DNA of 64,000 nucleotides from the NCBI RefSeq assembly GCF_024223415.1, contig NZ_CP100500.1. One strand, given 5' to 3'. The notes under the pieces are model-generated. The model ran no database searches. It had not been told where the DNA came from and was given only the letters and a program-made list of their open reading frames with translations. Numbering within the stretch: the first letter of the stretch is position 1; each line of letters starts with the position of its first letter. The stretch comes from Escherichia coli. Lineage in GTDB: Bacteria; Pseudomonadota; Gammaproteobacteria; Enterobacterales; Enterobacteriaceae. This document shows, piece after piece, positions 1-64,000 of this stretch. The position numbers and the translations under genes were made by a program.

Positions 1-13189: not shown

Positions 13190-13645
13190 TTATTCAACAC
13201 CTGAATCCCCCGCAGCTTCTCTCCCCTTTATAAAACGCCCCTTCCGGAATCCAGACCGCTGCAGTGCACGACGAAGATGACCGTATACCGTCTTGTCATT
13301 CTGCCCCGTCTCTTCTGTAATCTCCGCAATACTTAAACCTCTGTAATACCGGTTCAGTACCGCTCTGCGCTCTTCCAGCGTCAACACACCTCCGGCCGCT
13401 CTCAGATTCAGCATCGACTTATTCAGAATACAGCAGGCCTCTCCGGTAAAAAGAATACGAACAATATCTGTATACTCATCATCACAGAATACAAAATAAT
13501 ATCTGAATGACCTGCCTGACTGCACCCTTCTTCTGTCTGATATGGCATCTTCTATATATCTGATTCGACTGCTTACGGTTCCAAATATCTCTCGCAGGGC
13601 TTTTTCAAAATAAATATCTCTCGTCGCCAGGATTATATCCAGCAT
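13190..13645 (-). CDS. Small protein with sigma-70 region-4 / LuxR-type HTH (putative transcriptional regulator)
   Basis: 151 aa; C-terminal LTLEERRAVLNRYYRGLSIAEITEETGQNDKTVYGHLRRALQRS resembles ECF sigma region 4. Confidence 0.5.
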   Translation of the reverse strand: MLDIILATRDIYFEKALREIFGTVSSRIRYIEDAISDRRRVQSGRSFRYYFVFCDDEYTDIVRILFTGEACCILNKSMLNLRAAGGVLTLEERRAVLNRYYRGLSIAEITEETGQNDKTVYGHLRRALQRSGFRKGRFIKGREAAGDSGVE

Positions 13646-13705
13646 CTCTGTACCTCATTATATCCCGGGGGACTCCCCCGGGACAGATATCTAAATCCTG
13701 ACCTG

Positions 13706-14833
13706 TCAGAACTCAAAATTCACACCAGCATTCCACGATGCGGATGACCCACCTGCAGCAACTGCAACTTTTCCTGCCACATTCTCTGTGAAACGGTAGC
13801 CCACGCCCACCGCAATGGCCTGCTCATCACGGTAACCACCAACGGCTGCTGTCGCGTTAAATTTTCCAACACTGTATGGCTGGAAAAGACCGGCCAGTGC
13901 CGCGCTCTGGGCTGCACTCTCCCTTAACTCCTTCCGGTTCTCTTTAATCTGCTCCTGCATATTATTCATTCTCTCTGTCGCCATCTTCTGCCAGGCTTCC
14001 GTCAAATCCAGACGATGACTGTTATTCCTTATCGCTGCTGTATTTGAGGCTATTGCTGCATCCGTCTGCGCCCTGTTCTTCACAAGCACATCGCTGAGAT
14101 GTTCTGCCTGGCTTTTCACCTCGTTACGGACAGTACGCACACTGCTGTCTGTATATGTACGCGTCTCGTCCAGAACATCCGACTTCACCGCATCCGTGTA
14201 TTCCTGCGCAGAAGCCCTGGCAGCTGTAATATTACCGTTAAGTCTGTTTTCTGCCGATTCCACTCGACTCTTAGCATCAGCAACAGCATCACGGTAGACA
14301 GCTCCTATCTCACCGCGCAGGGCATCCCCCGACTCCCGTACAGCATCTGCAATGGCGTTGTCCATCTGTCCTTTTGTGGCCGCATCACTATCCTTAACAC
14401 CATCTGAAACATTTATAATCCGGCGGGTTTCCGGTGCACCATCAACTGAAAATCCATATCCTGAAGGACCGGCCCCTACAGAAAGTACATTGCTTTCTCC
14501 ATTCACCTGAGAGCCATACCCCAGAGCGACACTGTTGTCTGCATTAAAAACAGCTGTATTATTTCCCACAGCCATGGATTTATCCGCATCCCAAATTATT
14601 GCATCGGAACCAACAGCAAAGTTTTTTCCAGTAACACTACCATCACTGTTAAAATTTCCATTTCTGTCAACCACAGTTGCACTTTCAAGTGAATGAGTGC
14701 CATTATCAATCCAGATAATACCCGTCGATGACTCAGTAAGTGTTTTATGAGCCAAAGCCTGAGATGAGAGCAGCAGGGCCACACTCACTGCCAGCGCGCT
14801 TTTCTTTAAAAAAGCATCACGTCTTTTAAGCAT
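13706..14833 (-). CDS. Trimeric autotransporter adhesin with YadA-like C-terminal anchor (Eib-like immunoglobulin-binding protein family candidate)
   Basis: ATG at 14833 gives 375 aa with signal peptide MLKRRDAFLKKSALAVSVALLLSSQALA, coiled-coil stalk, and C-terminal anchor ending ..WNAGVNFEF. Confidence 0.7.
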   Translation of the reverse strand: MLKRRDAFLKKSALAVSVALLLSSQALAHKTLTESSTGIIWIDNGTHSLESATVVDRNGNFNSDGSVTGKNFAVGSDAIIWDADKSMAVGNNTAVFNADNSVALGYGSQVNGESNVLSVGAGPSGYGFSVDGAPETRRIINVSDGVKDSDAATKGQMDNAIADAVRESGDALRGEIGAVYRDAVADAKSRVESAENRLNGNITAARASAQEYTDAVKSDVLDETRTYTDSSVRTVRNEVKSQAEHLSDVLVKNRAQTDAAIASNTAAIRNNSHRLDLTEAWQKMATERMNNMQEQIKENRKELRESAAQSAALAGLFQPYSVGKFNATAAVGGYRDEQAIAVGVGYRFTENVAGKVAVAAGGSSASWNAGVNFEF

Positions 14834-15237
14834 TCTGTTATTCTCCTGTATTATTACTTCACCAGCCAGAACGGTAGTGCGGAGCAAAAATACAGTGATA
14901 AGAATCCTCTTTTATTAATTTAATAATATCAGGAATATTATTGTGTATAATATGCGCCCTCAATTTAAGCAGCAGAAAAGCAATGACGCGAAAATCATTA
15001 AAATACATAAAGATAAAACATCATAACTATAATTATAATAAGCGCGCTTATTTTAGCATCTGAACATTTAAAGTACTGCTATCACAAAACAATAAAAATC
15101 CTGGGTAATATCTCTGATGATTGAATGAGAAATTCACGATGTCTGGTGAGAATTCTGTTCAAAACGAGGAATGCAGACGTACACGTGGCACGCACCACGT
15201 GATCCGTAGAAAAGCCTCTTGTTACGAATTTCGTAAA

Positions 15238-15268
15238 CCGCACGTCTGTCTGGTCGTGCGGATTTTTT
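15238..15268 (+). terminator. Intrinsic-terminator-like hairpin on plus strand in Eib / tail-fibre intergenic region
   Basis: CCGCACG..CGTGCGG stem then ATTTTTTAT. Confidence 0.4.
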
Positions 15269-15454
15269 ATCCGTCAACTTCACATGAAACCCGCCAGAGC
15301 ACTGTTTCCGGATTCAGACATCAGGCATATTATCATCCACAATATCGTGAACAAGATCACCTTTTTGCAATTCCTTTATTGATCGAAAGCAGTTAATCAC
15401 TGAAATTAATTACCGGAGTGAAAGCATTACTGCATAATAAATATAGATCCTTGC

Positions 15455-15488
15455 CCCCCTCTGACAGAATTTTCAGAGGGGTTTTTTT
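15455..15488 (+). terminator. Strong intrinsic-terminator-like hairpin (plus strand) convergent on tail-fibre operon end
   Basis: CCCCTCTGA..TCAGAGGGG stem followed by T8. Confidence 0.5.
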
Positions 15489-15496
15489 TATCAGTT

Positions 15497-16072
15497 TCAC
15501 CATCCAACCCTGTACGCCAGAATGGTTTCACTGTCACTCAGTTCTGCTATTGCCTTTTTCATCTCCCTTTGCCTTATATGTATTTCAAGGCCTTTCCTGA
15601 ACATCGCTTTACCAGCAGCATCACTCAGGGATATCAGTTCATCTGCCGTCATCGGTACATCATTATTCTCTGCGTCCGTCCAGAAAAATCCTTCCGGCAA
15701 CACTCCGCCTCTGGCCGCTGATGCCGACATTCCAAGACGTGTCATGGCTTCCTTTCCATAATCCCATTTCCGTCCTCTGTGCTCAAAAACATACCCTGAC
15801 GCCTCCATCGCATCACGCCAGGCATTTATCTCCGCGTTTTTCATCCTGCGTGCTTCTTCCACAGCCATATCATCATTTGCCCGGTACTCACCTACCGGCC
15901 CTGCATCACCTCTTATGCAGGCTTCAAATATTTCACGACCGTAAGACTCAGGATCATCCGCACTTGCTGTAAATACACATTCTGTTTCCGCGTCTGAAAA
16001 CTTCACTATACAGTTTATGGTCGTATGACCCCTGTCAGCCCACACTGGTGACGTGATTTTATCGACCTTCAT
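15497..16072 (-). CDS. Hypothetical protein in tail-fibre assembly (tfa) position
   Basis: 191 aa ORF immediately downstream of side tail fibre gene; assignment by position only. Confidence 0.4.
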   Translation of the reverse strand: MKVDKITSPVWADRGHTTINCIVKFSDAETECVFTASADDPESYGREIFEACIRGDAGPVGEYRANDDMAVEEARRMKNAEINAWRDAMEASGYVFEHRGRKWDYGKEAMTRLGMSASAARGGVLPEGFFWTDAENNDVPMTADELISLSDAAGKAMFRKGLEIHIRQREMKKAIAELSDSETILAYRVGW

Positions 16073-16086
16073 TCATTTCTCCCCTG

Positions 16087-17892
16087 TCACCGTATTCTCT
16101 GAAACAGGCCCCAAATCGTCCCAATGATATTATTCACTGTCATGTTAGTTGTGCATAACATCCATGTACCAAGCATAGGATTGCCAAATAAAAAGCGGAT
16201 ATCTGTAAGTTTATCCGATGACGACGACACAATAACGGCCTGTCTGATACGATACCCGGGTATTTCACGGGTATTTGTTACCTCATGATTTCGTTCTATG
16301 ATCCCCAGAACATAAGACCCCACGGAATAAACACTTCCGACGCTCGCTGGCTGCCCCGGCTGTCCCTGTGGTCCTGCCGGGCCGCGTTCACCTGTATACC
16401 CTCTTGGCCCCTGAGGACCTGCCGGGCCGCGTTCACCTGTATCCCCCTTTAGTCCCTGTGGACCTGCCGGACCGCGTTCACCTGTATCGCCCTTTGGTCC
16501 CTGTGGACCACGCTCCCCCTGGGCTCCCAGCTCTTTCCATTCAGACCAGGGGCCATTACCGGTAAAATTACCAGTAACAGTTCTTACGAACTTTCGTGGT
16601 GGGTTCCAGGTTGTATATTCATGCTGGCAATATCCCCATGCACCAACTCTTACCTGAAGATAACCCGCTCTCTGAATCGGATAATTATTTTCTCGTGTAG
16701 CCCCACTGTCTGATGGCTGATAATAATCACCCTGATCGGTCACTCGTCCCAGTCGGTTCAGATCACCATTCAGCAGTTGTCCACGGGCTGACTCTCCTCT
16801 TGGTCCCTGAGGACCTGCCGGACCGCGTGCTCCTGTTTCACCTTTTGCTCCCTGTGGACCTGTCGGACCGCGTTCACCTGTTTCACCTTTTGGTCCCTGT
16901 GGTCCTGCCGGGCCGCGTTCACCTGTTTCACCCTTTGCTCCCTGTGGACCTTCCGGGCCACGTTCACCTGTATCCCCCTTTGGTCCCTGAGGACCTGCCG
17001 GGCCACGTTCACCTGTATCGCCCTTTGATCCCTGTGGACCTGCCGGGCCGCGTTCACCTGTATCCCCCTTTGGTCCCTGTGGACCTCCCGGATCTCCTTT
17101 ATCCCCCTTAGGGCCTTTTTCTCCTCGCTCACCCTTTTCTCCCTTCAGACCCTGAGGGCCTTCCGGACCACGTGCACCTGTTTCGCCCTTTGCTCCCTGT
17201 GGACCTGCCGGGCCGCGTTCACCTGTTTCGCCCTTTGCTCCCTGTGGACCTGCCGGGCCGCGTGCACCTGTTTCACCCTTTGGTCCCTGTGGACCTGCCG
17301 GGCCGCGTTCACCTGTATCGCCCTTTAGTCCCTGTGGACCTGCCGGACCGCGTTCACCTGTTTCACCTTTTGGTCCCTGTGGTCCTGCCGGGCCACGTGC
17401 TCCTGTTTCACCTTTTGGCCCCTGTGGCCCGGTAATGCCTCTTTCACCACGAGCGCCGGTATCCCCTTTCTCTCCTCGTGGTCCCCGGGCAGATGCTGCT
17501 CGTTTCCGGGCTTCCTCCGCCTCAGATGCCGCGGACTCTGCTCTGTGCAGTATGGACTGCACCACAGCCTCCAGCTCTGACAACGCCTTCGGATAATAAG
17601 GAGCATCTTCCAGCTCCATCAGAAATTTATTCAGTGTTCCCGGTGAAGAATCCTCCCTGACCACGATATCTCCCACATACGAAGGACGGTAACCTTCTGT
17701 ATTGAGTGTCACCCTGTATATTCCTGGCTCCACATCCATACTGTAACTCCCCGTCTCTTCCGGCATGCCATAAGCCACTGTCGTGGCGATGACTGTCTCG
17801 CTGGTTCTCTTCGCTTTCAGCTCAATAATGCATCCCGGTACCGGTTTTCCGGTTCCGTCCCTCAGCACGCCTGAAATTTTTACAGCCGCCAT
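16087..17892 (-). CDS. Side tail fibre protein (lambda Stf-like N-terminus) with collagen-like Gly-X-Y repeats
   Basis: 601 aa; N-terminus [18 protein letters not shown].. resembles lambda Stf; long [19 protein letters not shown] collagen triple-helix repeats. Confidence 0.85.
16320..17510. repeat. Tandem collagen-like coding repeats (27/45-bp periodic units) within the tail fibre gene
   Basis: Repeated GGTCCCTGTGGACCTGCCGGRCCGCGTTCACCTGT units on plus strand. Confidence 0.85.
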
Positions 17893-17964
17893 ACTCGCTC
17901 CATAAAAAATAATCCCGCAAAATTGCGGGCGTCGTCATTCATTTACAATCGGGTGTTTTTATGA

Positions 17965-18210
17965 TTACTTCACGCACGAAACTTTCGTAAACATATCTTC
18001 ACTCACCCACTGACCATAAAATCTCGGAGCTGATACTTTATACACAGTGCCGCTTTTCGTTTCTATTTTCCCTGTAAGATCTACCGTATAAGCTCGCTGT
18101 AAAACCCCGGGACTCAGCACACCGGTGCACCGGACTCTCTCCGTAACGGAACGGTACCCCGCGCAACCTGATACAAGAAACAGCAAAAAAGTGCAGACGA
18201 TTATTTTCAT
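17965..18210 (-). CDS. Small lipoprotein (signal peptide with LVSGC lipobox), possible Cor-like superinfection-exclusion protein
   Basis: 81 aa; MKIIVCTFLLFLVSGC lipoprotein signal; located between J-distal genes and side tail fibre. Confidence 0.55.
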   Translation of the reverse strand: MKIIVCTFLLFLVSGCAGYRSVTERVRCTGVLSPGVLQRAYTVDLTGKIETKSGTVYKVSAPRFYGQWVSEDMFTKVSCVK

Positions 18211-18231
18211 TACATGCCCTCAACATAACTA

Positions 18232-18894
18232 TCAGTACGCATCATAAATTTCTGCATTTATGTAATAACAGAGGTTATTAACAACACCTGAATTATCATT
18301 GGGCGCCGCTACGTTATCTTCAGCAAAAGTTGACTGACGCCATAACTGTGAGTTTCTGGCATTAAAACTGGCGGTATACCAGTAATAACTCTCCCCTTCC
18401 TGAACTGTCGTCCACTGGGTACACCCCGGCATTACGGCCACATCATGTCCCACACTGATCGGTACATCCTTTTCCCATATTCGCGTCATTTTTACTTCCA
18501 GTGGCAGCATTTCCGTGTTCCAGACCACCCTGCCATGACTGTCGCACAACTGTATTCCCCATTGCGGCCATACATTCACCATGTTGGCAAAAACATAAAC
18601 AACATATGTGCTGTCCTGTTCCATGCCCGGCTCCTGCCCTGTACCAGCGCTGAAAATGTCATACTGCCAGGTACCGTTAAGCTGAACCATTTCACCATGG
18701 AAGGACTGATTACCGCTTATCTGTTTAATAAAAATCACGCAACGATAATTCGTCGGCACCCCAGTGTCGATAAACTGCATCACCGCATCACGCGCACTCA
18801 GTGTGAAATGAAAACGGCGCACAAGGTTCAGTGGCGGCGCAACAGGTGATATCCATTCTCTCCCCCGCTCATCAGTTAATTTAAGTGCAAACAT
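18232..18894 (-). CDS. Hypothetical protein, translationally coupled downstream of J
   Basis: 220 aa ORF; start overlaps upstream ORF stop. Confidence 0.55.
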   Translation of the reverse strand: MFALKLTDERGREWISPVAPPLNLVRRFHFTLSARDAVMQFIDTGVPTNYRCVIFIKQISGNQSFHGEMVQLNGTWQYDIFSAGTGQEPGMEQDSTYVVYVFANMVNVWPQWGIQLCDSHGRVVWNTEMLPLEVKMTRIWEKDVPISVGHDVAVMPGCTQWTTVQEGESYYWYTASFNARNSQLWRQSTFAEDNVAAPNDNSGVVNNLCYYINAEIYDAY

Positions 18895-19154
18895 CAGATC
18901 CCCCTTATCATGACCAGCACGGGTCTTAACCAGCTTGTGTTGGCATAGTGCACTGTCCAGCCGGATACACTGGCACTGGTATGACTTCCCTGACCGTTAA
19001 TCAGAATGGCCGGTGAACAGACTTCCAGACGCCAGCCCTGCAAAGGAGTATAAGAACGCTGCCCCGTCCCTTCAGTGATCACATCCAGCACCCCTGTTGG
19101 GTTTATTTCATGTGTCACAAGGCGCCCTTTGCGCCATACCCGGACTCCGAACAT
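18894..19154 (-). CDS. Hypothetical protein immediately downstream of J
   Basis: 86 aa ORF; start overlaps J stop. Confidence 0.45.
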   Translation of the reverse strand: MFGVRVWRKGRLVTHEINPTGVLDVITEGTGQRSYTPLQGWRLEVCSPAILINGQGSHTSASVSGWTVHYANTSWLRPVLVMIRGI

Positions 19155-22100
19155 TACAGTCTCCCCAGTCGTACTCTTAACACATTGTTATCGTCATATA
19201 CGTCGATTCGCTCGCCATTGAAAAACAGGCGGCCTGCGCCGGGCCTTCCTGAGTTAATTTCAAGGCTGCCGTTTCTTGATAAACGCCACCCCGGACTACC
19301 GGAATGAAAATTATCTGACCGGATATCTCCCGTCACTCTGGCAAAATCCACGGTCAGTTTTTTCATGAAAACATCATTCATGAACAGCTGATCACCCTGA
19401 GCCACAAACAAAGGTGTTGTATTGCCATTTTCCGGGTTAATCATCGCAATACGATCTGCCTGCATCAGGATCTGACTCTGAATTCCGTCAGACGTATTTT
19501 CGATTCCGGCACCAATACCTGCAATATAGAGACGTCCATCCCGTGTCTGCTGCAGCTTCACAGCCCACATGCTGTTCAGGTTCCGGCGCGTGTCCTCCTG
19601 AACTTTCTGTATCTGCTCAATGCTGGCATTCCAGGATCCCAGTTTTTTATCCGTGCTCTGTGTGATCTGACTTCCCTTATCATCAACATACTGTCTGATC
19701 TGCGCTATCTGTCGGCTGTTCTCCTCCGTGCTCCTGCTTACTGTCTGCCGGATTTCGCTTCCCATCCTGTCAACTTTTCTGTCAACTTCCGCAATGGCCA
19801 TTGACTGTTCAGCGCTCTTTTTCGCCACAACAGTACTTATTTGCGCACTTTTATCATCAACATACTGCCTGACCTGCGCTATCTGTCGGCTGTTCTCCTC
19901 CGTGCTCCTGCTCACTGTCTGCCGGATTTCACTGCTCACGCTGTCAACTTTCCTGTCGACTTTCGCAATGGCCAGCGACTGTTCACCGCTCTTTTTCGCC
20001 ACCAGTTCCGTTATGCTGTTTTCAGACGCCGTGATTTTTTTCGTCACCTCTGCGATATCACGCTCCGCACGCTGCCTCACATCTTTCTCCAGCTGCGTCA
20101 TTTCGCGGTTAATCGCATTCTCCAGTTGCTCAACTTCAGTGCGCCGTGCAGAGGCATCAATGCGTTCATTGATCTCCCGTCCCAGATGCGTTTTATTTAT
20201 CGCCCCCCTGAAAAAATTAAGGTAACCGGCAGGATCATTACTCGCCCGACCGACTGCCTCCACGAATGCCGATTTACCGACAGTGTTAACACTGCGGATA
20301 TAAAAGTAATAATCATGGCCAGGTTTAATATTCTGGCCGGAGACAAGCCACTGACTTCCGGTACCAAGATAACGGGCTGTGGTTTCAACCTGCCTGATAT
20401 CGGTAATCCGCGTTTCCGAGAACCAGAACTCAAACTGTACCGTCGGATCGTAAACCGCAAGATGCGGCGTGGCGGTTATCTGAAAATAGCCCGGCGTCAG
20501 CTCAATCCGCGACGGCGCTGCCGGTGCGGCAATCCGGAACGATACCGACGCCGGGTCTCCCTGCTGCCCCCGGGCATTTACTGCCCGGACTGTCAGCCTG
20601 TAGTTCCCCGGCGCCAGCTGCCTGAAGCGGTATGTGGTTTCCGTCGTCCGGGCCGTGCTGACCAGCCGCTCACTGCCATCATCCGCGGCCACGGTCAGGC
20701 GAAGCAGGAAGCTCACGCCCTTCACCACCTTCGGCGTGTCCCAGCGCGCCAGCACCTGATATTCCCCGCTGTCTGCGGTGACTTCTGCGGTCAGGTGCTG
20801 CACCGCTGGCGGCGTGACACCATTCACCGTTCCGCTCTGGTCGCCGTCAAAGTGCGCCCCGTTATCCACGATGGCCTCTTTTTCCGGTACATGCTGCACG
20901 GCAGTGATGGCATACGTGCCGTCGTCGTTCTCACGGATACTCACGCAGCGGAACAGGCGCTGGCGCAGCGTCGGCAGCTTCAGCCCCCACACGCTGTACT
21001 CGGCAACGCCGTCAGGAACCCGGCTCACTTTTACCTTCACGCCGTCGGTGACGGACTGAACCTCCACGCTGACCGGATTGCCACTTCCGTCAACCAGACT
21101 TATCAGCGTGGTACCGGAGGATGGCAGCGTGATTTCACGGTCGAGCGTCAGCGTCCGGGTCTGGCTGTTCACCGCCAGCACACGACCACCGGTGCTGATA
21201 CCGGCATAGTCATCATCACAGATTTCAATGACATCGCCCGGTACATGGCGAAGCCCTTCAGCACCCACGCTGAAATCCACGGTCTGCGTCTCCAGCAGTT
21301 CTGTTTTAATCAGCCACAGCCCGGCGCGGTGTGCCTGCCCCCGGCTGGTACAGCCAAAGGCATCCATCTTCGTGACGTTACGACCGTAACGGGCAATGGC
21401 CTGCGTGTCCTCCACAAGCTCTGTCGCCGTCTCCTGGCCGTTATCCGGGTCACTCCAGTTCACCTCAACGGCATTATGGCGGTCCTTCAGGGCGCTGAAG
21501 CTGTAGCGGAACGGCGCGCCATCATCCGGCATCACCACATTACTGCGGTTATAGGTCCACACCTTATCCGACGGTCGGTCCTGCACGAACGTCAGCGTCT
21601 GCCCGTTCCATACCGGCATACAGCGCATCGCCGAGCAGAAATCACTGAGCACATCCCACGCCTTACGCTGCCTGGTCAGCCAGGCATTACAGGTGATGCG
21701 CGGCTCCGTGCCACCAGAGCCGTCCGGCACCGACTGGTCGCAGTACTGGCCGATGACATACAGCGCCCATTTGTCCACATCCGCTGCGCCAACACGTTTC
21801 CCCATGCCGTAGCGCGGGTGGGTCAGCATATCCCACAGACACCAGGCCGGGTTATCGCTGTATGCCGGTTTAAACGTTCCGTCCCAGATACCGCTGTATT
21901 GCCGCGTCTGCGGGTTATAGTTCGACGGCACCTGCAGAATGCGCCCGCGAAGATGATAATTACGGCTCACCTGCTGGCTGCCGAACTGCTCCGAATCCAC
22001 CTGCACACCGACCAGTGCCGTGTTCGGGTAGCACTGTTTCACATCGATGATTTCGGTGTATGACGACCAGAGCGTTTTGTTCTGCAGCTGGTCTGTGGTG

Positions 22101-22663
22101 CTGTCCGGCGTCATCCTGCGCATCCGGATACTGAACGGGCGCGGCGGCAGGTTACCCACCACCACCGGGGCCAGATACTGCGAGGTGGTTTTGCCCTTAA
22201 TGGTGATGTCTTTTTCCGTTAACCAGCGACCGTTACGCTGTATCTGAACCAGCAGGCGGACTTCCGACGGATTCCGGTCCCCCTTTGAGGTGGTTTCCAC
22301 CAGTGCCTGCACACCGAAGGTCAGGCGCAGACGGTCGATGTTTGCCGACGTGATGGTCCGGGTAATCGGCGTGTCGTACTTCACTTCCGTACCCAGCACC
22401 GTCTCGGAGCCGGAGGATTCAAATCCCTCCGGCGGCGTCTGCTCCTGCTCACCGGCCCGGAATACCACCGTGACGCCGGATATATTGGTATTCCCCTCAC
22501 TGTCCAGCACCGGCGTACCGTTCAGCAGCACGCTTTTTAATCCATCCACCGGTCCTTGTATCGGCCCTTCGCTGATGACATCGATCACACTCAGCAACTG
22601 CGTGGACTTCAGGTTGTCCTTCGCTTCGCGCGGGGTATGCCCCTTACTGCTGCCTTTACCCAT
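19154..22663 (-). CDS. Host specificity / central tail fibre protein J
   Basis: 1169 aa; lambda gpJ-like N-terminal and fibronectin-like regions; internal duplicated coiled-coil segment. Confidence 0.9.
19690..19995. repeat. About 150-bp tandem duplication inside J (encodes repeated ..AKKSxEQSxAIAxVDRKVD..[28 protein letters not shown].. segment)
   Basis: Two near-identical adjacent copies visible in DNA and protein. Confidence 0.8.
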
Positions 22664-22671
22664 TCCTCACA

Positions 22672-22704
22672 CTCCATAAACAACAAAGCCGCCCAAAAGG
22701 CGGC
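22672..22704 (-). terminator. Intrinsic terminator after the I-J intergenic lipoprotein gene, ending at the J ribosome-binding site
   Basis: GCCGCC-CAAAA-GGCGGC hairpin followed on minus strand by UUUGUUGUUUAU. Confidence 0.55.
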
Positions 22705-22729
22705 TCATGAGTTACGGCAGGATTAACTA

Positions 22730-23068
22730 TTATTTACATGCATTAACACTATCAGCAAAAATTTTTGGCGTTAATGCTGGTACGCGTTCATAAAGAGTAA
22801 AACTACTGCCATTTCCTGCTTTTTTGATATCAAGCACAACATCATACCCACCCATAGCCTGTGGAACTAAAAGGCTTACCCCATTCTCAATAGGAATGGA
22901 TGTTATAGGTGTTCCATTACCAGCCCATTGTCTGGATATGCAGCCTGACAATTCATCAATATTTTTTAATGAATTACCTTCCATTACAGGCTTGCCGGAT
23001 TTTACGTAATCCAAAGATTTACATCCTGTTAAGGCAATAATCGTGCAGAATAAAATCGTTTTGTTCAT
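22730..23068 (-). CDS. Lipoprotein (moron) inserted between tail genes I and J
   Basis: ATG at 23068 gives 112 aa starting MNKTILFCTIIALTGC (lipobox); AT-rich relative to flanking tail genes. Confidence 0.6.
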   Translation of the reverse strand: MNKTILFCTIIALTGCKSLDYVKSGKPVMEGNSLKNIDELSGCISRQWAGNGTPITSIPIENGVSLLVPQAMGGYDVVLDIKKAGNGSSFTLYERVPALTPKIFADSVNACK

Positions 23069-23140
23069 ATAGCTAACCAACAGAATAATTATCAGTGTTC
23101 GATATAAATATTAAATCAGTTAGAACATGAGTAAATAATA

Positions 23141-23782
23141 TTACCGCCCAATTACCACAACCTGACCACCATCCCCTTCATCTGCCGTGCTAATCTCCTG
23201 AGATGCCACACGTGACCCCACGCGCATTTCACCGTACAGAACAGGCAGGACATTGCCCTGGGCAACCATGTTATCCAATGAGGAAAAATAGGTATTTTGC
23301 TTACCGTTATCAGTGGCTGACACTTTAGGCGTTTTGGCTTTCGGTGCCAGCATCTGCGCAACACCGCCTAAAACCATACCTGCCCCAAGAGAGAACATGA
23401 GATTACTTGCAACAATACTAAGCCCCGGCATCCAGATTGCCGTAGCAATTAGCGCCGCACCCAGCACTGCCTGAAAAATACCGCCACTTTTGGCACCCGC
23501 CAGACGCGGTACGATGTGGATCACGGCACCATTTGCCAGCGGCTCATTAAGACGGGCAGATAATTCGTTTTCGCCTGCATCACGCCCGGCAATGCGCACC
23601 TGATACCAGCCGTCATTCAGTTTCTGACGAAACGCCGGGAGCTGTGTGGCCAGTGCCCGGATGGCTTCAGCCCCCGTTTTCACACGAAGGTCGATGCGGC
23701 GGCCAAATCGTTGCAAATCCCCGTAAAGGCAGATGCGTGCCATGCCCGGTGACGCCTGAGGGAGTGTGTGCGTCGCTGCCAT
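23141..23782 (-). CDS. Tail assembly protein I
   Basis: 213 aa; lambda gpI-like; overlaps K. Confidence 0.85.
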   Translation of the reverse strand: MAATHTLPQASPGMARICLYGDLQRFGRRIDLRVKTGAEAIRALATQLPAFRQKLNDGWYQVRIAGRDAGENELSARLNEPLANGAVIHIVPRLAGAKSGGIFQAVLGAALIATAIWMPGLSIVASNLMFSLGAGMVLGGVAQMLAPKAKTPKVSATDNGKQNTYFSSLDNMVAQGNVLPVLYGEMRVGSRVASQEISTADEGDGGQVVVIGR

Positions 23783-24423
23783 TTGTCGGTGTACCTCTCT
23801 CGTTTGCTAAGTTGTTCAGGAATATGGTGCAGCAGCCCGCCGTCGCCGCAGTAAATGGCGGCATGATTCGGCACCGATGAACCAAAACAGCACAGCAGCA
23901 CGTCGCCGGGCTGCGCCTCTGTCAGTGCGACACGGTAAAAACCAGTCGCCTCCATATTGTCAAGATAGAGATTCTGACCGTTACGCCACCAGTCATCCCC
24001 GCGATGAAAATCCGGCATCTCAATTCCCGCCAGATGGTAAGCATCCCGGAACAGCGTGTAACAGTCCGTCACCCCGTGCTCAAAGCACCGCCCGGTGAGA
24101 TGCGGCACACAGCGGAACTTGTGAATCGCCCCCCGGCAGACCAGCCACCACGGCAAATCACTCTGCACCTGCAGCCGCCGGTCGGCCTCACTCAGCCAGG
24201 GCAGACCACCGGGGTGACTGTGGACCAGTGCCACAATCTCACCCTGCATTTCTGCCTGCAGCCAGTCCTCCGGCGACATCCGGAAATACGCCTCCGGCTC
24301 ACCGGAGATATTCACGCAGGGGAAATATCTTTCCCCCTCCGGCGCTCTCACCACGAAGCCGCACGACTCCGCTGGCGCACATCGCCGGGCGTGCGCCAGA
24401 ATCGCTGATTCTGTCTCTGTCAT
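23680..24423 (-). CDS. Tail assembly protein K (NlpC/P60 + JAB/MPN)
   Basis: ATG at 24423 gives MTETESAILAHARRC..; HSHP JAMM motif; C-terminal tail RRTHSLRRHRAW as in lambda K. Confidence 0.88.
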   Translation of the reverse strand: MTETESAILAHARRCAPAESCGFVVRAPEGERYFPCVNISGEPEAYFRMSPEDWLQAEMQGEIVALVHSHPGGLPWLSEADRRLQVQSDLPWWLVCRGAIHKFRCVPHLTGRCFEHGVTDCYTLFRDAYHLAGIEMPDFHRGDDWWRNGQNLYLDNMEATGFYRVALTEAQPGDVLLCCFGSSVPNHAAIYCGDGGLLHHIPEQLSKRERYTDKWQRRTHSLRRHRAWHASAFTGICNDLAAASTFV

Positions 24424-24427
24424 GGAA

Positions 24428-25126
24428 TTACTGCGAAAGTTTGTGAATGGAAAGAAAACCGCCAAAGTTGCCGACGTTATTGCGAAACTTACAGCCGCTC
24501 AGGCATTTGCTGCATTTATCCTTCGTGATATCGGACGTCGGCTGATCATATTCATCCGCGACCGCCGGACCGCTATAACCGCACTCATCGCCGCGATAGG
24601 TCCAGGTGCAGGTGTTGGCCAGCATGATACGTCCCGGAAAAACAGCGCCGTCCGTTTCCGTCGGCGTGGCCAGTACAAAGGTCGCGCTGACCGCTGTCAA
24701 ATCACTGCACTGCTCGATGCGCCAGCGGCTGATAACCTCCTGCTCCGGATCGGCGTCACTGTTTCCGTTGACGAAGTTCACCGCATCCAGAAAACGGGCA
24801 TAAACTTTACGCCGGACCACCGTTCCGCCGACCAGACTCTGCATATCTTCCACCATACCGGTGACCATACCGTACAGGTTAGAAACCGTCAGCGTGGGGC
24901 GCGTACTGGTGCCTTTGCCATTCAGTTCAAAACCACTCCCCTGAATGGGATACGGCTGATACTGTCGCCCCTGCCAGGTGACCGGCTCACCTTTTTCGTT
25001 CTGCTCATTACAGAAAAAATAACGTTCTCCACCGACCTCTGTCAGATCGATTTCCCAGAGCACCACGCTGGCCGACTGCTCCGCACGGGTGCATTCATTC
25101 AGTGTTTCCTGCCGGATATCCTGCAT
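24428..25126 (-). CDS. Minor tail protein L
   Basis: 232 aa, lambda gpL-like. Confidence 0.9.
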   Translation of the reverse strand: MQDIRQETLNECTRAEQSASVVLWEIDLTEVGGERYFFCNEQNEKGEPVTWQGRQYQPYPIQGSGFELNGKGTSTRPTLTVSNLYGMVTGMVEDMQSLVGGTVVRRKVYARFLDAVNFVNGNSDADPEQEVISRWRIEQCSDLTAVSATFVLATPTETDGAVFPGRIMLANTCTWTYRGDECGYSGPAVADEYDQPTSDITKDKCSKCLSGCKFRNNVGNFGGFLSIHKLSQ

Positions 25127-25455
25127 CAGTTCACCACCTGTTCAAACTCTGCGCTGAACTCAACACGCAGCATACTGACCCGCGACGACCATTTTGCGCA
25201 GGTCACCTTTATCTGCCGCCACTCATAAGGCGGCGTCCACAGAAAGGATTTCCAGCCCCCGTGCTCTTCCAGAAACGACTCCAGTACCGTGGCCTCCTCA
25301 CGGGGGACAGAAAGCGTCACGCTGTACGTTTTCAGGTTGGCATTCAGCCCGGCAGGCGCTCGCTGGGAATAGCCATCACCAAAGCGCACCTTTCTTACAG
25401 AAGGGACCGAAGCCACATCCATACCGGGTTTCACTTTCCAGCGGAAGGTTTTCAT
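25126..25455 (-). CDS. Minor tail protein M
   Basis: 109 aa, lambda gpM-like. Confidence 0.9.
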   Translation of the reverse strand: MKTFRWKVKPGMDVASVPSVRKVRFGDGYSQRAPAGLNANLKTYSVTLSVPREEATVLESFLEEHGGWKSFLWTPPYEWRQIKVTCAKWSSRVSMLRVEFSAEFEQVVN

Positions 25456-28013
25456 CGTCCACCTCCGGAGAACAGACCACCATCACGCATCTGTGTCTGA
25501 ATTTCATCACGGGCACCCTTGCGGGCCATGTCATACACCGCCTTCAGCATCTGTGGACCTGGCAGACCATTCGTACCGTCGTTCTGAATCACCACGTTGT
25601 TGTTCTGCTCAAACCTGATACCCTCTGAACGCCGCATTTGTGCCGGACTTCCGGTGCCACCGACATAACCACCAGTGGCATAGCCGCGCATCAGCCGGTA
25701 GAGATTTCCCACGCCAATCCGGCTGGTTGCCTCCTTCGTGAAGACAAACTCACCACGGTGAACAATCCCCGCTGGCTCATATTTGCCGCCGGTTCCCGTA
25801 AATCCCCCGGTCGCAAAATGGAATTTTGCCGCAGCAGCCTGAATGGCTGTACCGCCTGACACTGATGCGCCACCACCGGCAGCACCGCCAATGACGCTGC
25901 CGATACTCCCGACAATCCCCACCATTGCCTGCTTAAGCAGAATTTCTGTCATCATGGACAGCACGGAACGGGTGAAGCTGCGCCAGTTCTGCTCACTGCC
26001 GGTCAGCATCGCCGCCATATTCTGTGCAATTCCATCAAAGGTCTGCGTGGCTGCACTTTTTACCTGCGACATACTGTCCGTGGCGCTCTCTTCCCACTCA
26101 CTCCAGCCGGACTTCAGGCCTGCCATCCAGTTCCCGCGAAGCTGGTCTTCAGCCGCCCAGGTCTTTTTCTGCTCTGACATGACGTTATTCAGCGCCAGCG
26201 GATTATCGCCATACTGTTCCTTCAGGCGCTGTTCCGTGGCTTCCCGTTCTGTCTGCCGGTCAGTCAGCCCCCGGCTTTTCGCATCAATGGCGGCCCGTTT
26301 TGCCCGTTGCTGCTGTGCGAATTTATCCGCCTGCTGCGCCAGCGCGTTCAGGCGCTCCTGATACGTAACCTTGTCGCCAAGTGCAGCCAGCTGGCGTTTG
26401 TACTCCAGCGTCTCATCTTTATGCGCCAGCAGGGATTTCTCCTGTGCAGACAGCTGGCGACGTTGCGCCGCCTCCTCCAGTACCGCGAACTGACTCTCCG
26501 CCTTCCACAAATCCCGGCGCTGCTGGCTGATTTTCTCATTTGCTCCGGCATGCTTCTCCAGCGTCCGGAGTTCTGCCTGAAGCGTCAGCAGGGCGGCATG
26601 AGCACTGTCTTCCTGACGATCGCCCGCAGACACCTTCACGCCGGACTGTTTCGGCTTTTTCAGCGTCGCTTCATAATCCTTTTTCGCCGCCGCCATCAGC
26701 GTGTTGTAATCTGCCTGCAGGATTTTTCCGTCTTTCAGTGCCTTGTTCAGTTCTTCCTGACGGGCGGTATATTTCTCCAGCGGTGTCTGCAGGCGTTCGT
26801 AAGCCTTCTGCGCCTCTTCGGTATATTTCAGCCGTGACGCTTCGGTATCGCTCTGCTGCTGCGCATTTTTGTCCTGTTGACTCTGCTGCTCAGCCTTCTT
26901 TCGGGCGGCTTCAAGCGCAAGACGGGCCTTTTCACGATCATCCCAGTAACGCGCCCGCGCTTCATCGTTAACAAAATAATCATCCTTGCGCAGATTCCAG
27001 ATATCGTCCGCTTTCTTAAACGCGGCCTCTGCCTTAATCAGCATCTCCTGCGCGGTATCAGGACGACCAGTATCCAGCACCGCATCCCACATGGATTTGA
27101 ATGCCCGTGCTGTCCTGTCTGCCCAGGTTTCCAGCGTGCCCATGTTCTCTTTCAGGCGGCGGGTCTGGTCATCAAACCCTTTCGTTGCGGCCTCGTTCGC
27201 CGCCTGCAATGCCCCTGCCTCATCGCCGGAACGCTGCAACTGAGCAACATACGCAATCTGCTCCGCCGTCACGTTATGGAACTGGCGCGCCATCGCCGTC
27301 AGCCCCGACGTCGGGTCTGTGGTCAGCTTCCCGAAGGCTTCAGCGACCTTGTCCACCTCCACGCCGGATGCAGAGGAGAAACGCGCCACACTCTGGCTGA
27401 TGGACGCAATCTGAGCCTCACCGCTTACCCCCGCCTTAACCAGTGCGCTGAGTGACTCGCTGGTCTGGTTAAACGTCAGCCCTGCCGCCTGCCCGGCTCT
27501 GGACAGGACCAGCATACGATCTGCCGTCAGTCCCGCCTGATTGCCGGAAAGGACCAGCGTTTTGTTGAAATCGGACAGGGTTGAGTTGCCCTGATACCAG
27601 GCATACGCCAGCGCACCGGTCGCCACCGCCAGCGAGGTGGCCCCGACCATCGGCAGGGTGATCGCACCGGCAAGCCCCCTGAACATGGGGATCATCCCGC
27701 CGAAGGAGTCCTTCACCTGACCACCCTGTTGCAGCAGGATCAGCCACGGACTCTGCCCGCCTGCAAGCTGTGTGGCCACGTCGGTGAACTGTGCAGGCAG
27801 CATACGCATGGCGGCTTTATACTGTCCGACGGAAATCCCCGCTTTCTGTGCAGCCAGCGCCTGCCGGTTCATTGACTGTTCAACGACTGCCGCTGTTTTT
27901 TTCGCATCACTTTCCGTACCGGAAAAATGACGCCTGACTCTGGCCATCTGCTCGTCAAACCTGGCCGCATCCAGACTTAAATCAACGACCAGATCGCCTA
28001 CCGGTTCAGCCAT
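25452..28013 (-). CDS. Tail tape measure protein H
   Basis: 853 aa; coiled-coil rich; lambda gpH-like. Confidence 0.92.
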   Translation of the reverse strand: MAEPVGDLVVDLSLDAARFDEQMARVRRHFSGTESDAKKTAAVVEQSMNRQALAAQKAGISVGQYKAAMRMLPAQFTDVATQLAGGQSPWLILLQQGGQVKDSFGGMIPMFRGLAGAITLPMVGATSLAVATGALAYAWYQGNSTLSDFNKTLVLSGNQAGLTADRMLVLSRAGQAAGLTFNQTSESLSALVKAGVSGEAQIASISQSVARFSSASGVEVDKVAEAFGKLTTDPTSGLTAMARQFHNVTAEQIAYVAQLQRSGDEAGALQAANEAATKGFDDQTRRLKENMGTLETWADRTARAFKSMWDAVLDTGRPDTAQEMLIKAEAAFKKADDIWNLRKDDYFVNDEARARYWDDREKARLALEAARKKAEQQSQQDKNAQQQSDTEASRLKYTEEAQKAYERLQTPLEKYTARQEELNKALKDGKILQADYNTLMAAAKKDYEATLKKPKQSGVKVSAGDRQEDSAHAALLTLQAELRTLEKHAGANEKISQQRRDLWKAESQFAVLEEAAQRRQLSAQEKSLLAHKDETLEYKRQLAALGDKVTYQERLNALAQQADKFAQQQRAKRAAIDAKSRGLTDRQTEREATEQRLKEQYGDNPLALNNVMSEQKKTWAAEDQLRGNWMAGLKSGWSEWEESATDSMSQVKSAATQTFDGIAQNMAAMLTGSEQNWRSFTRSVLSMMTEILLKQAMVGIVGSIGSVIGGAAGGGASVSGGTAIQAAAAKFHFATGGFTGTGGKYEPAGIVHRGEFVFTKEATSRIGVGNLYRLMRGYATGGYVGGTGSPAQMRRSEGIRFEQNNNVVIQNDGTNGLPGPQMLKAVYDMARKGARDEIQTQMRDGGLFSGGGR

Positions 28014-28440
28014 ACCGGACTCCTCCTGCGATCCCTTCTGATACTGTCATCAGCATTACGTCATCCTCCGTCATGTCCGCCACATCCGGGGATGCAGGGA
28101 TAACTTCATTCCCGTCCGGGCCAAAGCGGACGCCTCCGGCAAGCCCTGCCGCTTTCTGCATCAGCACATCATCTTCAGGCTCTTCGTCAGCCTCGCGCCG
28201 GTTCAGCAGACTGAAATCCAGCGGATGCATATCCGGATCGCTGAAAAACAGGCTGAGCACGGTGTACGTCAGCCCGGAAAAGTGCATATCCAGCAGAACA
28301 TCATGAAAATAATGGGTACTGTAAAAGCGGTGCCAGTCGGCATACTCCGTGGATGACATCCCGGCAAGCATGGCGCGCCAGTCGGGTCGCCCCATCTCAC
28401 GCGCCAGTTTCAGGGCAAAACTCAGCTCACCGTCGAACAC
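28006..28440 (-). CDS. Tail assembly chaperone T segment (expressed as G-T fusion by -1 frameshift)
   Basis: 144 aa ORF in -1 frame starting at slippery site. Confidence 0.8.
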   Translation of the reverse strand: MFDGELSFALKLAREMGRPDWRAMLAGMSSTEYADWHRFYSTHYFHDVLLDMHFSGLTYTVLSLFFSDPDMHPLDFSLLNRREADEEPEDDVLMQKAAGLAGGVRFGPDGNEVIPASPDVADMTEDDVMLMTVSEGIAGGVRYG

Positions 28441-28844
28441 TTTCCCGCAGAAACAGGCTCTGCAGGCCCGGCGTCATCTGCCTGTTCAGGGGCATTATTC
28501 ACAACAAACTCAGACATTCCGGACAGACGTAACACCACGTTTTCAGCCTGAGCAATTGCCTCCGTGGGCCAGGTGGTAAGCACTTCCTGCTCAATCTGCG
28601 TAATGGCTTCATTCATGGGCAGCAGCTTTGTCTTCTGCGGATGGTTATGCCACAGAGACATCGCCACCAGAAACGCCCCGCCTCTGATAAGATCCTCTAC
28701 AGACACCTGCAGGTTGCCACTGGATTCAGCCTTTTTTTCCTGCTCTTTCAACCAGGCAAGATGCTCAATACGCTGCAGGGCTGACAGTTCAGAAAGCGTG
28801 ACGGTCACGCCGTTATGTTCAAATGATTCGTTTTTCAGGAACAT
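28422..28844 (-). CDS. Tail assembly chaperone G
   Basis: 140 aa, lambda gpG-like. Confidence 0.88.
   Translation of the reverse strand: MFLKNESFEHNGVTVTLSELSALQRIEHLAWLKEQEKKAESSGNLQVSVEDLIRGGAFLVAMSLWHNHPQKTKLLPMNEAITQIEQEVLTTWPTEAIAQAENVVLRLSGMSEFVVNNAPEQADDAGPAEPVSAGKCSTVS
28440..28446 (-). other. Programmed -1 ribosomal frameshift slippery heptamer G GGA AAG (G to G-T)
   Basis: Minus-strand GGGAAAG with GGA and AAG in the G frame, at the G/T overlap. Confidence 0.8.
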
Positions 28845-28859
28845 CGCTGACTCTCCGGA

Positions 28860-29600
28860 TTAACTGGCGGTGACGTTGATTTCTGCAACCGCAGCAAGTT
28901 CACCATTACCGGATACGACCGGAATGTTGACCCTGCCTGCAGCAACGCCCTTCACGGTGATGGTCATACCACTGACCGACACGGTGGCTTTTGTTTTATC
29001 CGCAGACACCGCACGGAAGCTCTTGTCGGTTGCGCCTTCCGGCTGGAATGCCACGGTCAGCGTGGTGCTCTGCCCTTTCACCACCGAGGTGCTGGCAGGC
29101 GTCACGGTCATGCCGGTTGCCGCTGTTAGCGTGCTGCGATCTTCTGCCATCGACGGACGTCCCACGTTGGTGACTTTCACCGTGCGGGTGATCACTTCCT
29201 TCGCTGTCACCGCCTTACCGATGCTGCTGACCCAGCCGCGGAACACATCGACCGTGCCGTTCGGGAAGCGGATTTTATAGGCACGGGTATCACCTTCATT
29301 AAACCACGCCAGCAGCGCCTGCTGCCCCTGCTCTCCGGGCATCCACGCCAGCGTGAAGCTGGTATCTCCGGCGGATTTCTGCCCCTGTCCGGTCGCGGCC
29401 CAGTCCGAATCTTCATCATCGAGATAGCTGTCGTCATAGAAATCTGCGGTCAGTTCGCCGGGCGTCAGGTCTTTAACTTTAGCCAGACGCGACCAGTCAT
29501 TGTCTGAAAGCGGGTTCGCATAAGGGTCACCGTTCCCCTTATAAACCCACAGTGTGGTCCCGGCCCCTTTCACCGGTGCCAGAGGATTTGGTGTTGGCAT
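28860..29600 (-). CDS. Major tail protein V with C-terminal Ig-like domain
   Basis: ATG at 29600 gives [22 protein letters not shown].., lambda gpV-like. Confidence 0.9.
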
Positions 29601-29607
29601 ATCGTCC

Positions 29608-30003
29608 TCACATTTCATAGGTAATGACATAAGTCAGATCGGCTGAACTCCACAGGCCCGCATCATCGTCGCGCCGGTAGTCATAGCCACTGGCCACCAT
29701 ACTGGTGATCAAATCTGACAGTGCCGGGATATCGCTCATCACCGGATAAATCCGGGACTCCATCCACGAATCCAGCTCTGAATCCGGCACCTGAGCAGGC
29801 AGGAAAACTTCAATATGCAGCTCCGCCTGCCAGGTATCGCTGTCCAGCTCTTCGCCCGTGTATTCAGCGCCGGTGAGATAAACGGCAACTGCCGGAAAAT
29901 CCGCCTCATCAAAAACAGCGGGGCGACCATCAAAAAACGTCGCCCCGGTGTCATGCTTCTCCAGTGCATCCAGTACGGCTGTACGGATATCAGTATTTTT
30001 CAT
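29608..30003 (-). CDS. Tail terminator protein U
   Basis: 131 aa, nearly identical to remembered lambda gpU. Confidence 0.93.
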
Positions 30004-30575
30004 CGCTTTATCACAATCCTCAGTTGTTGTTTCAGCGCATAGCTCAGTTCTTTTGGCAGACGTTCGCGTCGGATACGGTTAACGTTCTCATCAAAAGCCT
30101 GTTTCAGTGGGGCCGACATCGGAATTTTCACCACCTGAATGGGAAGACGATTACGCTTTTTCCTTCCCTTATCGTCATTGCCCTTCGCATACCTGGCTTC
30201 TGGCAGACGTTGCATAACATGCCAGCGCCCATTATTCAGTCGCTGGATGAATGCCCGCTGATAACGATGCTGACCGGCTTTGAGTATGCTGTTCGGGCGA
30301 CGTCCCAGCATCCTGATCCCCAGCTTAATCACAGGAAGATCGCCGCGGTTAACGATAATTTTTGCGTTCGGATTTCTGACCGTAGCCCGTTTCAGTCTGG
30401 ATCGCTCTTTAACAAGTTTTCTCGGCACCCGGGTTTCACGGGCGACCTGAGACGAAGACTGATTAATCGCCGTTGTGGCCACGCGGTTAATGGCCATTGC
30501 GGCGGCACCAGGCACCGCCGTTCTGCTGATACGGCTGAGGTTTTCAACGGCCTGCTCAAGACCCTGTATGGCCAT
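30000..30575 (-). CDS. Tail completion protein Z
   Basis: 191 aa, lambda gpZ-like. Confidence 0.9.
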   Translation of the reverse strand: MAIQGLEQAVENLSRISRTAVPGAAAMAINRVATTAINQSSSQVARETRVPRKLVKERSRLKRATVRNPNAKIIVNRGDLPVIKLGIRMLGRRPNSILKAGQHRYQRAFIQRLNNGRWHVMQRLPEARYAKGNDDKGRKKRNRLPIQVVKIPMSAPLKQAFDENVNRIRRERLPKELSYALKQQLRIVIKR

Positions 30576-30586
30576 ACATCCCCCTT

Positions 30587-30949
30587 TCAGCGGCGACGAT
30601 TAACGGCAGGCGGTACGCCCCGCCCAAGCCAGAGATGACAGCTTCCGCCATCATCCGGCGAAACCCGGTCTATCCAGAAGTTTTCCTCACCGATGGTCAG
30701 CGTGTCTCCACGCCGCAGTTGCCGCACATCATCAGTCCGGACAAACAGGGACGGGCTGGAGCCTTCAACGCGCACGCCCTGTCCGGCATAGCTGATATTT
30801 TCAGGGTCATCAAAAACACCACGTATTACTGCGCCGGGCTGCTCACCGGATGTAATGGTGGCTGACGTTCCCATATGCCCGCGTATCGTTTCATCAGCCC
30901 GGGCAATGGCTGTATCAAAACCGTTATCCCTGATATTAATAACTTTCAT
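30587..30949 (-). CDS. Head-tail connector protein FII
   Basis: ATG at 30949; ..FDTAIARADETIRGHMGTSATITSGEQ.. matches lambda FII. Confidence 0.88.
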   Translation of the reverse strand: MKVINIRDNGFDTAIARADETIRGHMGTSATITSGEQPGAVIRGVFDDPENISYAGQGVRVEGSSPSLFVRTDDVRQLRRGDTLTIGEENFWIDRVSPDDGGSCHLWLGRGVPPAVNRRR

Positions 30950-31298
30950 CTGTAACAAGCCCCTCCAGGACAAGTTCCGCAACATTCACTGGATCAACTC
31001 TGACAGTCATACCTGTAACAACAATCTCCATATCACTGTCATCATGCGGATGTTTTCCCGCCACATGCAGGGTTTTGAGTACACGAACAGTGCTCATTTC
31101 ATCCCCGCCAGTGGAGTGGCTATACGTCATCAAATGCCTTTCGTTCTCATCACTCTCCTGGTTTTTGTCCTCTGCTTCCTCTTCCCATTCCGCCACCCGC
31201 TGCGCTATCTCTGCGGCACTCCCGGATATATCCGGCTCACGCCCCAGAATCAGGGCCAGTTCATCAAGCCGTTTCAGATTTTGCTCTTTCGTTGCCAT
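30936..31298 (-). CDS. DNA packaging protein FI-like
   Basis: ATG at 31298 with AGGGGG RBS; position between E and FII; acidic. Confidence 0.6.
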   Translation of the reverse strand: MATKEQNLKRLDELALILGREPDISGSAAEIAQRVAEWEEEAEDKNQESDENERHLMTYSHSTGGDEMSTVRVLKTLHVAGKHPHDDSDMEIVVTGMTVRVDPVNVAELVLEGLVTDESY

Positions 31299-31349
31299 AT
31301 CAGCCCCCTGTGAAAAAAGACACGGGGGCATTTCGCCCCCGCTCACGGA

Positions 31350-32378
31350 TTATTTCACCTGTACCACCACAAACTCATCCGGGTCCGGCAACACCATCAG
31401 CGGCGCGGACTGCGTCATGGTAAATTCACGGGCGGGATCCCCCACCGTCAGCCAGTGTTTCGGATAACGGGAAGAGGCCACCACTCCTTCAGACAACGCC
31501 TGTGCATCCTGAATGGCACCGTAACAACGGATCCCATCTGCAGCAGTATTCCCCAGGACCAGCGTGCCGTCTGGCAGATAACGTTTTTCGGTACCGTCCT
31601 CTGCCACATAAGACGTTTTCGCCACCACAATGGCCAGATCACCGTAATACCCTTTGAAAGACACCACCGCCCCCAGGTCTTTCACTGCCGTTTCGAGTTG
31701 CGAATTTGAACCGCGACGGGTATCCAGTTTTTCGCGGAACAGCTTAAAACCATTCAGCAGACGCCAGACGGTACCGTCCATAATGGCAATATTCACAAGG
31801 CCGCTGGCCTGGTCGCAGTAGAGGTCAATATCATGCGCAGGATCGAACGTGTCACGATCGTGCTCAGACCATTTTTTACCACTGGCCTGCGTAATGTTAT
31901 TCTTCGTCGACCTGCCAAAATCGACCTCAATTTTCTCGAACTGGTCTCCTTCCATGGTGTATTTGCCATACAGCACGGCATTTACCGCCTGCATTTCTTC
32001 CACCTGGACAATCGCGTGCTCTTCCTGTTTGAGGTTATCGGTAATGATACGCAGACGGCGGTAAGCCGGATCGTTCAGTTGAGCCGGATCTTCACCAGGA
32101 AGGCGCTCAACCGCCTGCCGGGAATTAAATTCGTGTTTCGGCTTGACGTAGCCCGGACGCAACACGCGGGTTTCACCACCACGATGACGCAGCACTTTTC
32201 CTTCAACAACCGGGGAGACATAGGCCGCCACCGGCGTTTTTCCGGTAATTTTGTCCAGCATCACCTCTTCGGTATGGAAATTCACCGTACGACGGAAAAA
32301 CAGCTCCAGAAACAGCGCACGAAATTTCACTTTTTGTTCGGTATAACCGAGTAACTGGCGGGTCGTAAACAATCCCAT
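31350..32378 (-). CDS. Major capsid protein E
   Basis: 342 aa; lambda gpE-like throughout. Confidence 0.93.
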   Translation of the reverse strand: MGLFTTRQLLGYTEQKVKFRALFLELFFRRTVNFHTEEVMLDKITGKTPVAAYVSPVVEGKVLRHRGGETRVLRPGYVKPKHEFNSRQAVERLPGEDPAQLNDPAYRRLRIITDNLKQEEHAIVQVEEMQAVNAVLYGKYTMEGDQFEKIEVDFGRSTKNNITQASGKKWSEHDRDTFDPAHDIDLYCDQASGLVNIAIMDGTVWRLLNGFKLFREKLDTRRGSNSQLETAVKDLGAVVSFKGYYGDLAIVVAKTSYVAEDGTEKRYLPDGTLVLGNTAADGIRCYGAIQDAQALSEGVVASSRYPKHWLTVGDPAREFTMTQSAPLMVLPDPDEFVVVQVK

Positions 32379-32435
32379 AAATCAGTTCCTTTCATTCAGA
32401 AATCAGTCAGGCCACCGCGGTGGCCTGATAACGTG

Positions 32436-32783
32436 TTACGGCAGCGCCGCGTGACTCAGGGCACTACCGGCAAAGGCGTTGGCCTTTTTGTGTTCATCCA
32501 CACTGTCAGGCCAGCGGATTGCCTCCGTCGCAAAGGTTCCCGACTTGTAATACGTCAGCACCGTCTCTGTGCCTTCAAGCGGCAGTACCAGTATGCCAAC
32601 CGCACTACCGGCTTTCTGTCCGTCCCAGACCACCAGTTTCCCGGTGGCTTCATCCAGCATCAGGGGCGTCAGTGCCGGTGTTGGCGAGGAAATCCCGCTG
32701 CTGCCTGTGGCGGTATGAGCCGGATCATTACCGGCAAAAATACGTACTTCCGCACGCTGTTCAGTGATGGTTTTCGTTACCAT
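32436..32783 (-). CDS. Head decoration protein D
   Basis: 115 aa; lambda gpD-like (..DPAHTAT..TPLMLD..). Confidence 0.9.
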   Translation of the reverse strand: MVTKTITEQRAEVRIFAGNDPAHTATGSSGISSPTPALTPLMLDEATGKLVVWDGQKAGSAVGILVLPLEGTETVLTYYKSGTFATEAIRWPDSVDEHKKANAFAGSALSHAALP

Positions 32784-32819
32784 ATTGTAAAAACCTCCTA
32801 TTGATGGTCAGCACTGGCT

Positions 32820-34325
32820 TCATGGCATGGCCATGAGCATTTTCACGTCCGCATCACCGTCTGCTGACGTCTGTGGCACGCCACCCTGTACCGCTGCCGG
32901 TGAATGGTTCGCCATGAAATGTTCAAACATGGCGGTTGTGGATGCAGAGACCGGTTCTGCCTTACCTGATCCCGCAGCCAGCACAGCCCGGGCGTTCTCC
33001 ACGGTCATTCCCGGGCAGGCAGCCAGCTGTTCAGCCTGCGCCTCAGCCCCTTTTGCCTCATCCAGGGCCATGATCTGATCACGGAGTGATGGTCCGGCAT
33101 CCGCCTGCGGTGAAGCTGCCAGGATCGGGCGGGCTTTTTCCACCGTCATCTCCGGCATCGCCGCCAGCGTTGCCGCCAGTTGTTCACGACCTTTCGCCTC
33201 TTCACACGCCATAATGCGATCGGCTTCACTCTGCGCGGATGCCACCGGCTGCTGTGGTGCCGCCGCGGCCAGGATCTCCCGGGCCTGTTCAACGCTCATG
33301 CCCTGTTGTCCCGCCAGCATCGTGGCAAGCTGTTCACGTCCTTTCGCTTCCTTACTCGTCAGGATCCCCATCACTCGCTGGTTCTCCTGCGCGGCGGCTT
33401 CCGTTGCAGTTAATTGCGGCATAGTGCCTCCTGTATCATGTGTGTACAGCGCCGTGGTCATCACACTGATGGCATCCGACGCATTGACTAATTCATCCGC
33501 CAGCCCGGCCTCAATGCCGGACTGACCTTCAAAAACGGCGGCCTCTGTTCCCGTGACCACATCCACAGACAGCCCGGTATACATCGCCACTTTTTCGGCA
33601 AACATCCGGTGTGCCGCATCAATGCGCTGCTGCATGTCCTGACGCACCTCTTCCGGTAAGGCTTCAAACTGATTGCCATCCACCTTGTGCGCCCCGGCAT
33701 AAATCAGCGTGATATCCACACCGGCCTGCGCCAGATGACCGGCATAGCTGAGATGGCTCATCATCACGCCAATGGAGCCGATACGGGATGTCTGGGTAAC
33801 CAGCCGTCGGGAGCAGGCCGACGCCAGCAGCATGGCTGCAGAACAGGCCGTGTCATTGCACAGTGCCCAGACCGGCTTCTGCTGACGGAGGCGGTAAATC
33901 ATGTCAGCGCAGTCAAACGCGCCTGCGACCTGCCCGCCCGGACTGTCAATGTCCAGCAGTACGCCCCGGACAGCGGTGTCCGCCATTGCCTGCTGAAGAC
34001 AGGCGACAATGCCGTCATAGCCTGTCATTCCGGAAAATGGCCGCATACCACCCAGCCGGTGCACCAGCATGCCGGTCACCGGCAGTACAGCAATACCGTT
34101 CACCACCCGGTAAACACGGGCCGGTCGTTTACCTCCGGCCATGTACTCGTCCGTTTCAGCCAGCATTCCGGGAGCATCAAGCTGTACCTGCTGTTGTGGT
34201 ACCGAAAGACTTGCTGCCCCCATCTCGCGCCCGAGCGCGCAAAAGAAAACCCGCGCATAGGCGGGCTCCAGAAGCAGCGGTTCATTGAATGCTGCGGCAA
34301 TAATGTGTGAAAGATTACGTCTCAC
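32820..34325 (-). CDS. Head maturation protease / scaffold C (S49 ClpP-like) with internal EAKGxEQL repeats
   Basis: 501 aa; lambda gpC-like; three repeats of an approx 35-aa segment. Confidence 0.88.
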   Translation of the reverse strand: MRRNLSHIIAAAFNEPLLLEPAYARVFFCALGREMGAASLSVPQQQVQLDAPGMLAETDEYMAGGKRPARVYRVVNGIAVLPVTGMLVHRLGGMRPFSGMTGYDGIVACLQQAMADTAVRGVLLDIDSPGGQVAGAFDCADMIYRLRQQKPVWALCNDTACSAAMLLASACSRRLVTQTSRIGSIGVMMSHLSYAGHLAQAGVDITLIYAGAHKVDGNQFEALPEEVRQDMQQRIDAAHRMFAEKVAMYTGLSVDVVTGTEAAVFEGQSGIEAGLADELVNASDAISVMTTALYTHDTGGTMPQLTATEAAAQENQRVMGILTSKEAKGREQLATMLAGQQGMSVEQAREILAAAAPQQPVASAQSEADRIMACEEAKGREQLAATLAAMPEMTVEKARPILAASPQADAGPSLRDQIMALDEAKGAEAQAEQLAACPGMTVENARAVLAAGSGKAEPVSASTTAMFEHFMANHSPAAVQGGVPQTSADGDADVKMLMAMP

Positions 34326-35907
34326 GTGGTGTTGTCTCCTCTTCCGGCCTGCGACTCGCCGCTATCTGCTGCTGATACGCCTGCGCTATCCACACCGGAC
34401 GTGAGAGTCCGGCTTTTTCCCGCTCTGCAGATTCCCTGACCTGCTGGCGGAAAATGTCCTGATAATCCTCACCCATCAGCGCCAGCTCTTTCTCATACGT
34501 GCTCAGTCCGGCCTCAATGCGCATCACCGATTCCTGGACCTCCTTGAGCCCGTCAATGGCCATTCTTCCGGCTCCAATCCACTCTGCCCGTGACCAGGAT
34601 GAACGCGCCTGATAAAAATCAAAACGCGCCCGTGGCGGACGAATAATCCCCCGCAGAAGAGCCTCTTCCAGCCAGCAGGAAAACATCTGCGTGGCCAGCC
34701 GGGCCGCAATAAATTTTCGCCGCCCCATAAAATAGCGCCACGACTCATTGGCGGAGGCGCGGGCACTTGAATAACTGACCTTCGAGTAATCACGGGACAA
34801 CTGTTCGTAGGAAACGCCAAGACCGGCGGCGATATACCGCAGCAGCGCCTGTTCAAGCGCAGAAAATCCATTGTCTGAATCCTGCGCAGTCTGTAGTTTC
34901 AGATCATCACCGGGGAAAAGGTGCGGAATTTTGACACCGCCCAGTGTCACGTTATTCGTGTCATACCAGCTGGAGAACTTCTCCAGAATATTAATAAGCG
35001 GATTATCCTTCTGCCCCTCCGGCGCACCGGCGATATATTCAAAGGCCTTTTCGGTATCAAGTTCACTTTCAATCGTCGCTGCATACATCGCCTTCACTAT
35101 GGCTGACTGAAGCTGTGTTGCCTGCAGGGAATCGAGCATTTTCAGCCGTTCCATGACGCTGTAAAACTGATTAGCCCCACGGGTCTGCCCGTCCTCAACC
35201 GGCTCGAAAATATGCAGCATGGCCGGACGCCCGGTGGGAAGTTCACGCGGGATCCGTTCCCATCGTCCACTACCAGAGAGCGGAAAATCATCCTCACAGA
35301 TATGGTACGCAACGGCCCGTCCATGCCGATCGACCTCCACCCCGGCCCGCAGAAAGCGGTTCCCCATACCGTGTCCAGGCGTGTCCACCCGTTTCGGACT
35401 CACGGCTTTAAAACGCGTACGAAACAGCTGCGTAGTCTCCGCATCCCAGACCGGCTGCACAAAGATTTCGCCGTTAAACGCATGAACGCCCACGCCTTCC
35501 CGGATAAATTCCGTGAACGTGCGTTTTCCTTCCACGTCGATCTCGCCAGACATCCCTTCGGCGTATTCCGACCAGGCCGCCTCCACCTCATCGACAAAGC
35601 TTTTTGCTGCGGTCTCCCGCATCCCCAGCCAGCGCCAGTTCGGACGGTAGCTGATCAGAAACATATGCCCGACTATGTGATCCTTATGCAGGGCCACCGC
35701 ATTAGCCGCTATTCCGTTATTGCGCACCAGATCATCTGCCCGGGCATTCCCCAGACGCAACGCGGGCAGCAGGGCCGCATCGACACTCTGCGCCGGTGGC
35801 AACCACTCCGCCATTTGCCCGCCAAATCCTGCGCCGCCCCCGTTGTAGCTGAGACTCTCACGAAGCGGAACGCCGTTCACATCAATCAGGACAGGCGTTC
35901 TTTTCAT
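34315..35907 (-). CDS. Portal protein B
   Basis: 530 aa; lambda gpB-like. Confidence 0.92.
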   Translation of the reverse strand: MKRTPVLIDVNGVPLRESLSYNGGGAGFGGQMAEWLPPAQSVDAALLPALRLGNARADDLVRNNGIAANAVALHKDHIVGHMFLISYRPNWRWLGMRETAAKSFVDEVEAAWSEYAEGMSGEIDVEGKRTFTEFIREGVGVHAFNGEIFVQPVWDAETTQLFRTRFKAVSPKRVDTPGHGMGNRFLRAGVEVDRHGRAVAYHICEDDFPLSGSGRWERIPRELPTGRPAMLHIFEPVEDGQTRGANQFYSVMERLKMLDSLQATQLQSAIVKAMYAATIESELDTEKAFEYIAGAPEGQKDNPLINILEKFSSWYDTNNVTLGGVKIPHLFPGDDLKLQTAQDSDNGFSALEQALLRYIAAGLGVSYEQLSRDYSKVSYSSARASANESWRYFMGRRKFIAARLATQMFSCWLEEALLRGIIRPPRARFDFYQARSSWSRAEWIGAGRMAIDGLKEVQESVMRIEAGLSTYEKELALMGEDYQDIFRQQVRESAEREKAGLSRPVWIAQAYQQQIAASRRPEEETTPRET

Positions 35908-36110
35908 AACCTCACTCCCAGCGGACGACGGCGACGTCGGGTTGTCCCCAGTACCGACTCCGCATCATTGATCGCCCGGTTAAGCTCATCCAGAGAAGCC
36001 GCCGTATATTCAATTCTGCGACCATCTTTCTGGACAGACACCACCCGTTTACCGGTTAATAAATCAAGGCGCGCCTGACGCAGCGCCTGCAGTTCAGCGA
36101 CTGTAACCAT
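35904..36110 (-). CDS. Head-tail joining protein W
   Basis: 68 aa; lambda gpW-like (..LTGKRVVSVQKDGRRIEYTAAS..). Confidence 0.88.
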   Translation of the reverse strand: MVTVAELQALRQARLDLLTGKRVVSVQKDGRRIEYTAASLDELNRAINDAESVLGTTRRRRRPLGVRL

Positions 36111-38022
36111 TCACTCCTCCGGACAGCTTCGCTGCCAGTTCTTTAAGGGTTGGCCGGGTCGTCTCTTCTTCCCGGGATTTTGCCAGTACAGCCAGATCAA
36201 GCTGCCAGCGTTGCACGGACACACGTAATGCCGCGTAGGCATACACCAGGCAGTCCAGCGCTTCGTTACGCCGCTTTTTGTTATCCCACAGCAGACGCAT
36301 CTTTCCTTTTTCCCACTTCTCCACAAGCTCTTCCGCGACCAGTTGCTGCGCCTCTGTCTGCGAAAAAATCTCCGGATCATCAGGAAAACGGATGGCATAC
36401 GACGTGGATTCATCCGCAGGCGTGGGAGCGGCTTTCATACGGGCATAGAGAATTTCTTTTGCGGTGTCCGTCCCCACTTCACACAGATACACGCCCCGCT
36501 GATTGCGGGTTTTTGGCATGGTGATCACCGGCTTGCCATAGACAGATGCGCCTTTTACCGGCAGCACCCGGAAAACACCGTGTTTTTTTGACCTCTGATA
36601 AACGATTTCGCCATCGATCCCCCCGATGTCCCAGCAGACACGGGAAATGGTCATTTCGGTTCCGTCTGCATGGCAGTATTTTTTGTTGATCGCCGCATCC
36701 ACACGTAACAGCGTCTCTTCCTCATCGGGACGTCCCATAATGATGATTTTATCCACCAGAAAGGCTTCCTCTCCCGGAGCCCATCCCCAGACATACATCT
36801 CAAAACGGTTTCGCTGCGAGTCAATGCCCGCCGTCAGATAAACCACCCGGGCAGGCACCGCCGCCGTGTAACGCACAACCTTATCCATCAGTACCTGGTG
36901 ATCGAGTTTTTCGCCCACGGCCTCTTCCCAGGTCTCGCCCAGCGTGGTGTTCACAAAGGTTTTCAGGCCGTTGGGATCTTTCAGTGCATCCAGCCAGTCA
37001 TAGACTATCTGTACCCAGGTGGTGAACGGACTGTACGCCGTCCAGATATGGAAAGTGATGGAGCGCGGCGGCGGAATTTCATCACCCCGGGCGCTGAAAA
37101 ACGTCAGACCGTCACGGGTCCACATCCCCGTGTTTTCACAGATCCACCGCCCGTTACTCTGGTCAAGCTCAGACTGATGGATCACACAGCCATGATGCTC
37201 ACAAAGGTAGAAAACACTTTCTGGCTTATTCTTCTCCCACTTAAGACCGAAAGCCGAGGCATCATCACCAAATTTCAGATACTGCTCCTCCCCACAGTGC
37301 GGACAGGGCACATAAAAACGCATGAAATGTGCCGACTCGTTAGCGGCTTTTTCGATCTGGCAGGAGCCTTTGATTTTAGGCGTCGAGCCGCGAATGGATT
37401 TTGGCCATACAGAGCCCTCAATACGCTTATCCCCCAGCAGGGTTGGCGAGCCCTCTTTTTCAACATCAGGTTCAAACGATGAGAGTTCGTCATAGCAGAC
37501 CACGTCCACGGATTTTTCACGGTAGTTTTTGGCGGCAGCGCCGCCCAGGCACCAGAAACCGACGCCCGATGAAAAGCGTTTCAGCGTGAGGGTATTATCA
37601 CGATGTTTACGACCCAGCCATGGGGAAAGGTCTTTCAGGCATGGCACGTCCCTAATCGTCGTCTCCACGTGAGACTTCATAAAATCTTCAGCGGCAGAAT
37701 CCGTGGGCTGAAAAAGCAGACTGTTTCGGGATTTATGCTCAATAAAATACCCGACCACCCCCAGCAACATCTTTGTATAACCAATACGGGCAGATTTAAT
37801 CAGATTAACAGTGCGGATCAGGTCATTACCCATACTGTTCATGATGGCGATCTGGAACGGCAGCGTTTTCCATTCGCCGTCACCGTATGAGGATTCTTTA
37901 GGCAGATAATAATACTGGTCAGCCCATTCAACTGCCGTCATCGGTACAACCCTGACCAGAGGCTGCAGCGCAACCGAAACGGCAGCCATCAGATTATTCA
38001 GTTGTTGCTCTGATATATTCAT
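36094..38022 (-). CDS. Terminase large subunit A
   Basis: ATG at 38022 gives MNISEQQLNNL..; lambda gpA-like over full length. Confidence 0.93.
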   Translation of the reverse strand: MNISEQQLNNLMAAVSVALQPLVRVVPMTAVEWADQYYYLPKESSYGDGEWKTLPFQIAIMNSMGNDLIRTVNLIKSARIGYTKMLLGVVGYFIEHKSRNSLLFQPTDSAAEDFMKSHVETTIRDVPCLKDLSPWLGRKHRDNTLTLKRFSSGVGFWCLGGAAAKNYREKSVDVVCYDELSSFEPDVEKEGSPTLLGDKRIEGSVWPKSIRGSTPKIKGSCQIEKAANESAHFMRFYVPCPHCGEEQYLKFGDDASAFGLKWEKNKPESVFYLCEHHGCVIHQSELDQSNGRWICENTGMWTRDGLTFFSARGDEIPPPRSITFHIWTAYSPFTTWVQIVYDWLDALKDPNGLKTFVNTTLGETWEEAVGEKLDHQVLMDKVVRYTAAVPARVVYLTAGIDSQRNRFEMYVWGWAPGEEAFLVDKIIIMGRPDEEETLLRVDAAINKKYCHADGTEMTISRVCWDIGGIDGEIVYQRSKKHGVFRVLPVKGASVYGKPVITMPKTRNQRGVYLCEVGTDTAKEILYARMKAAPTPADESTSYAIRFPDDPEIFSQTEAQQLVAEELVEKWEKGKMRLLWDNKKRRNEALDCLVYAYAALRVSVQRWQLDLAVLAKSREEETTRPTLKELAAKLSGGVNGYSR

Positions 38023-38503
38023 CCAGCAAATCCGGTAATTTATCCCCTGCCCGCGCACACTGATTTGCCCCCTTCGCAATAAGGGTTTTCAGATGGTCAA
38101 GATGGCGCGGTGTTAAATCAGGAAACTGTCGTTGCATGGATAAAGGGATGGAATCAAGCGTACTGGATAACGCCATTGCCAGCTTGCTGAGGGCAAAAAT
38201 ACAGAATCCGGTGTCAATAAGTTTTCCTTTTGACACCTCATTTTTTAACTGCTGTGTAACAGCCTGTTCTGCTGTCAGTTCCCATCTGGCAATAAGCAAT
38301 TTCTCCTCATAGTCGTCTTCGCTATCGCCATCAGGCACATCGTTTTTACTTCTTCTCAGATACGATATGTAAAAATCACGCCAGGCATCCAGATCCAGTT
38401 GCCCTCGCTTATTCGATATCGGGGCACCCGGCAATTTCTGCAGTCTGCGAAGCTGGCGATCGGTCAGACTCAAATGCCTGGCAACTTCAGTCTGCGTAGC
38501 CAC
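37994..38503 (-). CDS. Terminase small subunit Nu1
   Basis: 169 aa; N-terminal HTH, C-terminal ..CIFALSKLAMALSSTLDSIPLSMQRQFPDL.. like lambda Nu1. Confidence 0.88.
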   Translation of the reverse strand: MATQTEVARHLSLTDRQLRRLQKLPGAPISNKRGQLDLDAWRDFYISYLRRSKNDVPDGDSEDDYEEKLLIARWELTAEQAVTQQLKNEVSKGKLIDTGFCIFALSKLAMALSSTLDSIPLSMQRQFPDLTPRHLDHLKTLIAKGANQCARAGDKLPDLLDEYIRATTE

Positions 38504-38570
38504 TGTTCACCTCGCAAAAAATCTCCCCTCATGCGTTTTAAACATGCATCTTGCGAGCAACTTTATGCAA

Positions 38571-38667
38571 ACGCACGCATATGTCCGGTTTGTTTGTACA
38601 TTTTTTGCACATGTCCGGTTCGCAGAAAGCATGTTTTTATATTTTTCATATAGTTAACTTGCAGAGA
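38571..38667. promoter_or_regulatory. cosB: three terminase R-element repeats (ATGTCCGGTT x2 direct, x1 inverted)
   Basis: Repeats at 38571-38580, 38601-38610 and inverted at 38658-38667 between cosN and Nu1. Confidence 0.6.
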
Positions 38668-38715
38668 AACCGGACATGGATCCCGGAAAATTTTCATAAA
38701 TAGCGAAAACGCGCG

Positions 38716-38727
38716 AGGTCGACGCCC
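38716..38727 (-). other. cosN cohesive-end site (GGGCGTCGACCT, one mismatch to lambda GGGCGGCGACCT)
   Basis: Minus-strand ACGGGGCGTCGACCTCGCGCGTTTTCGCTATTTATGAAAATTTTCCGG closely matches remembered lambda cos. Confidence 0.8.
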
Positions 38728-38878
38728 CGTAACCTGTTGGATCGCCGGAAAGGACCCGAAAAAAACGAGAATAATTATCACTTACAGCAAGAATCGAATC
38801 TGATCTATTCTGATGCTTGCTATTATGTGCCGGCACAAGTGCGTCGTTTACCGTCATTTCACACAGAGGCATCATCAA

Positions 38879-39130
38879 ATGAAAATCAGAAATATTCTCG
38901 CTATCTCCCTTGCAACATCATCCTTCAGTTGCCTGGCATTTAAACCCTCGCCCAATGTGCTACCAGGACCAACGAATCAACTAACTGCGGTAGAAAGTAA
39001 AATTATCGGACATTTTTATGCCCCACACAGTGCATTACCCGGAACAACCATCACAGGGACATGTGACGCCTCCCCCATTCCGGGATGCACCTGTCCGTTT
39101 TGTACTATGCTGCGTAGCCAAAACCGATAA
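38879..39130 (+). CDS. Small secreted cysteine-rich protein at the bor position (opposite strand to late operon)
   Basis: ATG at 38879 gives 83 aa with signal peptide MKIRNILAISLATSSFSCLA and C-terminal CxxxxxxxCxCxxC cluster. Confidence 0.5.
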   Translation: MKIRNILAISLATSSFSCLAFKPSPNVLPGPTNQLTAVESKIIGHFYAPHSALPGTTITGTCDASPIPGCTCPFCTMLRSQNR

Positions 39131-39373
39131 CATCCGCATTTACCTGGTATTCCATGATGAGTTCACGCAGCGACTGATAGAGTAAGGAAAGATGGTTAGC
39201 AAAAGCAAAGGCGCATTGCCGCCGCATGCTGCAGGCATTGCAACAGACGAGAGCAGGTATTTTTGACCAGTTGGAAAACTGCCAGCATACTTTGCCCGAG
39301 CATATCGCCATCTCATCGGAAACCAGTGCAACTCTTATTCATCGGGTTACACCAGAGAAAAAGAAGAAATGAA

Positions 39374-39400
39374 CAGTGAGGCGTTGTGTGGCATACAACG
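39374..39400. terminator. Hairpin GGCGTTGTGTGGCATACAACGCC, likely terminator between convergent cargo genes
   Basis: 9-bp perfect stem with T-rich flank. Confidence 0.45.
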
Positions 39401-39494
39401 CCTTCTTCCATCATTTCTCGTCAGCCATGACAAAAATATAACCGCTGGCTCTTTCATTTTTCTCCTGCTTCCAGCCCCTCTCTACCTGGAAGCA

Positions 39495-39821
39495 TCAGGG
39501 ACGTGATGGCGTAAAGATAAATTGTCTCTTCACTCCCTGACGGGGACTATTCTTTTCAAATCTCCATTTCGCCATGGCCTTCACCACTTCATCACGAAAC
39601 AAATTATGAGGCTCTGAGCGGAGAAAAACGATCCGTGTCACAGTCCCGTCAGCACCAATATCGAACTTAACCTCAACCAGCCCCTTGATATAATTTGCTG
39701 CAGCATATTCCGGATATCGTGGATACACCGTCACTAATTGCCGGGGCTCATCAGCTTTTTGCTGCGAGCATCCCACTGCCAGGGCAGATAACAGAAAAAG
39801 TAGTGAAAGGCGTCTTTTCAT
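39495..39821 (-). CDS. Lipoprotein consisting of a TonB C-terminal-like domain
   Basis: ATG at 39821 (AGGA RBS) gives 108 aa: lipobox LAVGC then ..YPRYPEYAAANYIKGLVEVKFDIGADGTVTRIVFLRS.. resembling TonB_C. Confidence 0.6.
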   Translation of the reverse strand: MKRRLSLLFLLSALAVGCSQQKADEPRQLVTVYPRYPEYAAANYIKGLVEVKFDIGADGTVTRIVFLRSEPHNLFRDEVVKAMAKWRFEKNSPRQGVKRQFIFTPSRP

Positions 39822-40453
39822 TTTTATTCCTACGGGTCTTATTCTGACAATATATCCTGTGTTCCAGACTGCCACATCACCACATCCTGTGCCATTATCT
39901 GACTCACATTACATACATCGCATCAGGATACAGTAGTAGCACTTTCTGTAATACAGCTTCCGGTTTCTTCCACCATCGCACCGGACTGGCGAGCATGAGG
40001 GACAAACCCGCGAACCATAAACGCGGTAAAAACCCGGTGTGCATCGTTTTTGATTATTCCCGCACACTCGCGCAGAAGGAGTTCCCCGTCGGGCTACGGT
40101 CATGGTTAATGCGGGAATACAGCGACGATACAGCGCATGATGTGTCAGGCTTGAATACCTTTATCCGTTAAAAGGGATATCAGTTAAGTTATCCCGTGTA
40201 GGGTATAAGCCATTATCAAAGCCACTCTGTAGGGAGTGGCTTTTGTAATGGCAATAAAAAAGCCCCGCGAATGCGAGGCTAAATCCAGGTATTTTTAATG
40301 ACTGGCTCTTATCTCAACGCAGCCCCTTACCGCGCGCCAGATGCTCAATATCAAGCATCAGCAATGAGATGTTTAATCTGGATTCACTCCAGAAGTGATC
40401 ACCACCCTGTCTACAGAGCCAGATGTGAAGGATGATGAGTAAAATTATCGCTA

Positions 40454-40921
40454 TCATCGAAGGCATTGCGTCCTGATGTATTCCTGAAGCGTTCTCAGTG
40501 CTGTTTGGTCGCGGATAATTCCGTCCCGGACACCGAGAACGTTTCGTCCAGCAACTGGAGAGAGTTCGACGGTGGCATCATTGCCCATGCCGGAGGCGCT
40601 GGAGGTTTCGGCTGAGGATGGCACAGGGCATTTTCCTTTGACGAGCACCCTGCCACCATTATCAAGCTTGCGCCGAAGAGCATCATTTTCAGCTTTCGCA
40701 TCAGCTAACTCCTTCGTGTATTTTGCATCGAGCGCAGCAACATCACGCTGACGCTGCTGCATGTCAGCGATGGTGGCGGTCGCCTGCTTCAGCTCACTGA
40801 CTTTTTTATCACGTTGTTCTTTGTAGGCTATGGCGTTATCACGGTAATGATTGACCGCCAACGACAGGCAGACGATGATGCAGATAACCAGAGCATAAAT
40901 AATCGCGGCGACTCTGCTCAC
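40454..40921 (-). CDS. Spanin inner-membrane subunit Rz
   Basis: GTG at 40921 gives (M)[29 protein letters not shown].. matching lambda Rz. Confidence 0.88.
40495..40701 (-). CDS. Spanin outer-membrane lipoprotein Rz1 (embedded in Rz, +1 frame)
   Basis: [21 protein letters not shown].. with proline-rich PKPPAPPAW, like lambda Rz1. Confidence 0.85.
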
Positions 40922-41451
40922 TGATCTATCCCCCAACAGGCTAATGCGCTTTCCTGGTCACGACGAATAACCTGTCCATAGCAGTTATTTGAACGGATAC
41001 GGCAGTCACGCCCACCATCCTTTATCCACCAGCGAATCGCCTCGCAGGCGCCTTTTCGATCACCGGCATTAAGCCGCTTATAAAACGTCGACGGGAAACA
41101 CTTACCGGGGCCAATGTTATAGGGACAGAATGACGCAATACCCGCTTTCTGTGGTTCGGTCAGAGGTACTTTAATATTGCGCTCCACCCATGCCAGTGCC
41201 TTATCACGTTCAATAGCGTTAACCTGGTCGCATTTTTCCTTCGACAGCTTCATTCCGGGAAAAACGGGTTTTCCATCCACCATCGTGGCACCCCGACAGA
41301 TGGTCCAGATGCCGGACCCATCGCGGTATGCCGTTGTGTGGTTACCCTCTTTTTCGTCCAGAAACTGATCAAGTATCTGAGGAGCAGATGCGCCAGCACC
41401 AATCAGCGCCAGAACGGCAGCCGACAGGCCGTATCTGATTTTTGCGTTCAT
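40918..41451 (-). CDS. SAR endolysin (T4-lysozyme-like GH24 with signal-arrest-release N-terminus)
   Basis: 177 aa; N-terminal weakly hydrophobic Gly/Ala-rich segment; resembles phage 21 R-type lysozyme. Confidence 0.82.
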
Positions 41452-41574
41452 GTATATTTATCAGGATCTAAAGGTTTATAACCCTGGATATATCAGGTAT
41501 ATAATCCAGTACCAGCATGTCTCATAAACATACCCGTTCAGGAAAACCAAACGACAACAGATGAGGCTTCAGAA

Positions 41575-41952
41575 ATGAACAGTAAAGAAAATTTGCGCAG
41601 TAGATTTTTGCAACTAATGACAGAAAAAGTTAAATCAGCGCTACTTCCACTTATGGTGGATAATAACGAAGCAACGAGCAGCATCCTTGCAGACCCTTAC
41701 GGTAAACTCTCGCATAAAACGCTGGATATTATTATGAGTGCATTAACACCCCGTATGCTTCAACACCTGAAACAAGATATTAACGCATGGGTGAATGAAG
41801 AATTGAGCCCCCCCTGTTCATGGGACAGACATTATGCATGGCAGCAAAAAATGAGGATTTTCAATTCATTATCACTAAAGTTCAGAGAACCGAAACAGCG
41901 TCCCTTCCCTCTGGAATCAGACAAAAAACAACCTGATCCCACAGGCCCGTAA
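41575..41952 (+). CDS. Hypothetical protein encoded on opposite strand between holin and endolysin
   Basis: 125 aa ORF with GAGG RBS and AT-rich promoter-like upstream; inverted-repeat hairpin downstream. Confidence 0.55.
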   Translation: MNSKENLRSRFLQLMTEKVKSALLPLMVDNNEATSSILADPYGKLSHKTLDIIMSALTPRMLQHLKQDINAWVNEELSPPCSWDRHYAWQQKMRIFNSLSLKFREPKQRPFPLESDKKQPDPTGP

Positions 41953-42108
41953 TATTTTGAATACCGTGATTATTGATATCACAATGAAAGCTATTCCGCA
42001 CAGTTATGCCCTGCTCCCCACGGGGCATGCCTCATGAAACGTTCCGGGCGTTTCATGTTCCCGGATTTTGTTAAAAGGTATATTATCCCCTCACTCCCGG
42101 GATATTCG

Positions 42109-42381
42109 TCATATTTCTTTTGGTGCCTTTTTCGCAATCTCAGCCACAGCATGTGCCGTAGCCGGAACATTACCGGCATTAGTTCGTTCCAGAATTTCGA
42201 GCAATATGCGGGTTCGTTTTTCCTGCTCCCGTTTGTTAAGGCGATAAGTAAGAACGCCAAGAATGATACTGAACGCCACGCCGATAATAAATCCCCAATC
42301 CTGCAGTGACAGGCTGGCAAAGAACGCAACAAGTCCTGCGCTGCCGTATGCAGCGTTACTGTATCGTTCGTCCATTCTCAT
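42109..42381 (-). CDS. Pinholin-like class II holin
   Basis: 90 aa, two TM segments and charged C-terminus; pattern similar to S21; paired with SAR endolysin. Confidence 0.72.
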   Translation of the reverse strand: MRMDERYSNAAYGSAGLVAFFASLSLQDWGFIIGVAFSIILGVLTYRLNKREQEKRTRILLEILERTNAGNVPATAHAVAEIAKKAPKEI

Positions 42382-42796
42382 AGTCCCTCACCTCCGCCAT
42401 CCGACATTACGGACGGCAGCAAGTCAGAATCTCGTTATAAAAAAGCCGCACGAAGAGGCTGTTTGTTCAGGTATTTTATCCAGTGCGCCGTAAAACCCCG
42501 ACCTTCAGGGTGTGGAGGATGTCAACATCAATAACTGACATTCTGCCCAAAGCTCCCGAAGATTCCCTTTGCACAATTTCACTGACCGGATCTCAGCACA
42601 AGCCACAGGGAATGGTCAGTGTGACGCTCTCTGTGGCCCCTCCTGAAAAGCCCTGTGGTTTAATCGCGACGGACCTGGCGCGGATATGAAGCAGGCCGTG
42701 AGCACGAGCCTGGAAATTTAGTGCCGACTACCGGAATTGAAGTGGTGGCCTGATGGTTACAACTAAACTGTTCTGCCGACTGAGGTAAGTCGGCAC

Positions 42797-42873
42797 TGGA
42801 CCGCCACCGGGGACTCGAACCTCGCACACTCAACTTAAAGGGTTGACGCTCTTTCCTGATGAGCTAGTGGCGG
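42797..42873 (-). tRNA. tRNA-like gene with non-canonical anticodon loop CCUUUAA (by analogy to Stx-phage argN/argO position)
   Basis: Cloverleaf with 7-bp acceptor, GCTC/GAGC D-stem, TTCGAGT T-loop, CCA encoded; C33 and one T-stem mismatch. Confidence 0.55.
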
Positions 42874-42874
42874 T

Positions 42875-42950
42875 TGGTGGCCCTTGCTGGATTTGAACCA
42901 GCGACCTGGCGATTATGAGTCGCTCGCTCTCACCACTGAGCTAAAGGGCC
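42875..42950 (-). tRNA. tRNA with CAU anticodon (ileX/ileZ-like tRNA-Ile2 or Met)
   Basis: GGCCCTTTAGCTCAGTGGTGAGAGCGAGCGACTCATAATCGCCAGGTCGCTGGTTCAAATCCAGCAAGGGCCACCA folds as canonical cloverleaf. Confidence 0.8.
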
Positions 42951-43070
42951 GGGCGCAGGATAATAACGTTACGAAATCAATGTTGCAAGCATTCAAAAAT
43001 CACCTGGTTAAAAATCACCCTTAGCTCCTCCACCAGCGCATTCACCATGTCTATCCGAGATAAGTGGCAC

Positions 43071-43097
43071 AAAAAAACCCGCTTGTGGGCGGGTTTT
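43071..43097 (-). terminator. Late-operon terminator tR' (target of Q antitermination)
   Basis: CCCGC-CACAA-GCGGG stem followed by U7 on minus strand, about 70-90 nt downstream of Q-like gene. Confidence 0.65.
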
Positions 43098-43160
43098 GTT
43101 TGCTTTTGCCATCACGTACAAAATCGGCAAAATATCAGATTTGCATGAAATATATGCCTT

Positions 43161-43856
43161 TCAATCTACTTTTGCAACACTTTGCTTTGAAAATGCCGCC
43201 TTTTGTTTTGAACGTGTTCTCATTACAAACAATAAAGCCTCACTATCCAGTCGGTGAAAAATGTGTTTCATTGCAACCCAGTGACGAGTAAATGTTTTGG
43301 ACCAGTTTTTAGTTGTCACTCCCGCCAGTAATGCCAGCTCCTGGTATTCATAACTTTCCCCACCAAAAAGTTCTGCTTTTACTGCCTGCGCCGCCAGCCA
43401 GATTAATTTTTTCAGGCGTTCCTGCGTTTTCCCTGCAATTTTTCTGGTACCTGATTGAGTATTAAATTCATTCCACGCCCACTGTGTTATCGCGATCTGA
43501 TATTCCCAACAAATACTCCCGCTGTAACTCCACAACAACCAGGCTTTATGATGTTCTTCAAGAGACAGAACAGCCCGCCGCCACGATGATGTCGAAAACT
43601 CAACCGGGCTGACCAGGGCAATTGATGAGCCTTTCGCCAGTGATTGTTTTCCCGGGATTGGTGGATTATCCCGCGTTATCATTTTTCCAGTCACTTCATC
43701 GCGGTACCGGATTTTTTTACGCCTGTAACGCCCTGTATCAAACATGGCATTCTCCTGCCAGGCCTCAAGCTGCCCTTTTGTTGATCCACTCAAATCGGCG
43801 GTGGCAATCATGAGTTGCTGACGAACAAACTGTAAATACTGGTTATTCATGCGCAC
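43161..43856 (-). CDS. Putative late-gene antiterminator Q (QuuQ/YdfT-like)
   Basis: 231 aa; sits downstream of rusA and DUF968 gene and upstream of tR' and lysis genes, as QuuQ in Qin prophage. Confidence 0.55.
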   Translation of the reverse strand: MRMNNQYLQFVRQQLMIATADLSGSTKGQLEAWQENAMFDTGRYRRKKIRYRDEVTGKMITRDNPPIPGKQSLAKGSSIALVSPVEFSTSSWRRAVLSLEEHHKAWLLWSYSGSICWEYQIAITQWAWNEFNTQSGTRKIAGKTQERLKKLIWLAAQAVKAELFGGESYEYQELALLAGVTTKNWSKTFTRHWVAMKHIFHRLDSEALLFVMRTRSKQKAAFSKQSVAKVD

Positions 43857-44212
43857 TCCAGTTCTGTGATTTTTATCCCCAACCGCCCACCAGGAACAAG
43901 CTGACCGCGCACAATATTAATTTCATCAAACTGCTCGTCGTCTATGAGCAGCCCAGCATGCGTCAGTGCATCCAGTGGTGCCTTCAGGATATTGTCCAGG
44001 TCACGACGGCGCTTATCCGGTGGCTCTGCAATAATTTTTATTGCCAGCCTTCCTGACAGGTTTAATTTCAGTCGCTGCTGGCGAACAATAAGCGCCACAT
44101 CACGGCGATAACGCTCACCGGCTTTTGATACAAAATATGTGCTGCCACGACGTCGCCAGTAGGTATTCACCGTCGGCGGGTAAGGCAAAACAAATTCTAT
44201 GCGTTCAGTCAT
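43847..44212 (-). CDS. rusA: Holliday junction resolvase RusA
   Basis: 121 aa; ..PDKRRRDLDNILKAPLDALTHAGLLIDDEQ.. matches RusA. Confidence 0.9.
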   Translation of the reverse strand: MTERIEFVLPYPPTVNTYWRRRGSTYFVSKAGERYRRDVALIVRQQRLKLNLSGRLAIKIIAEPPDKRRRDLDNILKAPLDALTHAGLLIDDEQFDEINIVRGQLVPGGRLGIKITELECA

Positions 44213-45268
44213 TCATGCTTTCCACTTCAGGACACCCGAATTTCTCGCGTGCATTAAAAAACGAATCAGCAACAACAGCTGGCTGCCGTGTTTTTCTTCA
44301 AAATCTTTTACCCCGGCGTGCAGTTCGTTATGACATTTACGGCACAGCGGAATAACAAACAAATCATCAGCCTTTGTTCCCATCCCTCCCAGTCCATGAC
44401 CAATGATGTGATGCGGATCATCTGCCTGATTACCGCACGTCATGCATTTCTGCGTTTTTACCCAGCGCGTGTATACAGGCATCTCTTCCCGTTGTGGTTT
44501 CTGGCGCTGGAGATACTGAGCCGGTGACTCCGGATCAACGGCAATGCTGACCACCGCCTCTTCCTGTGGCGGGTTTTGCTGGTGGGCGTGAGGCAGCGGC
44601 GCAAGATTTTTTGTGCGCTGCTTCAGTATGCTGGTGGCGGTCTGCTCTCCCGGTACGATGTCGCTTTCACGGTACATTGAGCGGATTTTTTCCGCACGCA
44701 ACCCCAGCGAACGACGTAATACCGCTTCCGGTAGCGCGTCCGCCACCTGATTGCGGACCGCCCACCAGGATAATTCAGCCAGAGATAATTCACGCTCCTG
44801 CGTACCGCTTATTGCGTGACCGATGACGTCAATCATCCATGCTGACAGGTTTTGATGAGCAAGTTGCTCGAGTGATTCGGATGTCTGGTCACGCAGCTGG
44901 TTGTCGCAGTGCCAGCACAACACCATCGCGCCGGTACCGTAACGATGTATGACGATTTCACTGTGATGATAGTCACCATGAGGCCACTGGCAGGATTTGA
45001 CATGACGCAACAGCCAGTCAGACAGTGCCCCAGCGCCGCCAACAGCACGAATCACCCGATCATCGCTGAAAAATGGCAGTAATGATTTATCCTCCGCCAG
45101 CGGCTGGCGAACGGCAGGGACGACTCCGGATGGCAGGCCGCACGTACTTTTCGGTTCCGGCTCCACCAGCACTCGAGGATTGTGAAATACCGGCATGGAT
45201 TCACGACCGGGCTTAAGGACCACCAGCCCGAGTTCCGGTACCAGAACAGGTCGAAGTAATACCCGCAC
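44213..45268 (-). CDS. DUF968 family protein (YdfU-like) with C-terminal HNH-like Cys/His motif
   Basis: 351 aa; C-terminal CMTCG..HHIIGHG..CRKCHNELH. Confidence 0.7.
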   Translation of the reverse strand: MRVLLRPVLVPELGLVVLKPGRESMPVFHNPRVLVEPEPKSTCGLPSGVVPAVRQPLAEDKSLLPFFSDDRVIRAVGGAGALSDWLLRHVKSCQWPHGDYHHSEIVIHRYGTGAMVLCWHCDNQLRDQTSESLEQLAHQNLSAWMIDVIGHAISGTQERELSLAELSWWAVRNQVADALPEAVLRRSLGLRAEKIRSMYRESDIVPGEQTATSILKQRTKNLAPLPHAHQQNPPQEEAVVSIAVDPESPAQYLQRQKPQREEMPVYTRWVKTQKCMTCGNQADDPHHIIGHGLGGMGTKADDLFVIPLCRKCHNELHAGVKDFEEKHGSQLLLLIRFLMHARNSGVLKWKA

Positions 45269-45269
45269 G

Positions 45270-45623
45270 TTACCTCCAGATCCGTTGCTGGAATGTGCGG
45301 GACGGACGCGGTGGGCGTTCGGAGTAAGGAAGCCTGACGGAGATTATCCAGTGACGATAATCGAGGCTGAGGGCTTTCTTAATCTCGTATCCGTGTCTGC
45401 GGTAACACTGAATCAGCCATTCGGCCTGTTCTTCAGTGCATGGAGGGTGTTGGTACCAGTCGGTTTTAAATACGCGAGAACGCCGCCCATGCCTGCTGGC
45501 ACGAACGGCATCAGAATTGTGATTTTTGGTATTGTGCGCCATTTGTTTTCTCTGCTGGCGCAGCAGGTGCCAGTTGTTCAGGCTAGCGTGCAGATTGTAA
45601 ACCAGAATTCCCGGAAAAAACAA
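45270..45623 (-). CDS. Hypothetical nin-region protein
   Basis: 117 aa ORF abutting DUF968 gene. Confidence 0.45.
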   Translation of the reverse strand: MFFPGILVYNLHASLNNWHLLRQQRKQMAHNTKNHNSDAVRASRHGRRSRVFKTDWYQHPPCTEEQAEWLIQCYRRHGYEIKKALSLDYRHWIISVRLPYSERPPRPSRTFQQRIWR

Positions 45624-45734
45624 AACTCGCTCAGGCTGGTATGCTAATCATCACAGTCATGTTTGATGGGGTTAGCTCACATTGGGTGAGGGTTCACGGC
45701 GTTTTCACTAATAATTTACCGTCCCCGCTATACA

Positions 45735-46127
45735 CTACTGCCCAGTTCTAACGAAGTTTTTGAAGGAAACAACTGCCTGATAGAGGTTTGGTTGACAGCC
45801 AAACATATTATCGCAAAAAGGCTGGATGAAAATTCTTGAGGATCCATCTTCATTTGGCATTTTACTCACTTGATAAGCGAGGAGTGGACTATTTGGTGAG
45901 GGGTTATAAGTGGAAATTAGCGTGTCTGTCGCCGTTTGAATTTTCCATGCGGAATTATTAGCCAACCAGAATTGCGCGCGTTTCCAATAAAAGTCACATT
46001 GCTTTTCATCTTTACATGTTAGTGGCTTCATTGCTTCTGCTTTCAACGCAGGATCGACCTTTGCTGCACACCCTCCCAACATTACTGTTGCAATCATTAC
46101 ACCTGCAACTAAAACAAGTTTCTTCAT
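45735..46127 (-). CDS. Lipoprotein (nin-region cargo)
   Basis: 130 aa; MKKLVLVAGVMIATVMLGGC lipobox; six further Cys. Confidence 0.65.
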   Translation of the reverse strand: MKKLVLVAGVMIATVMLGGCAAKVDPALKAEAMKPLTCKDEKQCDFYWKRAQFWLANNSAWKIQTATDTLISTYNPSPNSPLLAYQVSKMPNEDGSSRIFIQPFCDNMFGCQPNLYQAVVSFKNFVRTGQ

Positions 46128-46270
46128 CTCCCTGCCCCCATCAGTAAAAGTTCGGTTCTCTGATAACTAGAGTTAATCAACGGAAAAACGCCGAAGCGGG
46201 TTAAGTGTGGGTGCATTGAGGATGCCTGACTCATCAGAGGTGGCGAGGGATTTCTCCCTCGCCTGGTCTC

Positions 46271-46426
46271 TTACTCCTCAGGTTCGTAAGCTGTGAAGAC
46301 AGCGACCTCCGTCTGGCCGGTTCGGATTCGTACCTCGCAGAGGTCTTTCCTCGTTACCAGTGCCGTCACAATGACGGTAATACAGATGACGATCAGGGCG
46401 ACTAACATCGCCTTTTGCTGCTTCAT
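46271..46426 (-). CDS. hok: Hok/Gef family type I toxin
   Basis: 51 aa MKQQKAMLVALIVICITVIVTALVTRKDLCEVRIRTGQTEVAVFTAYEPEE, nearly identical to remembered HokD/RelF. Confidence 0.88.
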   Translation of the reverse strand: MKQQKAMLVALIVICITVIVTALVTRKDLCEVRIRTGQTEVAVFTAYEPEE

Positions 46427-46717
46427 AGCCTGCTTCTCCTTGCCTTTCGGCACGTAAGAGGCTAACCTAGATTTGCCGTTCATAGATTGAGCCTCAGATT
46501 AATGTTAAGCGTCTTGCCGGACGCGTAATGTTAACTGGGGCTTTTCTCTATCTGCCTTTTGGGGTTCATGCCTGAGACAGATAGCCTCAAGCACCCGCTG
46601 CAATTCTACTTAACTCTCCTTTTCCCGCAAACCATTTTTATCCCCAGCGGCAAATCGAATACACCACCAGCGCCACCGCCATCGCAATTCCTACCGTTGT
46701 GAATGCTTCAGGCCAGG

Positions 46718-47233
46718 TCATCGTAAAATATCCTCCGCGCTTATCAGTCCATTTCGTTTCAGGTAATCCATCGCCTTCTCCGGTAATTTGCAGTCCGGCT
46801 GAGCTTTTTTCAGTTGACTGACCAGTCGTTTAACCCACATTGTTAATTCGCCAACCTGATTACTGGATGCCAGTGGATTGTCGGCTTTACCCAGAATGAC
46901 AGCACAGCAGGCCTCTTTGAGCACCCAATCAACAGCATCTTTCCATGCTCCTGTTTCGACTGGTGGATTCTCACGCTTTACCTGTTCATAAAAGCGCACG
47001 GCTTTAACCAGTCCTTCTGATGTCACCGGGACTGACGGGGCAGTGAATAAGGCCTGAATCTCATAGCTCGGCCTGTCGTTGCAATCCTCTTTTGTCGGTA
47101 CATATTTCCAGTCACCAACCCACATCTTCTCCTGAAAGTCCGTAACGCCTTTTTTCACGTAGCGATATCGCCATACAACTGGTTTTGCCTGCCCTGCCGT
47201 TTCATGCCCTTCCTGATAATTAATCTCGCTCAT
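46718..47233 (-). CDS. Hypothetical nin-region protein
   Basis: 171 aa ORF. Confidence 0.55.
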   Translation of the reverse strand: MSEINYQEGHETAGQAKPVVWRYRYVKKGVTDFQEKMWVGDWKYVPTKEDCNDRPSYEIQALFTAPSVPVTSEGLVKAVRFYEQVKRENPPVETGAWKDAVDWVLKEACCAVILGKADNPLASSNQVGELTMWVKRLVSQLKKAQPDCKLPEKAMDYLKRNGLISAEDILR

Positions 47234-47383
47234 TCATCGGCCCACTCATCACAATATGCTTCGACCGGAGTTTTTCCTGCTTCGTAGTCATCACGCCAGG
47301 CTTCAGCATCAGCAGCACTTCCACCACGTAACTCTGCATAATCCATTAACAGTTCATTCCATTCTTCAAAACTGACGTTGTAT

Positions 47384-47581
47384 TTAGTTGAACCAAAACC
47401 AGCCATTTTGTTCTTCCTCTTCGTCTTTTATTTCGTGATATGAGTAATTGCAGTAGTTAAAGAAAATTTCTTTTGCTTCGTCATGAATTTCATCAGGTGT
47501 TGCGTCATCGTCCACTTCGAATACATCCTCAAAATCTCCACCAGCTATTCCCGTTTCAATAATTATTTTGAACTTTCGCAT
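47384..47581 (-). CDS. Small acidic hypothetical protein
   Basis: 65 aa ORF. Confidence 0.4.
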   Translation of the reverse strand: MRKFKIIIETGIAGGDFEDVFEVDDDATPDEIHDEAKEIFFNYCNYSYHEIKDEEEEQNGWFWFN

Positions 47582-47674
47582 TTCACTACCGCCCTTTCGG
47601 GTGGCCTCCTGCTGTTCTGAGGGTGCAGAAATCCCTACGGTTAAGGATTAAATTTTTAACAGTGCTAAATTTAA

Positions 47675-48031
47675 TTATTCAGTTCTTGATTTTGCCGCCC
47701 TGCGTATCCGCGCTTTCGCGTTACGCTCAATATGAATTAGCTTTTCTATATTTTTTCGCCTTTCCCGTTCCTCCTGGCGCAAGAGCCTTACATCATCTGC
47801 CAGTCTGGTTTCTCTTTTCGCCACAGAGAGCATCCAGTCAAATGGCTCCACAACTGCACCGCAGATTTTACAGCGGACCTGACGCTCTTTTTCGTCAACC
47901 CGGACAGAGGCGTGATGACAATATGGTCTTTCCGATGGCTCATAAAGAAAATTAACCTGATTACGTGGGTCATCCTCTTTTACCGGAAATAAAACAATAT
48001 TACTTAACTCATCTTCTGGTTTTATTTCCAT
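47675..48031 (-). CDS. Hypothetical protein with Cys/His cluster
   Basis: 118 aa; CHH..CKIC motif. Confidence 0.5.
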   Translation of the reverse strand: MEIKPEDELSNIVLFPVKEDDPRNQVNFLYEPSERPYCHHASVRVDEKERQVRCKICGAVVEPFDWMLSVAKRETRLADDVRLLRQEERERRKNIEKLIHIERNAKARIRRAAKSRTE

Positions 48032-48084
48032 GCTCCTCTCCTTTGATGCGAATGCCAGCGATAATTGAAGCCTGATAGCTAATT

Positions 48085-48522
48085 TTACTCACAGCCCCCC
48101 TGATAATTTCCCTGATAAAACGCCAGCACGCGCTGCATAACTTCGCTCTTCCTGCACTCGCAACAGATTATGTTCTGACGCCTGTCGTAGCGGCGTATTT
48201 CTCCGTCTGGTAATGACCAGATAAGGTCAGGATCAACCACAACCGGTTTTTTCACCTTTGCCCTGGATAGTTTTTTGCGGGCATTTTGCCAGTCCTTACG
48301 AGCCTGTTCAGACGGGAATAACCCGTAACCAGAGTTGTATACATCACCACTGGCAACCAGCTCTCTGGCAAGAACGCTCAGCAGATATCTTGTCGCACCT
48401 GTTTTCGCTTCCTGTTGTCGTAACGTCTCGCGCGCACTCCGGCGTACCAGCTCAACAACCTGCCCTTTAATTTTTTCCCGCTCTTCTTGTGTAAATACTT
48501 TTGCCATAAGCGCCTCCGGCAA
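48085..48522 (-). CDS. Hypothetical nin-region protein
   Basis: 145 aa ORF. Confidence 0.5.
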   Translation of the reverse strand: MPEALMAKVFTQEEREKIKGQVVELVRRSARETLRQQEAKTGATRYLLSVLARELVASGDVYNSGYGLFPSEQARKDWQNARKKLSRAKVKKPVVVDPDLIWSLPDGEIRRYDRRQNIICCECRKSEVMQRVLAFYQGNYQGGCE

Positions 48523-49293
48523 TCACTTTTCCGATACAACACGGCGGGAAGAATCAGTAATCTGTCGAACAATATCCCGGTGCTTGTTCAGCTCCCGCAG
48601 CGCGGCGCAGACTCGCTCCCACTTCTGAACATGATTTTTCGCCCGACGCAATTCGCGGTTTGCCATATGCAGCGATGGTAAAACCAGGTCATCCGCTCGG
48701 GTTTCAGTAAACGATGGCAACGATTGCACAATATCAGCCACAGTTTCTGTTTTAATATCTTCCTGTGTTGCAGCTTCCTGTACTGGTAACGCAACACCTG
48801 CTGGCTGAGGAAAGGCTTTACCATCAGTTTCCGCTACCGATGCAGACTCCGGCCCTGCCGGTAAGTTGTCGTCCGGCAGGAAGTAACGAAATTTACCGTT
48901 CCGATTAACGCGTGCCAGCCGCCCCGTTGCGGTTACTACCGCCAGTGTGGAAGCAACCTTGCGAGTGCTGACACCGAACTTACCCGCCAGTTCCTCACAC
49001 GTTTTAGCCCCCTCCTGACTGATAAACTCAATCATCATGTCTGCGGTAACTTTTTGTTCGACCTCCCCGGTCAGCATATCCTGTGCTTCAGATTTTACTG
49101 GTCGCTCTTCGGTTACCCGGGATTCACCTTCGCCAGCCAGAAACCAGGTGTGACCAGTTTTATCAACGACGCCATTTCTTTTGAGTTCCCACAGCTCGTT
49201 CAGCACTTCTTCACGACTGATATCAAGTCGCGCAGCCAGCTCTACCGATGTGGCTTTTCCCATCGCTTTCAGTGCGTCAAAAACAGTCTCCAT
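48523..49293 (-). CDS. Putative DNA-binding protein with two winged-helix-like segments
   Basis: 256 aa; ..ATSVELAARLDISREEVLNELWELKRNGVV.. and ..KTCEELAGKFGVSTRKVASTLAVV.. Confidence 0.5.
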   Translation of the reverse strand: METVFDALKAMGKATSVELAARLDISREEVLNELWELKRNGVVDKTGHTWFLAGEGESRVTEERPVKSEAQDMLTGEVEQKVTADMMIEFISQEGAKTCEELAGKFGVSTRKVASTLAVVTATGRLARVNRNGKFRYFLPDDNLPAGPESASVAETDGKAFPQPAGVALPVQEAATQEDIKTETVADIVQSLPSFTETRADDLVLPSLHMANRELRRAKNHVQKWERVCAALRELNKHRDIVRQITDSSRRVVSEK

Positions 49294-49325
49294 AAATTTC
49301 CTCCCGGTAAAAATTACTTCTCAAC

Positions 49326-49868
49326 TCAGACAAAACCAGCCGCTTTCCGGCGTTCATACTCCTGTTTCAGCAACTCAATTGGCGTTGGTCCCGACGGGCG
49401 TTTGGGGGCCGCCAGTTGTCGCCGGACTGGCGGAACGCTGAGGCCCATACCAACATGCTTTGACCATTTCGTCAGTTGCCGTTCTGCAAACCGTTTTAAC
49501 TCCCCTTCGGTCATCTGGCGTTCAATCCCCTTTGAACGCATCTCGAGGCATATGTGATACAGCACAGGCTGAGACCACGGGTATTTATCGCTTCCGTCGT
49601 ATCGCCAGGACTCATTGCGCCAGCGTCGGTACTCCTCCATCACAGCCCCCACCGTCAGACCGAATGGATTGGCCCCGCTTTCCGGAATCAGTGCCACAAA
49701 CTCAGCCAGGTCAGGAGGCCATGTTTCACCCGCCCGGCAGCGGTCCATGCACTGGCGGCAGACCTGCCGGATTTGCTGCTCAGTCATCGCGCCAATCTGT
49801 GCAATCCAGAGCTTCGAAGGTGCGGCCCCGTTCTTCCGGGTCCAGCGGTCCGAATAAACCTCCCCCAT
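49326..49868 (-). CDS. Replication protein P-like (DnaB helicase loader)
   Basis: C-terminal half resembles lambda P (YPW..LT..ELRR..); start uncertain (ATG 49868 or 49787; ORF track start 49991 overlaps upstream gene). Confidence 0.65.
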   Translation of the reverse strand: MGEVYSDRWTRKNGAAPSKLWIAQIGAMTEQQIRQVCRQCMDRCRAGETWPPDLAEFVALIPESGANPFGLTVGAVMEEYRRWRNESWRYDGSDKYPWSQPVLYHICLEMRSKGIERQMTEGELKRFAERQLTKWSKHVGMGLSVPPVRRQLAAPKRPSGPTPIELLKQEYERRKAAGFV

Positions 49869-50790
49869 GAGTTCCCACAGCTTCCAGGCTGTTTCCGTCG
49901 CTGATAAATCCGTTTTCACGTTCCCACTGCTCACGTGCTGCCCGAATTTCCTGAACTGCCCGTGATGCGGTGCCACCTGGTGCTGCTGCATGGTTCACCC
50001 CCTTGCTGACTGGTTTAACCTGCGCCCTGACGTGATTTACGTGACGGGCGAATTTCTGCTCCCACTGAACCTGTGTGAACACTTTCCCCTCCGCCATCCA
50101 GTAATCCCGGAAGGCGGCAAGTTCAGCAGGTGTAAATTCCGGTTCCGGCAAAGCCGCTCCCCACAACGCAGCCCGCCGTCGAAAATCCAGCGACGGATGC
50201 CAGCCATCGGCCATCGGAAATTTCCCGATGGGTTCACTCAGGCCATCCGGAAATTCAGGTTCCGCCACCTGCAACGGCGTACCGTTCGGTTCACTGGTCG
50301 GAGCACTCTCGCGCACGCGCGCGTTATGTGTGGGGTTTAATTCTTTATCTGTATCTTTATTAGTTGCCTTTGTGTTTGCGTCATGTTCAAACACCACACC
50401 AACATTTGTTTGAACACCTGTTAAATCTCTCTCTTGTTTTGTTTGAACATCTGCTTCCTTTCTGCTTCTTCTGGCCTGAACAGATGCTTTTCCGGCGGCT
50501 GATTTTTTGGTTAATTTTTCCCTGACTGATGCCAGATCTTCCTCAATCCGAAGATGCACCCATTCATCGCCGTTATCGTGAAAAAACTCCCGCAAGGATG
50601 GCTCCACATCAGCCCATCGCTCATTAGTCAGACGGGCAATTTTTGCCAGCCTGTTTTTAGGTATTGGCTTTCCTGTTTGCCAGTAATTGAACATCAGCAA
50701 CAAATACGCACCGTGCTCCTCTGCTGATAAATGCATGGTGTCAGCCAGGTAATCAGCGATGTACAGTTGCATGTATGGTAATGCGGCCAT
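49780..50790 (-). CDS. Replication initiation protein, YdaU/DUF1376-like N-terminal domain (O position)
   Basis: 336 aa; N-terminal YMQLYIADYLADTMHLSAEEHGAYLLLMFNYWQ. Confidence 0.65.
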   Translation of the reverse strand: MAALPYMQLYIADYLADTMHLSAEEHGAYLLLMFNYWQTGKPIPKNRLAKIARLTNERWADVEPSLREFFHDNGDEWVHLRIEEDLASVREKLTKKSAAGKASVQARRSRKEADVQTKQERDLTGVQTNVGVVFEHDANTKATNKDTDKELNPTHNARVRESAPTSEPNGTPLQVAEPEFPDGLSEPIGKFPMADGWHPSLDFRRRAALWGAALPEPEFTPAELAAFRDYWMAEGKVFTQVQWEQKFARHVNHVRAQVKPVSKGVNHAAAPGGTASRAVQEIRAAREQWERENGFISDGNSLEAVGTHGGGLFGPLDPEERGRTFEALDCTDWRDD

Positions 50791-50860
50791 AATTGCCTCT
50801 TCTGATACCGAATTCCTTAATCACGTACTACCGAAAGCGATCCGGTATAACTATTGCCAG

Positions 50861-51286
50861 TCAGTGCATCACCACAGCATTACCCGCCGGGCCACCACGA
50901 TTCATCTGATTGAAACCGGCGATTGCCACTGCGATAAAATCATCAGCGTCTCTCACCAGCCGTTCTCGTGTCTCCAGCAGCTCCCTGAAATAGGCTGAGC
51001 TGTGGCTACGCATTCTGGCCACCAGCAAAGGCGGCATTGCCTTTTCGATCGCTGGTAGTAACGCCTGAATTTTTTCAACCGCATCAGGGGTGTCTTTCTC
51101 CACCCAGCGGAAAATTTTCTGGGTATTACGGGCCAGGGCTTCCGGATGGCTGTCGTCATACAGTTCCGGGAACGTCATACCCAGCTCAAAATAAGCCCGG
51201 GTTATTTCAGCTGCCGGAACTTTTTCGCCATCCGGACGCGCCCAGGCATTCATCGCCATGCGGATGTGTTCATGCTTGATTTTCAT
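50861..51286 (-). CDS. YdaT-like protein (cII position)
   Basis: 141 aa; starts MKIKHEHI as remembered for Rac YdaT. Confidence 0.6.
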   Translation of the reverse strand: MKIKHEHIRMAMNAWARPDGEKVPAAEITRAYFELGMTFPELYDDSHPEALARNTQKIFRWVEKDTPDAVEKIQALLPAIEKAMPPLLVARMRSHSSAYFRELLETRERLVRDADDFIAVAIAGFNQMNRGGPAGNAVVMH

Positions 51287-51551
51287 GAATCAAGCTCCTA
51301 GTAAGTGGTTGTGTTAACGTTTTGGTATCTTCCAGCTCGGGCCAAATATTCATCCAATCAAAAGGCCTTAGTTGCTGACGTGTAACTTCACCATTACTGG
51401 CTCGCTCAATAAGGACACATAACGATGCCCCTAACATTTGACCTTTACTCAATGCCTTTCTTAGATAACCGATGCTAGTACCACACTCACATGCAAACAT
51501 ACGCTGTTCATCTGACGAAAGAGAATTGAGAAATATTCTTAATTCTTCCAT
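51270..51551 (-). CDS. Cro-like / YdaS-like HTH regulator
   Basis: 93 aa, first gene divergent from repressor; HTH ..CGTSIGYLRKALSKG.. Confidence 0.7.
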   Translation of the reverse strand: MEELRIFLNSLSSDEQRMFACECGTSIGYLRKALSKGQMLGASLCVLIERASNGEVTRQQLRPFDWMNIWPELEDTKTLTQPLTRSLIHENQA

Positions 51552-51581
51552 AGCTACTCCTTAGTAAACACAGCAAAAGAA

Positions 51582-51633
51582 TACCCACAGGTAAACAAAA
51601 GTCAATACCCTTGGGTTGTTTACCTTGCGGTAA
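51582..51633. promoter_or_regulatory. Right operator region: three TACC(C)-N-(G)GGTA-type half-palindromic sites between cro-like and repressor genes
   Basis: TACCCACAGGTA, TACCCTTGGGTT, TTACCTTGCGGTAA. Confidence 0.55.
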
Positions 51634-51652
51634 TCGCATCTATTATTTACCT

Positions 51653-52072
51653 ATGGACAAATATGAATTTAGACGACAACAACTCATCAAAATTCGTGAT
51701 GAGAAATGCGATGGTAAAGCGGTTAACGTGGCCAGAAAGATCGGTCGCGAGCCTTCTTATGTATCAAGAATGTTGTACCCAGAGGGGAAAAAAGGAAAAA
51801 AACGGATCGCTGATGATATGGTGGAGATTATAGAAGAGTCCTTTGGGTTACCCCGGGGATGGATGGATGGTATCGTTTCATCATCAACGAACACAGCCTC
51901 CAATTATGAAACAAGGGTTCTAACGCCACGACAACGTATTTTTTTAGATCTCTTAGACGAACTGCCTGAAAGTGAAGCGGATAACTTATTAAAAACTCTT
52001 GAAGAGAAAAAACAGTATTACAATATGATCTACGAAGAAATCCGTAAAAAGAAAGCACAAAACGCATCATAA
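51653..52072 (+). CDS. CI-like prophage repressor (HTH, no obvious peptidase domain)
   Basis: ATG at 51653 gives about 139 aa; HTH ..AVNVARKIGREPSYVSRML..; divergent from cro-like gene. Confidence 0.7.
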   Translation: MDKYEFRRQQLIKIRDEKCDGKAVNVARKIGREPSYVSRMLYPEGKKGKKRIADDMVEIIEESFGLPRGWMDGIVSSSTNTASNYETRVLTPRQRIFLDLLDELPESEADNLLKTLEEKKQYYNMIYEEIRKKKAQNAS

Positions 52073-52115
52073 CTCACCAAACAACCAGTCACCAGTTAAG
52101 ATACATCAAAAAAAT

Positions 52116-52152
52116 TACCCATGGGTATTTACTTCTTGGATACCCATGGGTA
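52116..52152. promoter_or_regulatory. Left operator: two identical perfect 12-bp palindromes TACCCATGGGTA, 25 bp centre to centre
   Basis: Sites at 52116-52127 and 52141-52152, same arms as the right operator sites. Confidence 0.65.
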
Positions 52153-52474
52153 TCCTTTCTTTCATACCAACCCACCCCGCCCCACAGAACGCAGGGCAAT
52201 ACTTCGAGTTACCAGGCAGTGGTCAGGGGTTAAGTAGCCAGCCCGAGGCGTATGAACATGACGGCAGGGTTTAACTTTAACTATGCAGCAGGTTTTTGTT
52301 CCGCTACCCCGGCGTTAAGGGGAAACAGAGGATTTCTCAGTGGGCGAAGTCAAACATCAGAATGGAAGGCATCCCGGGATCGGCAAAGAAGCAGCAATGG
52401 CGCTTTATATTGACATCAGCGCCATTGCCGGACAGGTAAGAATTATCAGAGCGGTAACTAAGCGGTATGTGCCT

Positions 52475-52675
52475 TTACTTCAGAAAGGCTCCGGTGATTA
52501 CACCGAAGATATTGTCAACGATTTCCTCATCGAATTGCGAGGACTCATCTTCAGTTACAAGGTGACCACAATTTTTGCAGATGGCTCCCGCGAAACTGTC
52601 AGAGCCCTGCGGCTTAAAGGATGTGTCGAAGACTTCGCCACCACATTCTGGGCAAGAAAACTTGATTGTATTCAT
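52475..52675 (-). CDS. Small zinc-ribbon protein (CPECGG..CKNCGH), reverse-oriented within leftward early leader
   Basis: ATG at 52675 preceded by AGAGGAAA RBS; 66 aa with two CxxC pairs. Confidence 0.55.
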   Translation of the reverse strand: MNTIKFSCPECGGEVFDTSFKPQGSDSFAGAICKNCGHLVTEDESSQFDEEIVDNIFGVITGAFLK

Positions 52676-53292
52676 AACCAATTTCCTCTCGGGTAACAGA
52701 CCCCTCAGAGGATACCACCTCGCCTGACGTGGTTAAAAGCAGGCACACAACACGAAAGCGCACGGCGAGGTAGCTGGTTCATATATAGCCTGTCGTTAAA
52801 TTTTCGTCGACCGTGCGCTTCCGGTTGTGGCACTCCGCGAAATGGCGCGGCGGTAAGCATGGCGGGGTTCCCTTCCCCTTGAGGACACCGGGTTGTCAGG
52901 TTGACCATGCGCCTGAGTGACAACCCCGCTGCAACGCCCTCTGTTATCAATTTTCTGGTGACGTTTGGCGGTATCAGTTTTACTCCGTGACTGCTCTGCC
53001 GCCCTTTTTAAAGTGAATTTTGTGATGTGGTGAATGCGGCTCAGCGCACGCGGAACAGTTAAAACCAAAAACAGAGTTATGGGTGGATTCTCTGTATCCG
53101 GCGTTAATTGTTAACTGGTTAACGTCACCTGGAGGCACCTGGCACCGCATCAACAAAGTTCACTTCGGTGATGAAAGGTAAGAGAAAATGTTGAATGTAG
53201 CTATTGAAAACCAGTACGGGTGGAATTATAGTGCACCTGCACCTCATAAAACGGGTGCCGGGCGTGGAAACCCGAAAGTTACTCGAGCGCAT

Positions 53293-53316
53293 AACCGCGC
53301 CGAAGCGGTTTTTTTA
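53293..53316 (+). terminator. Intrinsic terminator in leftward early leader (tL-like)
   Basis: AACCGC-GCCGAA-GCGGTT followed by T7. Confidence 0.6.
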
Positions 53317-53484
53317 TGCGTAATGCACAGCCACATTCAGATAATGGTGGGGCGTGCAGGGCAGCTGCAAGGCTGGCCGGGTTCTCGAGTGACCGGTATT
53401 TCCACCCCTGTACGTCTCGCCACCCTTATGGTCGTGGAAAGCCTCGGTGGTGAGTTAATTAACTTAACACTTGAGGATGCCATC

Positions 53485-54036
53485 ATGGCTACTACCCTTA
53501 CCCTTTCTCACCCTGACGTAACCATTGAAAATGGTCGCGCTGTCACTACGTCTATTGCGATCGCAGAATTCTTCGGCAAGCAGCATCACCATGTTGTTCA
53601 AAAAATAGAGGCCCTCGAATGTTCTGAACGCTTTTTAACCAGCAACTTTTCGCGGGTTAAATTCGAGCACCGTGGCAATACCTACAATGCCTACCAAATC
53701 ACCAAAAACGGCTTCGTTTTCCTGGTGATGGGCTTCACGGGCAAAAAGGCCGCTGCATTCAAGGAAGCCTACATTGCCGAGTTCGACCGCATGGAGGAAG
53801 AACTGCGCCGGAATAACACCACACCCGCTGACAAAATAATCCCGGGTGATGGCCGCACCCTGGTTATCCGCTTCGACGAACACGGCTACATCAAATTCAC
53901 CGAAACCGTTCCTGATGGCGCACTGGTCTGTACTCTGGATACTTTCCGTTTTTATCTGGAAAAGCAGGGATGGACTCTCATAAACCGGGGCGCAATTAAA
54001 AATATGACCGTCGAGCAGTTGCTGAGTATTAAATAG
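53485..54036 (+). CDS. Rha family phage regulatory protein
   Basis: ATG at 53485 with GAGGA RBS; ..TTSIAIAEFFGKQHHHVVQKIEAL.. Rha motif; ORF track start 53188 is an upstream extension across the terminator. Confidence 0.72.
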   Translation: MATTLTLSHPDVTIENGRAVTTSIAIAEFFGKQHHHVVQKIEALECSERFLTSNFSRVKFEHRGNTYNAYQITKNGFVFLVMGFTGKKAAAFKEAYIAEFDRMEEELRRNNTTPADKIIPGDGRTLVIRFDEHGYIKFTETVPDGALVCTLDTFRFYLEKQGWTLINRGAIKNMTVEQLLSIK

Positions 54037-54081
54037 TTTTCTGGAATTTCCTTCATATCACAAATTATTAAGGAGATTATT

Positions 54082-54303
54082 ATGATTGCTCATCACTTCG
54101 GAACCGATGAAATACCACGCCAGTGCGTCACTCCCGGCGATTACGTTATTTACGAAGGCCGGACATATGTTGCATCGGCAAACAATATCGAAAAGCAAAA
54201 ACTTTATATCCGTGATTTCACTACAAAAACATGCATTACTGACCGCATGATTAAAGTCTTCCTCGATCGTGATGGTTTACCTGTAAAGGCGGAGGCATGG
54301 TGA
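54082..54303 (+). CDS. Hypothetical protein preceding the exonuclease gene
   Basis: 73 aa ORF with AGGAG RBS. Confidence 0.5.
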
Positions 54304-54422
54304 GCTGTAATAAATAACTGACCCAATACGACATTCAGCTTAATAAATACATAAGGGTCGATTCTTATATGCCAGCAATGGCAGGGATTCGCACAACCTT
54401 AAAACAGCAATGAGGTTTATCA

Positions 54423-56876
54423 ATGAGCACTGATAAAGAAACTTTTGCGCTATATTGCGAAGCTAAAAATGACAAAGTCAGAAAACGCCTTGGGATTAAA
54501 GGTGGTTTTTACTGGACTACAGCAAAAAAATTATCTGTTGCCATCTCCCGCTGCATTACCGCAATGGATGATAACGATTATGATGAAGACGACTTTAAAA
54601 AACCTGTTCGCGTCCATTTGCCCGTTGTTGATGACCTTCCACCGGAAGGCGTGTTTGATACCGAATTCTGTAACCGGTATGAAAAAGGCGGCGAAGATGG
54701 CATCACAATGATATTTATCGCGCCTCCGCCATCCGCGCAGGACAAACCAGCCAGCACTGACAACACCAATGTTAATGGCGAAGACATGACTGAGATTGAG
54801 GAGAATATGCTTCTGCCGGTTTCAGGTCAGATTCTGCCTGTTCGCTGGCTGGCGCAACACGGCGGCGAAAAACCAGTAACGCACGTTTCGCGGGATGAAC
54901 TGCGCTCATTACATAACGCACAGGAAGAAAAACTTCCCGCCGTTACCGCGCTGGCCATCTCAAATAAAGCAGCGCAACTCGAACCGCTGGAGATTCGGGA
55001 TTTGTACAAACTGGTGCGGGACACTGACAAAGTTTTTCCCGCCCCCGTAAATTCAGACCTGGGACTGATGACCTCCTTCATCGAAGCATACCTAGACGCT
55101 GACTACACTGATCGTGGTCTGCTTACAAAAGAGTGGATGAAAGGAAATCGTGTTTCTCGCATCAGTCGCACACCATCCGGCGCTAACGCTGGCGGCGGTA
55201 TTCTTACCGATCGCGGCGAAGGTTTTGTGCATGATAATGCGTCAATGGCATTCGATGTTGCTACAGGAAAACTGGCTCGTTCGATGGATGTGGATATTTA
55301 CAACATGCATCCTTCACATACCAGACGTGTTAACGAAATTATCGCAGAAAATGATCCCTGTTTCTCCGTCTTCCTTAAGGCTTTTCTGAACATGCCAGGC
55401 GGGATGGATTATTCCCGCGCCATCGTGGTTGCCTCCGTGAAAGAAGCACCGGTTGGTATAGAGGCTATGCCCCACCGCGTCACCGAATACCTGAATAAAG
55501 TGCTGACCGAAACCGATCATGCCAACCCTGATCCGGAAATCGTGGATATTGCCTGCGGTCGTTCCTCTGCCCCAATGCCGCAGCGTGTAACAGAAGAAGG
55601 AAAACAGGATGATGAAGAAAAACCGCAACCGTCTGGCGCAATGGCAGATGAACAGCCAACGACTGAAACAGTGGAACCGGATACAACTGAACATCATCCG
55701 GACACGCAGCCGCTGGATGCTCAGCCGCAGGTGAATTCTGTTGATGCGAAATATCAGAAACTGCGGGCAGAACTCCATGAATCCCGGAAAAACATTCCGC
55801 CCCAAAATCCTGTCGACGAAGACAAGTTGCTGGCAACCTCTGGCGGAGAATTTGCTGAAGGGATTAGCGACCCGAATGATCCGAAATGGGTGAAGGGGAT
55901 TGAAACCCGCGATTCTGTGAACCAGAATCAGCAAGAAACGGAACAGAACGACCAGAAAGCGGAACAAAACAGCCCAAATGTGCAACGAAAAGAGCCAAAA
56001 GCGAAACAATCCGAACCAGTAGCGCAACAGGAACCGGAAAAAGTCTGCACCGTCTGCGGTCAGAGCGGTGTCGACAACTGTCCTGATTGTGGCGTGGTGA
56101 TGGGCGACGCAACATACCAGGAAATGTTCGATGAAGAGAATCAGCCTGAAGTTCAGGAAAATGATCCAGAGGAAATGGAAGGCTCTGCGCATCAGAACAA
56201 GGAGAACTCTGGCGGCAATCAGCATCATGCCAGCGATAGTGAAACTGGCGAGACGGCAAATCCCTTAATTAAGATAACCAGTCATCACAAATATAAGTCC
56301 ACAAGCAAAACGTGGTATCACCTGATGATCGACCTTGAAACAATGGGAACCAACACCAATGCACCCATAGTAGTTATTGGTGCGGTTTTCTTCGACCCGG
56401 AAACAGGGGAAATCGGGCCGGTATTTTATATCGTTATCAGCCTGACTGACGCAATGAATACAGGGGCTGTTCCTGATGGTGGCACCATCGAATGGTGGCT
56501 GAAGCAGTCCAGCGAAGCCAGAGCTGCCATTTTAACTGACCAGGTAAAAATGAAAGATGCCCTTTTGCGTTTTCGGGAATTCGTCAATGAACACTCTGAT
56601 GAAAAATTCGTTCAGGTGTGGGGTAATGGCGCAACGTTCGATAACGCAATTTTGCGCACCTCATACGAACGTCTGGACATCCCCTGTCCGTGGCATTACA
56701 GCAACGATCGTGATGTACGCACAATCGTTGAGATGGGGAAAATCACAGACTTCAATGCCAGAAGCGTAATTCCATTCGAAGGCGTGCGCCATAATGCTCT
56801 GGATGACGCTCTTCACCAGGCAAAATACGTAACAGCCGCTATACAAAAACTGATCCCGAATCAGGCTGATTTTTAA
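54423..56876 (+). CDS. RecE-like N-terminal region fused to a C-terminal DEDDh-type 3'-5' exonuclease domain
   Basis: 817 aa; ..[45 protein letters not shown].. matches remembered RecE N-terminal region; C-terminus has [26 protein letters not shown] motifs. Confidence 0.72.
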
Positions 56877-56940
56877 TGTTCAACCCCGGTCGTCGCCCAC
56901 CGGCTATAGTGGCGGCGACCATGATTAGCGAACGACGCTC

Positions 56941-57189
56941 ATGGCAAGACTTATTCTGCTCACTGAGTGGGCAAAAGAGGAATTCAGTGAACCGGTCCCT
57001 ACTCCGGGTACGTTAAGTAAATACGCTAAAGCCGGAATGATATTTCCTCTCCCCAAAAAAGTAGGAAGGCACTGGCGAGTGGATCCACGCGCTCGCTTTG
57101 TCGGAATGGTAAACAAGCCGGAGGTGATCGCCACAGATCACCCTGCTTTGAAGAGGATACTGGAAGATGGCGCGCCCGCGAAAATATAA
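56941..57189 (+). CDS. xis: Excisionase-like protein
   Basis: 82 aa basic protein overlapping int start. Confidence 0.65.
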   Translation: MARLILLTEWAKEEFSEPVPTPGTLSKYAKAGMIFPLPKKVGRHWRVDPRARFVGMVNKPEVIATDHPALKRILEDGAPAKI

Positions 57190-58297
57190 AACCGATGTTC
57201 CGGGTTTATCTCCGTATTTTGACAAAAGAAATAACAAAGTTTACTGGCGTTACAGGCATCCCATCACAGGTAAAAATCATGGACTCGGCAGTATTGACCA
57301 GAAACTGGCGGAAACCATTGCAGCAGAAGCGAACAGCCGTCTTGCCAGACAACAAATGGAGCAAATTCTCAGTCTGCAGGAGAAAATTATTAGTGATACC
57401 GGCGGCGCATCAACCGTTTCCATTTTTCTGAATAATTACAGAAAAATTCAACAGGAAAGATATGAGAACGGAGAGATCAAACTCAGCACGCTGAAGCAAA
57501 AAGCGGCTCCTCTCAGGGTGTTTGATGAACGTTTTGGAGCCAGGCCGCTAGATGCCATAACCGTAAAAGATGTGGTATCGGTGCTGGAAGAATACAAGGC
57601 AAAGGGACATAACAGAATGGGACAAATTTTCAGGAAGGTATTGATCGATGTTTTCCGGGAGGCTCAACAAACGGGTGATGTTCCGCCAGGCTTTAACCCG
57701 GCTGAATCGGCAAAAAAACCGCAAGTGCGGATATCAAGACAGCGACTGACTTTTGATGAGTGGATGATGATTTATAACGCAGCGGAAAAGGATGGTTACT
57801 TTTTACAGCGCGGCATGCTGCTGGCACTGATGACGGGCCAGCGTCTTTCGGATATTTGCAAAATGCAGTTTTCGGATATCCGGGATGGTTACCTTCATGT
57901 CGAACAGCAAAAAACAGGAGCCCGGATAGCCATTCCTCTGGCTCTGCGTTGCGACAAATTAAATCTTACCCTGGGTGACGTGGTGTCATCCTGTCGTGAT
58001 TACATCCTTAGTCCGTGGTTATTGCACCATCATCACGCTAAGGGGATGGGTAAGCGCGGCGGGATGGTTAAACCAGCAACATTAACAGTCGCATTTAAAA
58101 AAGCCCGGGATTCTGTGGATTACAACTGGCGTGCTAATGGCACGCCACCCTCTTTCCATGAGCAAAGATCTTTATCAGAACGATTGTTCAGAGAACAGGG
58201 AATTGATACCAAAATTTTGCTGGGCCATTCGAATCAAAAAATGACCGATATTTACAACGACGCACGCGGTAAAGAGTGGAAAAAACTGGTTATTTGA
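57167..58297 (+). CDS. int: Tyrosine-type site-specific integrase
   Basis: 376 aa; adjacent to prophage end at ompW 3' end. Confidence 0.88.
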   Translation: MARPRKYKTDVPGLSPYFDKRNNKVYWRYRHPITGKNHGLGSIDQKLAETIAAEANSRLARQQMEQILSLQEKIISDTGGASTVSIFLNNYRKIQQERYENGEIKLSTLKQKAAPLRVFDERFGARPLDAITVKDVVSVLEEYKAKGHNRMGQIFRKVLIDVFREAQQTGDVPPGFNPAESAKKPQVRISRQRLTFDEWMMIYNAAEKDGYFLQRGMLLALMTGQRLSDICKMQFSDIRDGYLHVEQQKTGARIAIPLALRCDKLNLTLGDVVSSCRDYILSPWLLHHHHAKGMGKRGGMVKPATLTVAFKKARDSVDYNWRANGTPPSFHEQRSLSERLFREQGIDTKILLGHSNQKMTDIYNDARGKEWKKLVI

Positions 58298-58310
58298 TAA
58301 CCAGTTTTGC
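58283..58310 (+). terminator. Hairpin AACTGGTTA-TTTGA-TAACCAGTT plus TTTT overlapping int stop
   Basis: 9-bp inverted repeat then T-run. Confidence 0.5.
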
Positions 58311-58340
58311 AGAAGAGTTTTGCAGAGGTTTTGCAGAGAA
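58306..58340. repeat. Three tandem copies of GTTTTGCAGA(R) between int stop and ompW stop
   Basis: AGTTTTGCAGAAG AGTTTTGCAGAG GTTTTGCAGAG. Confidence 0.6.
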
Positions 58341-58342
58341 AA

Positions 58343-58981
58343 TTAGAAGCGGTATCCGGCAGAGAACATAAACACCCACGGATCCAGTCGTACCGCGTCT
58401 TTCACGGGGGTTCCATTAAATTTATAGCTGGCGGTGGTGTCGATATCCATGTACCACACTGACATATTAACCAACCAGTCACGGTTAATCAGATAATCAA
58501 CCCCCACCTGCCCGGCAGCTCCCCAGGAATCTTTCAGACTGAGATCGGAAAGCCCCGCCTCTTTGCCATGATCGTTAAATCCATTATCAAAGAAGGTGGT
58601 GTAGTTAATACCTGCCCCAACATAAGGACGGAATTTGCTGCTGGCATCACCAAAATACCACTGCGCCATCAGTGTTGGCGGCAGATGATGAACGGTTGCA
58701 ATATCGCCGGTCGCCCGGGTGCCGATTTTATGGCGGAACGGCGTCGCTGCCAGTAATTCCACACCAATGTTGTCGGTCGCCATATAAGTAAACGTCAGGC
58801 CCAGTTGAGTGTTATTGGTCACGCTGAATCCACCCAGACTTCCTAACGTACCACCAGCACCTTCTGTAGGACGTACGGTTGCAGAACCTGCACGCATAAA
58901 AAATTCTCCTGCTTCATGCGCAAAGGCACTGCCAGAGAGAAGTGTTGTTACTGCCAAAGCCGCCACTGTTAACTTTTTCAT
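58343..58981 (-). CDS. ompW: Outer membrane protein W
   Basis: 212 aa; MKKLTVAALAVTTLLSGSAFA signal; ends ..FSAGYRF. Confidence 0.93.
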   Translation of the reverse strand: MKKLTVAALAVTTLLSGSAFAHEAGEFFMRAGSATVRPTEGAGGTLGSLGGFSVTNNTQLGLTFTYMATDNIGVELLAATPFRHKIGTRATGDIATVHHLPPTLMAQWYFGDASSKFRPYVGAGINYTTFFDNGFNDHGKEAGLSDLSLKDSWGAAGQVGVDYLINRDWLVNMSVWYMDIDTTASYKFNGTPVKDAVRLDPWVFMFSAGYRF

Positions 58982-59337
58982 ATCCGCTCCGTCGTTATGG
59001 TTATAAAAACGTGACGAATATACCTACATTGGAGTAACAAATGATCCTACATAGATCACATTACATATGATAATTCACCCTTTATTGATCTGGATTAATT
59101 TAGAAGTTGCATTGAGAATCCTGGTTAACGTGATTTAAATCAATTTTTAAATATTTTCGCTACGCAAATATTAACTTGTTCGCCACTTGCCGCGGTTTGC
59201 CCACGCCTGAAGGCCAGCAATTACCTCCGCTTTACAAAGATATGCTTTTCCATACAAGACCTGATGCTGCCACCCGAGGCTTAACCAGGGTACAATTGCC
59301 CGCTAATTAACACCTGCATAAAACTCAAGGAGAGTGC

Positions 59338-60081
59338 ATGTCTATCACGGCGCAGTCCGTATACCGTGACACCGGAAATTTCTTCCGTAATCAATTTATG
59401 ACCATTCTGTTGGTATCGTTGCTATGTGCGTTTATCACAGTGGTGTTAGGGCATGTTTTCTCACCCAGTGATGTACAGCTTGCGCAGCTCAATGACGGCG
59501 TGCCCGTTAGCGGCAGTAGTGGGTTGTTCGACCTGGTTCAGAATATGTCACCGGAACAGCAACAAATTTTGCTGCAGGCTTCAGCGGCGTCCACTTTTTC
59601 AGGATTAATCGGTAACGCCATTCTCGCCGGAGGCGTAATATTAATTATCCAGCTGGTGTCTGCGGGTCAGAGAGTCAGTGCGCTGCGAGCTATTGGTGCC
59701 AGTGCGCCGATATTGCCAAAGTTATTTATTCTGATTTTTCTGACTACCCTTTTAGTACAGATTGGCATCATGCTAGTGGTCGTTCCGGGAATTATCATGG
59801 CTATTTTACTGGCCCTGGCACCGGTGATGTTGGTACAGGACAAAATGGGCATTTTTGCCTCGATGCGTAGCAGTATGCGGCTGACTTGGGCGAATATGCG
59901 TCTGGTGGCACCCGCAGTACTGAGCTGGTTGCTGGCAAAAACACTGTTGCTGCTTTTTGCCTCTTCTTTTGCCGCATTAACCCCGGAAATTGGTGCCGTA
60001 CTGGCGAACACCTTGAGCAACCTGATTTCAGCCGTATTGCTCATCTATCTGTTCCGTCTGTATATGTTGATTCGCCAATAA
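59338..60081 (+). CDS. yciC: UPF0259 inner membrane protein YciC
   Basis: 247 aa; conserved position next to ompW. Confidence 0.9.
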
Positions 60082-60110
60082 CCTTAAGCATTTGATTACG
60101 GAATCGTAAA

Positions 60111-60650
60111 ATGAAGCAGTTTCTTGATTTTTTACCGCTGGTTGTCTTTTTCGCGTTTTACAAGATTTATGACATCTATGCGGCTACTGCGGCGCTGATC
60201 GTCGCCACGGCGATTGTGCTTATATATAGCTGGGTTCGCTTTCGTAAGGTTGAGAAGATGGCCCTGATCACTTTTGTTCTGGTGGTCGTCTTCGGTGGCT
60301 TGACGCTGTTCTTCCACAATGATGAGTTTATAAAATGGAAGGTTACAGTCATTTATGCTCTGTTTGCGGGAGCCCTGTTAGTCAGCCAATGGGTGATGAA
60401 AAAGCCGCTAATTCAGCGGATGCTGGGTAAAGAACTCACGCTGCCGCAACCGGTATGGTCGAAGCTGAATCTGGCCTGGGCTGTTTTCTTTATCCTTTGC
60501 GGTCTGGCAAACATCTACATCGCATTCTGGCTGCCGCAAAATATTTGGGTCAACTTTAAAGTCTTTGGCCTGACCGCCCTTACCTTAATCTTCACATTGT
60601 TAAGCGGTATCTATATCTACCGCCACATGCCGCAGGAAGATAAATCCTAA
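60111..60650 (+). CDS. yciB: Intracellular septation protein YciB
   Basis: 179 aa polytopic membrane protein. Confidence 0.9.
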
Positions 60651-60754
60651 CCAGACTGCCAGTCCTTCGGGGCTGGCGCTGTATCTCCTCTGTTCTCCTC
60701 AGGAAAATCATAGTAGCATCGCGCCTGTGATTTTCCTTTTAAGTCGGTTTTACC

Positions 60755-61153
60755 ATGTCTACAACACATAACGTCCCTCAGGGCGATCTTGTTTTACGTA
60801 CTTTAGCCATGCCCGCCGATACCAATGCCAATGGTGACATCTTTGGTGGTTGGTTAATGTCACAAATGGATATTGGCGGCGCTATTCTGGCGAAAGAAAT
60901 TGCCCACGGTCGCGTAGTGACTGTGCGGGTTGAAGGAATGACTTTCTTACGGCCGGTTGCGGTCGGCGATGTGGTGTGCTGCTATGCACGCTGTGTCCAG
61001 AAAGGGACGACATCGGTCAGCATTAATATTGAAGTGTGGGTGAAAAAAGTAGCGTCTGAACCAATCGGGCAACGCTATAAAGCGACAGAAGCATTATTTA
61101 AGTATGTCGCGGTTGATCCTGAAGGAAAACCTCGCGCCTTACCTGTTGAGTAA
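60755..61153 (+). CDS. yciA: Acyl-CoA thioesterase YciA
   Basis: 132 aa hotdog-fold thioesterase. Confidence 0.9.
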   Translation: MSTTHNVPQGDLVLRTLAMPADTNANGDIFGGWLMSQMDIGGAILAKEIAHGRVVTVRVEGMTFLRPVAVGDVVCCYARCVQKGTTSVSINIEVWVKKVASEPIGQRYKATEALFKYVAVDPEGKPRALPVE

Positions 61154-61192
61154 TAATCAAAAGCCTCCGGTCGGAGGCTTTTGACTTTCTGC

Positions 61193-61912
61193 TTACTGAA
61201 TTTCGGTGGTGCCGTTAATTTTAAACAGGATATTCACCACAATCCCACTGCCTGGCTTACCCGGCTCATAACGCCATCTGCGCATCGCATTTTTCACCTC
61301 ACGCTCAAACATGTTCGCAGGTTTAGCTGAGAGGATTTGCACGTTATCCACGCGACCATCCGGCGTGACATCAAATTTAACTTTAACCTGCCCTTCAATG
61401 CGCAATGCCTGTGCCCGTGCCGGATACTGCGGCTGATTACGGCTTAATGCGCGTGGTCCTGAAGCCACACTGGTAACCGGCTTGCTGGTCGCAGCCGTTG
61501 CCGTACTTGATGTCGGGCGTGCCGGTGCCGTATTTTCAAACGGTGATGCCGGACGCGACTCTACGGGTTTGACATCGCGTTTTGGCTGTTCCTGTACCTT
61601 TTTCACCGGCTTCGGTTTTGGCTTAGGTTTCGGCTTCGGCTTTTCAATGACCACCGGAGCTTCTTTTGGCGGTTCGGGGATCGGCTCAGGTTCCGGTTCT
61701 GGCTTTACCACCGGCTCCGGTGGCGGCTGAACGGCTTGTGGCGGTTCGAGATCAGCAGGCGCAACCATCGTGACAGAAATTGGCTGCGCAGGCGCAGGTA
61801 GTTCAATAACCTGATGTACCGAGGTATAGAGCAGACCCGCCACAACAGCACCATGAATGCAGACCGAAAGTAACGTCGGCCAGGGGAAGCGGCGAGGTAA
61901 ATCAAGGGTCAT
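61193..61912 (-). CDS. tonB: Energy transducer TonB
   Basis: ATG at 61912 gives 239 aa [17 protein letters not shown]..; EP/KP repeats; ORF track start is upstream extension. Confidence 0.93.
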
Positions 61913-62135
61913 TGAAGTCATAATCATTTCAGTAGAAAAACCAGGTCTCGATTTTAAATGCAAATAGCAATCATATTCAATAAGGCAAGACGATCAGGAT
62001 CAGTGAAAATGTCATTTTTGGCGTAATTGACCTTACTTTACGCATGGTCTTAACAAAGACATCATCTTTCCGTTGCAGATCTTCGCCCTTTCAAATAACG
62101 TACTTTACAACTTTCCCGAACAAGGAGTTGTGCCC

Positions 62136-62432
62136 GTGTTGTATGTTATTTACGCTCAAGACAAAGCTGATAGCCTCGAAAAACGCCTTTCCGTTCGTCC
62201 GGCACATTTAGCACGTTTACAGTTACTGCATGATGAAGGTCGTTTGTTGACAGCTGGTCCAATGCCAGCGGTAGACAGTAACGATCCAGGGGCTGCGGGA
62301 TTTACTGGCTCAACCGTTATTGCTGAATTTGAATCGCTGGAAGCAGCTCAGGCCTGGGCCGATGCTGACCCGTACGTAGCGGCAGGTGTCTATGAACACG
62401 TTTCAGTGAAACCATTTAAGAAAGTGTTCTGA
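62136..62432 (+). CDS. yciI: YciI-like protein
   Basis: GTG at 62136 with AAGGAG RBS gives 98 aa (M)[17 protein letters not shown].. Confidence 0.85.
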
Positions 62433-62731
62433 ATAGAGATTCAATATTTAAGGGCACGGTTTTTGCAACCGTGTTCTTGTTTGGCCTTTCCTTATTGCCG
62501 GTCAGTGCATTCACCACCACAAGCAGATAATAACTTTATCTGTATTTCTTTATATGATGTGAGCATGTTCAGGAAAAATGCCCTTTCCTGACGCAGAGTT
62601 GCTCACTCAAAACCTTTGATTACTGCGGATAAAGTCATCTACTATTGTTTAACACATTCACGTGTCGCATGTATGTTCAGAAAATGTGCACGTTAAGATA
62701 ATTAAACAAAATTGTGGTTACAGAGGTATCA

Positions 62732-63985
62732 GTGAGTCACTGGGCTACATTCAAACAAACAGCAACAAATTTATGGGTGACCCTACGGCACGACATTCTC
62801 GCGCTGGCCGTCTTTTTAAATGGATTGCTTATTTTTAAAACAATCTATGGTATGTCGGTCAATTTGCTTGATATTTTCCATATCAAAGCATTTTCAGAGT
62901 TGGATCTCTCCTTGCTGGCAAACGCCCCACTATTTATGCTCGGCGTCTTTCTTGTCCTGAACTCCATTGGCTTACTGTTCCGGGCAAAGCTCGCATGGGC
63001 AATCAGTATCATTTTGTTGTTGATAGCGCTAATTTACACCCTGCATTTTTATCCCTGGCTGAAATTTAGTATTGGATTTTGCATTTTTACGCTGGTGTTT
63101 TTGCTGATACTGCGCAAAGACTTCTCCCACAGTAGCGCCGCAGCCGGGACAATTTTTGCATTTATTAGTTTCACGACATTACTGTTTTACTCAACCTACG
63201 GTGCGCTTTATTTAAGCGAAGGTTTTAATCCGCGAATAGAAAGTTTGATGACCGCGTTCTATTTTTCGATAGAAACCATGTCAACCGTCGGCTATGGCGA
63301 TATTGTCCCTGTTTCTGAATCAGCACGATTGTTCACTATTTCGGTCATTATTTCCGGCATTACCGTTTTTGCCACATCTATGACCTCAATTTTTGGTCCG
63401 CTTATCCGCGGGGGATTCAACAAACTTGTAAAAGGAAACAATCATACAATGCATCGTAAAGATCATTTTATTGTTTGCGGACATTCGATTCTCGCCATCA
63501 ATACGATCCTGCAACTGAATCAACGCGGACAAAACGTAACGGTTATCAGCAACTTGCCTGAAGATGATATCAAGCAACTTGAGCAACGCTTAGGCGATAA
63601 CGCTGATGTTATCCCCGGTGACAGTAATGACAGTTCAGTATTAAAGAAAGCGGGAATCGATCGTTGCCGGGCCATTCTGGCGCTGAGTGATAACGATGCA
63701 GATAACGCGTTTGTTGTACTCTCGGCAAAAGATATGAGCAGTGATGTCAAAACAGTTCTCGCCGTCAGTGATAGCAAAAACCTGAATAAGATTAAGATGG
63801 TACATCCGGATATCATTCTCTCACCGCAACTGTTTGGCAGCGAAATTCTGGCGCGAGTTTTAAATGGTGAAGAGATTAATAATGATATGCTCGTTTCAAT
63901 GTTGTTGAACTCAGGTCATGGTATTTTCAGCGATAACGATGAACAAGAAACGAAAGCTGACAGTAAAGAATCGGCGCAAAAATAG
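62732..63985 (+). CDS. kch: Voltage-gated potassium channel Kch
   Basis: GTG at 62732 gives 417 aa (M)SHWATFKQ..; selectivity filter TVGYGD; RCK domain. Confidence 0.92.
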   Translation: MSHWATFKQTATNLWVTLRHDILALAVFLNGLLIFKTIYGMSVNLLDIFHIKAFSELDLSLLANAPLFMLGVFLVLNSIGLLFRAKLAWAISIILLLIALIYTLHFYPWLKFSIGFCIFTLVFLLILRKDFSHSSAAAGTIFAFISFTTLLFYSTYGALYLSEGFNPRIESLMTAFYFSIETMSTVGYGDIVPVSESARLFTISVIISGITVFATSMTSIFGPLIRGGFNKLVKGNNHTMHRKDHFIVCGHSILAINTILQLNQRGQNVTVISNLPEDDIKQLEQRLGDNADVIPGDSNDSSVLKKAGIDRCRAILALSDNDADNAFVVLSAKDMSSDVKTVLAVSDSKNLNKIKMVHPDIILSPQLFGSEILARVLNGEEINNDMLVSMLLNSGHGIFSDNDEQETKADSKESAQK

Positions 63986-64000
63986 AGTTTAAAGACGGAA

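What the first reader, a model, noticed from the sequence alone, without database searches (positions are those of the whole stretch)
51582..52152. Immunity region operators built on a TACCC-N2-GGGTA palindrome, with two perfect copies on the left side
Three imperfect sites lie between cro and the repressor gene and two perfect 12-bp palindromes (TACCCATGGGTA) lie 25 bp apart downstream of the repressor gene. This defines the immunity specificity of the prophage and allows prediction of homoimmune relatives.
Basis: seen in the sequence. Interest (0 to 1): 0.35.

Follow-up and report, generated by a model that had tools for sequence, protein, structure and literature searches.

The report
Prophage repressor operators, TACC-N4-GGTA type
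The five short palindromes are almost certainly the binding sites through which this E. coli prophage's repressor and Cro-like protein control its three early promoters, an ordinary lambda-style switch whose particular repressor/operator family has not been described experimentally.

Summary
Three sites lie between the divergent cro-like and repressor genes, at 51582, 51606 and 51621. Two identical TACCCATGGGTA copies lie 25 bp apart just after the repressor gene, at 52116 and 52141.

The conserved core is TACC-N4-GGTA, not TACCC-N2-GGGTA. This core has four exact matches in 64 kb against 0.38 expected, all in this region. The fifth site has one mismatch.

In 53 haplotypes of the cassette the outer eight bases are almost invariant and the central four vary freely. 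Ten independent lineages encode a homologous DNA-binding domain and a homologous Cro: E. coli phages mEp043 and CharmingMan, and Mannheimia, Serratia, Yersinia, Chromobacterium and metagenomic loci. All have three sites spaced 24-25 and 15-16 bp, interlocked with the promoter hexamers. The eight whose left operator was found have two sites 25-26 bp apart. A phage with the same flanks but a different DNA-binding domain carries different palindromes at both places.

So these are OR1-3 and OL1-2 of a lambda-like switch. The repressor is a chimera: an mEp043-type HTH domain joined to a DicA-type, non-cleavable tail. The OL pair also forms a terminator-like hairpin. No binding experiment exists. 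This is a new member of a known kind, of modest interest.

The parts
51582..51593 (.). OR1, TACCCACAGGTA. Lies in the spacer of the predicted rightward (cro-ward) promoter PR and overlaps its -10 by 2 bp.
   Evidence: Homologous position in 10 lineages. Only central positions 5-8 vary among 53 haplotypes, apart from two singleton changes at position 1.
51606..51617 (.). OR2, TACCCTTGGGTT. Its right half is imperfect. It abuts the PR -35 and lies 1 bp (51618) upstream of the PRM -35. Its centre is about -41.5 from the repressor ATG and predicted start site.
   Evidence: A degenerate right half (GGTT/GGTC/GGGA) is conserved across lineages. The commonest haplotype is TACCCACAGGTT.
51621..51632 (.). 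OR3, TACCTTGCGGTA. Its left half is part of the predicted PRM -35, TTTACC.
   Evidence: The 15-16 bp offset from OR2 and the TTTACC overlap are conserved in all 10 lineages.
52116..52127 (.). OL2 (promoter-distal), TACCCATGGGTA. Directly abuts the predicted PL -35.
   Evidence: In relatives the distal OL site is followed immediately by TTGACA, TTGACC, TTTACA and similar hexamers.
52141..52152 (.). OL1 (promoter-proximal), TACCCATGGGTA. Core of the 18-bp perfect palindrome GGATACCCATGGGTATCC. Its last two bases are the first two of the predicted PL -10.
   Evidence: In relatives the proximal OL site runs into TATAAT, TATATT or TATTTT.
51578..51605 (-). Predicted PR: -35 TTGACT (51605-51600), 16-bp spacer, -10 TATTCT (51583-51578). 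Drives the cro-like and ydaT-like genes and the replication genes.
   Evidence: Promoter scan. In all lineages the reverse complement of the OR1 left flank reads TAnnnT and the OR2 left flank reads TTGnnn.
51619..51646 (+). Predicted PRM: -35 TTTACC, 16-bp spacer, -10 TATTAT. The -10 ends 6 nt before the ATG at 51653, with no Shine-Dalgarno sequence, so the repressor mRNA is predicted to be leaderless.
   Evidence: Promoter scan. mEp043, Serratia and Yersinia have the same layout of GGTA, 8 nt, a TAnnAT-type hexamer, 6 nt, then ATG. There is no variation at 51639-51660 in 53 haplotypes.
52128..52156 (+). Predicted PL: -35 TTTACT (52128-52133), 17-bp spacer, -10 TATCCT (52151-52156), start near 52163. 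Drives the early-left operon: DicF, isrK/C4, Rha-like gene, kil, exonuclease, xis, int.
   Evidence: Read from the sequence. It scores 8 of 12 and so falls below the scan threshold. Support comes from the homologous geometry in relatives and from homology with heteroimmune phages resuming at 52170.
51653..52072 (+). Repressor gene, 139 aa. The N-terminal HTH domain (about residues 1-75) is of the mEp043-cI type. The C-terminal helical hairpin (about residues 90-139) is of the DicA/Tritos type. There is no S24 peptidase domain.
51270..51551 (-). cro-like (YdaS-type) gene, 93 aa, with an AAGGAG Shine-Dalgarno sequence.
   Evidence: It is 39-73% identical to the Cro of every locus that has the homologous repressor domain, and gives no match to the Tritos Cro.
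50861..51286 (-). ydaT-like (cII-equivalent) gene.
   Evidence: Pfam YdaT_toxin 39.5 bits against a cut-off of 21. phrog_163 CII-like activator.
51276..51293 (.). Exact copy of the published YdaT operator, TTGATTTTCATGAATCAA, at the ydaS/ydaT junction.
   Evidence: Motif and location as footprinted in CP-933P (PMC9986795).
52116..52165 (+). In the repressor transcript, a 16-bp hairpin formed by OL2 and OL1 followed by UCCUUUCUUUCAU. A terminator-like structure.
   Evidence: -24.2 kcal/mol, z = -3.7. There is no other terminator between the stop codon at 52072 and PL.
51299..51955 (.). Immunity-specific segment 1: cro, OR and the repressor DNA-binding domain.
   Evidence: No similarity to heteroimmune phage Tritos, although the flanks match at 88.6% and 77%.
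52073..52169 (.). Immunity-specific segment 2: OL and PL.
   Evidence: No similarity to Tritos. Homology of 95.6% resumes at 52170.

Best explanation
The five TACC-N4-GGTA palindromes are the operators of a lambda-type bistable switch in a lambdoid prophage integrated next to ompW.

Proposed mechanism (inferred):
- Dimers of the 139-aa repressor bind them. Its N-terminal XRE-like HTH domain has the recognition helix PSYVSRML.
- OR1 and OR2 cover the -10/spacer and the -35 edge of PR, which drives the cro-like and ydaT-like genes and the replication genes.
- OL1 and OL2 do the same at PL, which drives an operon carrying DicF, a Rha-like gene preceded by isrK/C4 RNAs, kil, exonuclease, xis and int.
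- OR2, centred about 41.5 bp upstream of the repressor start, is placed to activate PRM. OR3 overlaps the PRM -35 and would shut PRM at high repressor levels.
- The repressor mRNA is predicted to be leaderless.
- By analogy with lambda and CP-933P, the YdaS-type Cro binds the same sites with the opposite preference.

Shown here: the sites, their non-random occurrence, their conservation pattern, their co-inheritance with the DNA-binding domain and Cro, and the promoter-like hexamers.

Inferred: actual binding, order of occupancy, activation, and leaderless initiation.

The repressor has no S24 domain, so RecA-mediated self-cleavage is not available to it. Induction, if any, would need an antirepressor or another route.
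For: 1. Statistics. There are 4 exact TACC-N4-GGTA matches in 64 kb against 0.38 expected (0 of 100 shuffles reach 4), all within 571 bp. It is the top palindrome in an unbiased count.

2. Conservation in 53 haplotypes. Outer positions vary at 3 of 40, other non-coding positions at 45 of 129, and central positions at 14 of 20. Fisher p = 5e-4 for outer versus other non-coding and 1e-6 for outer versus central.

3. Ten lineages with a homologous DNA-binding domain (45-68% identity) carry three OR sites with offsets of 24-25 and 15-16 bp. The first site starts 71-74 bp before the ATG in nine of the ten. Eight of the ten also show two OL sites 25-26 bp apart. The lineages are the window, mEp043, CharmingMan, Mannheimia 587AP2, Serratia, Yersinia, Chromobacterium and three metagenomic loci.

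4. The promoter hexamers interlock with the sites in the same way in every lineage, as GGTA|TTGACn ... TACCnnnnGG[TAnnnT].

5. Negative control. Phage Tritos has the same ydaT, the same repressor C-terminus and the same PL leader. It has an HTH_3 DNA-binding domain and an unrelated Cro, and it carries GTAC-type palindromes at both positions. The differences map to 51299-51955 and 52073-52169 only.

6. The predicted structure has four well-modelled N-terminal helices with pLDDT of about 90. The best PDB fold matches are a phage repressor and XRE-family HTH proteins.

7. The experimentally studied CP-933P switch (PaaR2/YdaS/YdaT) has the same gene layout, OR and OL operators, a PL and a leaderless repressor gene (PMC8630535).
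Against: - No binding, footprint, start-site or reporter data exist for this cassette or for any member of this repressor family. The accessible literature does not contain these 12-mers as operators.
- The repressor matches no Pfam HTH model. Foldseek E-values are weak, 2e-3 at best.
- Cro and the repressor domain always co-occur, so the comparison cannot say which of the two proteins reads the motif.
- The PL hexamers are weak, 8 of 12, and were not reported by the scan.
- A 12-bp site with half-site centres 8 bp apart is short for an HTH dimer, so the true footprint probably extends into the A/T-rich flanks.
Confidence: 0.87

Rival explanations
1. Dual role, not exclusive of the main explanation. 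The two OL palindromes also act in RNA, as the stem of the intrinsic terminator of the repressor (PRM) transcript. This would keep read-through out of the toxic early-left operon in the lysogen.
For: - The terminator scan lists 52116-52152 (16 pairs) and 52138-52155 (7 pairs), each followed by a T-rich run.
- The RNA fold gives -24.2 kcal/mol, z = -3.7, with 0 of 200 shuffles as stable.
- No other hairpin with a T run lies between the stop codon at 52072 and PL. In contrast, mEp043, CharmingMan, Serratia and Chromobacterium have a canonical GC hairpin with a T run between the repressor region and OL.
- Inter-site pairing is 12 of 12 in 51 of 53 haplotypes. This includes two series that pass through G-U intermediates to a new Watson-Crick pair.
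Against: - Any two near-identical palindromes will pair, so the hairpin follows automatically from the operator design.
- The tail begins UCCU rather than with a clean U run.
- The covariation rests on about 4 compatible against 2-3 incompatible mutational events, which is about what chance gives.
- No 3'-end data exist.
Confidence: 0.35
2. The two perfect copies downstream of the repressor gene are only a terminator hairpin, and only the intergenic sites are operators.
For: The hairpin with a T-rich tail. The weak PL hexamers.
Against: - Eight lineages have a pair of TACC-N4-GGTA sites 25-26 bp apart and interlocked with good -35 and -10 hexamers, for example TTGACA or TATAAT. Several of these also have a separate canonical terminator.
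- The OL segment is swapped together with the DNA-binding domain relative to Tritos.
- An early-left operon on the + strand needs a repressible promoter here.
Confidence: 0.04
3. The palindromes are read only by the Cro-like YdaS protein, or by another factor, and the 139-aa protein recognises a different sequence.
For: Cro and the repressor domain co-vary completely, so the comparison cannot separate them. The repressor has no Pfam HTH match.
Against: - No other repeated element is present in either non-coding stretch.
- The repressor's helix 3 (PSYVSRML) is nearly invariant across lineages that keep the TACC half-site. In the Pseudomonas relative both the helix and the half-site spacing change together, to PTQVSRLI with TGTACC-N5-GGTACA.
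- In lambda and in CP-933P both proteins share the operators (PMC8630535).
Confidence: 0.05
4. Chance palindromes with no regulatory role.
Against: as set out above.
Confidence: 0.01

Closest known systems
Bacteriophage lambda cI/Cro switch (OR1-3, OL1-3, PR, PRM, PL)
   Same: - Divergent repressor and cro genes, with three operators interlocked with two promoters.
- A second operator cluster at the early-left promoter downstream of the repressor gene.
- OR2 is centred about -41.5 from the repressor start.
- The repressor mRNA is predicted to be leaderless.
(Textbook knowledge.)
   Different: - The operator is 12 bp (TACC-N4-GGTA) rather than 17 bp.
- There are two OL sites rather than three.
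- OR2 and OR3 are only 15 bp apart.
- The repressor has no S24 cleavage domain.
- Cro is of the YdaS type and cII is replaced by YdaT.
CP-933P switch of E. coli O157:H7: PaaR2 / YdaS / YdaT (PMC8630535; PMC9986795)
   Same: - The same gene layout, with a repressor gene divergent from ydaS-ydaT.
- OR and OL operators and a PL, shown by footprinting and reporters in that system.
- A leaderless repressor gene and a non-S24 repressor.
- The YdaT operator TTGATT-N6-AATCAA is present here, exact, at the same junction.
   Different: - The operator sequence differs: an 18-bp inverted repeat with consensus half GTTTAGTAA in CP-933P.
- No toxin-antitoxin genes follow the repressor here.
- Homology between PaaR2 and this repressor was not tested.
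Phage mEp043 cI/cro (also phage CharmingMan)
   Same: - The repressor N-terminal domain is 65% identical, with an identical recognition helix.
- Cro is 73% identical in mEp043 and 49% in CharmingMan.
- The 3+2 operator layout and core are the same. CharmingMan OR1 and OR2 equal this OR1, TACCCACAGGTA.
   Different: - Their repressors carry a Peptidase_S24 C-terminal domain and are 222-228 aa long.
- Their operators prefer TACCT...AGGTA.
- They have a separate terminator before OL.
- Their operators are annotated nowhere and are unstudied in the literature searched.
DicA/DicC control of the dicB operon in the Qin prophage (own knowledge; NCBIfam NF007257)
   Same: - A small repressor without a cleavage domain.
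- The C-terminal ~50 residues match the DicA profile at positions 79-131.
- It represses a left operon that contains DicF and dicB remnants.
   Different: - The N-terminal DNA-binding domain is not DicA-like. The score of 24 bits is far below the family cut-off of 101.
- The operators are different.
Phage 434 repressor/operator (own knowledge)
   Same: The outer 4 bp of each half-site are conserved. The central bases are variable, are presumably not contacted, and could tune affinity.
   Different: 434 uses ACAA-N6-TTGT (14 bp). The proteins are only fold-level relatives.

Membership tests
Lambdoid immunity-region operator set (OR/OL) | Divergently transcribed repressor and cro genes separated by a short regulatory region | tested here: met
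   The cro-like gene lies at 51270-51551 (-) and the repressor gene at 51653-52072 (+), 101 bp apart.
Lambdoid immunity-region operator set (OR/OL) | Several copies of one palindromic site overlapping two face-to-face promoters | tested here: met
   Three sites, together with the PR and PRM hexamers found by the scan.
Lambdoid immunity-region operator set (OR/OL) | A second cluster of the same site at the early-left promoter beyond the repressor gene | tested here: met
   Sites at 52116 and 52141. The PL hexamers are weak here (8 of 12) but are good in the homologous position in relatives.
Lambdoid immunity-region operator set (OR/OL) | Operators co-inherited with the repressor's DNA-binding specificity | tested here: met
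   Ten lineages keep the motif together with the domain. Tritos has another domain and other palindromes in the same frame.
Lambdoid immunity-region operator set (OR/OL) | Specific binding of repressor and Cro to the sites, and repression in vivo | not testable with these tools
   Needs EMSA or footprinting and reporter assays.
XRE / lambda-repressor-like HTH DNA-binding domain | Helical HTH fold similar to solved XRE-family domains | tested here: met
   The AlphaFold2 model has helices at residues 3-18, 23-30, 34-40 and 54-63 with pLDDT of about 90. The top Foldseek PDB hits are the SPC32H Rep (5d50), C proteins, HigA and 434 repressor, with weak E-values of 2e-3 to 0.3.
XRE / lambda-repressor-like HTH DNA-binding domain | Match to a Pfam HTH model (HTH_3 or similar) | tested here: not met
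   No Pfam family at E <= 0.01. PDB sequence search gave only noise.
LexA-like, RecA-cleavable CI repressors | C-terminal Peptidase_S24 domain | tested here: not met
   Absent from the window's repressor. Present in mEp043, CharmingMan, Rb1, Mannheimia and Pseudomonas relatives.
DicA (NCBIfam NF007257) | Full-length match above the curated cut-off of 101 bits | tested here: not met
   24.1 bits, covering the C-terminal residues 84-136 only. The Tritos-type repressor matches over its full length at 56.8 bits.
YdaS/YdaT-type switch (CP-933P, Rac) | YdaT homologue downstream of a Cro-like gene | tested here: met
   Pfam YdaT_toxin at 39.5 bits against a cut-off of 21.
YdaS/YdaT-type switch (CP-933P, Rac) | YdaS family membership of the Cro-like protein | tested here: inconclusive
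   Pfam YdaS_toxin at 25.9 bits, below the cut-off of 30. RefSeq annotates some copies as a YdaS family HTH protein.
YdaS/YdaT-type switch (CP-933P, Rac) | YdaT operator TTGATT-N6-AATCAA at the ydaS/ydaT junction | tested here: met
   Exact match at 51276-51293, the only exact one in the window. Location as in PMC9986795.
YdaS/YdaT-type switch (CP-933P, Rac) | Repressor homologous to PaaR2 or RacR | not tested
Rho-independent terminator | GC-containing hairpin followed by a U run at the end of a transcription unit | tested here: inconclusive
   The hairpin and T-rich tail are present. The tail is imperfect, the covariation is not significant, and no 3'-end data exist.

The most novel reading that the evidence does not exclude
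One operator core (TACC-N4-GGTA) and one recognition helix are shared by two kinds of repressor. The first kind is the SOS-cleavable CI repressors of free-living phages such as mEp043 and CharmingMan. The second is the non-cleavable, DicA-tailed repressors resident in about 15% of complete E. coli genomes.

If the DNA-binding domains cross-recognise each other's sites, these prophages would give their hosts immunity to a whole set of S24-type phages, and that immunity could not be lifted by SOS induction. CharmingMan's OR1 and OR2 are identical to this prophage's OR1, which makes such cross-recognition plausible.

The central 4 bp are more variable than neutral non-coding positions. They would then be the place where immunity specificity is tuned or escaped. 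In the same reading, the OL operator pair doubles as the terminator of the leaderless repressor transcript.
Probability: 0.2. Interest if true: 0.5.

Novelty: new member of a known kind. Interest (0 to 1): 0.25.

Why it matters
- The sites define how this prophage keeps its early genes silent. Those genes include the cell-division inhibitors DicF and kil.
- The cassette is common, in 823 of 5426 complete E. coli genomes, including ST131, EPEC E2348/69, O26, O111 and some O157 strains. A defined repressor, operator and promoter map is therefore useful for grouping prophages by immunity. It is also useful for predicting superinfection immunity and for explaining stable double lysogens with the same immunity (TUM1886).
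- The family-wide rule (TACC-N4-GGTA, three sites plus two, fixed geometry) lets operators be annotated automatically in many uncharacterised temperate phages of Proteobacteria.
- It offers a compact 12-bp operator and small repressor for synthetic circuits.
- Conceptually it adds nothing beyond the lambda paradigm unless the predicted cross-immunity or the dual operator/terminator role proves real.

Tried and rejected
- Pfam on the repressor gave no family. PDB sequence search gave only noise, with ADAR Z-alpha at E = 0.075.
- A full-text search for six operator 12-mers returned only unrelated primer sequences. Papers that mention mEp043 do not treat its immunity region.
- A viral-contig scan with the single N-terminal domain returned only 99-100% identical copies. 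These were useful for haplotype variation but not for distant comparison. Distant lineages had to be reached through the protein search and contig look-ups.
Each has 2 mismatches in the conserved TACC/GGTA core.
- A possible fourth site over the repressor start codon was rejected. TACCTATGGACA at 51648-51659 has 2 core mismatches and no counterpart in mEp043.
- Covariation in support of the OL2/OL1 RNA hairpin was examined. There are too few independent events, about 4 compatible against 2-3 incompatible, to count as evidence.
- Xanthomonas phage Rb1 and Pseudomonas phage 5400 do not fit the simple layout. Rb1 has the core, but its second and third OR sites are degenerate and its OL spacing is 43 bp. 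Phage 5400 uses TGTACC-N5-GGTACA. Both were left out of the compiled matrix.
- L101 is a noisy metagenomic copy of the same cassette and not an independent lineage.
Full report
**What is in the sequence.** The window carries a lambdoid prophage inserted beside ompW. Its immunity region reads as follows.
- A ydaT-like (cII-equivalent) gene lies at 50861-51286 (-).
- A 93-aa YdaS/Cro-like gene lies at 51270-51551 (-).
- A 101-bp gap follows.
- A 139-aa repressor gene lies at 51653-52072 (+).

- 51582 TACCCACAGGTA
- 51606 TACCCTTGGGTT
- 51621 TACCTTGCGGTA
- 52116 and 52141, both TACCCATGGGTA

The last of these is the core of an 18-bp perfect palindrome, GGATACCCATGGGTATCC.

The three imperfect sites therefore needed independent support.

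The conserved core turned out to be TACC-N4-GGTA. It has four exact matches in 64 kb against 0.38 expected, and none of 100 shuffles reached four. All four lie in this region, and the fifth site has one mismatch. An unbiased count of every 4-N(0-8)-4 palindrome in the two non-coding stretches ranks TACC-N4-GGTA first.

**Variation within the cassette.** The cassette (51280-52170) occurs in 823 of 5426 complete E. coli genomes at 95-100% identity. These include EC958, E2348/69, O26, O111 and an O157:H7 strain.

From those genomes and 80 IMG/VR loci I obtained 53 distinct haplotypes. The proportion of variable positions is:
- 3 of 40 for the eight outer bases of the five sites
- 45 of 129 for the other non-coding positions
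- 14 of 20 for the four central bases

Fisher's test gives p = 5e-4 for outer versus other non-coding, 1e-6 for outer versus central, and 0.006 for central versus other non-coding.

Two perfect OL copies occur in 12 of the 53 haplotypes. The commonest OL1 is TACCTATGGGTA and the commonest OR2 is TACCCACAGGTT.

**Comparison with distant relatives.**
- The repressor's first ~86 residues are 65% identical to the N-terminus of the cI of E. coli phages mEp043 and CharmingMan.
- They are 45-50% identical to the CI of Mannheimia phage 587AP2 and Xanthomonas phage Rb1.
- They are 46-68% identical to 133-148-aa proteins in prophages of Serratia, Yersinia and Chromobacterium and in three metagenomic contigs.

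Every one of these loci also encodes a homologous Cro, 39-73% identical.

In ten lineages the region upstream of the repressor gene has three TACC-N4-GGTA sites with offsets of 24-25 and 15-16 bp. The first site starts 71-74 bp before the ATG in nine of the ten. Eight of the ten also show a pair of sites 25-26 bp apart further downstream.

The sites interlock with promoter hexamers in the same way everywhere:
- The left flank of OR2 reads, in reverse complement, TTGACT or TTGCAT, the PR -35.
- OR1 runs into a TAnnnT hexamer, the PR -10.
- The left half of OR3 is the ACC of TTTACC, the PRM -35.
- The distal OL site is followed at once by TTGACA, TTGACC or TTTACT.
- The proximal OL site runs into TATAAT, TATATT or TATCCT.

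In the window the promoter scan independently reports just two sites in 51400-52500:
- PR: TTGACT, 16 bp, TATTCT at 51605-51578 (-)
- PRM: TTTACC, 16 bp, TATTAT at 51619-51646 (+)

The PL candidate (TTTACT, 17 bp, TATCCT at 52128-52156) scores 8 of 12 and was not listed. It rests on the homologous geometry.

**Negative control.** Phage Tritos shares the following with the window:
- the ydaT gene, at 88.6% up to 51298
- the last ~117 bp of the repressor gene, at 77%
- the PL leader from 52170 onward, at 95.6%

It shows no similarity in 51299-51955 (cro, OR, DNA-binding domain) or in 52073-52169 (OL/PL). Its repressor has an HTH_3 domain and its Cro is unrelated. Both of its regulatory regions carry GTAC-type palindromes instead. 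The two operator-bearing segments are therefore exchanged together with the DNA-binding domain, as expected for a repressor and its operators.

**The proteins.** The repressor matches no Pfam model. Its AlphaFold2 model has a confident four-helix N-terminal domain and a C-terminal helical hairpin. The closest PDB folds are a Salmonella phage repressor (5d50) and XRE-family HTH proteins, with weak E-values.

The C-terminal ~50 residues match the DicA profile and the Tritos-type repressor. All the distant relatives listed as phage CI carry a Peptidase_S24 domain instead. The repressor is thus a domain chimera: an mEp043-type DNA-binding domain on a DicA-type tail that cannot self-cleave. The recognition helix PSYVSRML is nearly invariant wherever the TACC half-site is kept. 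In Pseudomonas phage 5400 both change together, to PTQVSRLI with TGTACC-N5-GGTACA.

**How it most likely works (inference by analogy with lambda and CP-933P).** The CP-933P switch has been studied experimentally (PMC8630535).
- Repressor dimers at OR1 and OR2 block PR, and dimers at OL1 and OL2 block PL.
- OR2, centred about -41.5 from the repressor start, is placed to activate PRM.
- OR3, over the PRM -35, would limit repressor synthesis.
- The -10-like hexamer ends 6 nt before the ATG and there is no Shine-Dalgarno sequence. mEp043, Serratia and Yersinia have the same arrangement. The mRNA is therefore predicted to be leaderless, as for lambda cI and paaR2.
- The Cro-like protein presumably uses the same sites.

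PL leads into DicF, a dicB remnant, the isrK and C4 RNAs, a Rha-like gene, kil, exonuclease, xis and int. The OL sites therefore keep cell-division inhibitors silent.

**A second possible role.** In the repressor transcript OL2 and OL1 pair into a 16-bp hairpin of -24.2 kcal/mol (z = -3.7) followed by UCCUUUCUUUCAU. No other terminator separates the repressor gene from PL. Several relatives have a canonical terminator there.

The pairing is kept in 51 of 53 haplotypes, but the number of independent substitutions is too small to test. I rate a dual operator/terminator role at about 0.35. I rate the idea that the pair is only a terminator at about 0.04.

**Comparison with what is known, and novelty.** The design is the lambda design. 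The closest studied system is CP-933P, which has a different operator sequence. The exact YdaT operator described for CP-933P is present here at 51276-51293.

I found no description of this operator family in the searchable literature. It is therefore a new member of a known kind.

The core and the recognition helix are family-wide, and CharmingMan has the identical 12-mer at two of its sites. Whether such phages are cross-immune is an open and testable question.

Noticed in passing
window 51276-51293: An exact copy of the experimentally defined YdaT operator TTGATT-N6-AATCAA (TTGATTTTCATGAATCAA) lies at the end of the ydaS-like gene and over the start codon of the ydaT-like gene. It lies in the part shared with heteroimmune phages.
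   Followed up: partly
window 52953-53004, 53239-53315, 53340-53427 (+): Rfam finds DicF, isrK and C4 antisense RNA in a row downstream of the predicted PL. The isrK and C4 matches lie inside the 5' part of the long ORF 53188-54036 (Ash and Rha domains), so the real Rha-like gene probably starts later. This resembles the P1/Gifsy antirepressor control module. It may be relevant to how a non-cleavable repressor is inactivated.
   Followed up: no
L001 and L094 (E. coli TUM1886, NZ_CP128970.1 at about 2.107 Mb and 3.049 Mb): One genome carries two prophages with the same repressor (WP_000362152.1), the same Cro (WP_000391948.1) and the same operators. One is at ompW and one at tRNA-Ser/mtfA, so this is a homoimmune double lysogen.
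   Followed up: partly
window 51586-51589, 51610-51613, 52122-52123, 52145-52148: The central four bases of the operators vary more than the other non-coding positions of the cassette (14 of 20 against 45 of 129, p = 0.006). OR2 exists as two main alleles, CTTG and CACA. The reason is unknown; it could be affinity tuning, diversifying selection or gene conversion between sites.
   Followed up: partly
window 51956-52072 compared with L004 2723-2839: The repressor is a domain chimera. Its last ~50 residues are about 70% identical to those of the DicA-like, HTH_3 repressor of phage Tritos. Its DNA-binding domain comes from the mEp043-type family, whose other members are S24 peptidase fusions.
   Followed up: yes
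window 52340-52696 (+) and 52475-52681 (-): Two overlapping ORFs lie on opposite strands between PL and DicF. One is a 118-aa + strand ORF, whose residues 20-117 match phrog_21318. The other is a 68-aa zinc-ribbon ORF on the - strand, which RefSeq annotates as an ECs_2282 family protein. In close relatives this position holds ydfA-ydfB-ydfC instead.
   Followed up: no
window 46421-46596 (-) and 42797-42950 (-): A sok antitoxin RNA (hok/sok module) and two phage-borne tRNA genes lie in the prophage's late-regulatory region. ARAGORN calls the tRNAs Lys-UUU and Met-CAU. The corresponding genes in the closest genome are annotated Arg and Ile.
   Followed up: no
L002 3553-3580 (mEp043): Upstream of its two OL sites, mEp043 has a split palindrome, TTACCTG-N10-CAGGTAA. 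This could be a third, wider-spaced operator or a looping site. It has no counterpart in the window.
   Followed up: no

What the first reader, a model, noticed from the sequence alone, without database searches (positions are those of the whole stretch)
52100..53484. Leftward early region lacks an N-like gene: 1.3-kb leader with operator palindromes, a reverse-oriented zinc-ribbon gene and an intrinsic terminator before Rha
Downstream of the repressor gene and the two perfect TACCCATGGGTA operators, where lambda has nutL and N, there is no plausible N ORF. Instead there is a 66-aa CxxC...CxxC zinc-ribbon gene on the opposite strand with a strong RBS, then about 800 bp of structured non-coding sequence ending in a strong terminator (53293-53316) some 170 bp before Rha. 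Expression of Rha, the exonuclease, xis and int must either bypass this terminator (put-like RNA-mediated antitermination as in HK022, or another mechanism) or start from a downstream promoter. The zinc-ribbon gene sits at the classic cI-proximal exclusion-gene position (rexAB, sieB).
Basis: partly seen in the sequence, partly recalled or inferred. Interest (0 to 1): 0.62.

Follow-up and report, generated by a model that had tools for sequence, protein, structure and literature searches.

The report
Known phage sRNAs fill N-less leader
The supposed 1.3-kb non-coding leader of this E. coli prophage is a mosaic of known parts (a DicF small RNA and a phage-P4-type IsrK/C4 antisense-RNA switch lying inside a long reading frame fused to Rha), so it is largely ordinary, though it suggests how an operon without an N protein gets past its terminator.

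Summary
The raw observations hold: two exact TACCCATGGGTA operators, no N-like gene, a conserved 66-aa zinc-ribbon ORF on the minus strand, and a terminator at 53293-53316.

The "800 bp of structured non-coding sequence" does not hold. It contains three Rfam families above their gathering scores:
- DicF (52953-53004), inside a block 94.7% identical to the K-12 Qin dicBF operon.
- IsrK (53239-53315), which has its own promoter and owns the terminator.
- C4 antisense RNA (53340-53427).

The C4 loops pair with targets upstream and downstream, and the downstream target covers the Rha Shine-Dalgarno sequence. These pairings co-vary across 28 sequence clusters.

The whole IsrK-C4 module lies inside a 282-aa ORF (53188-54036) in frame with Rha. 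That frame is stop-free in 93 of 95 distinct homologous loci. Its layout matches phage P4 eta/kil, where translating the long ORF from an upstream promoter prevents termination.

The likely bypass is therefore ribosome-mediated, not put-like; this step is inferred, not shown. The leader itself is less structured than shuffled controls.

A conserved plus-strand ORF also overlaps the zinc-ribbon gene, and it is not N-like.

Verdict: a new member of known kinds, of modest interest.

The parts
51653..52072 (+). Prophage repressor gene (139 aa; no peptidase S24 domain)
   Evidence: phrog_5736 transcriptional regulator, E 4.7e-70. Weak match to the DicA C-terminus, 24 bits. No Pfam hit. PGAP calls the same CDS in strain TUM1886.
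52116..52152 (.). Two exact 12-bp palindromic operators, TACCCATGGGTA, at 52116-52127 and 52141-52152
   Evidence: Related sites at 51582, 51606 and 51621 lie in the divergent promoter region. Together the two copies also score as a 16-bp hairpin with a T-rich tail.
52128..52156 (+). Inferred pL/dicBp-type promoter: -35 TTTACT 52128-52133, 17-nt spacer, -10 TATCCT 52151-52156, TSS about 52163-52164
   Evidence: Read from the sequence. It matches only 8 of 12 positions, below the scanner's threshold. Support: operator 2 overlaps the spacer and -10, and homology to the leaders of phages Evi, Tritos and strain AR_0085, which have other immunity regions, begins at 52164-52170. This is an inference.
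52164..52325 (+). Conserved 5' leader of the early-left operon
   Evidence: 95-99% identical in Evi, Tritos and AR_0085. Not unusually structured, z = +1.79. The last 28 nt (52298-52325) are shared with K-12 Qin just upstream of ydfA.
52397..52696 (+). Conserved plus-strand ORF co-oriented with the operon (99 aa from ATG 52397; 118 aa from GTG 52340). It occupies the slot held by ydfA-ydfB-ydfC in Qin, Tritos and AR_0085
   Evidence: phrog_21318, E 2e-61. It is intact, with SD and ATG, in all 8 homologues down to 55-60% aa identity, and the homology block starts at its ATG. AF2 mean pLDDT is 68.7. No Pfam hit, no fold match, and it is not N-like.
52475..52675 (-). 66-aa zinc-ribbon gene (ECs_2282 family), embedded antisense in the plus-strand ORF
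   Evidence: NF047912, 57 bits against a cutoff of 37. Citrobacter, Klebsiella and Enterobacter homologues keep exactly 66 aa (one cluster representative, P0010, is called 99 aa from an upstream start), and all four Cys are invariant. dN/dS is 0.19-0.35, against 0.29-0.73 for the antisense frame. AF2 mean pLDDT is only 57.
52735..53162 (+). Segment homologous to the Qin dicBF operon, from downstream of ydfC to the dicB 5' UTR. It includes a long hairpin at about 52745-52835
   Evidence: 94.7% identical to K-12 MG1655. The fold of 52697-53015 has z = -2.31. The 190-nt DicF precursor described in bioRxiv 10.1101/2023.04.14.536235 would start near 52815, inside that hairpin (inference).
52953..53009 (+). 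DicF sRNA (52953-53004) with its terminator U-run (53005-53009)
   Evidence: Rfam RF00039, 76.7 bits against a gathering score of 48, full length 52/52.
53188..54036 (+). Long 'Ash-Rha' ORF (282 aa). It starts 51 nt upstream of the IsrK start, before its promoter, and runs through IsrK, its terminator and C4 into Rha
   Evidence: ORF list. Pfam Phage_ASH at residues 14-108 plus Phage_pRha at 120-204. PGAP calls about 280 aa in near-identical genomes. The same frame is stop-free in 93 of 95 distinct loci, and an ATG lies upstream of the -35 box in 92 of 95. Resampling null: 39% expected stop-free, 20 of 21 observed. Homologous in layout to P4 eta.
53204..53232 (+). IsrK promoter (TTGAAA, 17 nt, TATAGT)
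   Evidence: 10 of 12 matches, the best in the region. It ends 7 nt before the Rfam IsrK 5' end. A promoter-like pair sits at the same place in all 28 clusters.
53239..53315 (+). IsrK / seqA-type sRNA. Target a1 GUGGAAA is at 53264-53270, target b1 UUACUCGAG at 53279-53287, and the intrinsic terminator at 53293-53315
   Evidence: Rfam RF01394, 67.2 bits against 50. The c4-a1b1 model gives a sub-threshold hit at 53226-53278. Terminator.
53340..53427 (+). C4 / CI-type antisense RNA. Loop b' is at 53381-53392 and junction a' at 53398-53405
   Evidence: Rfam RF01695, 73.8 bits against 45. The MFE fold equals the family consensus.
53434..53487 (+). Downstream C4 targets and the short start: a2 GUGGAAA 53434-53440; b2 CACUUGAGGAU 53468-53478, covering SD GAGGA 53473-53477; short Rha start ATG 53485
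   Evidence: Duplex predictions. Self versus non-self pairing energies across 28 clusters are -9.6 to -15.0 against -3.1 to -6.2 kcal/mol. The N-terminus MATTLTLSHP matches P4 Kil MATTLTPSHP. TIGR02681 Rha family, 88.7 bits.
54082..54303 (+). kil (FtsZ inhibitor), the first gene after the IsrK-C4-Rha cassette
   Evidence: NF008465, 151 bits against a cutoff of 92. In phage Evi this gene directly follows the dicF segment, so 53166-54071 is an inserted cassette.

Best explanation
WHAT IT IS (high confidence). The interval is the start of the early-left operon of a lambdoid prophage integrated at ompW. The operon is of the Qin dicBF type and has no N. It is a mosaic of four parts:
1. Repressor-controlled promoter and operators, followed by a conserved, weakly structured leader.
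2. An exchangeable first-gene cassette. Here it is a plus-strand ORF with a zinc-ribbon ORF embedded antisense; relatives carry ydfABC instead.
3. The Qin-like segment that yields DicF by processing and termination.
4. An inserted P4/P1-type immunity cassette, in this order: long-ORF start, IsrK promoter, IsrK (targets a1 and b1 plus terminator), C4 antisense RNA, targets a2 and b2, short Rha start.

HOW IT MOST LIKELY WORKS (inferred from P4 and Gifsy-1, not shown here).
- In the lysogen the internal promoter makes mostly terminated IsrK. Read-through transcripts yield C4. The C4 loops pair with a2 and b2 and hide the Rha Shine-Dalgarno sequence, so the Rha-family protein, probably an antirepressor, is not made.
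- When the pL-type promoter fires, ribosomes start at ATG 53188 and translate the stop-free 'Ash' frame through the IsrK terminator hairpin and through C4.
- This prevents both terminator formation and C4 control. Transcription then continues into Rha, kil, the exonuclease gene, xis and int without any N or put factor.
For: - Rfam places DicF, IsrK and C4 above their gathering scores.
- The flanks of DicF are 94.7% identical to Qin.
- The mosaic junctions are mapped against Evi, Tritos, TUM1886 and AR_0085.
- A promoter-like site with 10 of 12 matches ends 7 nt before IsrK +1.
- Pairings a'/a1/a2 and b'/b1/b2 co-vary in 28 clusters, and self pairing is best or tied in 23-26 of 28. Target b2 covers the SD.
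- Frame 0 is stop-free in 93 of 95 distinct IMG/VR and phage loci, while the other two frames carry 0-9 stops.
- An in-frame ATG lies upstream of the -35 box in 92 of 95 loci.
- In-frame indels of 3 nt and 6 nt separate 20 of the 28 clusters (lengths 240, 243 and 246 nt).
- The column-resampling null predicts 0.91 stops per sequence in frame 0, against 0.05 observed. Frames 1 and 2 match the null.
- In 61 of 93 loci an upstream same-strand ORF abuts the long-ORF ATG.
- In P4 the same frame is Eta (MMMPALQ...) and its nested end is the 65-aa Kil, whose N-terminus matches the Rha start here.
- PMC10111431 states that CI lies inside eta, that the Rfam C4 and isrK models detect CI and seqA, and that Eta translation from the upstream promoter prevents termination.
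- PMC4825925 shows IsrK terminator read-through and translational control of the downstream antirepressor in Gifsy-1.
Against: - No transcript or translation data exist for this locus.
- Variation in the 'Ash' part shows no third-codon-position excess (0.84, 0.87, 0.87, against 1.04, 0.93, 1.33 in Rha). The frame is kept open but its amino acids are not conserved as such. An RNA-driven absence of stops cannot be fully excluded, because 39% of resampled sequences are also stop-free.
- In Gifsy-1, the experimentally studied relative, the long frame is broken and a separate orf45 is used. The P4 layout is therefore not universal.
[quoted passage not shown] From memory of Forti 1999 (not readable here), that site is Rho-dependent (timm), not the IsrK-type hairpin.
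- The DicF terminator upstream of ATG 53188 is not covered by this mechanism.
- The SD of ATG 53188 (aaggtaagag) is only moderate.
Confidence: 0.6

Rival explanations
1. Plain leaky termination. The DicF and IsrK terminators each stop only a fraction of polymerases, and that read-through is enough to express Rha, kil, exo, xis and int. The open frame over IsrK-C4 is then a by-product of RNA-level sequence conservation and GC content.
For: In Gifsy-1 a portion of IsrK transcripts reads through the terminator without any added factor, and no long ORF exists there (PMC4825925). dicB is expressed downstream of the DicF terminator in Qin (bioRxiv 10.1101/2023.04.14.536235). 39% of column-resampled sequences are stop-free in frame 0. 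There is no codon periodicity in the Ash part.
Against: 93 of 95 loci are stop-free, against the expected 39%, while the other frames fit the null. Indels keep the frame. An ATG lies upstream of the promoter in 92 of 95 loci, often abutting an upstream gene. In the P88-type subgroup the frame stays open even though the short start is in another frame. P4 genetics are summarised in PMC10111431.
Confidence: 0.25
2. One reading: an RNA-based (put-like) or still unrecognised protein antiterminator encoded in the leader modifies RNA polymerase so that it ignores the terminators.
For: No N is present, yet at least two intrinsic terminators lie in the operon. The leader 52164-52325 is conserved across phages with different immunity regions. 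The plus-strand ORF has no known function.
Against: The leader folds worse than shuffled sequence, z = +1.79. No boxA is present. Rfam finds nothing there. The plus-strand ORF has no arginine-rich N-terminus and no N, Nun or Q profile hit. It is replaced by ydfABC in relatives that keep the same downstream terminators, so it cannot be a general antiterminator.
Confidence: 0.05
3. The genes downstream of the terminator are expressed from their own promoters, not from the pL-type promoter: the IsrK promoter for Rha, and others for kil, exo, xis and int.
For: A strong promoter-like site precedes IsrK. In Gifsy-1 the isrK promoter drives anrP transcription (PMC4825925). The cassette 53166-54071 is self-contained and is absent from Evi.
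Against: Promoter-like sites in 54000-58500 number 5, no more than shuffled sequence gives (6.1 +/- 2.1), and none is well placed. Gene spacing and orientation are those of one operon. The IsrK promoter still has to pass its own terminator.
Confidence: 0.12

Closest known systems
Satellite phage P4 immunity region (PLE, seqA, cI RNA, seqC, nested genes eta and kil)
   Same: - Same order of elements: long-ORF start, internal promoter, IsrK/seqA-type RNA with hairpin and U-run, C4/CI RNA, downstream target at the SD of a nested in-frame short gene.
- The short gene starts MATTLT.SHP in both.
- The Pfam Phage_ASH domain covers the RNA region.
- PMC10111431 describes Eta translation as preventing termination.
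   Different: - Here the nested gene is a full Rha-domain protein of 183 aa, not the 65-aa Kil.
- The module sits in the pL-type operon of a lambdoid prophage, downstream of DicF, not in a satellite.
- The IsrK-to-C4 spacer is 24 nt here against 107 nt in P4.
- Which terminator is bypassed is untested here. From memory of Forti 1999, the P4 site is the Rho-dependent timm.
Salmonella Gifsy-1 isrK-orf45-anrP-isrJ locus (Hershko-Shalev 2016, PMC4825925)
   Same: IsrK with its own promoter and terminator, a C4-like element (STnc1160) downstream, and a Rha/antirepressor-type gene after it. Both RNAs pass the Rfam thresholds. Read-through and RNA-controlled translation of the antirepressor are shown experimentally there.
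   Different: - In Gifsy-1 the long frame is interrupted. A separate 45-codon ORF starts at the AUG at the C4 5' end and ends in AUGA at anrP.
- Here that AUG (53344) is in frame with an uninterrupted ORF from 53188 into Rha.
- Gifsy-1 carries the module next to antQ in the late region, not in the early-left operon.
Phage P1/P7 immI (c4 antisense RNA, icd, ant)
   Same: An antisense RNA processed from the same transcript as its targets, two loop-target pairs (a, b) upstream and downstream, and the downstream b target covering the ribosome-binding site ahead of an antirepressor gene. The P1 details are from memory (Citron and Schuster 1990). The pairings were tested here.
   Different: The downstream gene here is Rha-family, with no icd. 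Whether P1 has an equivalent long ORF was not examined.
E. coli K-12 Qin dicBF operon (dicA/dicC, dicBp, ydfABC, dicF, dicB, ydfDE)
   Same: A repressor without a cleavage domain, a pL-like promoter, DicF with flanks 94.7% identical, and the same position in the operon. [quoted passage not shown]
   Different: ydfABC is replaced by the plus-strand ORF and zinc-ribbon cassette. dicB-ydfD is replaced by the IsrK-C4-Rha cassette. The operators and most of the leader differ. Unlike Qin, this prophage still has kil, exo, xis and int.
Lambda pL-nutL-N and HK022 putL
   Same: Only the position: directly downstream of the repressor-controlled leftward promoter, ahead of recombination and integration genes, with terminators to pass.
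   Different: There is no N-like ORF, no boxA, and no structured put-like RNA in the leader.

Membership tests
DicF RNA (Rfam RF00039) | Covariance-model score at or above the gathering threshold, full length | tested here: met
   76.7 bits against 48, model positions 1-52 of 52, at 52953-53004.
DicF RNA (Rfam RF00039) | Lies in a dicBF-type operon between the ydfC region and the dicB 5' UTR, ending in a stem-loop plus U-run | tested here: met
   52735-53162 is 94.7% identical to K-12 Qin. The stem is followed by TTTTT at 53005-53009.
DicF RNA (Rfam RF00039) | [quoted passage not shown] | not testable with these tools
   Needs northern blots or RNA-seq. Only a long hairpin at the expected RNase III position was seen.
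C4 / CI antisense immunity RNA (Rfam RF01695; P1 c4, P4 cI) | Covariance-model score at or above the gathering threshold | tested here: met
   73.8 bits against 45, positions 1-87 of 87, at 53340-53427.
C4 / CI antisense immunity RNA (Rfam RF01695; P1 c4, P4 cI) | Two single-stranded segments complementary to one target pair upstream and one downstream on the same transcript | tested here: met
   a' pairs with a1 and a2, and b' with b1 and b2. Across 28 clusters, self dG is -9.6, -9.7, -12.7 and -15.0, against non-self -3.5, -3.1, -4.0 and -6.2 kcal/mol.
C4 / CI antisense immunity RNA (Rfam RF01695; P1 c4, P4 cI) | The downstream target overlaps the ribosome-binding site of the controlled gene | tested here: met
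   b2 at 53468-53478 contains SD GAGGA at 53473-53477, 7 nt before ATG 53485.
C4 / CI antisense immunity RNA (Rfam RF01695; P1 c4, P4 cI) | A stable RNA processed from the read-through transcript that represses in trans | not testable with these tools
   Experimental. Shown for P4 and P1, and for STnc1160 in Gifsy-1 (PMC10111431, PMC4825925).
IsrK / seqA-type sRNA (Rfam RF01394) | Covariance-model score at or above the gathering threshold, own promoter, Rho-independent terminator | tested here: met
   67.2 bits against 50. TTGAAA-17-TATAGT ends 7 nt upstream, and the terminator is at 53293-53315. Promoter activity itself is not tested.
Gifsy-1 isrK-orf45-anrP layout | A separate small ORF (orf45) translationally coupled by a stop/start overlap to the antirepressor gene | tested here: not met
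   In the window the corresponding frame has no stop before Rha. Gifsy-1 has the stop at +242 overlapping the AUG at +241.
P4 eta/kil nested-gene architecture | A long ORF that starts upstream of the internal constitutive promoter and spans seqA-CI-seqC, with a short gene nested in the same frame starting at the RNA-targeted SD | tested here: met
   ORF 53188-54036 and ATG 53485. P4 Eta and Kil were recovered in the same frame relative to IsrK +1, and the N-termini match. Pfam Phage_ASH matches.
P4 eta/kil nested-gene architecture | The frame is maintained open in relatives | tested here: met
   93 of 95 loci are stop-free. The resampling null gives 39%, and frames 1 and 2 fit the null.
P4 eta/kil nested-gene architecture | Translation of the long ORF from the upstream promoter prevents termination and escapes RNA immunity | not testable with these tools
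   Needs nonsense-mutant and suppressor experiments. The P4 result is cited through PMC10111431; the original paper (PMC94026) is not held.
Lambda N / nut antitermination | An N-like protein encoded as the first gene of the pL operon | tested here: not met
   No NCBIfam or PHROG N hit for the seven plus-strand ORF translations tested in 52100-53484 (38-118 aa), and no Pfam hit for the 118-aa ORF.
Lambda N / nut antitermination | A nut site (boxA plus boxB hairpin) in the leader | tested here: not met
   No boxA within 1 mismatch of the 8-mer or 3 mismatches of the 12-mer in 52100-53484. boxB was not searched separately. The leader is weakly structured.
HK022 put RNA | A stable two-stem-loop RNA just downstream of the promoter | tested here: not met
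   52164-52339 folds at -42 kcal/mol, against a shuffle mean of -49.7 (z = +1.79). A direct comparison with HK022 putL was not done.
cI-proximal exclusion genes (rexAB, sieB) or known defence systems | Sequence membership of a known exclusion or defence family | tested here: not met
   PADLOC best hit E = 0.0015 (PDC-M14A), not significant. No rex or sieB hit in NCBIfam or PHROGs. The position and opposite orientation fit a moron, but the function is untested.

The most novel reading that the evidence does not exclude
In this very common class of N-less lambdoid prophages, the early-left operon gets past an sRNA terminator and an antisense-RNA block by translating a stop-free 'Ash' leader frame whose amino acids are not themselves constrained. 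That would be ribosome-mediated antitermination, known only from satellite P4, acting in place of N. The same frame would also give long and short Rha isoforms from two promoters. In addition, the first cassette of the operon may be a true antisense-overlapping gene pair, with the zinc-ribbon gene lying inside the plus-strand ORF.
Probability: 0.4. Interest if true: 0.5.

Novelty: new member of a known kind. Interest (0 to 1): 0.3.

Why it matters
- **A puzzle turned into a map.** What looked like an unexplained leader is now an annotated set of parts. Prophages at ompW occur in about 44% of complete E. coli genomes (bioRxiv 10.1101/2020.11.04.367953). In this one, the early-left operon carries three regulatory RNAs (DicF, IsrK, C4) that the genome annotations examined here leave out (only phage Tritos marks DicF) or translate as protein. 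PGAP and phage annotators call a 280-aa Rha protein, and Pfam's Phage_ASH domain corresponds to the RNA module.
- **A concrete, cheap test.** Placing a nonsense codon in the long ORF would show how an N-less lambdoid operon reads through its terminators, extending the P4 eta mechanism to ordinary prophages.
- **A known phenomenon made visible.** The survey shows that the a and b specificity loops of these immunity RNAs vary and recombine independently across prophages. This makes the known kind of diversity easy to see.

Tried and rejected
- **N-like protein.** NCBIfam and PHROGs were run on the seven plus-strand ORF translations tested in the interval (38-118 aa), and Pfam on the 118-aa ORF. 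Nothing N-, Nun- or Q-like was found. A Q-like antiterminator exists elsewhere, at 43164-43856 on the minus strand.
- **boxA.** None found.
- **put-like leader.** The fold z-score is positive, so this was rejected. HK022 putL itself was not fetched.
- **Zinc-ribbon function.** PADLOC gave nothing significant. No paper mentions ECs_2282. The AF2 model is poor, pLDDT 57, so no fold search was run on it.
- **Plus-strand ORF function.** AF2 pLDDT is 68.7. Foldseek against PDB and BFVD gave no hit below E = 0.07. Pfam gave nothing.
- **Which strand of 52397-52696 is coding.** dN/dS favours the zinc-ribbon frame in 5 of 6 pairs. However, the non-overlapping N-terminus of the plus-strand ORF shows a weak plus-frame third-position excess and a conserved SD and ATG. 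This is left unresolved; both may be real.
- **Codon periodicity in the Ash region.** It is absent, so I do not claim a conserved protein domain, only a frame kept open.
- **Forti 1999 (PMC94026).** The paper could not be read.
- **Promoters downstream of Rha.** No more than chance.
- **A dicB link.** The similarity between the dicB and Rha start contexts (EDAIM) is only 11 of 15 nt and was dropped.
Full report
**Context.** The window's right part is a lambdoid prophage. On the plus strand it reads: repressor (51653-52072), the interval in question, Rha, kil, an 817-aa exonuclease, xis and int (57167-58297). Replication genes, a CII-like gene (YdaT family) and a Cro-like gene lie divergently on the minus strand. 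A near-identical copy (99%) in E. coli TUM1886 is followed by ompW. This makes it a member of the 'PPompW' prophages, reported in 44% of complete E. coli genomes (bioRxiv 10.1101/2020.11.04.367953). A Q-like late antiterminator is present at 43164-43856 on the minus strand (phrog_304, E 8e-107).

**Check of the observation.**
- The two exact TACCCATGGGTA palindromes are at 52116-52127 and 52141-52152. The only other matches with up to 2 mismatches in 64 kb (51582, 51606) lie in the divergent promoter region on the other side of the repressor gene. They are convincing operators.
- The 66-aa CPEC...CKNC ORF on the minus strand (52475-52675) has the RBS GAGAGGAAA.
- The hairpin plus T7 run at 53293-53315 is real.
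- None of the seven plus-strand ORF translations tested in the interval (38-118 aa) matches an N, Nun or Q profile in NCBIfam or PHROGs, the 118-aa ORF has no Pfam hit, and there is no boxA.
- The description of about 800 bp of structured non-coding sequence, and of a terminator lying in untranslated RNA 170 bp before Rha, is not correct.

**What the 'non-coding' stretch contains.** Rfam finds three families above their gathering scores, all on the plus strand:
- DicF at 52953-53004 (76.7 bits against 48).
- IsrK at 53239-53315 (67.2 against 50).
- C4 antisense RNA at 53340-53427 (73.8 against 45).

The best promoter-like site of the region (TTGAAA, 17 nt, TATAGT, 53204-53232; 10 of 12 matches) ends 7 nt before the IsrK 5' end.

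**Mosaic structure.** Comparison with phages Evi and Tritos, strains TUM1886 and AR_0085, and K-12 Qin gives sharp junctions.
- **52164-52325** is a leader shared by phages with different immunity regions. Homology begins where a weak promoter would start transcription (-35 TTTACT 52128-52133, -10 TATCCT 52151-52156, overlapped by operator 2). This promoter is my inference.
- **52326-52734** is an exchangeable cassette. Relatives carry ydfA-ydfB-ydfC here.
- **52735-53162** is 94.7% identical to Qin, from downstream of ydfC through dicF to the dicB 5' UTR.
- **53166-54071** is a cassette that replaces dicB-ydfD (Tritos, Qin), is absent in Evi, or precedes dicB (L137).

The operon is therefore a Qin-type dicBF operon. 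[quoted passage not shown] The region 52697-53015 is significantly structured (z = -2.31). It contains a long hairpin at about 52745-52835, where the 190-nt DicF precursor would begin (inference). The conserved leader is less structured than 196 of 200 shuffles (z = +1.79), which argues against a put-like element.

**The IsrK-C4 module is a P1/P4-type immunity switch.**
- In the window, the C4 junction AUUUCCAC (53398-53405) is complementary to GUGGAAA at 53264-53270 (a1, in IsrK) and at 53434-53440 (a2).
- The C4 loop GUUCUCGAGUGA (53381-53392) is complementary to UUACUCGAG at 53279-53287 (b1) and to CACUUGAGGAU at 53468-53478 (b2).
- Target b2 contains the Shine-Dalgarno GAGGA, 7 nt before ATG 53485.
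- I retrieved loci by a 20-nt IsrK motif from IMG/VR, without reference to any ORF, and added phage loci. This gave 95 distinct sequences in 28 clusters at under 88% identity.
- Loop and target sequences differ widely between clusters but match within each. Mean self duplex energies are -9.6 (a'/a1), -9.7 (a'/a2), -12.7 (b'/b1) and -15.0 (b'/b2) kcal/mol, against -3.1 to -6.2 for non-self. Self pairing is best or tied in 23-26 of 28.

This meets the defining feature of the C4/CI family and places the regulated start at ATG 53485.

**The module lies inside a reading frame.**
- ORF 53188-54036 (282 aa) starts 51 nt upstream of the IsrK start, before the -35 box. It runs through IsrK, its terminator and C4, in frame with ATG 53485.
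- Pfam reports Phage_ASH on residues 14-108, which is exactly the RNA module, and Phage_pRha on residues 120-204. Several PHROG families and PGAP also translate the module.
- In 93 of 95 distinct loci this frame has no stop between IsrK +1 and the short start, while the other frames carry 0-9 stops.
- In 92 of 95 loci an in-frame ATG lies upstream of the -35 box. In 61 of 93 an upstream same-strand ORF abuts it, often as ATGA.
- The distance from IsrK +1 to the short ATG is 240, 243 or 246 nt in 20 of 28 clusters. In the P88-like subgroup it is 251-257 nt, which puts the short ATG in another frame, yet frame 0 still stays open.
- A null model that resamples alignment columns predicts 0.91 stops per sequence in frame 0, with 39% stop-free. 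The observed values are 0.05 stops and 20 of 21 stop-free. Frames 1 and 2 match the null (2.6 and 4.2 expected, 2.8 and 4.5 observed).
- Variation shows no third-position excess in this part (0.84, 0.87, 0.87), unlike the Rha domain (1.04, 0.93, 1.33).

The frame therefore appears to be kept open, but its amino acids are not conserved as such.

**Relation to P4 and Gifsy-1.**
- In P4, Rfam finds IsrK and C4 in the immunity region. The same frame relative to IsrK +1 is a 197-199-aa ORF starting MMMPALQ, upstream of the internal promoter. Its last 65 aa begin MATTLTPSHPEF. These are Eta and Kil. The Rha protein here begins MATTLTLSHPDV.
- PMC10111431 states the following. CI lies within eta. The Rfam C4 and isrK models detect CI and seqA relatives. 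The transcript from the internal promoter is terminated and processed into CI. Kil is a truncated form translated on read-through. Full-length Eta is translated only from the upstream late promoter, coupled to the upstream gene. Eta translation prevents termination.
- The original paper (Forti et al. 1999) was not available.
- In Gifsy-1 the long frame is broken. orf45 runs from the AUG at the C4 5' end (+107) to a stop overlapping the anrP AUG (+241/+242). This matches the published numbering (PMC4825925). That paper shows terminator read-through, translational silencing of the long transcript, and activation by short IsrK.
- The window has the P4 layout, not the Gifsy-1 layout.

**Mechanism proposed.** The identities and pairings are shown. 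The dynamics are inferred.
- In the lysogen, the IsrK promoter gives terminated IsrK plus some read-through that yields C4. C4 masks the Rha SD.
- On derepression, transcripts from about 52164 pass DicF, where read-through is partial as in Qin.
- Ribosomes then load at ATG 53188 and translate across the IsrK hairpin and C4. This suppresses both the terminator and the antisense control, so Rha (in a long form), kil, exo, xis and int are expressed.
- That a closely following ribosome prevents hairpin formation at an intrinsic terminator is established knowledge from attenuation systems (from memory).
- The repressor has no S24 peptidase domain. This fits induction through an antirepressor such as a Rha-family protein, as shown for AnrP in Gifsy-1 and for Rem with DicA. 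That step is an inference.

**The first cassette.**
- The zinc-ribbon ORF belongs to NCBIfam NF047912. Its homologues at 56-65% identity in Citrobacter, Klebsiella and Enterobacter keep exactly 66 aa (one cluster representative is called 99 aa from an upstream start), and all four Cys are invariant.
- In three different prophage contexts it points against the surrounding early operon.
- The opposite strand is not empty. A plus-strand ORF (99 aa from ATG 52397; phrog_21318) is intact in all 8 homologues, with a good SD, and the block of homology begins at its ATG.
- dN/dS favours the zinc-ribbon frame (0.19-0.35 against 0.29-0.73). The non-overlapping N-terminus of the plus-strand ORF shows a weak excess at its own third positions ([15, 9, 19]), and this reverses in the overlap ([37, 15, 29]).
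- AF2 gives pLDDT 57 for the zinc ribbon and 68.7 for the plus-strand ORF. There are no fold, Pfam or PADLOC matches.
- I cannot decide between one gene and an antisense gene pair. Neither ORF is N-like.

**Verdict.** The finding is real as a set of sequence features, but its puzzle is mostly resolved by known families. It is a new member of known kinds (Qin dicBF combined with P4-type IsrK/C4/Ash-Rha). The remaining open point is modest and testable: whether translation of the long frame is what carries the operon past the terminator.

Noticed in passing
window 52340-52700, both strands; L132-L139: The 66-aa zinc-ribbon ORF (minus strand) is wholly embedded antisense in a conserved 93-118-aa ORF (plus strand). 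Both keep their SD, start and length in all 8 homologues. Annotators disagree: PGAP calls the zinc ribbon, the Evi record calls the plus-strand ORF. This may be a true antisense-overlapping gene pair.
   Followed up: partly
28 clusters of IsrK-C4 loci (L005-L130), aligned: The a and b specificity loops assort independently. For example, the a type UUGGCGU occurs with about ten different b types. This suggests combinatorial immunity specificities produced by recombination within the module.
   Followed up: partly
L010, L082, L090, L097, L105, L053, L071 (P88-like subgroup): The SD-preceded short start after b2 is out of frame (frame 2) with the long ORF, yet frame 0 stays open for more than 500 nt. 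The long and short products would therefore be different proteins.
   Followed up: no
window 52116-52162: The two operator palindromes together form a 16-bp hairpin followed by a T-rich tail, 44 nt after the repressor stop codon. The scanner scores it as terminator-like. It could double as the terminator of the repressor transcript.
   Followed up: no
window 52298-52325: A 28-nt motif, GTTCCGCTACCCCGGCGTTAAGGGGAAA (a CCCC...GGGG hairpin), lies just before the first gene's RBS. It is the only part of the leader shared with K-12 Qin, and it sits exactly at the cassette junction.
   Followed up: no
L003 (E. coli TUM1886), relative to window 52768-52837: A 70-nt deletion in an otherwise 99%-identical prophage removes one arm of the long hairpin upstream of DicF, the presumed RNase III site.
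   Followed up: no
window 53016-53157 and 53083-53181: The dicF-dicB spacer gives a sub-threshold STnc100 hit (32.5 bits against 47). PGAP annotates a short 'DicB, missing C-terminus' pseudogene here in near-identical genomes. The matching frame is open upstream of dicB in K-12 (VDSLYPALIVNWLTSPGG...).
   Followed up: partly
window 46421-46596 (-): A sok antitoxin RNA (Rfam RF01794, 112 bits) indicates a hok/sok-type toxin-antitoxin locus inside the prophage.
   Followed up: no
window 42800-42950 (-): Two tRNA genes lie directly downstream of the Q-like antiterminator gene (43164-43856, minus strand).
   Followed up: no
L137 (metagenome contig): A relative carries a HigB/HigA-like pair between the repressor and the plus-strand ORF. 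It has both the Ash-Rha gene and dicB-ydfD in series, which shows that the cassettes are added as well as swapped.
   Followed up: no
Pfam PF10554 (Phage_ASH) and PHROGs 995, 821, 6928, 3960, 29966: These protein families match the translated IsrK-C4 RNA module (window residues 1-108 of the long ORF). Their conservation probably reflects RNA constraints rather than a folded protein domain.
   Followed up: partly

Follow-up and report, generated by a model that had tools for sequence, protein, structure and literature searches.

A RecE-family scaffold fused to a predicted DEDDh 3'-5' exonuclease in a Rac/Qin-like prophage of Escherichia coli

In the Rac prophage of E. coli K-12, recE and recT are located downstream of kil and upstream of xis and int. 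In the 64-kb window studied here, that is, the whole stretch of E. coli DNA that was analysed, the same operon slot is occupied by a gene whose product begins like RecE and ends like a nuclease of another type, which raises the question of whether such a protein is a recombinase of the RecET kind or does a different job. The gene, delimited from the list of open reading frames and from domain matches, extends over 54423..56876 on the plus strand, codes for 817 amino acids and has an ATG start, and a Shine-Dalgarno sequence, GAGG, was read 7 nt 5' of the start codon (54412..54415, plus strand). The stretch 54361-54416 upstream of the gene is kept in phages with a differing N-terminal coding region. 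The upstream neighbour in the same early-left operon is kil, the gene for an FtsZ inhibitor (54082..54303, plus strand; phrog_294, E 2e-34, and RefSeq annotation), and downstream the open reading frame list and the annotation place the excisionase gene xis (56941..57189, plus strand) and the integrase gene int (57167..58297, plus strand), beside which the prophage ends and borders on ompW (58343-58981, minus strand). The start of the operon (51611..54036, plus strand) carries, according to PHROGs and Rfam, a repressor-like HTH gene, phrog_21318, DicF/IsrK/C4 sRNAs and a Rha-like regulator. The gene order kil-exo-xis-int is conserved, and the slot is the distal end of a repressor-controlled early-left operon. 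Terminator-like hairpins are present in this operon at 52116-52152 and 53293-53310, and a promoter/terminator scan for an internal promoter gave 10 promoter-like sites, no excess over the 9.2 +/- 2.6 obtained in shuffled sequences; the repressed operon position, the hairpins and the lack of a promoter-like excess make expression in the lysogen doubtful. The host element is a Rac/Qin-like lambdoid prophage; it lies in a rearranged chromosome context and may be a hybrid.

Alignment by BLASTP with RecE (exonuclease VIII; b1350 of K-12) indicates that aa 58-616 of the protein (54594..56270, plus strand) are homologous to RecE aa 50-591 with 70% identity, and no similarity to K-12 RecE was detected by BLASTP past RecE residue 591. 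At the DNA level, homology detected by blastn covers 54761-56269 with 78.5% identity and then ends, and this breakpoint at about 56269/56270 is the boundary of the RecE PD-(D/E)XK nuclease, whose domain has been described as RecE 564-866 (PMC11611040). Profile searches gave a similar picture: Pfam Exonuc_VIII (PF06630) matched aa 57-189 (E 2.9e-26), and the NCBIfam equivalog for exodeoxyribonuclease VIII, NF007259, scored 1019.2 bits, below its cutoff of 1269, and was matched over positions 1-620 only of its 877 positions. The N-terminal alpha/beta domain comprises aa 1-100 (54423..54722, plus strand), and its first 57 residues are of a sequence type that is unlike K-12 RecE and common to other RecE-family proteins. 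A mainly helical RecE-family core domain follows at aa 112-390 (54756..55592, plus strand), modelled by AF2 as a block with pLDDT 73-98, mostly above 85. Foldseek found no structural relative of this core in the PDB below E = 2, a search of AFDB50 returned family members only, and no more than 127 relatives emerged from 1.84 billion representatives. Both folded domains of the scaffold are acidic (pI about 5). Between the core and the nuclease, aa 391-632 (55593..56318, plus strand) form acidic low-complexity linkers (pI 4.4-4.6), in which aa 393-437 were modelled with pLDDT below 50 and dN/dS is relaxed (0.37-0.58). These linkers flank a zinc-ribbon-like CxxC-x8-CxxC motif at aa 541-556 (56043..56090, plus strand), which gave a weak DUF2321 match and is kept at aa 516-531 of K-12 RecE in the alignment, and the region aa 475-616 also occurs in phages with another N-terminal type. 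What the protein retains of Rac RecE is the non-catalytic N-terminal portion, some two-thirds of RecE, with the CxxC-x8-CxxC motif, the helical core and the Exonuc_VIII region; the operon slot is shared as well, whereas the protein differs in its first 57 amino acids, in the lack of an accompanying recT and in that the nuclease domain is replaced by a DEDDh domain of presumably opposite polarity.

This DEDDh exonuclease domain, aa 633-817 (56319..56876, plus strand), was recognised by Pfam family PF16473 (Rv2179c-like; aa 633-805, E 1.5e-67, model positions 2-175 of 177), by a match to DexA from phage T4 (PDB 8kel, E 1.5e-8) and by residue mapping, and three PHROGs families annotated as 'exonuclease' (phrog_255, phrog_2082 and phrog_20376) match it as well. 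Residues D637, E639, D740, H790 and D795 align with D7, E9, D119, H186 and D191 of DexA, and the catalytic residues of the Exo I (DxE), Exo II (D) and Exo III (Hx4D) motifs are invariant among 11 aligned sequences. A dN/dS of 0.18-0.24 indicates purifying selection on the domain, the folded domains of the gene as a whole ranging from 0.07 to 0.24. From its residues, the C-terminal domain is predicted to be catalytically intact, with two-metal-ion residues of the DexA/Rv2179c type. The RecE nuclease domain (DUF3799/PF12684; RecE about 592-866) was not matched in the C-terminus by Pfam, BLASTP or phmmer. As a single-sequence AF2 model of the C-terminal 236 aa was unusable (pLDDT 38), the assignment of the DEDDh fold rests on the Pfam match and the DexA alignment, and a profile search of the PDB with our alignment A1 is not independent of the latter, because A1 contains DexA. 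An earlier note on this DNA, made from the sequence alone, had claimed that roughly the first 200 aa match the N-terminal region of RecE and that DnaQ-like motifs stand at the C-terminus in place of the RecE PD-(D/E)XK nuclease. The homology was borne out, although its extent has to be redrawn, since aa 58-616 match and aa 1-57 do not; the motifs were confirmed by PF16473 and by the DexA-aligned catalytic residues, and the domain search that the note had proposed as a check assigned the C-terminus to PF16473 and not to the canonical RecE nuclease fold.

By sequence, T4 DexA (PDB 8kel/8ken) was the sole solved structure retrieved; it shares the Pfam family fold, the DEDDh residues and about 30% identity with the domain, whereas DexA itself is free-standing, has 227 aa, carries extra loops and comes from a virulent phage. 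Its annotation in T4 is that of a 3'-5' DNA exonuclease encoded by an early gene. W152 of DexA corresponds to S760 in the fusion protein and D169 to I774, the alignment around D169 being loose, and the DexA tetramer contacts S87 and D90 correspond to K709 and D712. The founder of PF16473, Rv2179c from Mycobacterium tuberculosis, belongs to the same Pfam family but is a standalone bacterial exoribonuclease, and it appears more distant than DexA because it was not retrieved by the PDB sequence search. Whether the fusion protein acts on DNA or RNA, with which polarity and with which partner, can be predicted from membership in the family. DexA, among solved structures the nearest in sequence, is a DNA exonuclease, which speaks for DNA as the substrate; the naming of the Pfam family after an exoribonuclease is an observation against the reading that we prefer below.

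Is there a recombination partner? When all six-frame open reading frames of the 64-kb window were searched by phmmer, no RecT, Red-beta, Erf, Sak4, lambda Exo, Gam, Abc2 or SSB was detected. In this screen the positive controls worked, as RecT, Red-beta, Erf and Sak4 were found where present; the screen employed seed sequences and not profiles, so that an annealase of an unrecognised type could escape it. In the early region, PHROGs annotation likewise revealed no gene for an annealase, an SSB or an anti-RecBCD protein. The same seed screen detected no Rec-module genes in the complete genome of phage mEp460_ev081, and none of 58 related IMG/VR viral loci, followed up to 10 kb upstream, contained a recognisable annealase, SSB, Gam or Abc2. 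With kil and xis as neighbours of the fusion gene, the contiguity of a lambdoid Rec module is absent.

A site scan revealed that seven Chi sites, read as GCTGGTGG on the strand of the late genes, are clustered in the right arm beside cos (41026..51026, minus strand), at positions 41026, 43030, 45163, 45220, 46664, 47538 and 51019. Seven sites have the active orientation and two the opposite one, and all seven active sites fall within 10 kb; at the average density of E. coli, the probability of at least seven Chi sites in 10 kb is 1.4e-4. The orientation of the cluster suits RecBCD entering at cos. Lambdoid phages without Rec modules are described in the main text of Zheng et al. (PMC12315714) as Chi-rich near the right end and as growing better with RecBCD, at least eight active Chi sites being reported there for 62 of 68 phages of the 'no Rec module' class. 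With seven active sites, the prophage, which may be a hybrid, stays one below this typical number. Counts of active and opposite sites were 7/2, 7/2 and 8/2 in phages with the DEDDh form and 5/0 in a RecET phage; as a separator of DEDDh and RecET phages the Chi count was dropped, as it gave no discrimination in the few genomes examined. With no recognisable Rec module and with this right-arm cluster, the prophage may belong to the lambdoid class that uses RecBCD and Chi. The main text of Zheng et al. (Zheng, Casjens, Davidson, Amundsen and Smith, Genome Res 2025, PMC12315714) also describes DnaQ-type nucleases that lie near int, outside Rec modules, and 'RecE-2', RecE-related lambdoid proteins without a nuclease domain. 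As far as these descriptions of int-proximal DnaQ genes, RecE-2 and the Rec-less, Chi-rich class go, gene and prophage appear to fit them, and the fusion of a RecE scaffold to a DEDDh domain as such, or a function for it, is not described in that main text. The statement of the earlier note that xis and int follow the gene, with no annealase beside it, agrees with the open reading frame list, the phmmer screen and PHROGs; the adjacent annealase gene that the note had named as refuting it did not appear in the six-frame screen or on reannotation by PHROGs. For its further suggestion, a job other than recombination of the Red/RecET type, the support is indirect and comes from the 58 loci without a recognisable annealase and from the right-arm Chi cluster.

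The same note had implied that the gene is unusual, for which the analysis gave no support. A RefSeq copy is 99.8% identical and is named "3'-5' exonuclease", the architecture of a RecE scaffold followed by DEDDh is already contained in PHROGs, and the DEDDh domain can be traced at the DNA level in 1411 out of 5426 complete E. coli genomes. An intact copy is carried by phages that have been isolated, namely mEp460_ev081, Evi, Tritos and 689R5. This gene type is therefore common and already annotated in lambda-like prophages of E. coli without a recombination system of their own, and it is neither rare nor new. Such proteins are often mislabelled "exodeoxyribonuclease VIII", and EHEC prophages are among the carriers; for annotation, the lesson is that RecE-scaffold::DEDDh proteins should not be taken for RecE/RecET recombinases, nor be counted as a sign that a prophage brings along recombination genes. 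Of roughly 71 long representatives that contain the RecE core, approximately 15 end in PD-(D/E)XK, approximately 14 in DEDDh, two or three in RecT and approximately 35 in neither nuclease nor RecT, and the RecE scaffold was found with at least four alternative C-termini. A 183-aa close homologue, P0003, considered as a 'standalone' form, proved to be one piece of a full-length gene that carries a frameshift and gives no support for a free-standing ancestor.

Taken together, we favour, at a probability of roughly 40%, the reading that the gene encodes a modular early-lytic 3'-5' DNA-end exonuclease, which would act as an accessory in end processing and not as a recombinase of the RecET type. 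After induction, the protein would remove nucleotides from the 3' ends of DNA, and the trimming of 3' single-stranded tails or oligonucleotides would leave blunt or 5'-tailed ends. Such ends are unsuited to a phage annealase, but it is at blunt ends that host RecBCD enters, so that the phage would leave its recombination-dependent replication to RecBCD, Chi and RecA. The acidic scaffold might serve as a module for protein interaction or targeting and bring an interchangeable C-terminal cargo to one partner or site; as its domains are acidic and have no structural relatives, this role is a guess. The need for an end-trimming enzyme of the phage's own is not obvious either, because E. coli already has ExoI, ExoX and ExoVII. 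A wider and rather unlikely proposal is that the N-terminal region of RecE is in general a self-standing acidic targeting scaffold, loaded with PD-(D/E)XK, DEDDh, RecT or nothing, and that the DEDDh form is either an accessory of the RecBCD/Chi lifestyle or a counter-defence enzyme acting at the same host partner. If this were true, the partner of the scaffold would explain the fusion protein and also why full-length RecE performs better than the nuclease domain in linear-linear recombination. The natural domain swaps offer a handle on the role of the RecE N-terminus, which is relevant to recombineering with full-length RecE.

Several other functions have to be weighed against accessory end processing. 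Kang et al. (NAR 2025, PMC12153337) report for EcD, a DexA homologue of the 'HREX' type, digestion of 5hmC-DNA and of T4 DNA as well as protection of E. coli against T4, and the DEDDh domain studied here might by analogy degrade incoming phage DNA with modified bases and so serve prophage defence or superinfection exclusion. An EcD-like protein of 189 aa, reconstructed from the published cloning primer (PMC12153337; it starts with MIDTET and has A78), is 34% identical to the domain (E 5e-33), both genes are carried by prophages of E. coli, and PADLOC gave a weak match to a CRISPR-associated DEDDh model (E 4.7e-5). However, EcD is a standalone protein of 189 aa whose gene belongs to a P2-like early operon and has a DNA methyltransferase gene as neighbour. 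Of the residues proposed to recognise 5hmC, the Trp is retained in the EcD-like protein, whereas the fusion protein has S760 and I774 at the aligned positions. In EcD the equivalent of D90 is replaced (A78) and a tetramer contact is lost, whereas the fusion protein retains D712 and so lacks this tetramer-breaking change. Defence by EcD was assayed solely from a plasmid (PMC12153337), the present gene lies deep in a repressed operon behind terminator-like hairpins and without promoter excess, and the 630-aa RecE scaffold has no part in such a model, which we consider unlikely. An improbable role, too, would be nucleotide salvage or nucleic-acid clearance, in which oligonucleotides, such as those released by RecBCD, or the 3' ends of RNA would be converted into mononucleotides that feed phage replication. 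The accepted role of the closest solved relative, DexA, includes scavenging of host DNA (PMC12153337), the founder of the Pfam family is an exoribonuclease, and in ST64B/LLS-like Salmonella prophages a standalone 189-aa homologue directly follows a gene for a PF04447 dATP/dGTP pyrophosphohydrolase. A bulk scavenger, on the other hand, needs no large conserved scaffold. No degradation of the host chromosome is known from lambdoid phages, and host Orn, ExoI and similar enzymes already clear such nucleic acids.

Quite improbable, in our judgement, is an anti-defence function, in which the scaffold would bring the exonuclease to a host factor and the enzyme would degrade a nucleic acid of host immunity whose 3' end is free, such as retron msDNA or an oligonucleotide that signals or guides. 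The position in an early lytic operon beside the host-takeover genes kil and DicF would suit it, as would a scaffold that is acidic in the style of partner-binding proteins, and modular counter-defence proteins resemble the design of interchangeable cargo on one scaffold; yet no match to known anti-defence families was obtained in the libraries searched, and the slot adjacent to xis and int is conserved across phages whatever the defence repertoire of the host. If instead the protein were a true replacement of RecE, resecting 3' strands to leave 5' tails for annealing by a host factor or by a phage annealase of unrecognised type, the recE operon slot of Rac, the full RecE scaffold and the existence of RecE-core::RecT fusions would be accounted for, and the main text of Zheng et al. 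does count some DnaQ-type nucleases (phage epsilon34) in Rec modules when they are packed among Rec genes (PMC12315714). The same text excludes int-proximal DnaQ genes from Rec modules and states that 3'-5' exonucleases usually inhibit homologous recombination (PMC12315714), known annealase loading uses 3' tails (PMC11611040), and a recognisable annealase was present in 0 of 58 loci, which makes a recombination nuclease of reverse polarity very unlikely. A last alternative, to which we give hardly any weight, is that the gene is a decaying mosaic remnant without current function. Rac recE is silent in K-12, the chromosome context of the prophage is rearranged, and elsewhere the gene also occurs in split or frameshifted form. 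Decay is, however, at odds with the intact frame of 817 codons and its good Shine-Dalgarno sequence, with the intact catalytic residues and the low dN/dS of the folded domains, and with the presence of the gene in isolated, propagating phages.

The exonuclease gene was found to occupy one long ORF of 817 codons at 54423..56876 (+), which begins with ATG and carries GAGG 7 bases 5' of it. Pfam searches placed two domains: Exonuc_VIII (PF06630; E 2.9e-26) at aa 57-189, and, at aa 633-805, an Rv2179c-like DEDD domain (PF16473; E 1.5e-67) that is complete, covering model positions 2-175 of 177. In a direct protein comparison with RecE from the actual K-12 recE-recT locus, aa 58-616 were 70% identical to RecE residues 50-591, no alignment was obtained past aa 616, and the first 57 aa belong to a sequence type unlike that of K-12 RecE. 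The RecE resemblance claimed in the earlier note for roughly the first 200 aa is real, but it extends over about 560 aa and does not include those first 57. At the DNA level, homology to recE runs from 54761 to 56269 (78.5%) and then ends; the swap point corresponds to the start of the RecE nuclease module. The NCBIfam equivalog profile for exodeoxyribonuclease VIII matched only over positions 1-620 of 877, with 1019 bits against a curated cutoff of 1269 bits; being under this cutoff and having neither the RecE nuclease domain nor a RecT partner, the exonuclease is no equivalog of RecE. Its C-terminus was assigned to PF16473 and not to the canonical RecE nuclease, and nothing aligns to RecE past residue 591. 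The protein is a RecE-family scaffold whose nuclease module has been swapped at a domain boundary for a DEDDh domain, which makes it a PF16473 family member.

The DnaQ-like motifs noticed in the C-terminus were borne out by alignment with T4 DexA (PDB 8kel), the sole solved structure found by sequence search (E 1.5e-8), in which D637, E639, D740, H790, and D795 are the DEDDh residues and are invariant in 11 of 11 aligned sequences. Values of dN/dS were 0.07 for aa 1-100, 0.18-0.24 for the DEDDh domain, and 0.37-0.58 for the linkers. The folded parts of the protein are under purifying selection, and the DEDDh site is intact and selected; that the gene is a decaying remnant is very improbable. 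The acidic linker also contains a zinc-ribbon-like CxxC-x8-CxxC motif (aa 541-556, 56043-56090), which is kept at aa 516-531 of K-12 RecE and of which no mention was found in the literature consulted.

The early-left operon starts with an HTH repressor-like gene (51611-52072) and phrog_21318, followed in tandem (52953-53427, +) by three sRNA families, DicF (52953-53004), IsrK (53239-53315), and the C4 antisense RNA (53340-53427). Between these and kil (54082-54303), which lies directly 5' of the exonuclease gene, is a Rha-like regulator, whose mechanically called 282-aa ORF (53188-54036) overlaps IsrK and C4, so that the actual CDS probably begins near 53488 (MATTLTL...), although the RefSeq annotation of E. 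coli DG341-1 keeps the long form. Downstream are xis (56941-57189), int (57167-58297), and then ompW. Between the exonuclease stop and the xis start, an inverted repeat that is GC-rich but imperfect (GGTCGTCGCC ... GGCGGCGACC, 56888-56921), with no T-run after it, may form a processing or regulatory hairpin. The early-right operon contains Cro-like, CII-like (YdaT), DUF1376 initiator, P-like loader, and Ren-like genes, as well as hok/sok, a DUF968/HNH gene, RusA, and Q.

The same slot recurs elsewhere: the order kil or dicB/ydfD, exo, xis, int was present in all loci inspected. The gene keeps a constant place, distal in an operon under repressor control. DG341-1 carries a 99.8%-identical copy, annotated "3'-5' exonuclease", in a lambdoid prophage adjoining ompW. 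In a phage collection, the full-length version (~67% identity) was found in 4 prophage-derived phages, and an equally long protein sharing aa 465-817 but with another N-terminal type in many others, among them PPompW prophage records and four phages that have been isolated (mEp460_ev081, Evi, Tritos, and HannyBb). With megablast, DNA of the DEDDh domain could be detected in 1411 out of 5426 complete E. coli genomes, and the profiles phrog_2082 and phrog_20376 ('exonuclease') cover the architecture. The structural reading in the earlier note was right, but the unusualness it implied did not hold: the gene is annotated in RefSeq, has profiles in PHROGs, and is widespread among prophages of E. 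coli. The architecture is common, and the gene class has been described, DnaQ-type nuclease genes "very near int" having been noted and left out of the Rec-module count by Zheng, Casjens, Davidson, Amundsen and Smith (Genome Res 2025, PMC12315714). Among 58 IMG/VR loci with a relative of the domain, 47 encode fusions of ~820 aa and 11 standalone proteins of ~190 aa; genuine standalone versions are found in the same exo-xis-int slot of ST64B/LLS-like Salmonella prophages, beside a gene for a dNTP pyrophosphohydrolase. A 91%-identical '183-aa protein' was rejected as a standalone form, being only part of a full-length gene broken by a frameshift.

A search with scaffold residues 100-400 against 1.84 billion representatives yielded only 127 relatives. 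When the long ones, about 71, were classified by Pfam and phmmer, the C-termini were PD-(D/E)XK in ~15, DEDDh in ~14, RecT in 2-3, and none of these in ~35, the last fitting the 'RecE-2' proteins that Zheng et al. describe as lacking a nuclease domain (PMC12315714). Two relatives, P0121 (703 aa) and P0243 (615 aa), have the RecE N-terminal core followed by RecT with no nuclease between; they may represent true fusions or deletions, or may be artefacts of gene calling. The scaffold would be of more interest only if it proved to deliver cargo in general and to have a host partner that can be identified.

To look for a recombination module, all six-frame ORFs of the 64-kb window were screened by phmmer, the seeds being RecT, Red-beta, Erf, Sak4, lambda Exo, the nuclease of RecE, Gam, Abc2, and an SSB. 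No annealase, SSB, anti-RecBCD, lambda Exo, or RecE-nuclease seed matched in the window, whereas each of the proteins was recovered when the identical screen was applied to Rac, lambda, P22, and HK620. The claims that no annealase accompanies the gene and that xis and int come next are thus upheld. In the 58 IMG/VR loci, no annealase, SSB, Gam, or Abc2 could be recognised in up to 10 kb upstream. The exonuclease is outside any Rec module, and that it acts as a recombination nuclease of reverse polarity with an unrecognised partner seems a rather remote prospect.

Among 314 enterobacterial lambdoid phages, 68 were without a Rec module, and 62 of these carry 8 or more actively oriented Chi sites, concentrated at the right end; growth of one phage of this kind is improved by RecBCD, and recombination is usually inhibited by 3'-5' exonucleases (PMC12315714). 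In the prophage, the late-gene strand (-) bears 7 Chi sites and the opposite strand 2, and all 7 fall in a 10-kb stretch (41026-51026) of the right arm by the terminase/cos end (P = 1.4e-4 against the E. coli average density, 3e-11 against base composition). The prophage, with oriented Chi sites and no phage annealase, fits the pattern of this class with a count one below the typical one, and such counts were non-discriminating in the few genomes compared (mEp460_ev081 7/2, Tritos 8/2, a RecET phage 5/0). At a probability of about 0.4, our tentative reading is that the induced exonuclease is an accessory DNA 3'-end processor in a phage reliant on RecBCD, Chi, and RecA. Upon induction, a two-metal-ion 3'-5' exonuclease would attack DNA 3' ends and leave blunt or 5'-tailed ends suited to host RecBCD and not to a phage annealase, the acidic scaffold possibly serving as a partner-binding or targeting module.

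A defence function was suggested by EcD, an E. coli DexA homologue that digests 5hmC-DNA and, when plasmid-borne, guards against T4 (Kang et al., NAR 2025, PMC12153337). Using the cloning primer published there, we recovered a matching protein (189 aa, start MIDTET, A78, end PFLNI) with 34% identity to the DEDDh domain. Its gene is found in P2-like prophages, adjoining a DNA methyltransferase; in IMG/VR contig 2671181127_000013 it lies at 6404-6970 (-) in the early-operon order integrase, repressor, DNA methyltransferase, exonuclease, gpA-like nickase. Because of this location, the 'bacterial' defence exonuclease of PMC12153337 appears to be itself a phage early gene. The exonuclease is homologous to these 5hmC-recognising (HREX) proteins yet fails their proposed sequence criteria: DexA W152 and D169, proposed for 5hmC recognition (PMC12153337), are replaced by S760 and I774, and the tetramer-contact Asp of DexA is kept; defence of the HREX type is unlikely. 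An anti-defence role is somewhat less likely still. Nucleotide salvage or clearance is about as doubtful as defence. In one Salmonella prophage locus (L014, 4703-6570), the gene for a standalone DEDDh exonuclease of 189 aa comes immediately after one for a PF04447 dATP/dGTP pyrophosphohydrolase of 432 aa and precedes xis and int, a hint that ST64B/LLS-like phages pair the enzyme with nucleotide metabolism.

Elsewhere in the prophage, the nin region contains a hok/sok-type toxin-antitoxin (46271-46596, -), recognised from a MokW-like ORF (phrog_251) and a sok antisense RNA (RF01794, 112 bits), and two tRNA genes (42800-42950, -), annotated as tRNA-Arg and tRNA-Ile in DG341-1, lie between the Q gene and the holin gene. 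The left flank (1-12400; aspS/ruvB/znuA/lpxM/mepM) and the right flank (58343-64000; ompW-yciC-yciB-yciA-tonB) are not neighbours in reference E. coli, and in DG341-1 the same prophage has yciE/trp to its left. This mismatch points to inversion or exchange between a pair of lambdoid prophages, and the prophage may therefore be a hybrid unable to excise cleanly.
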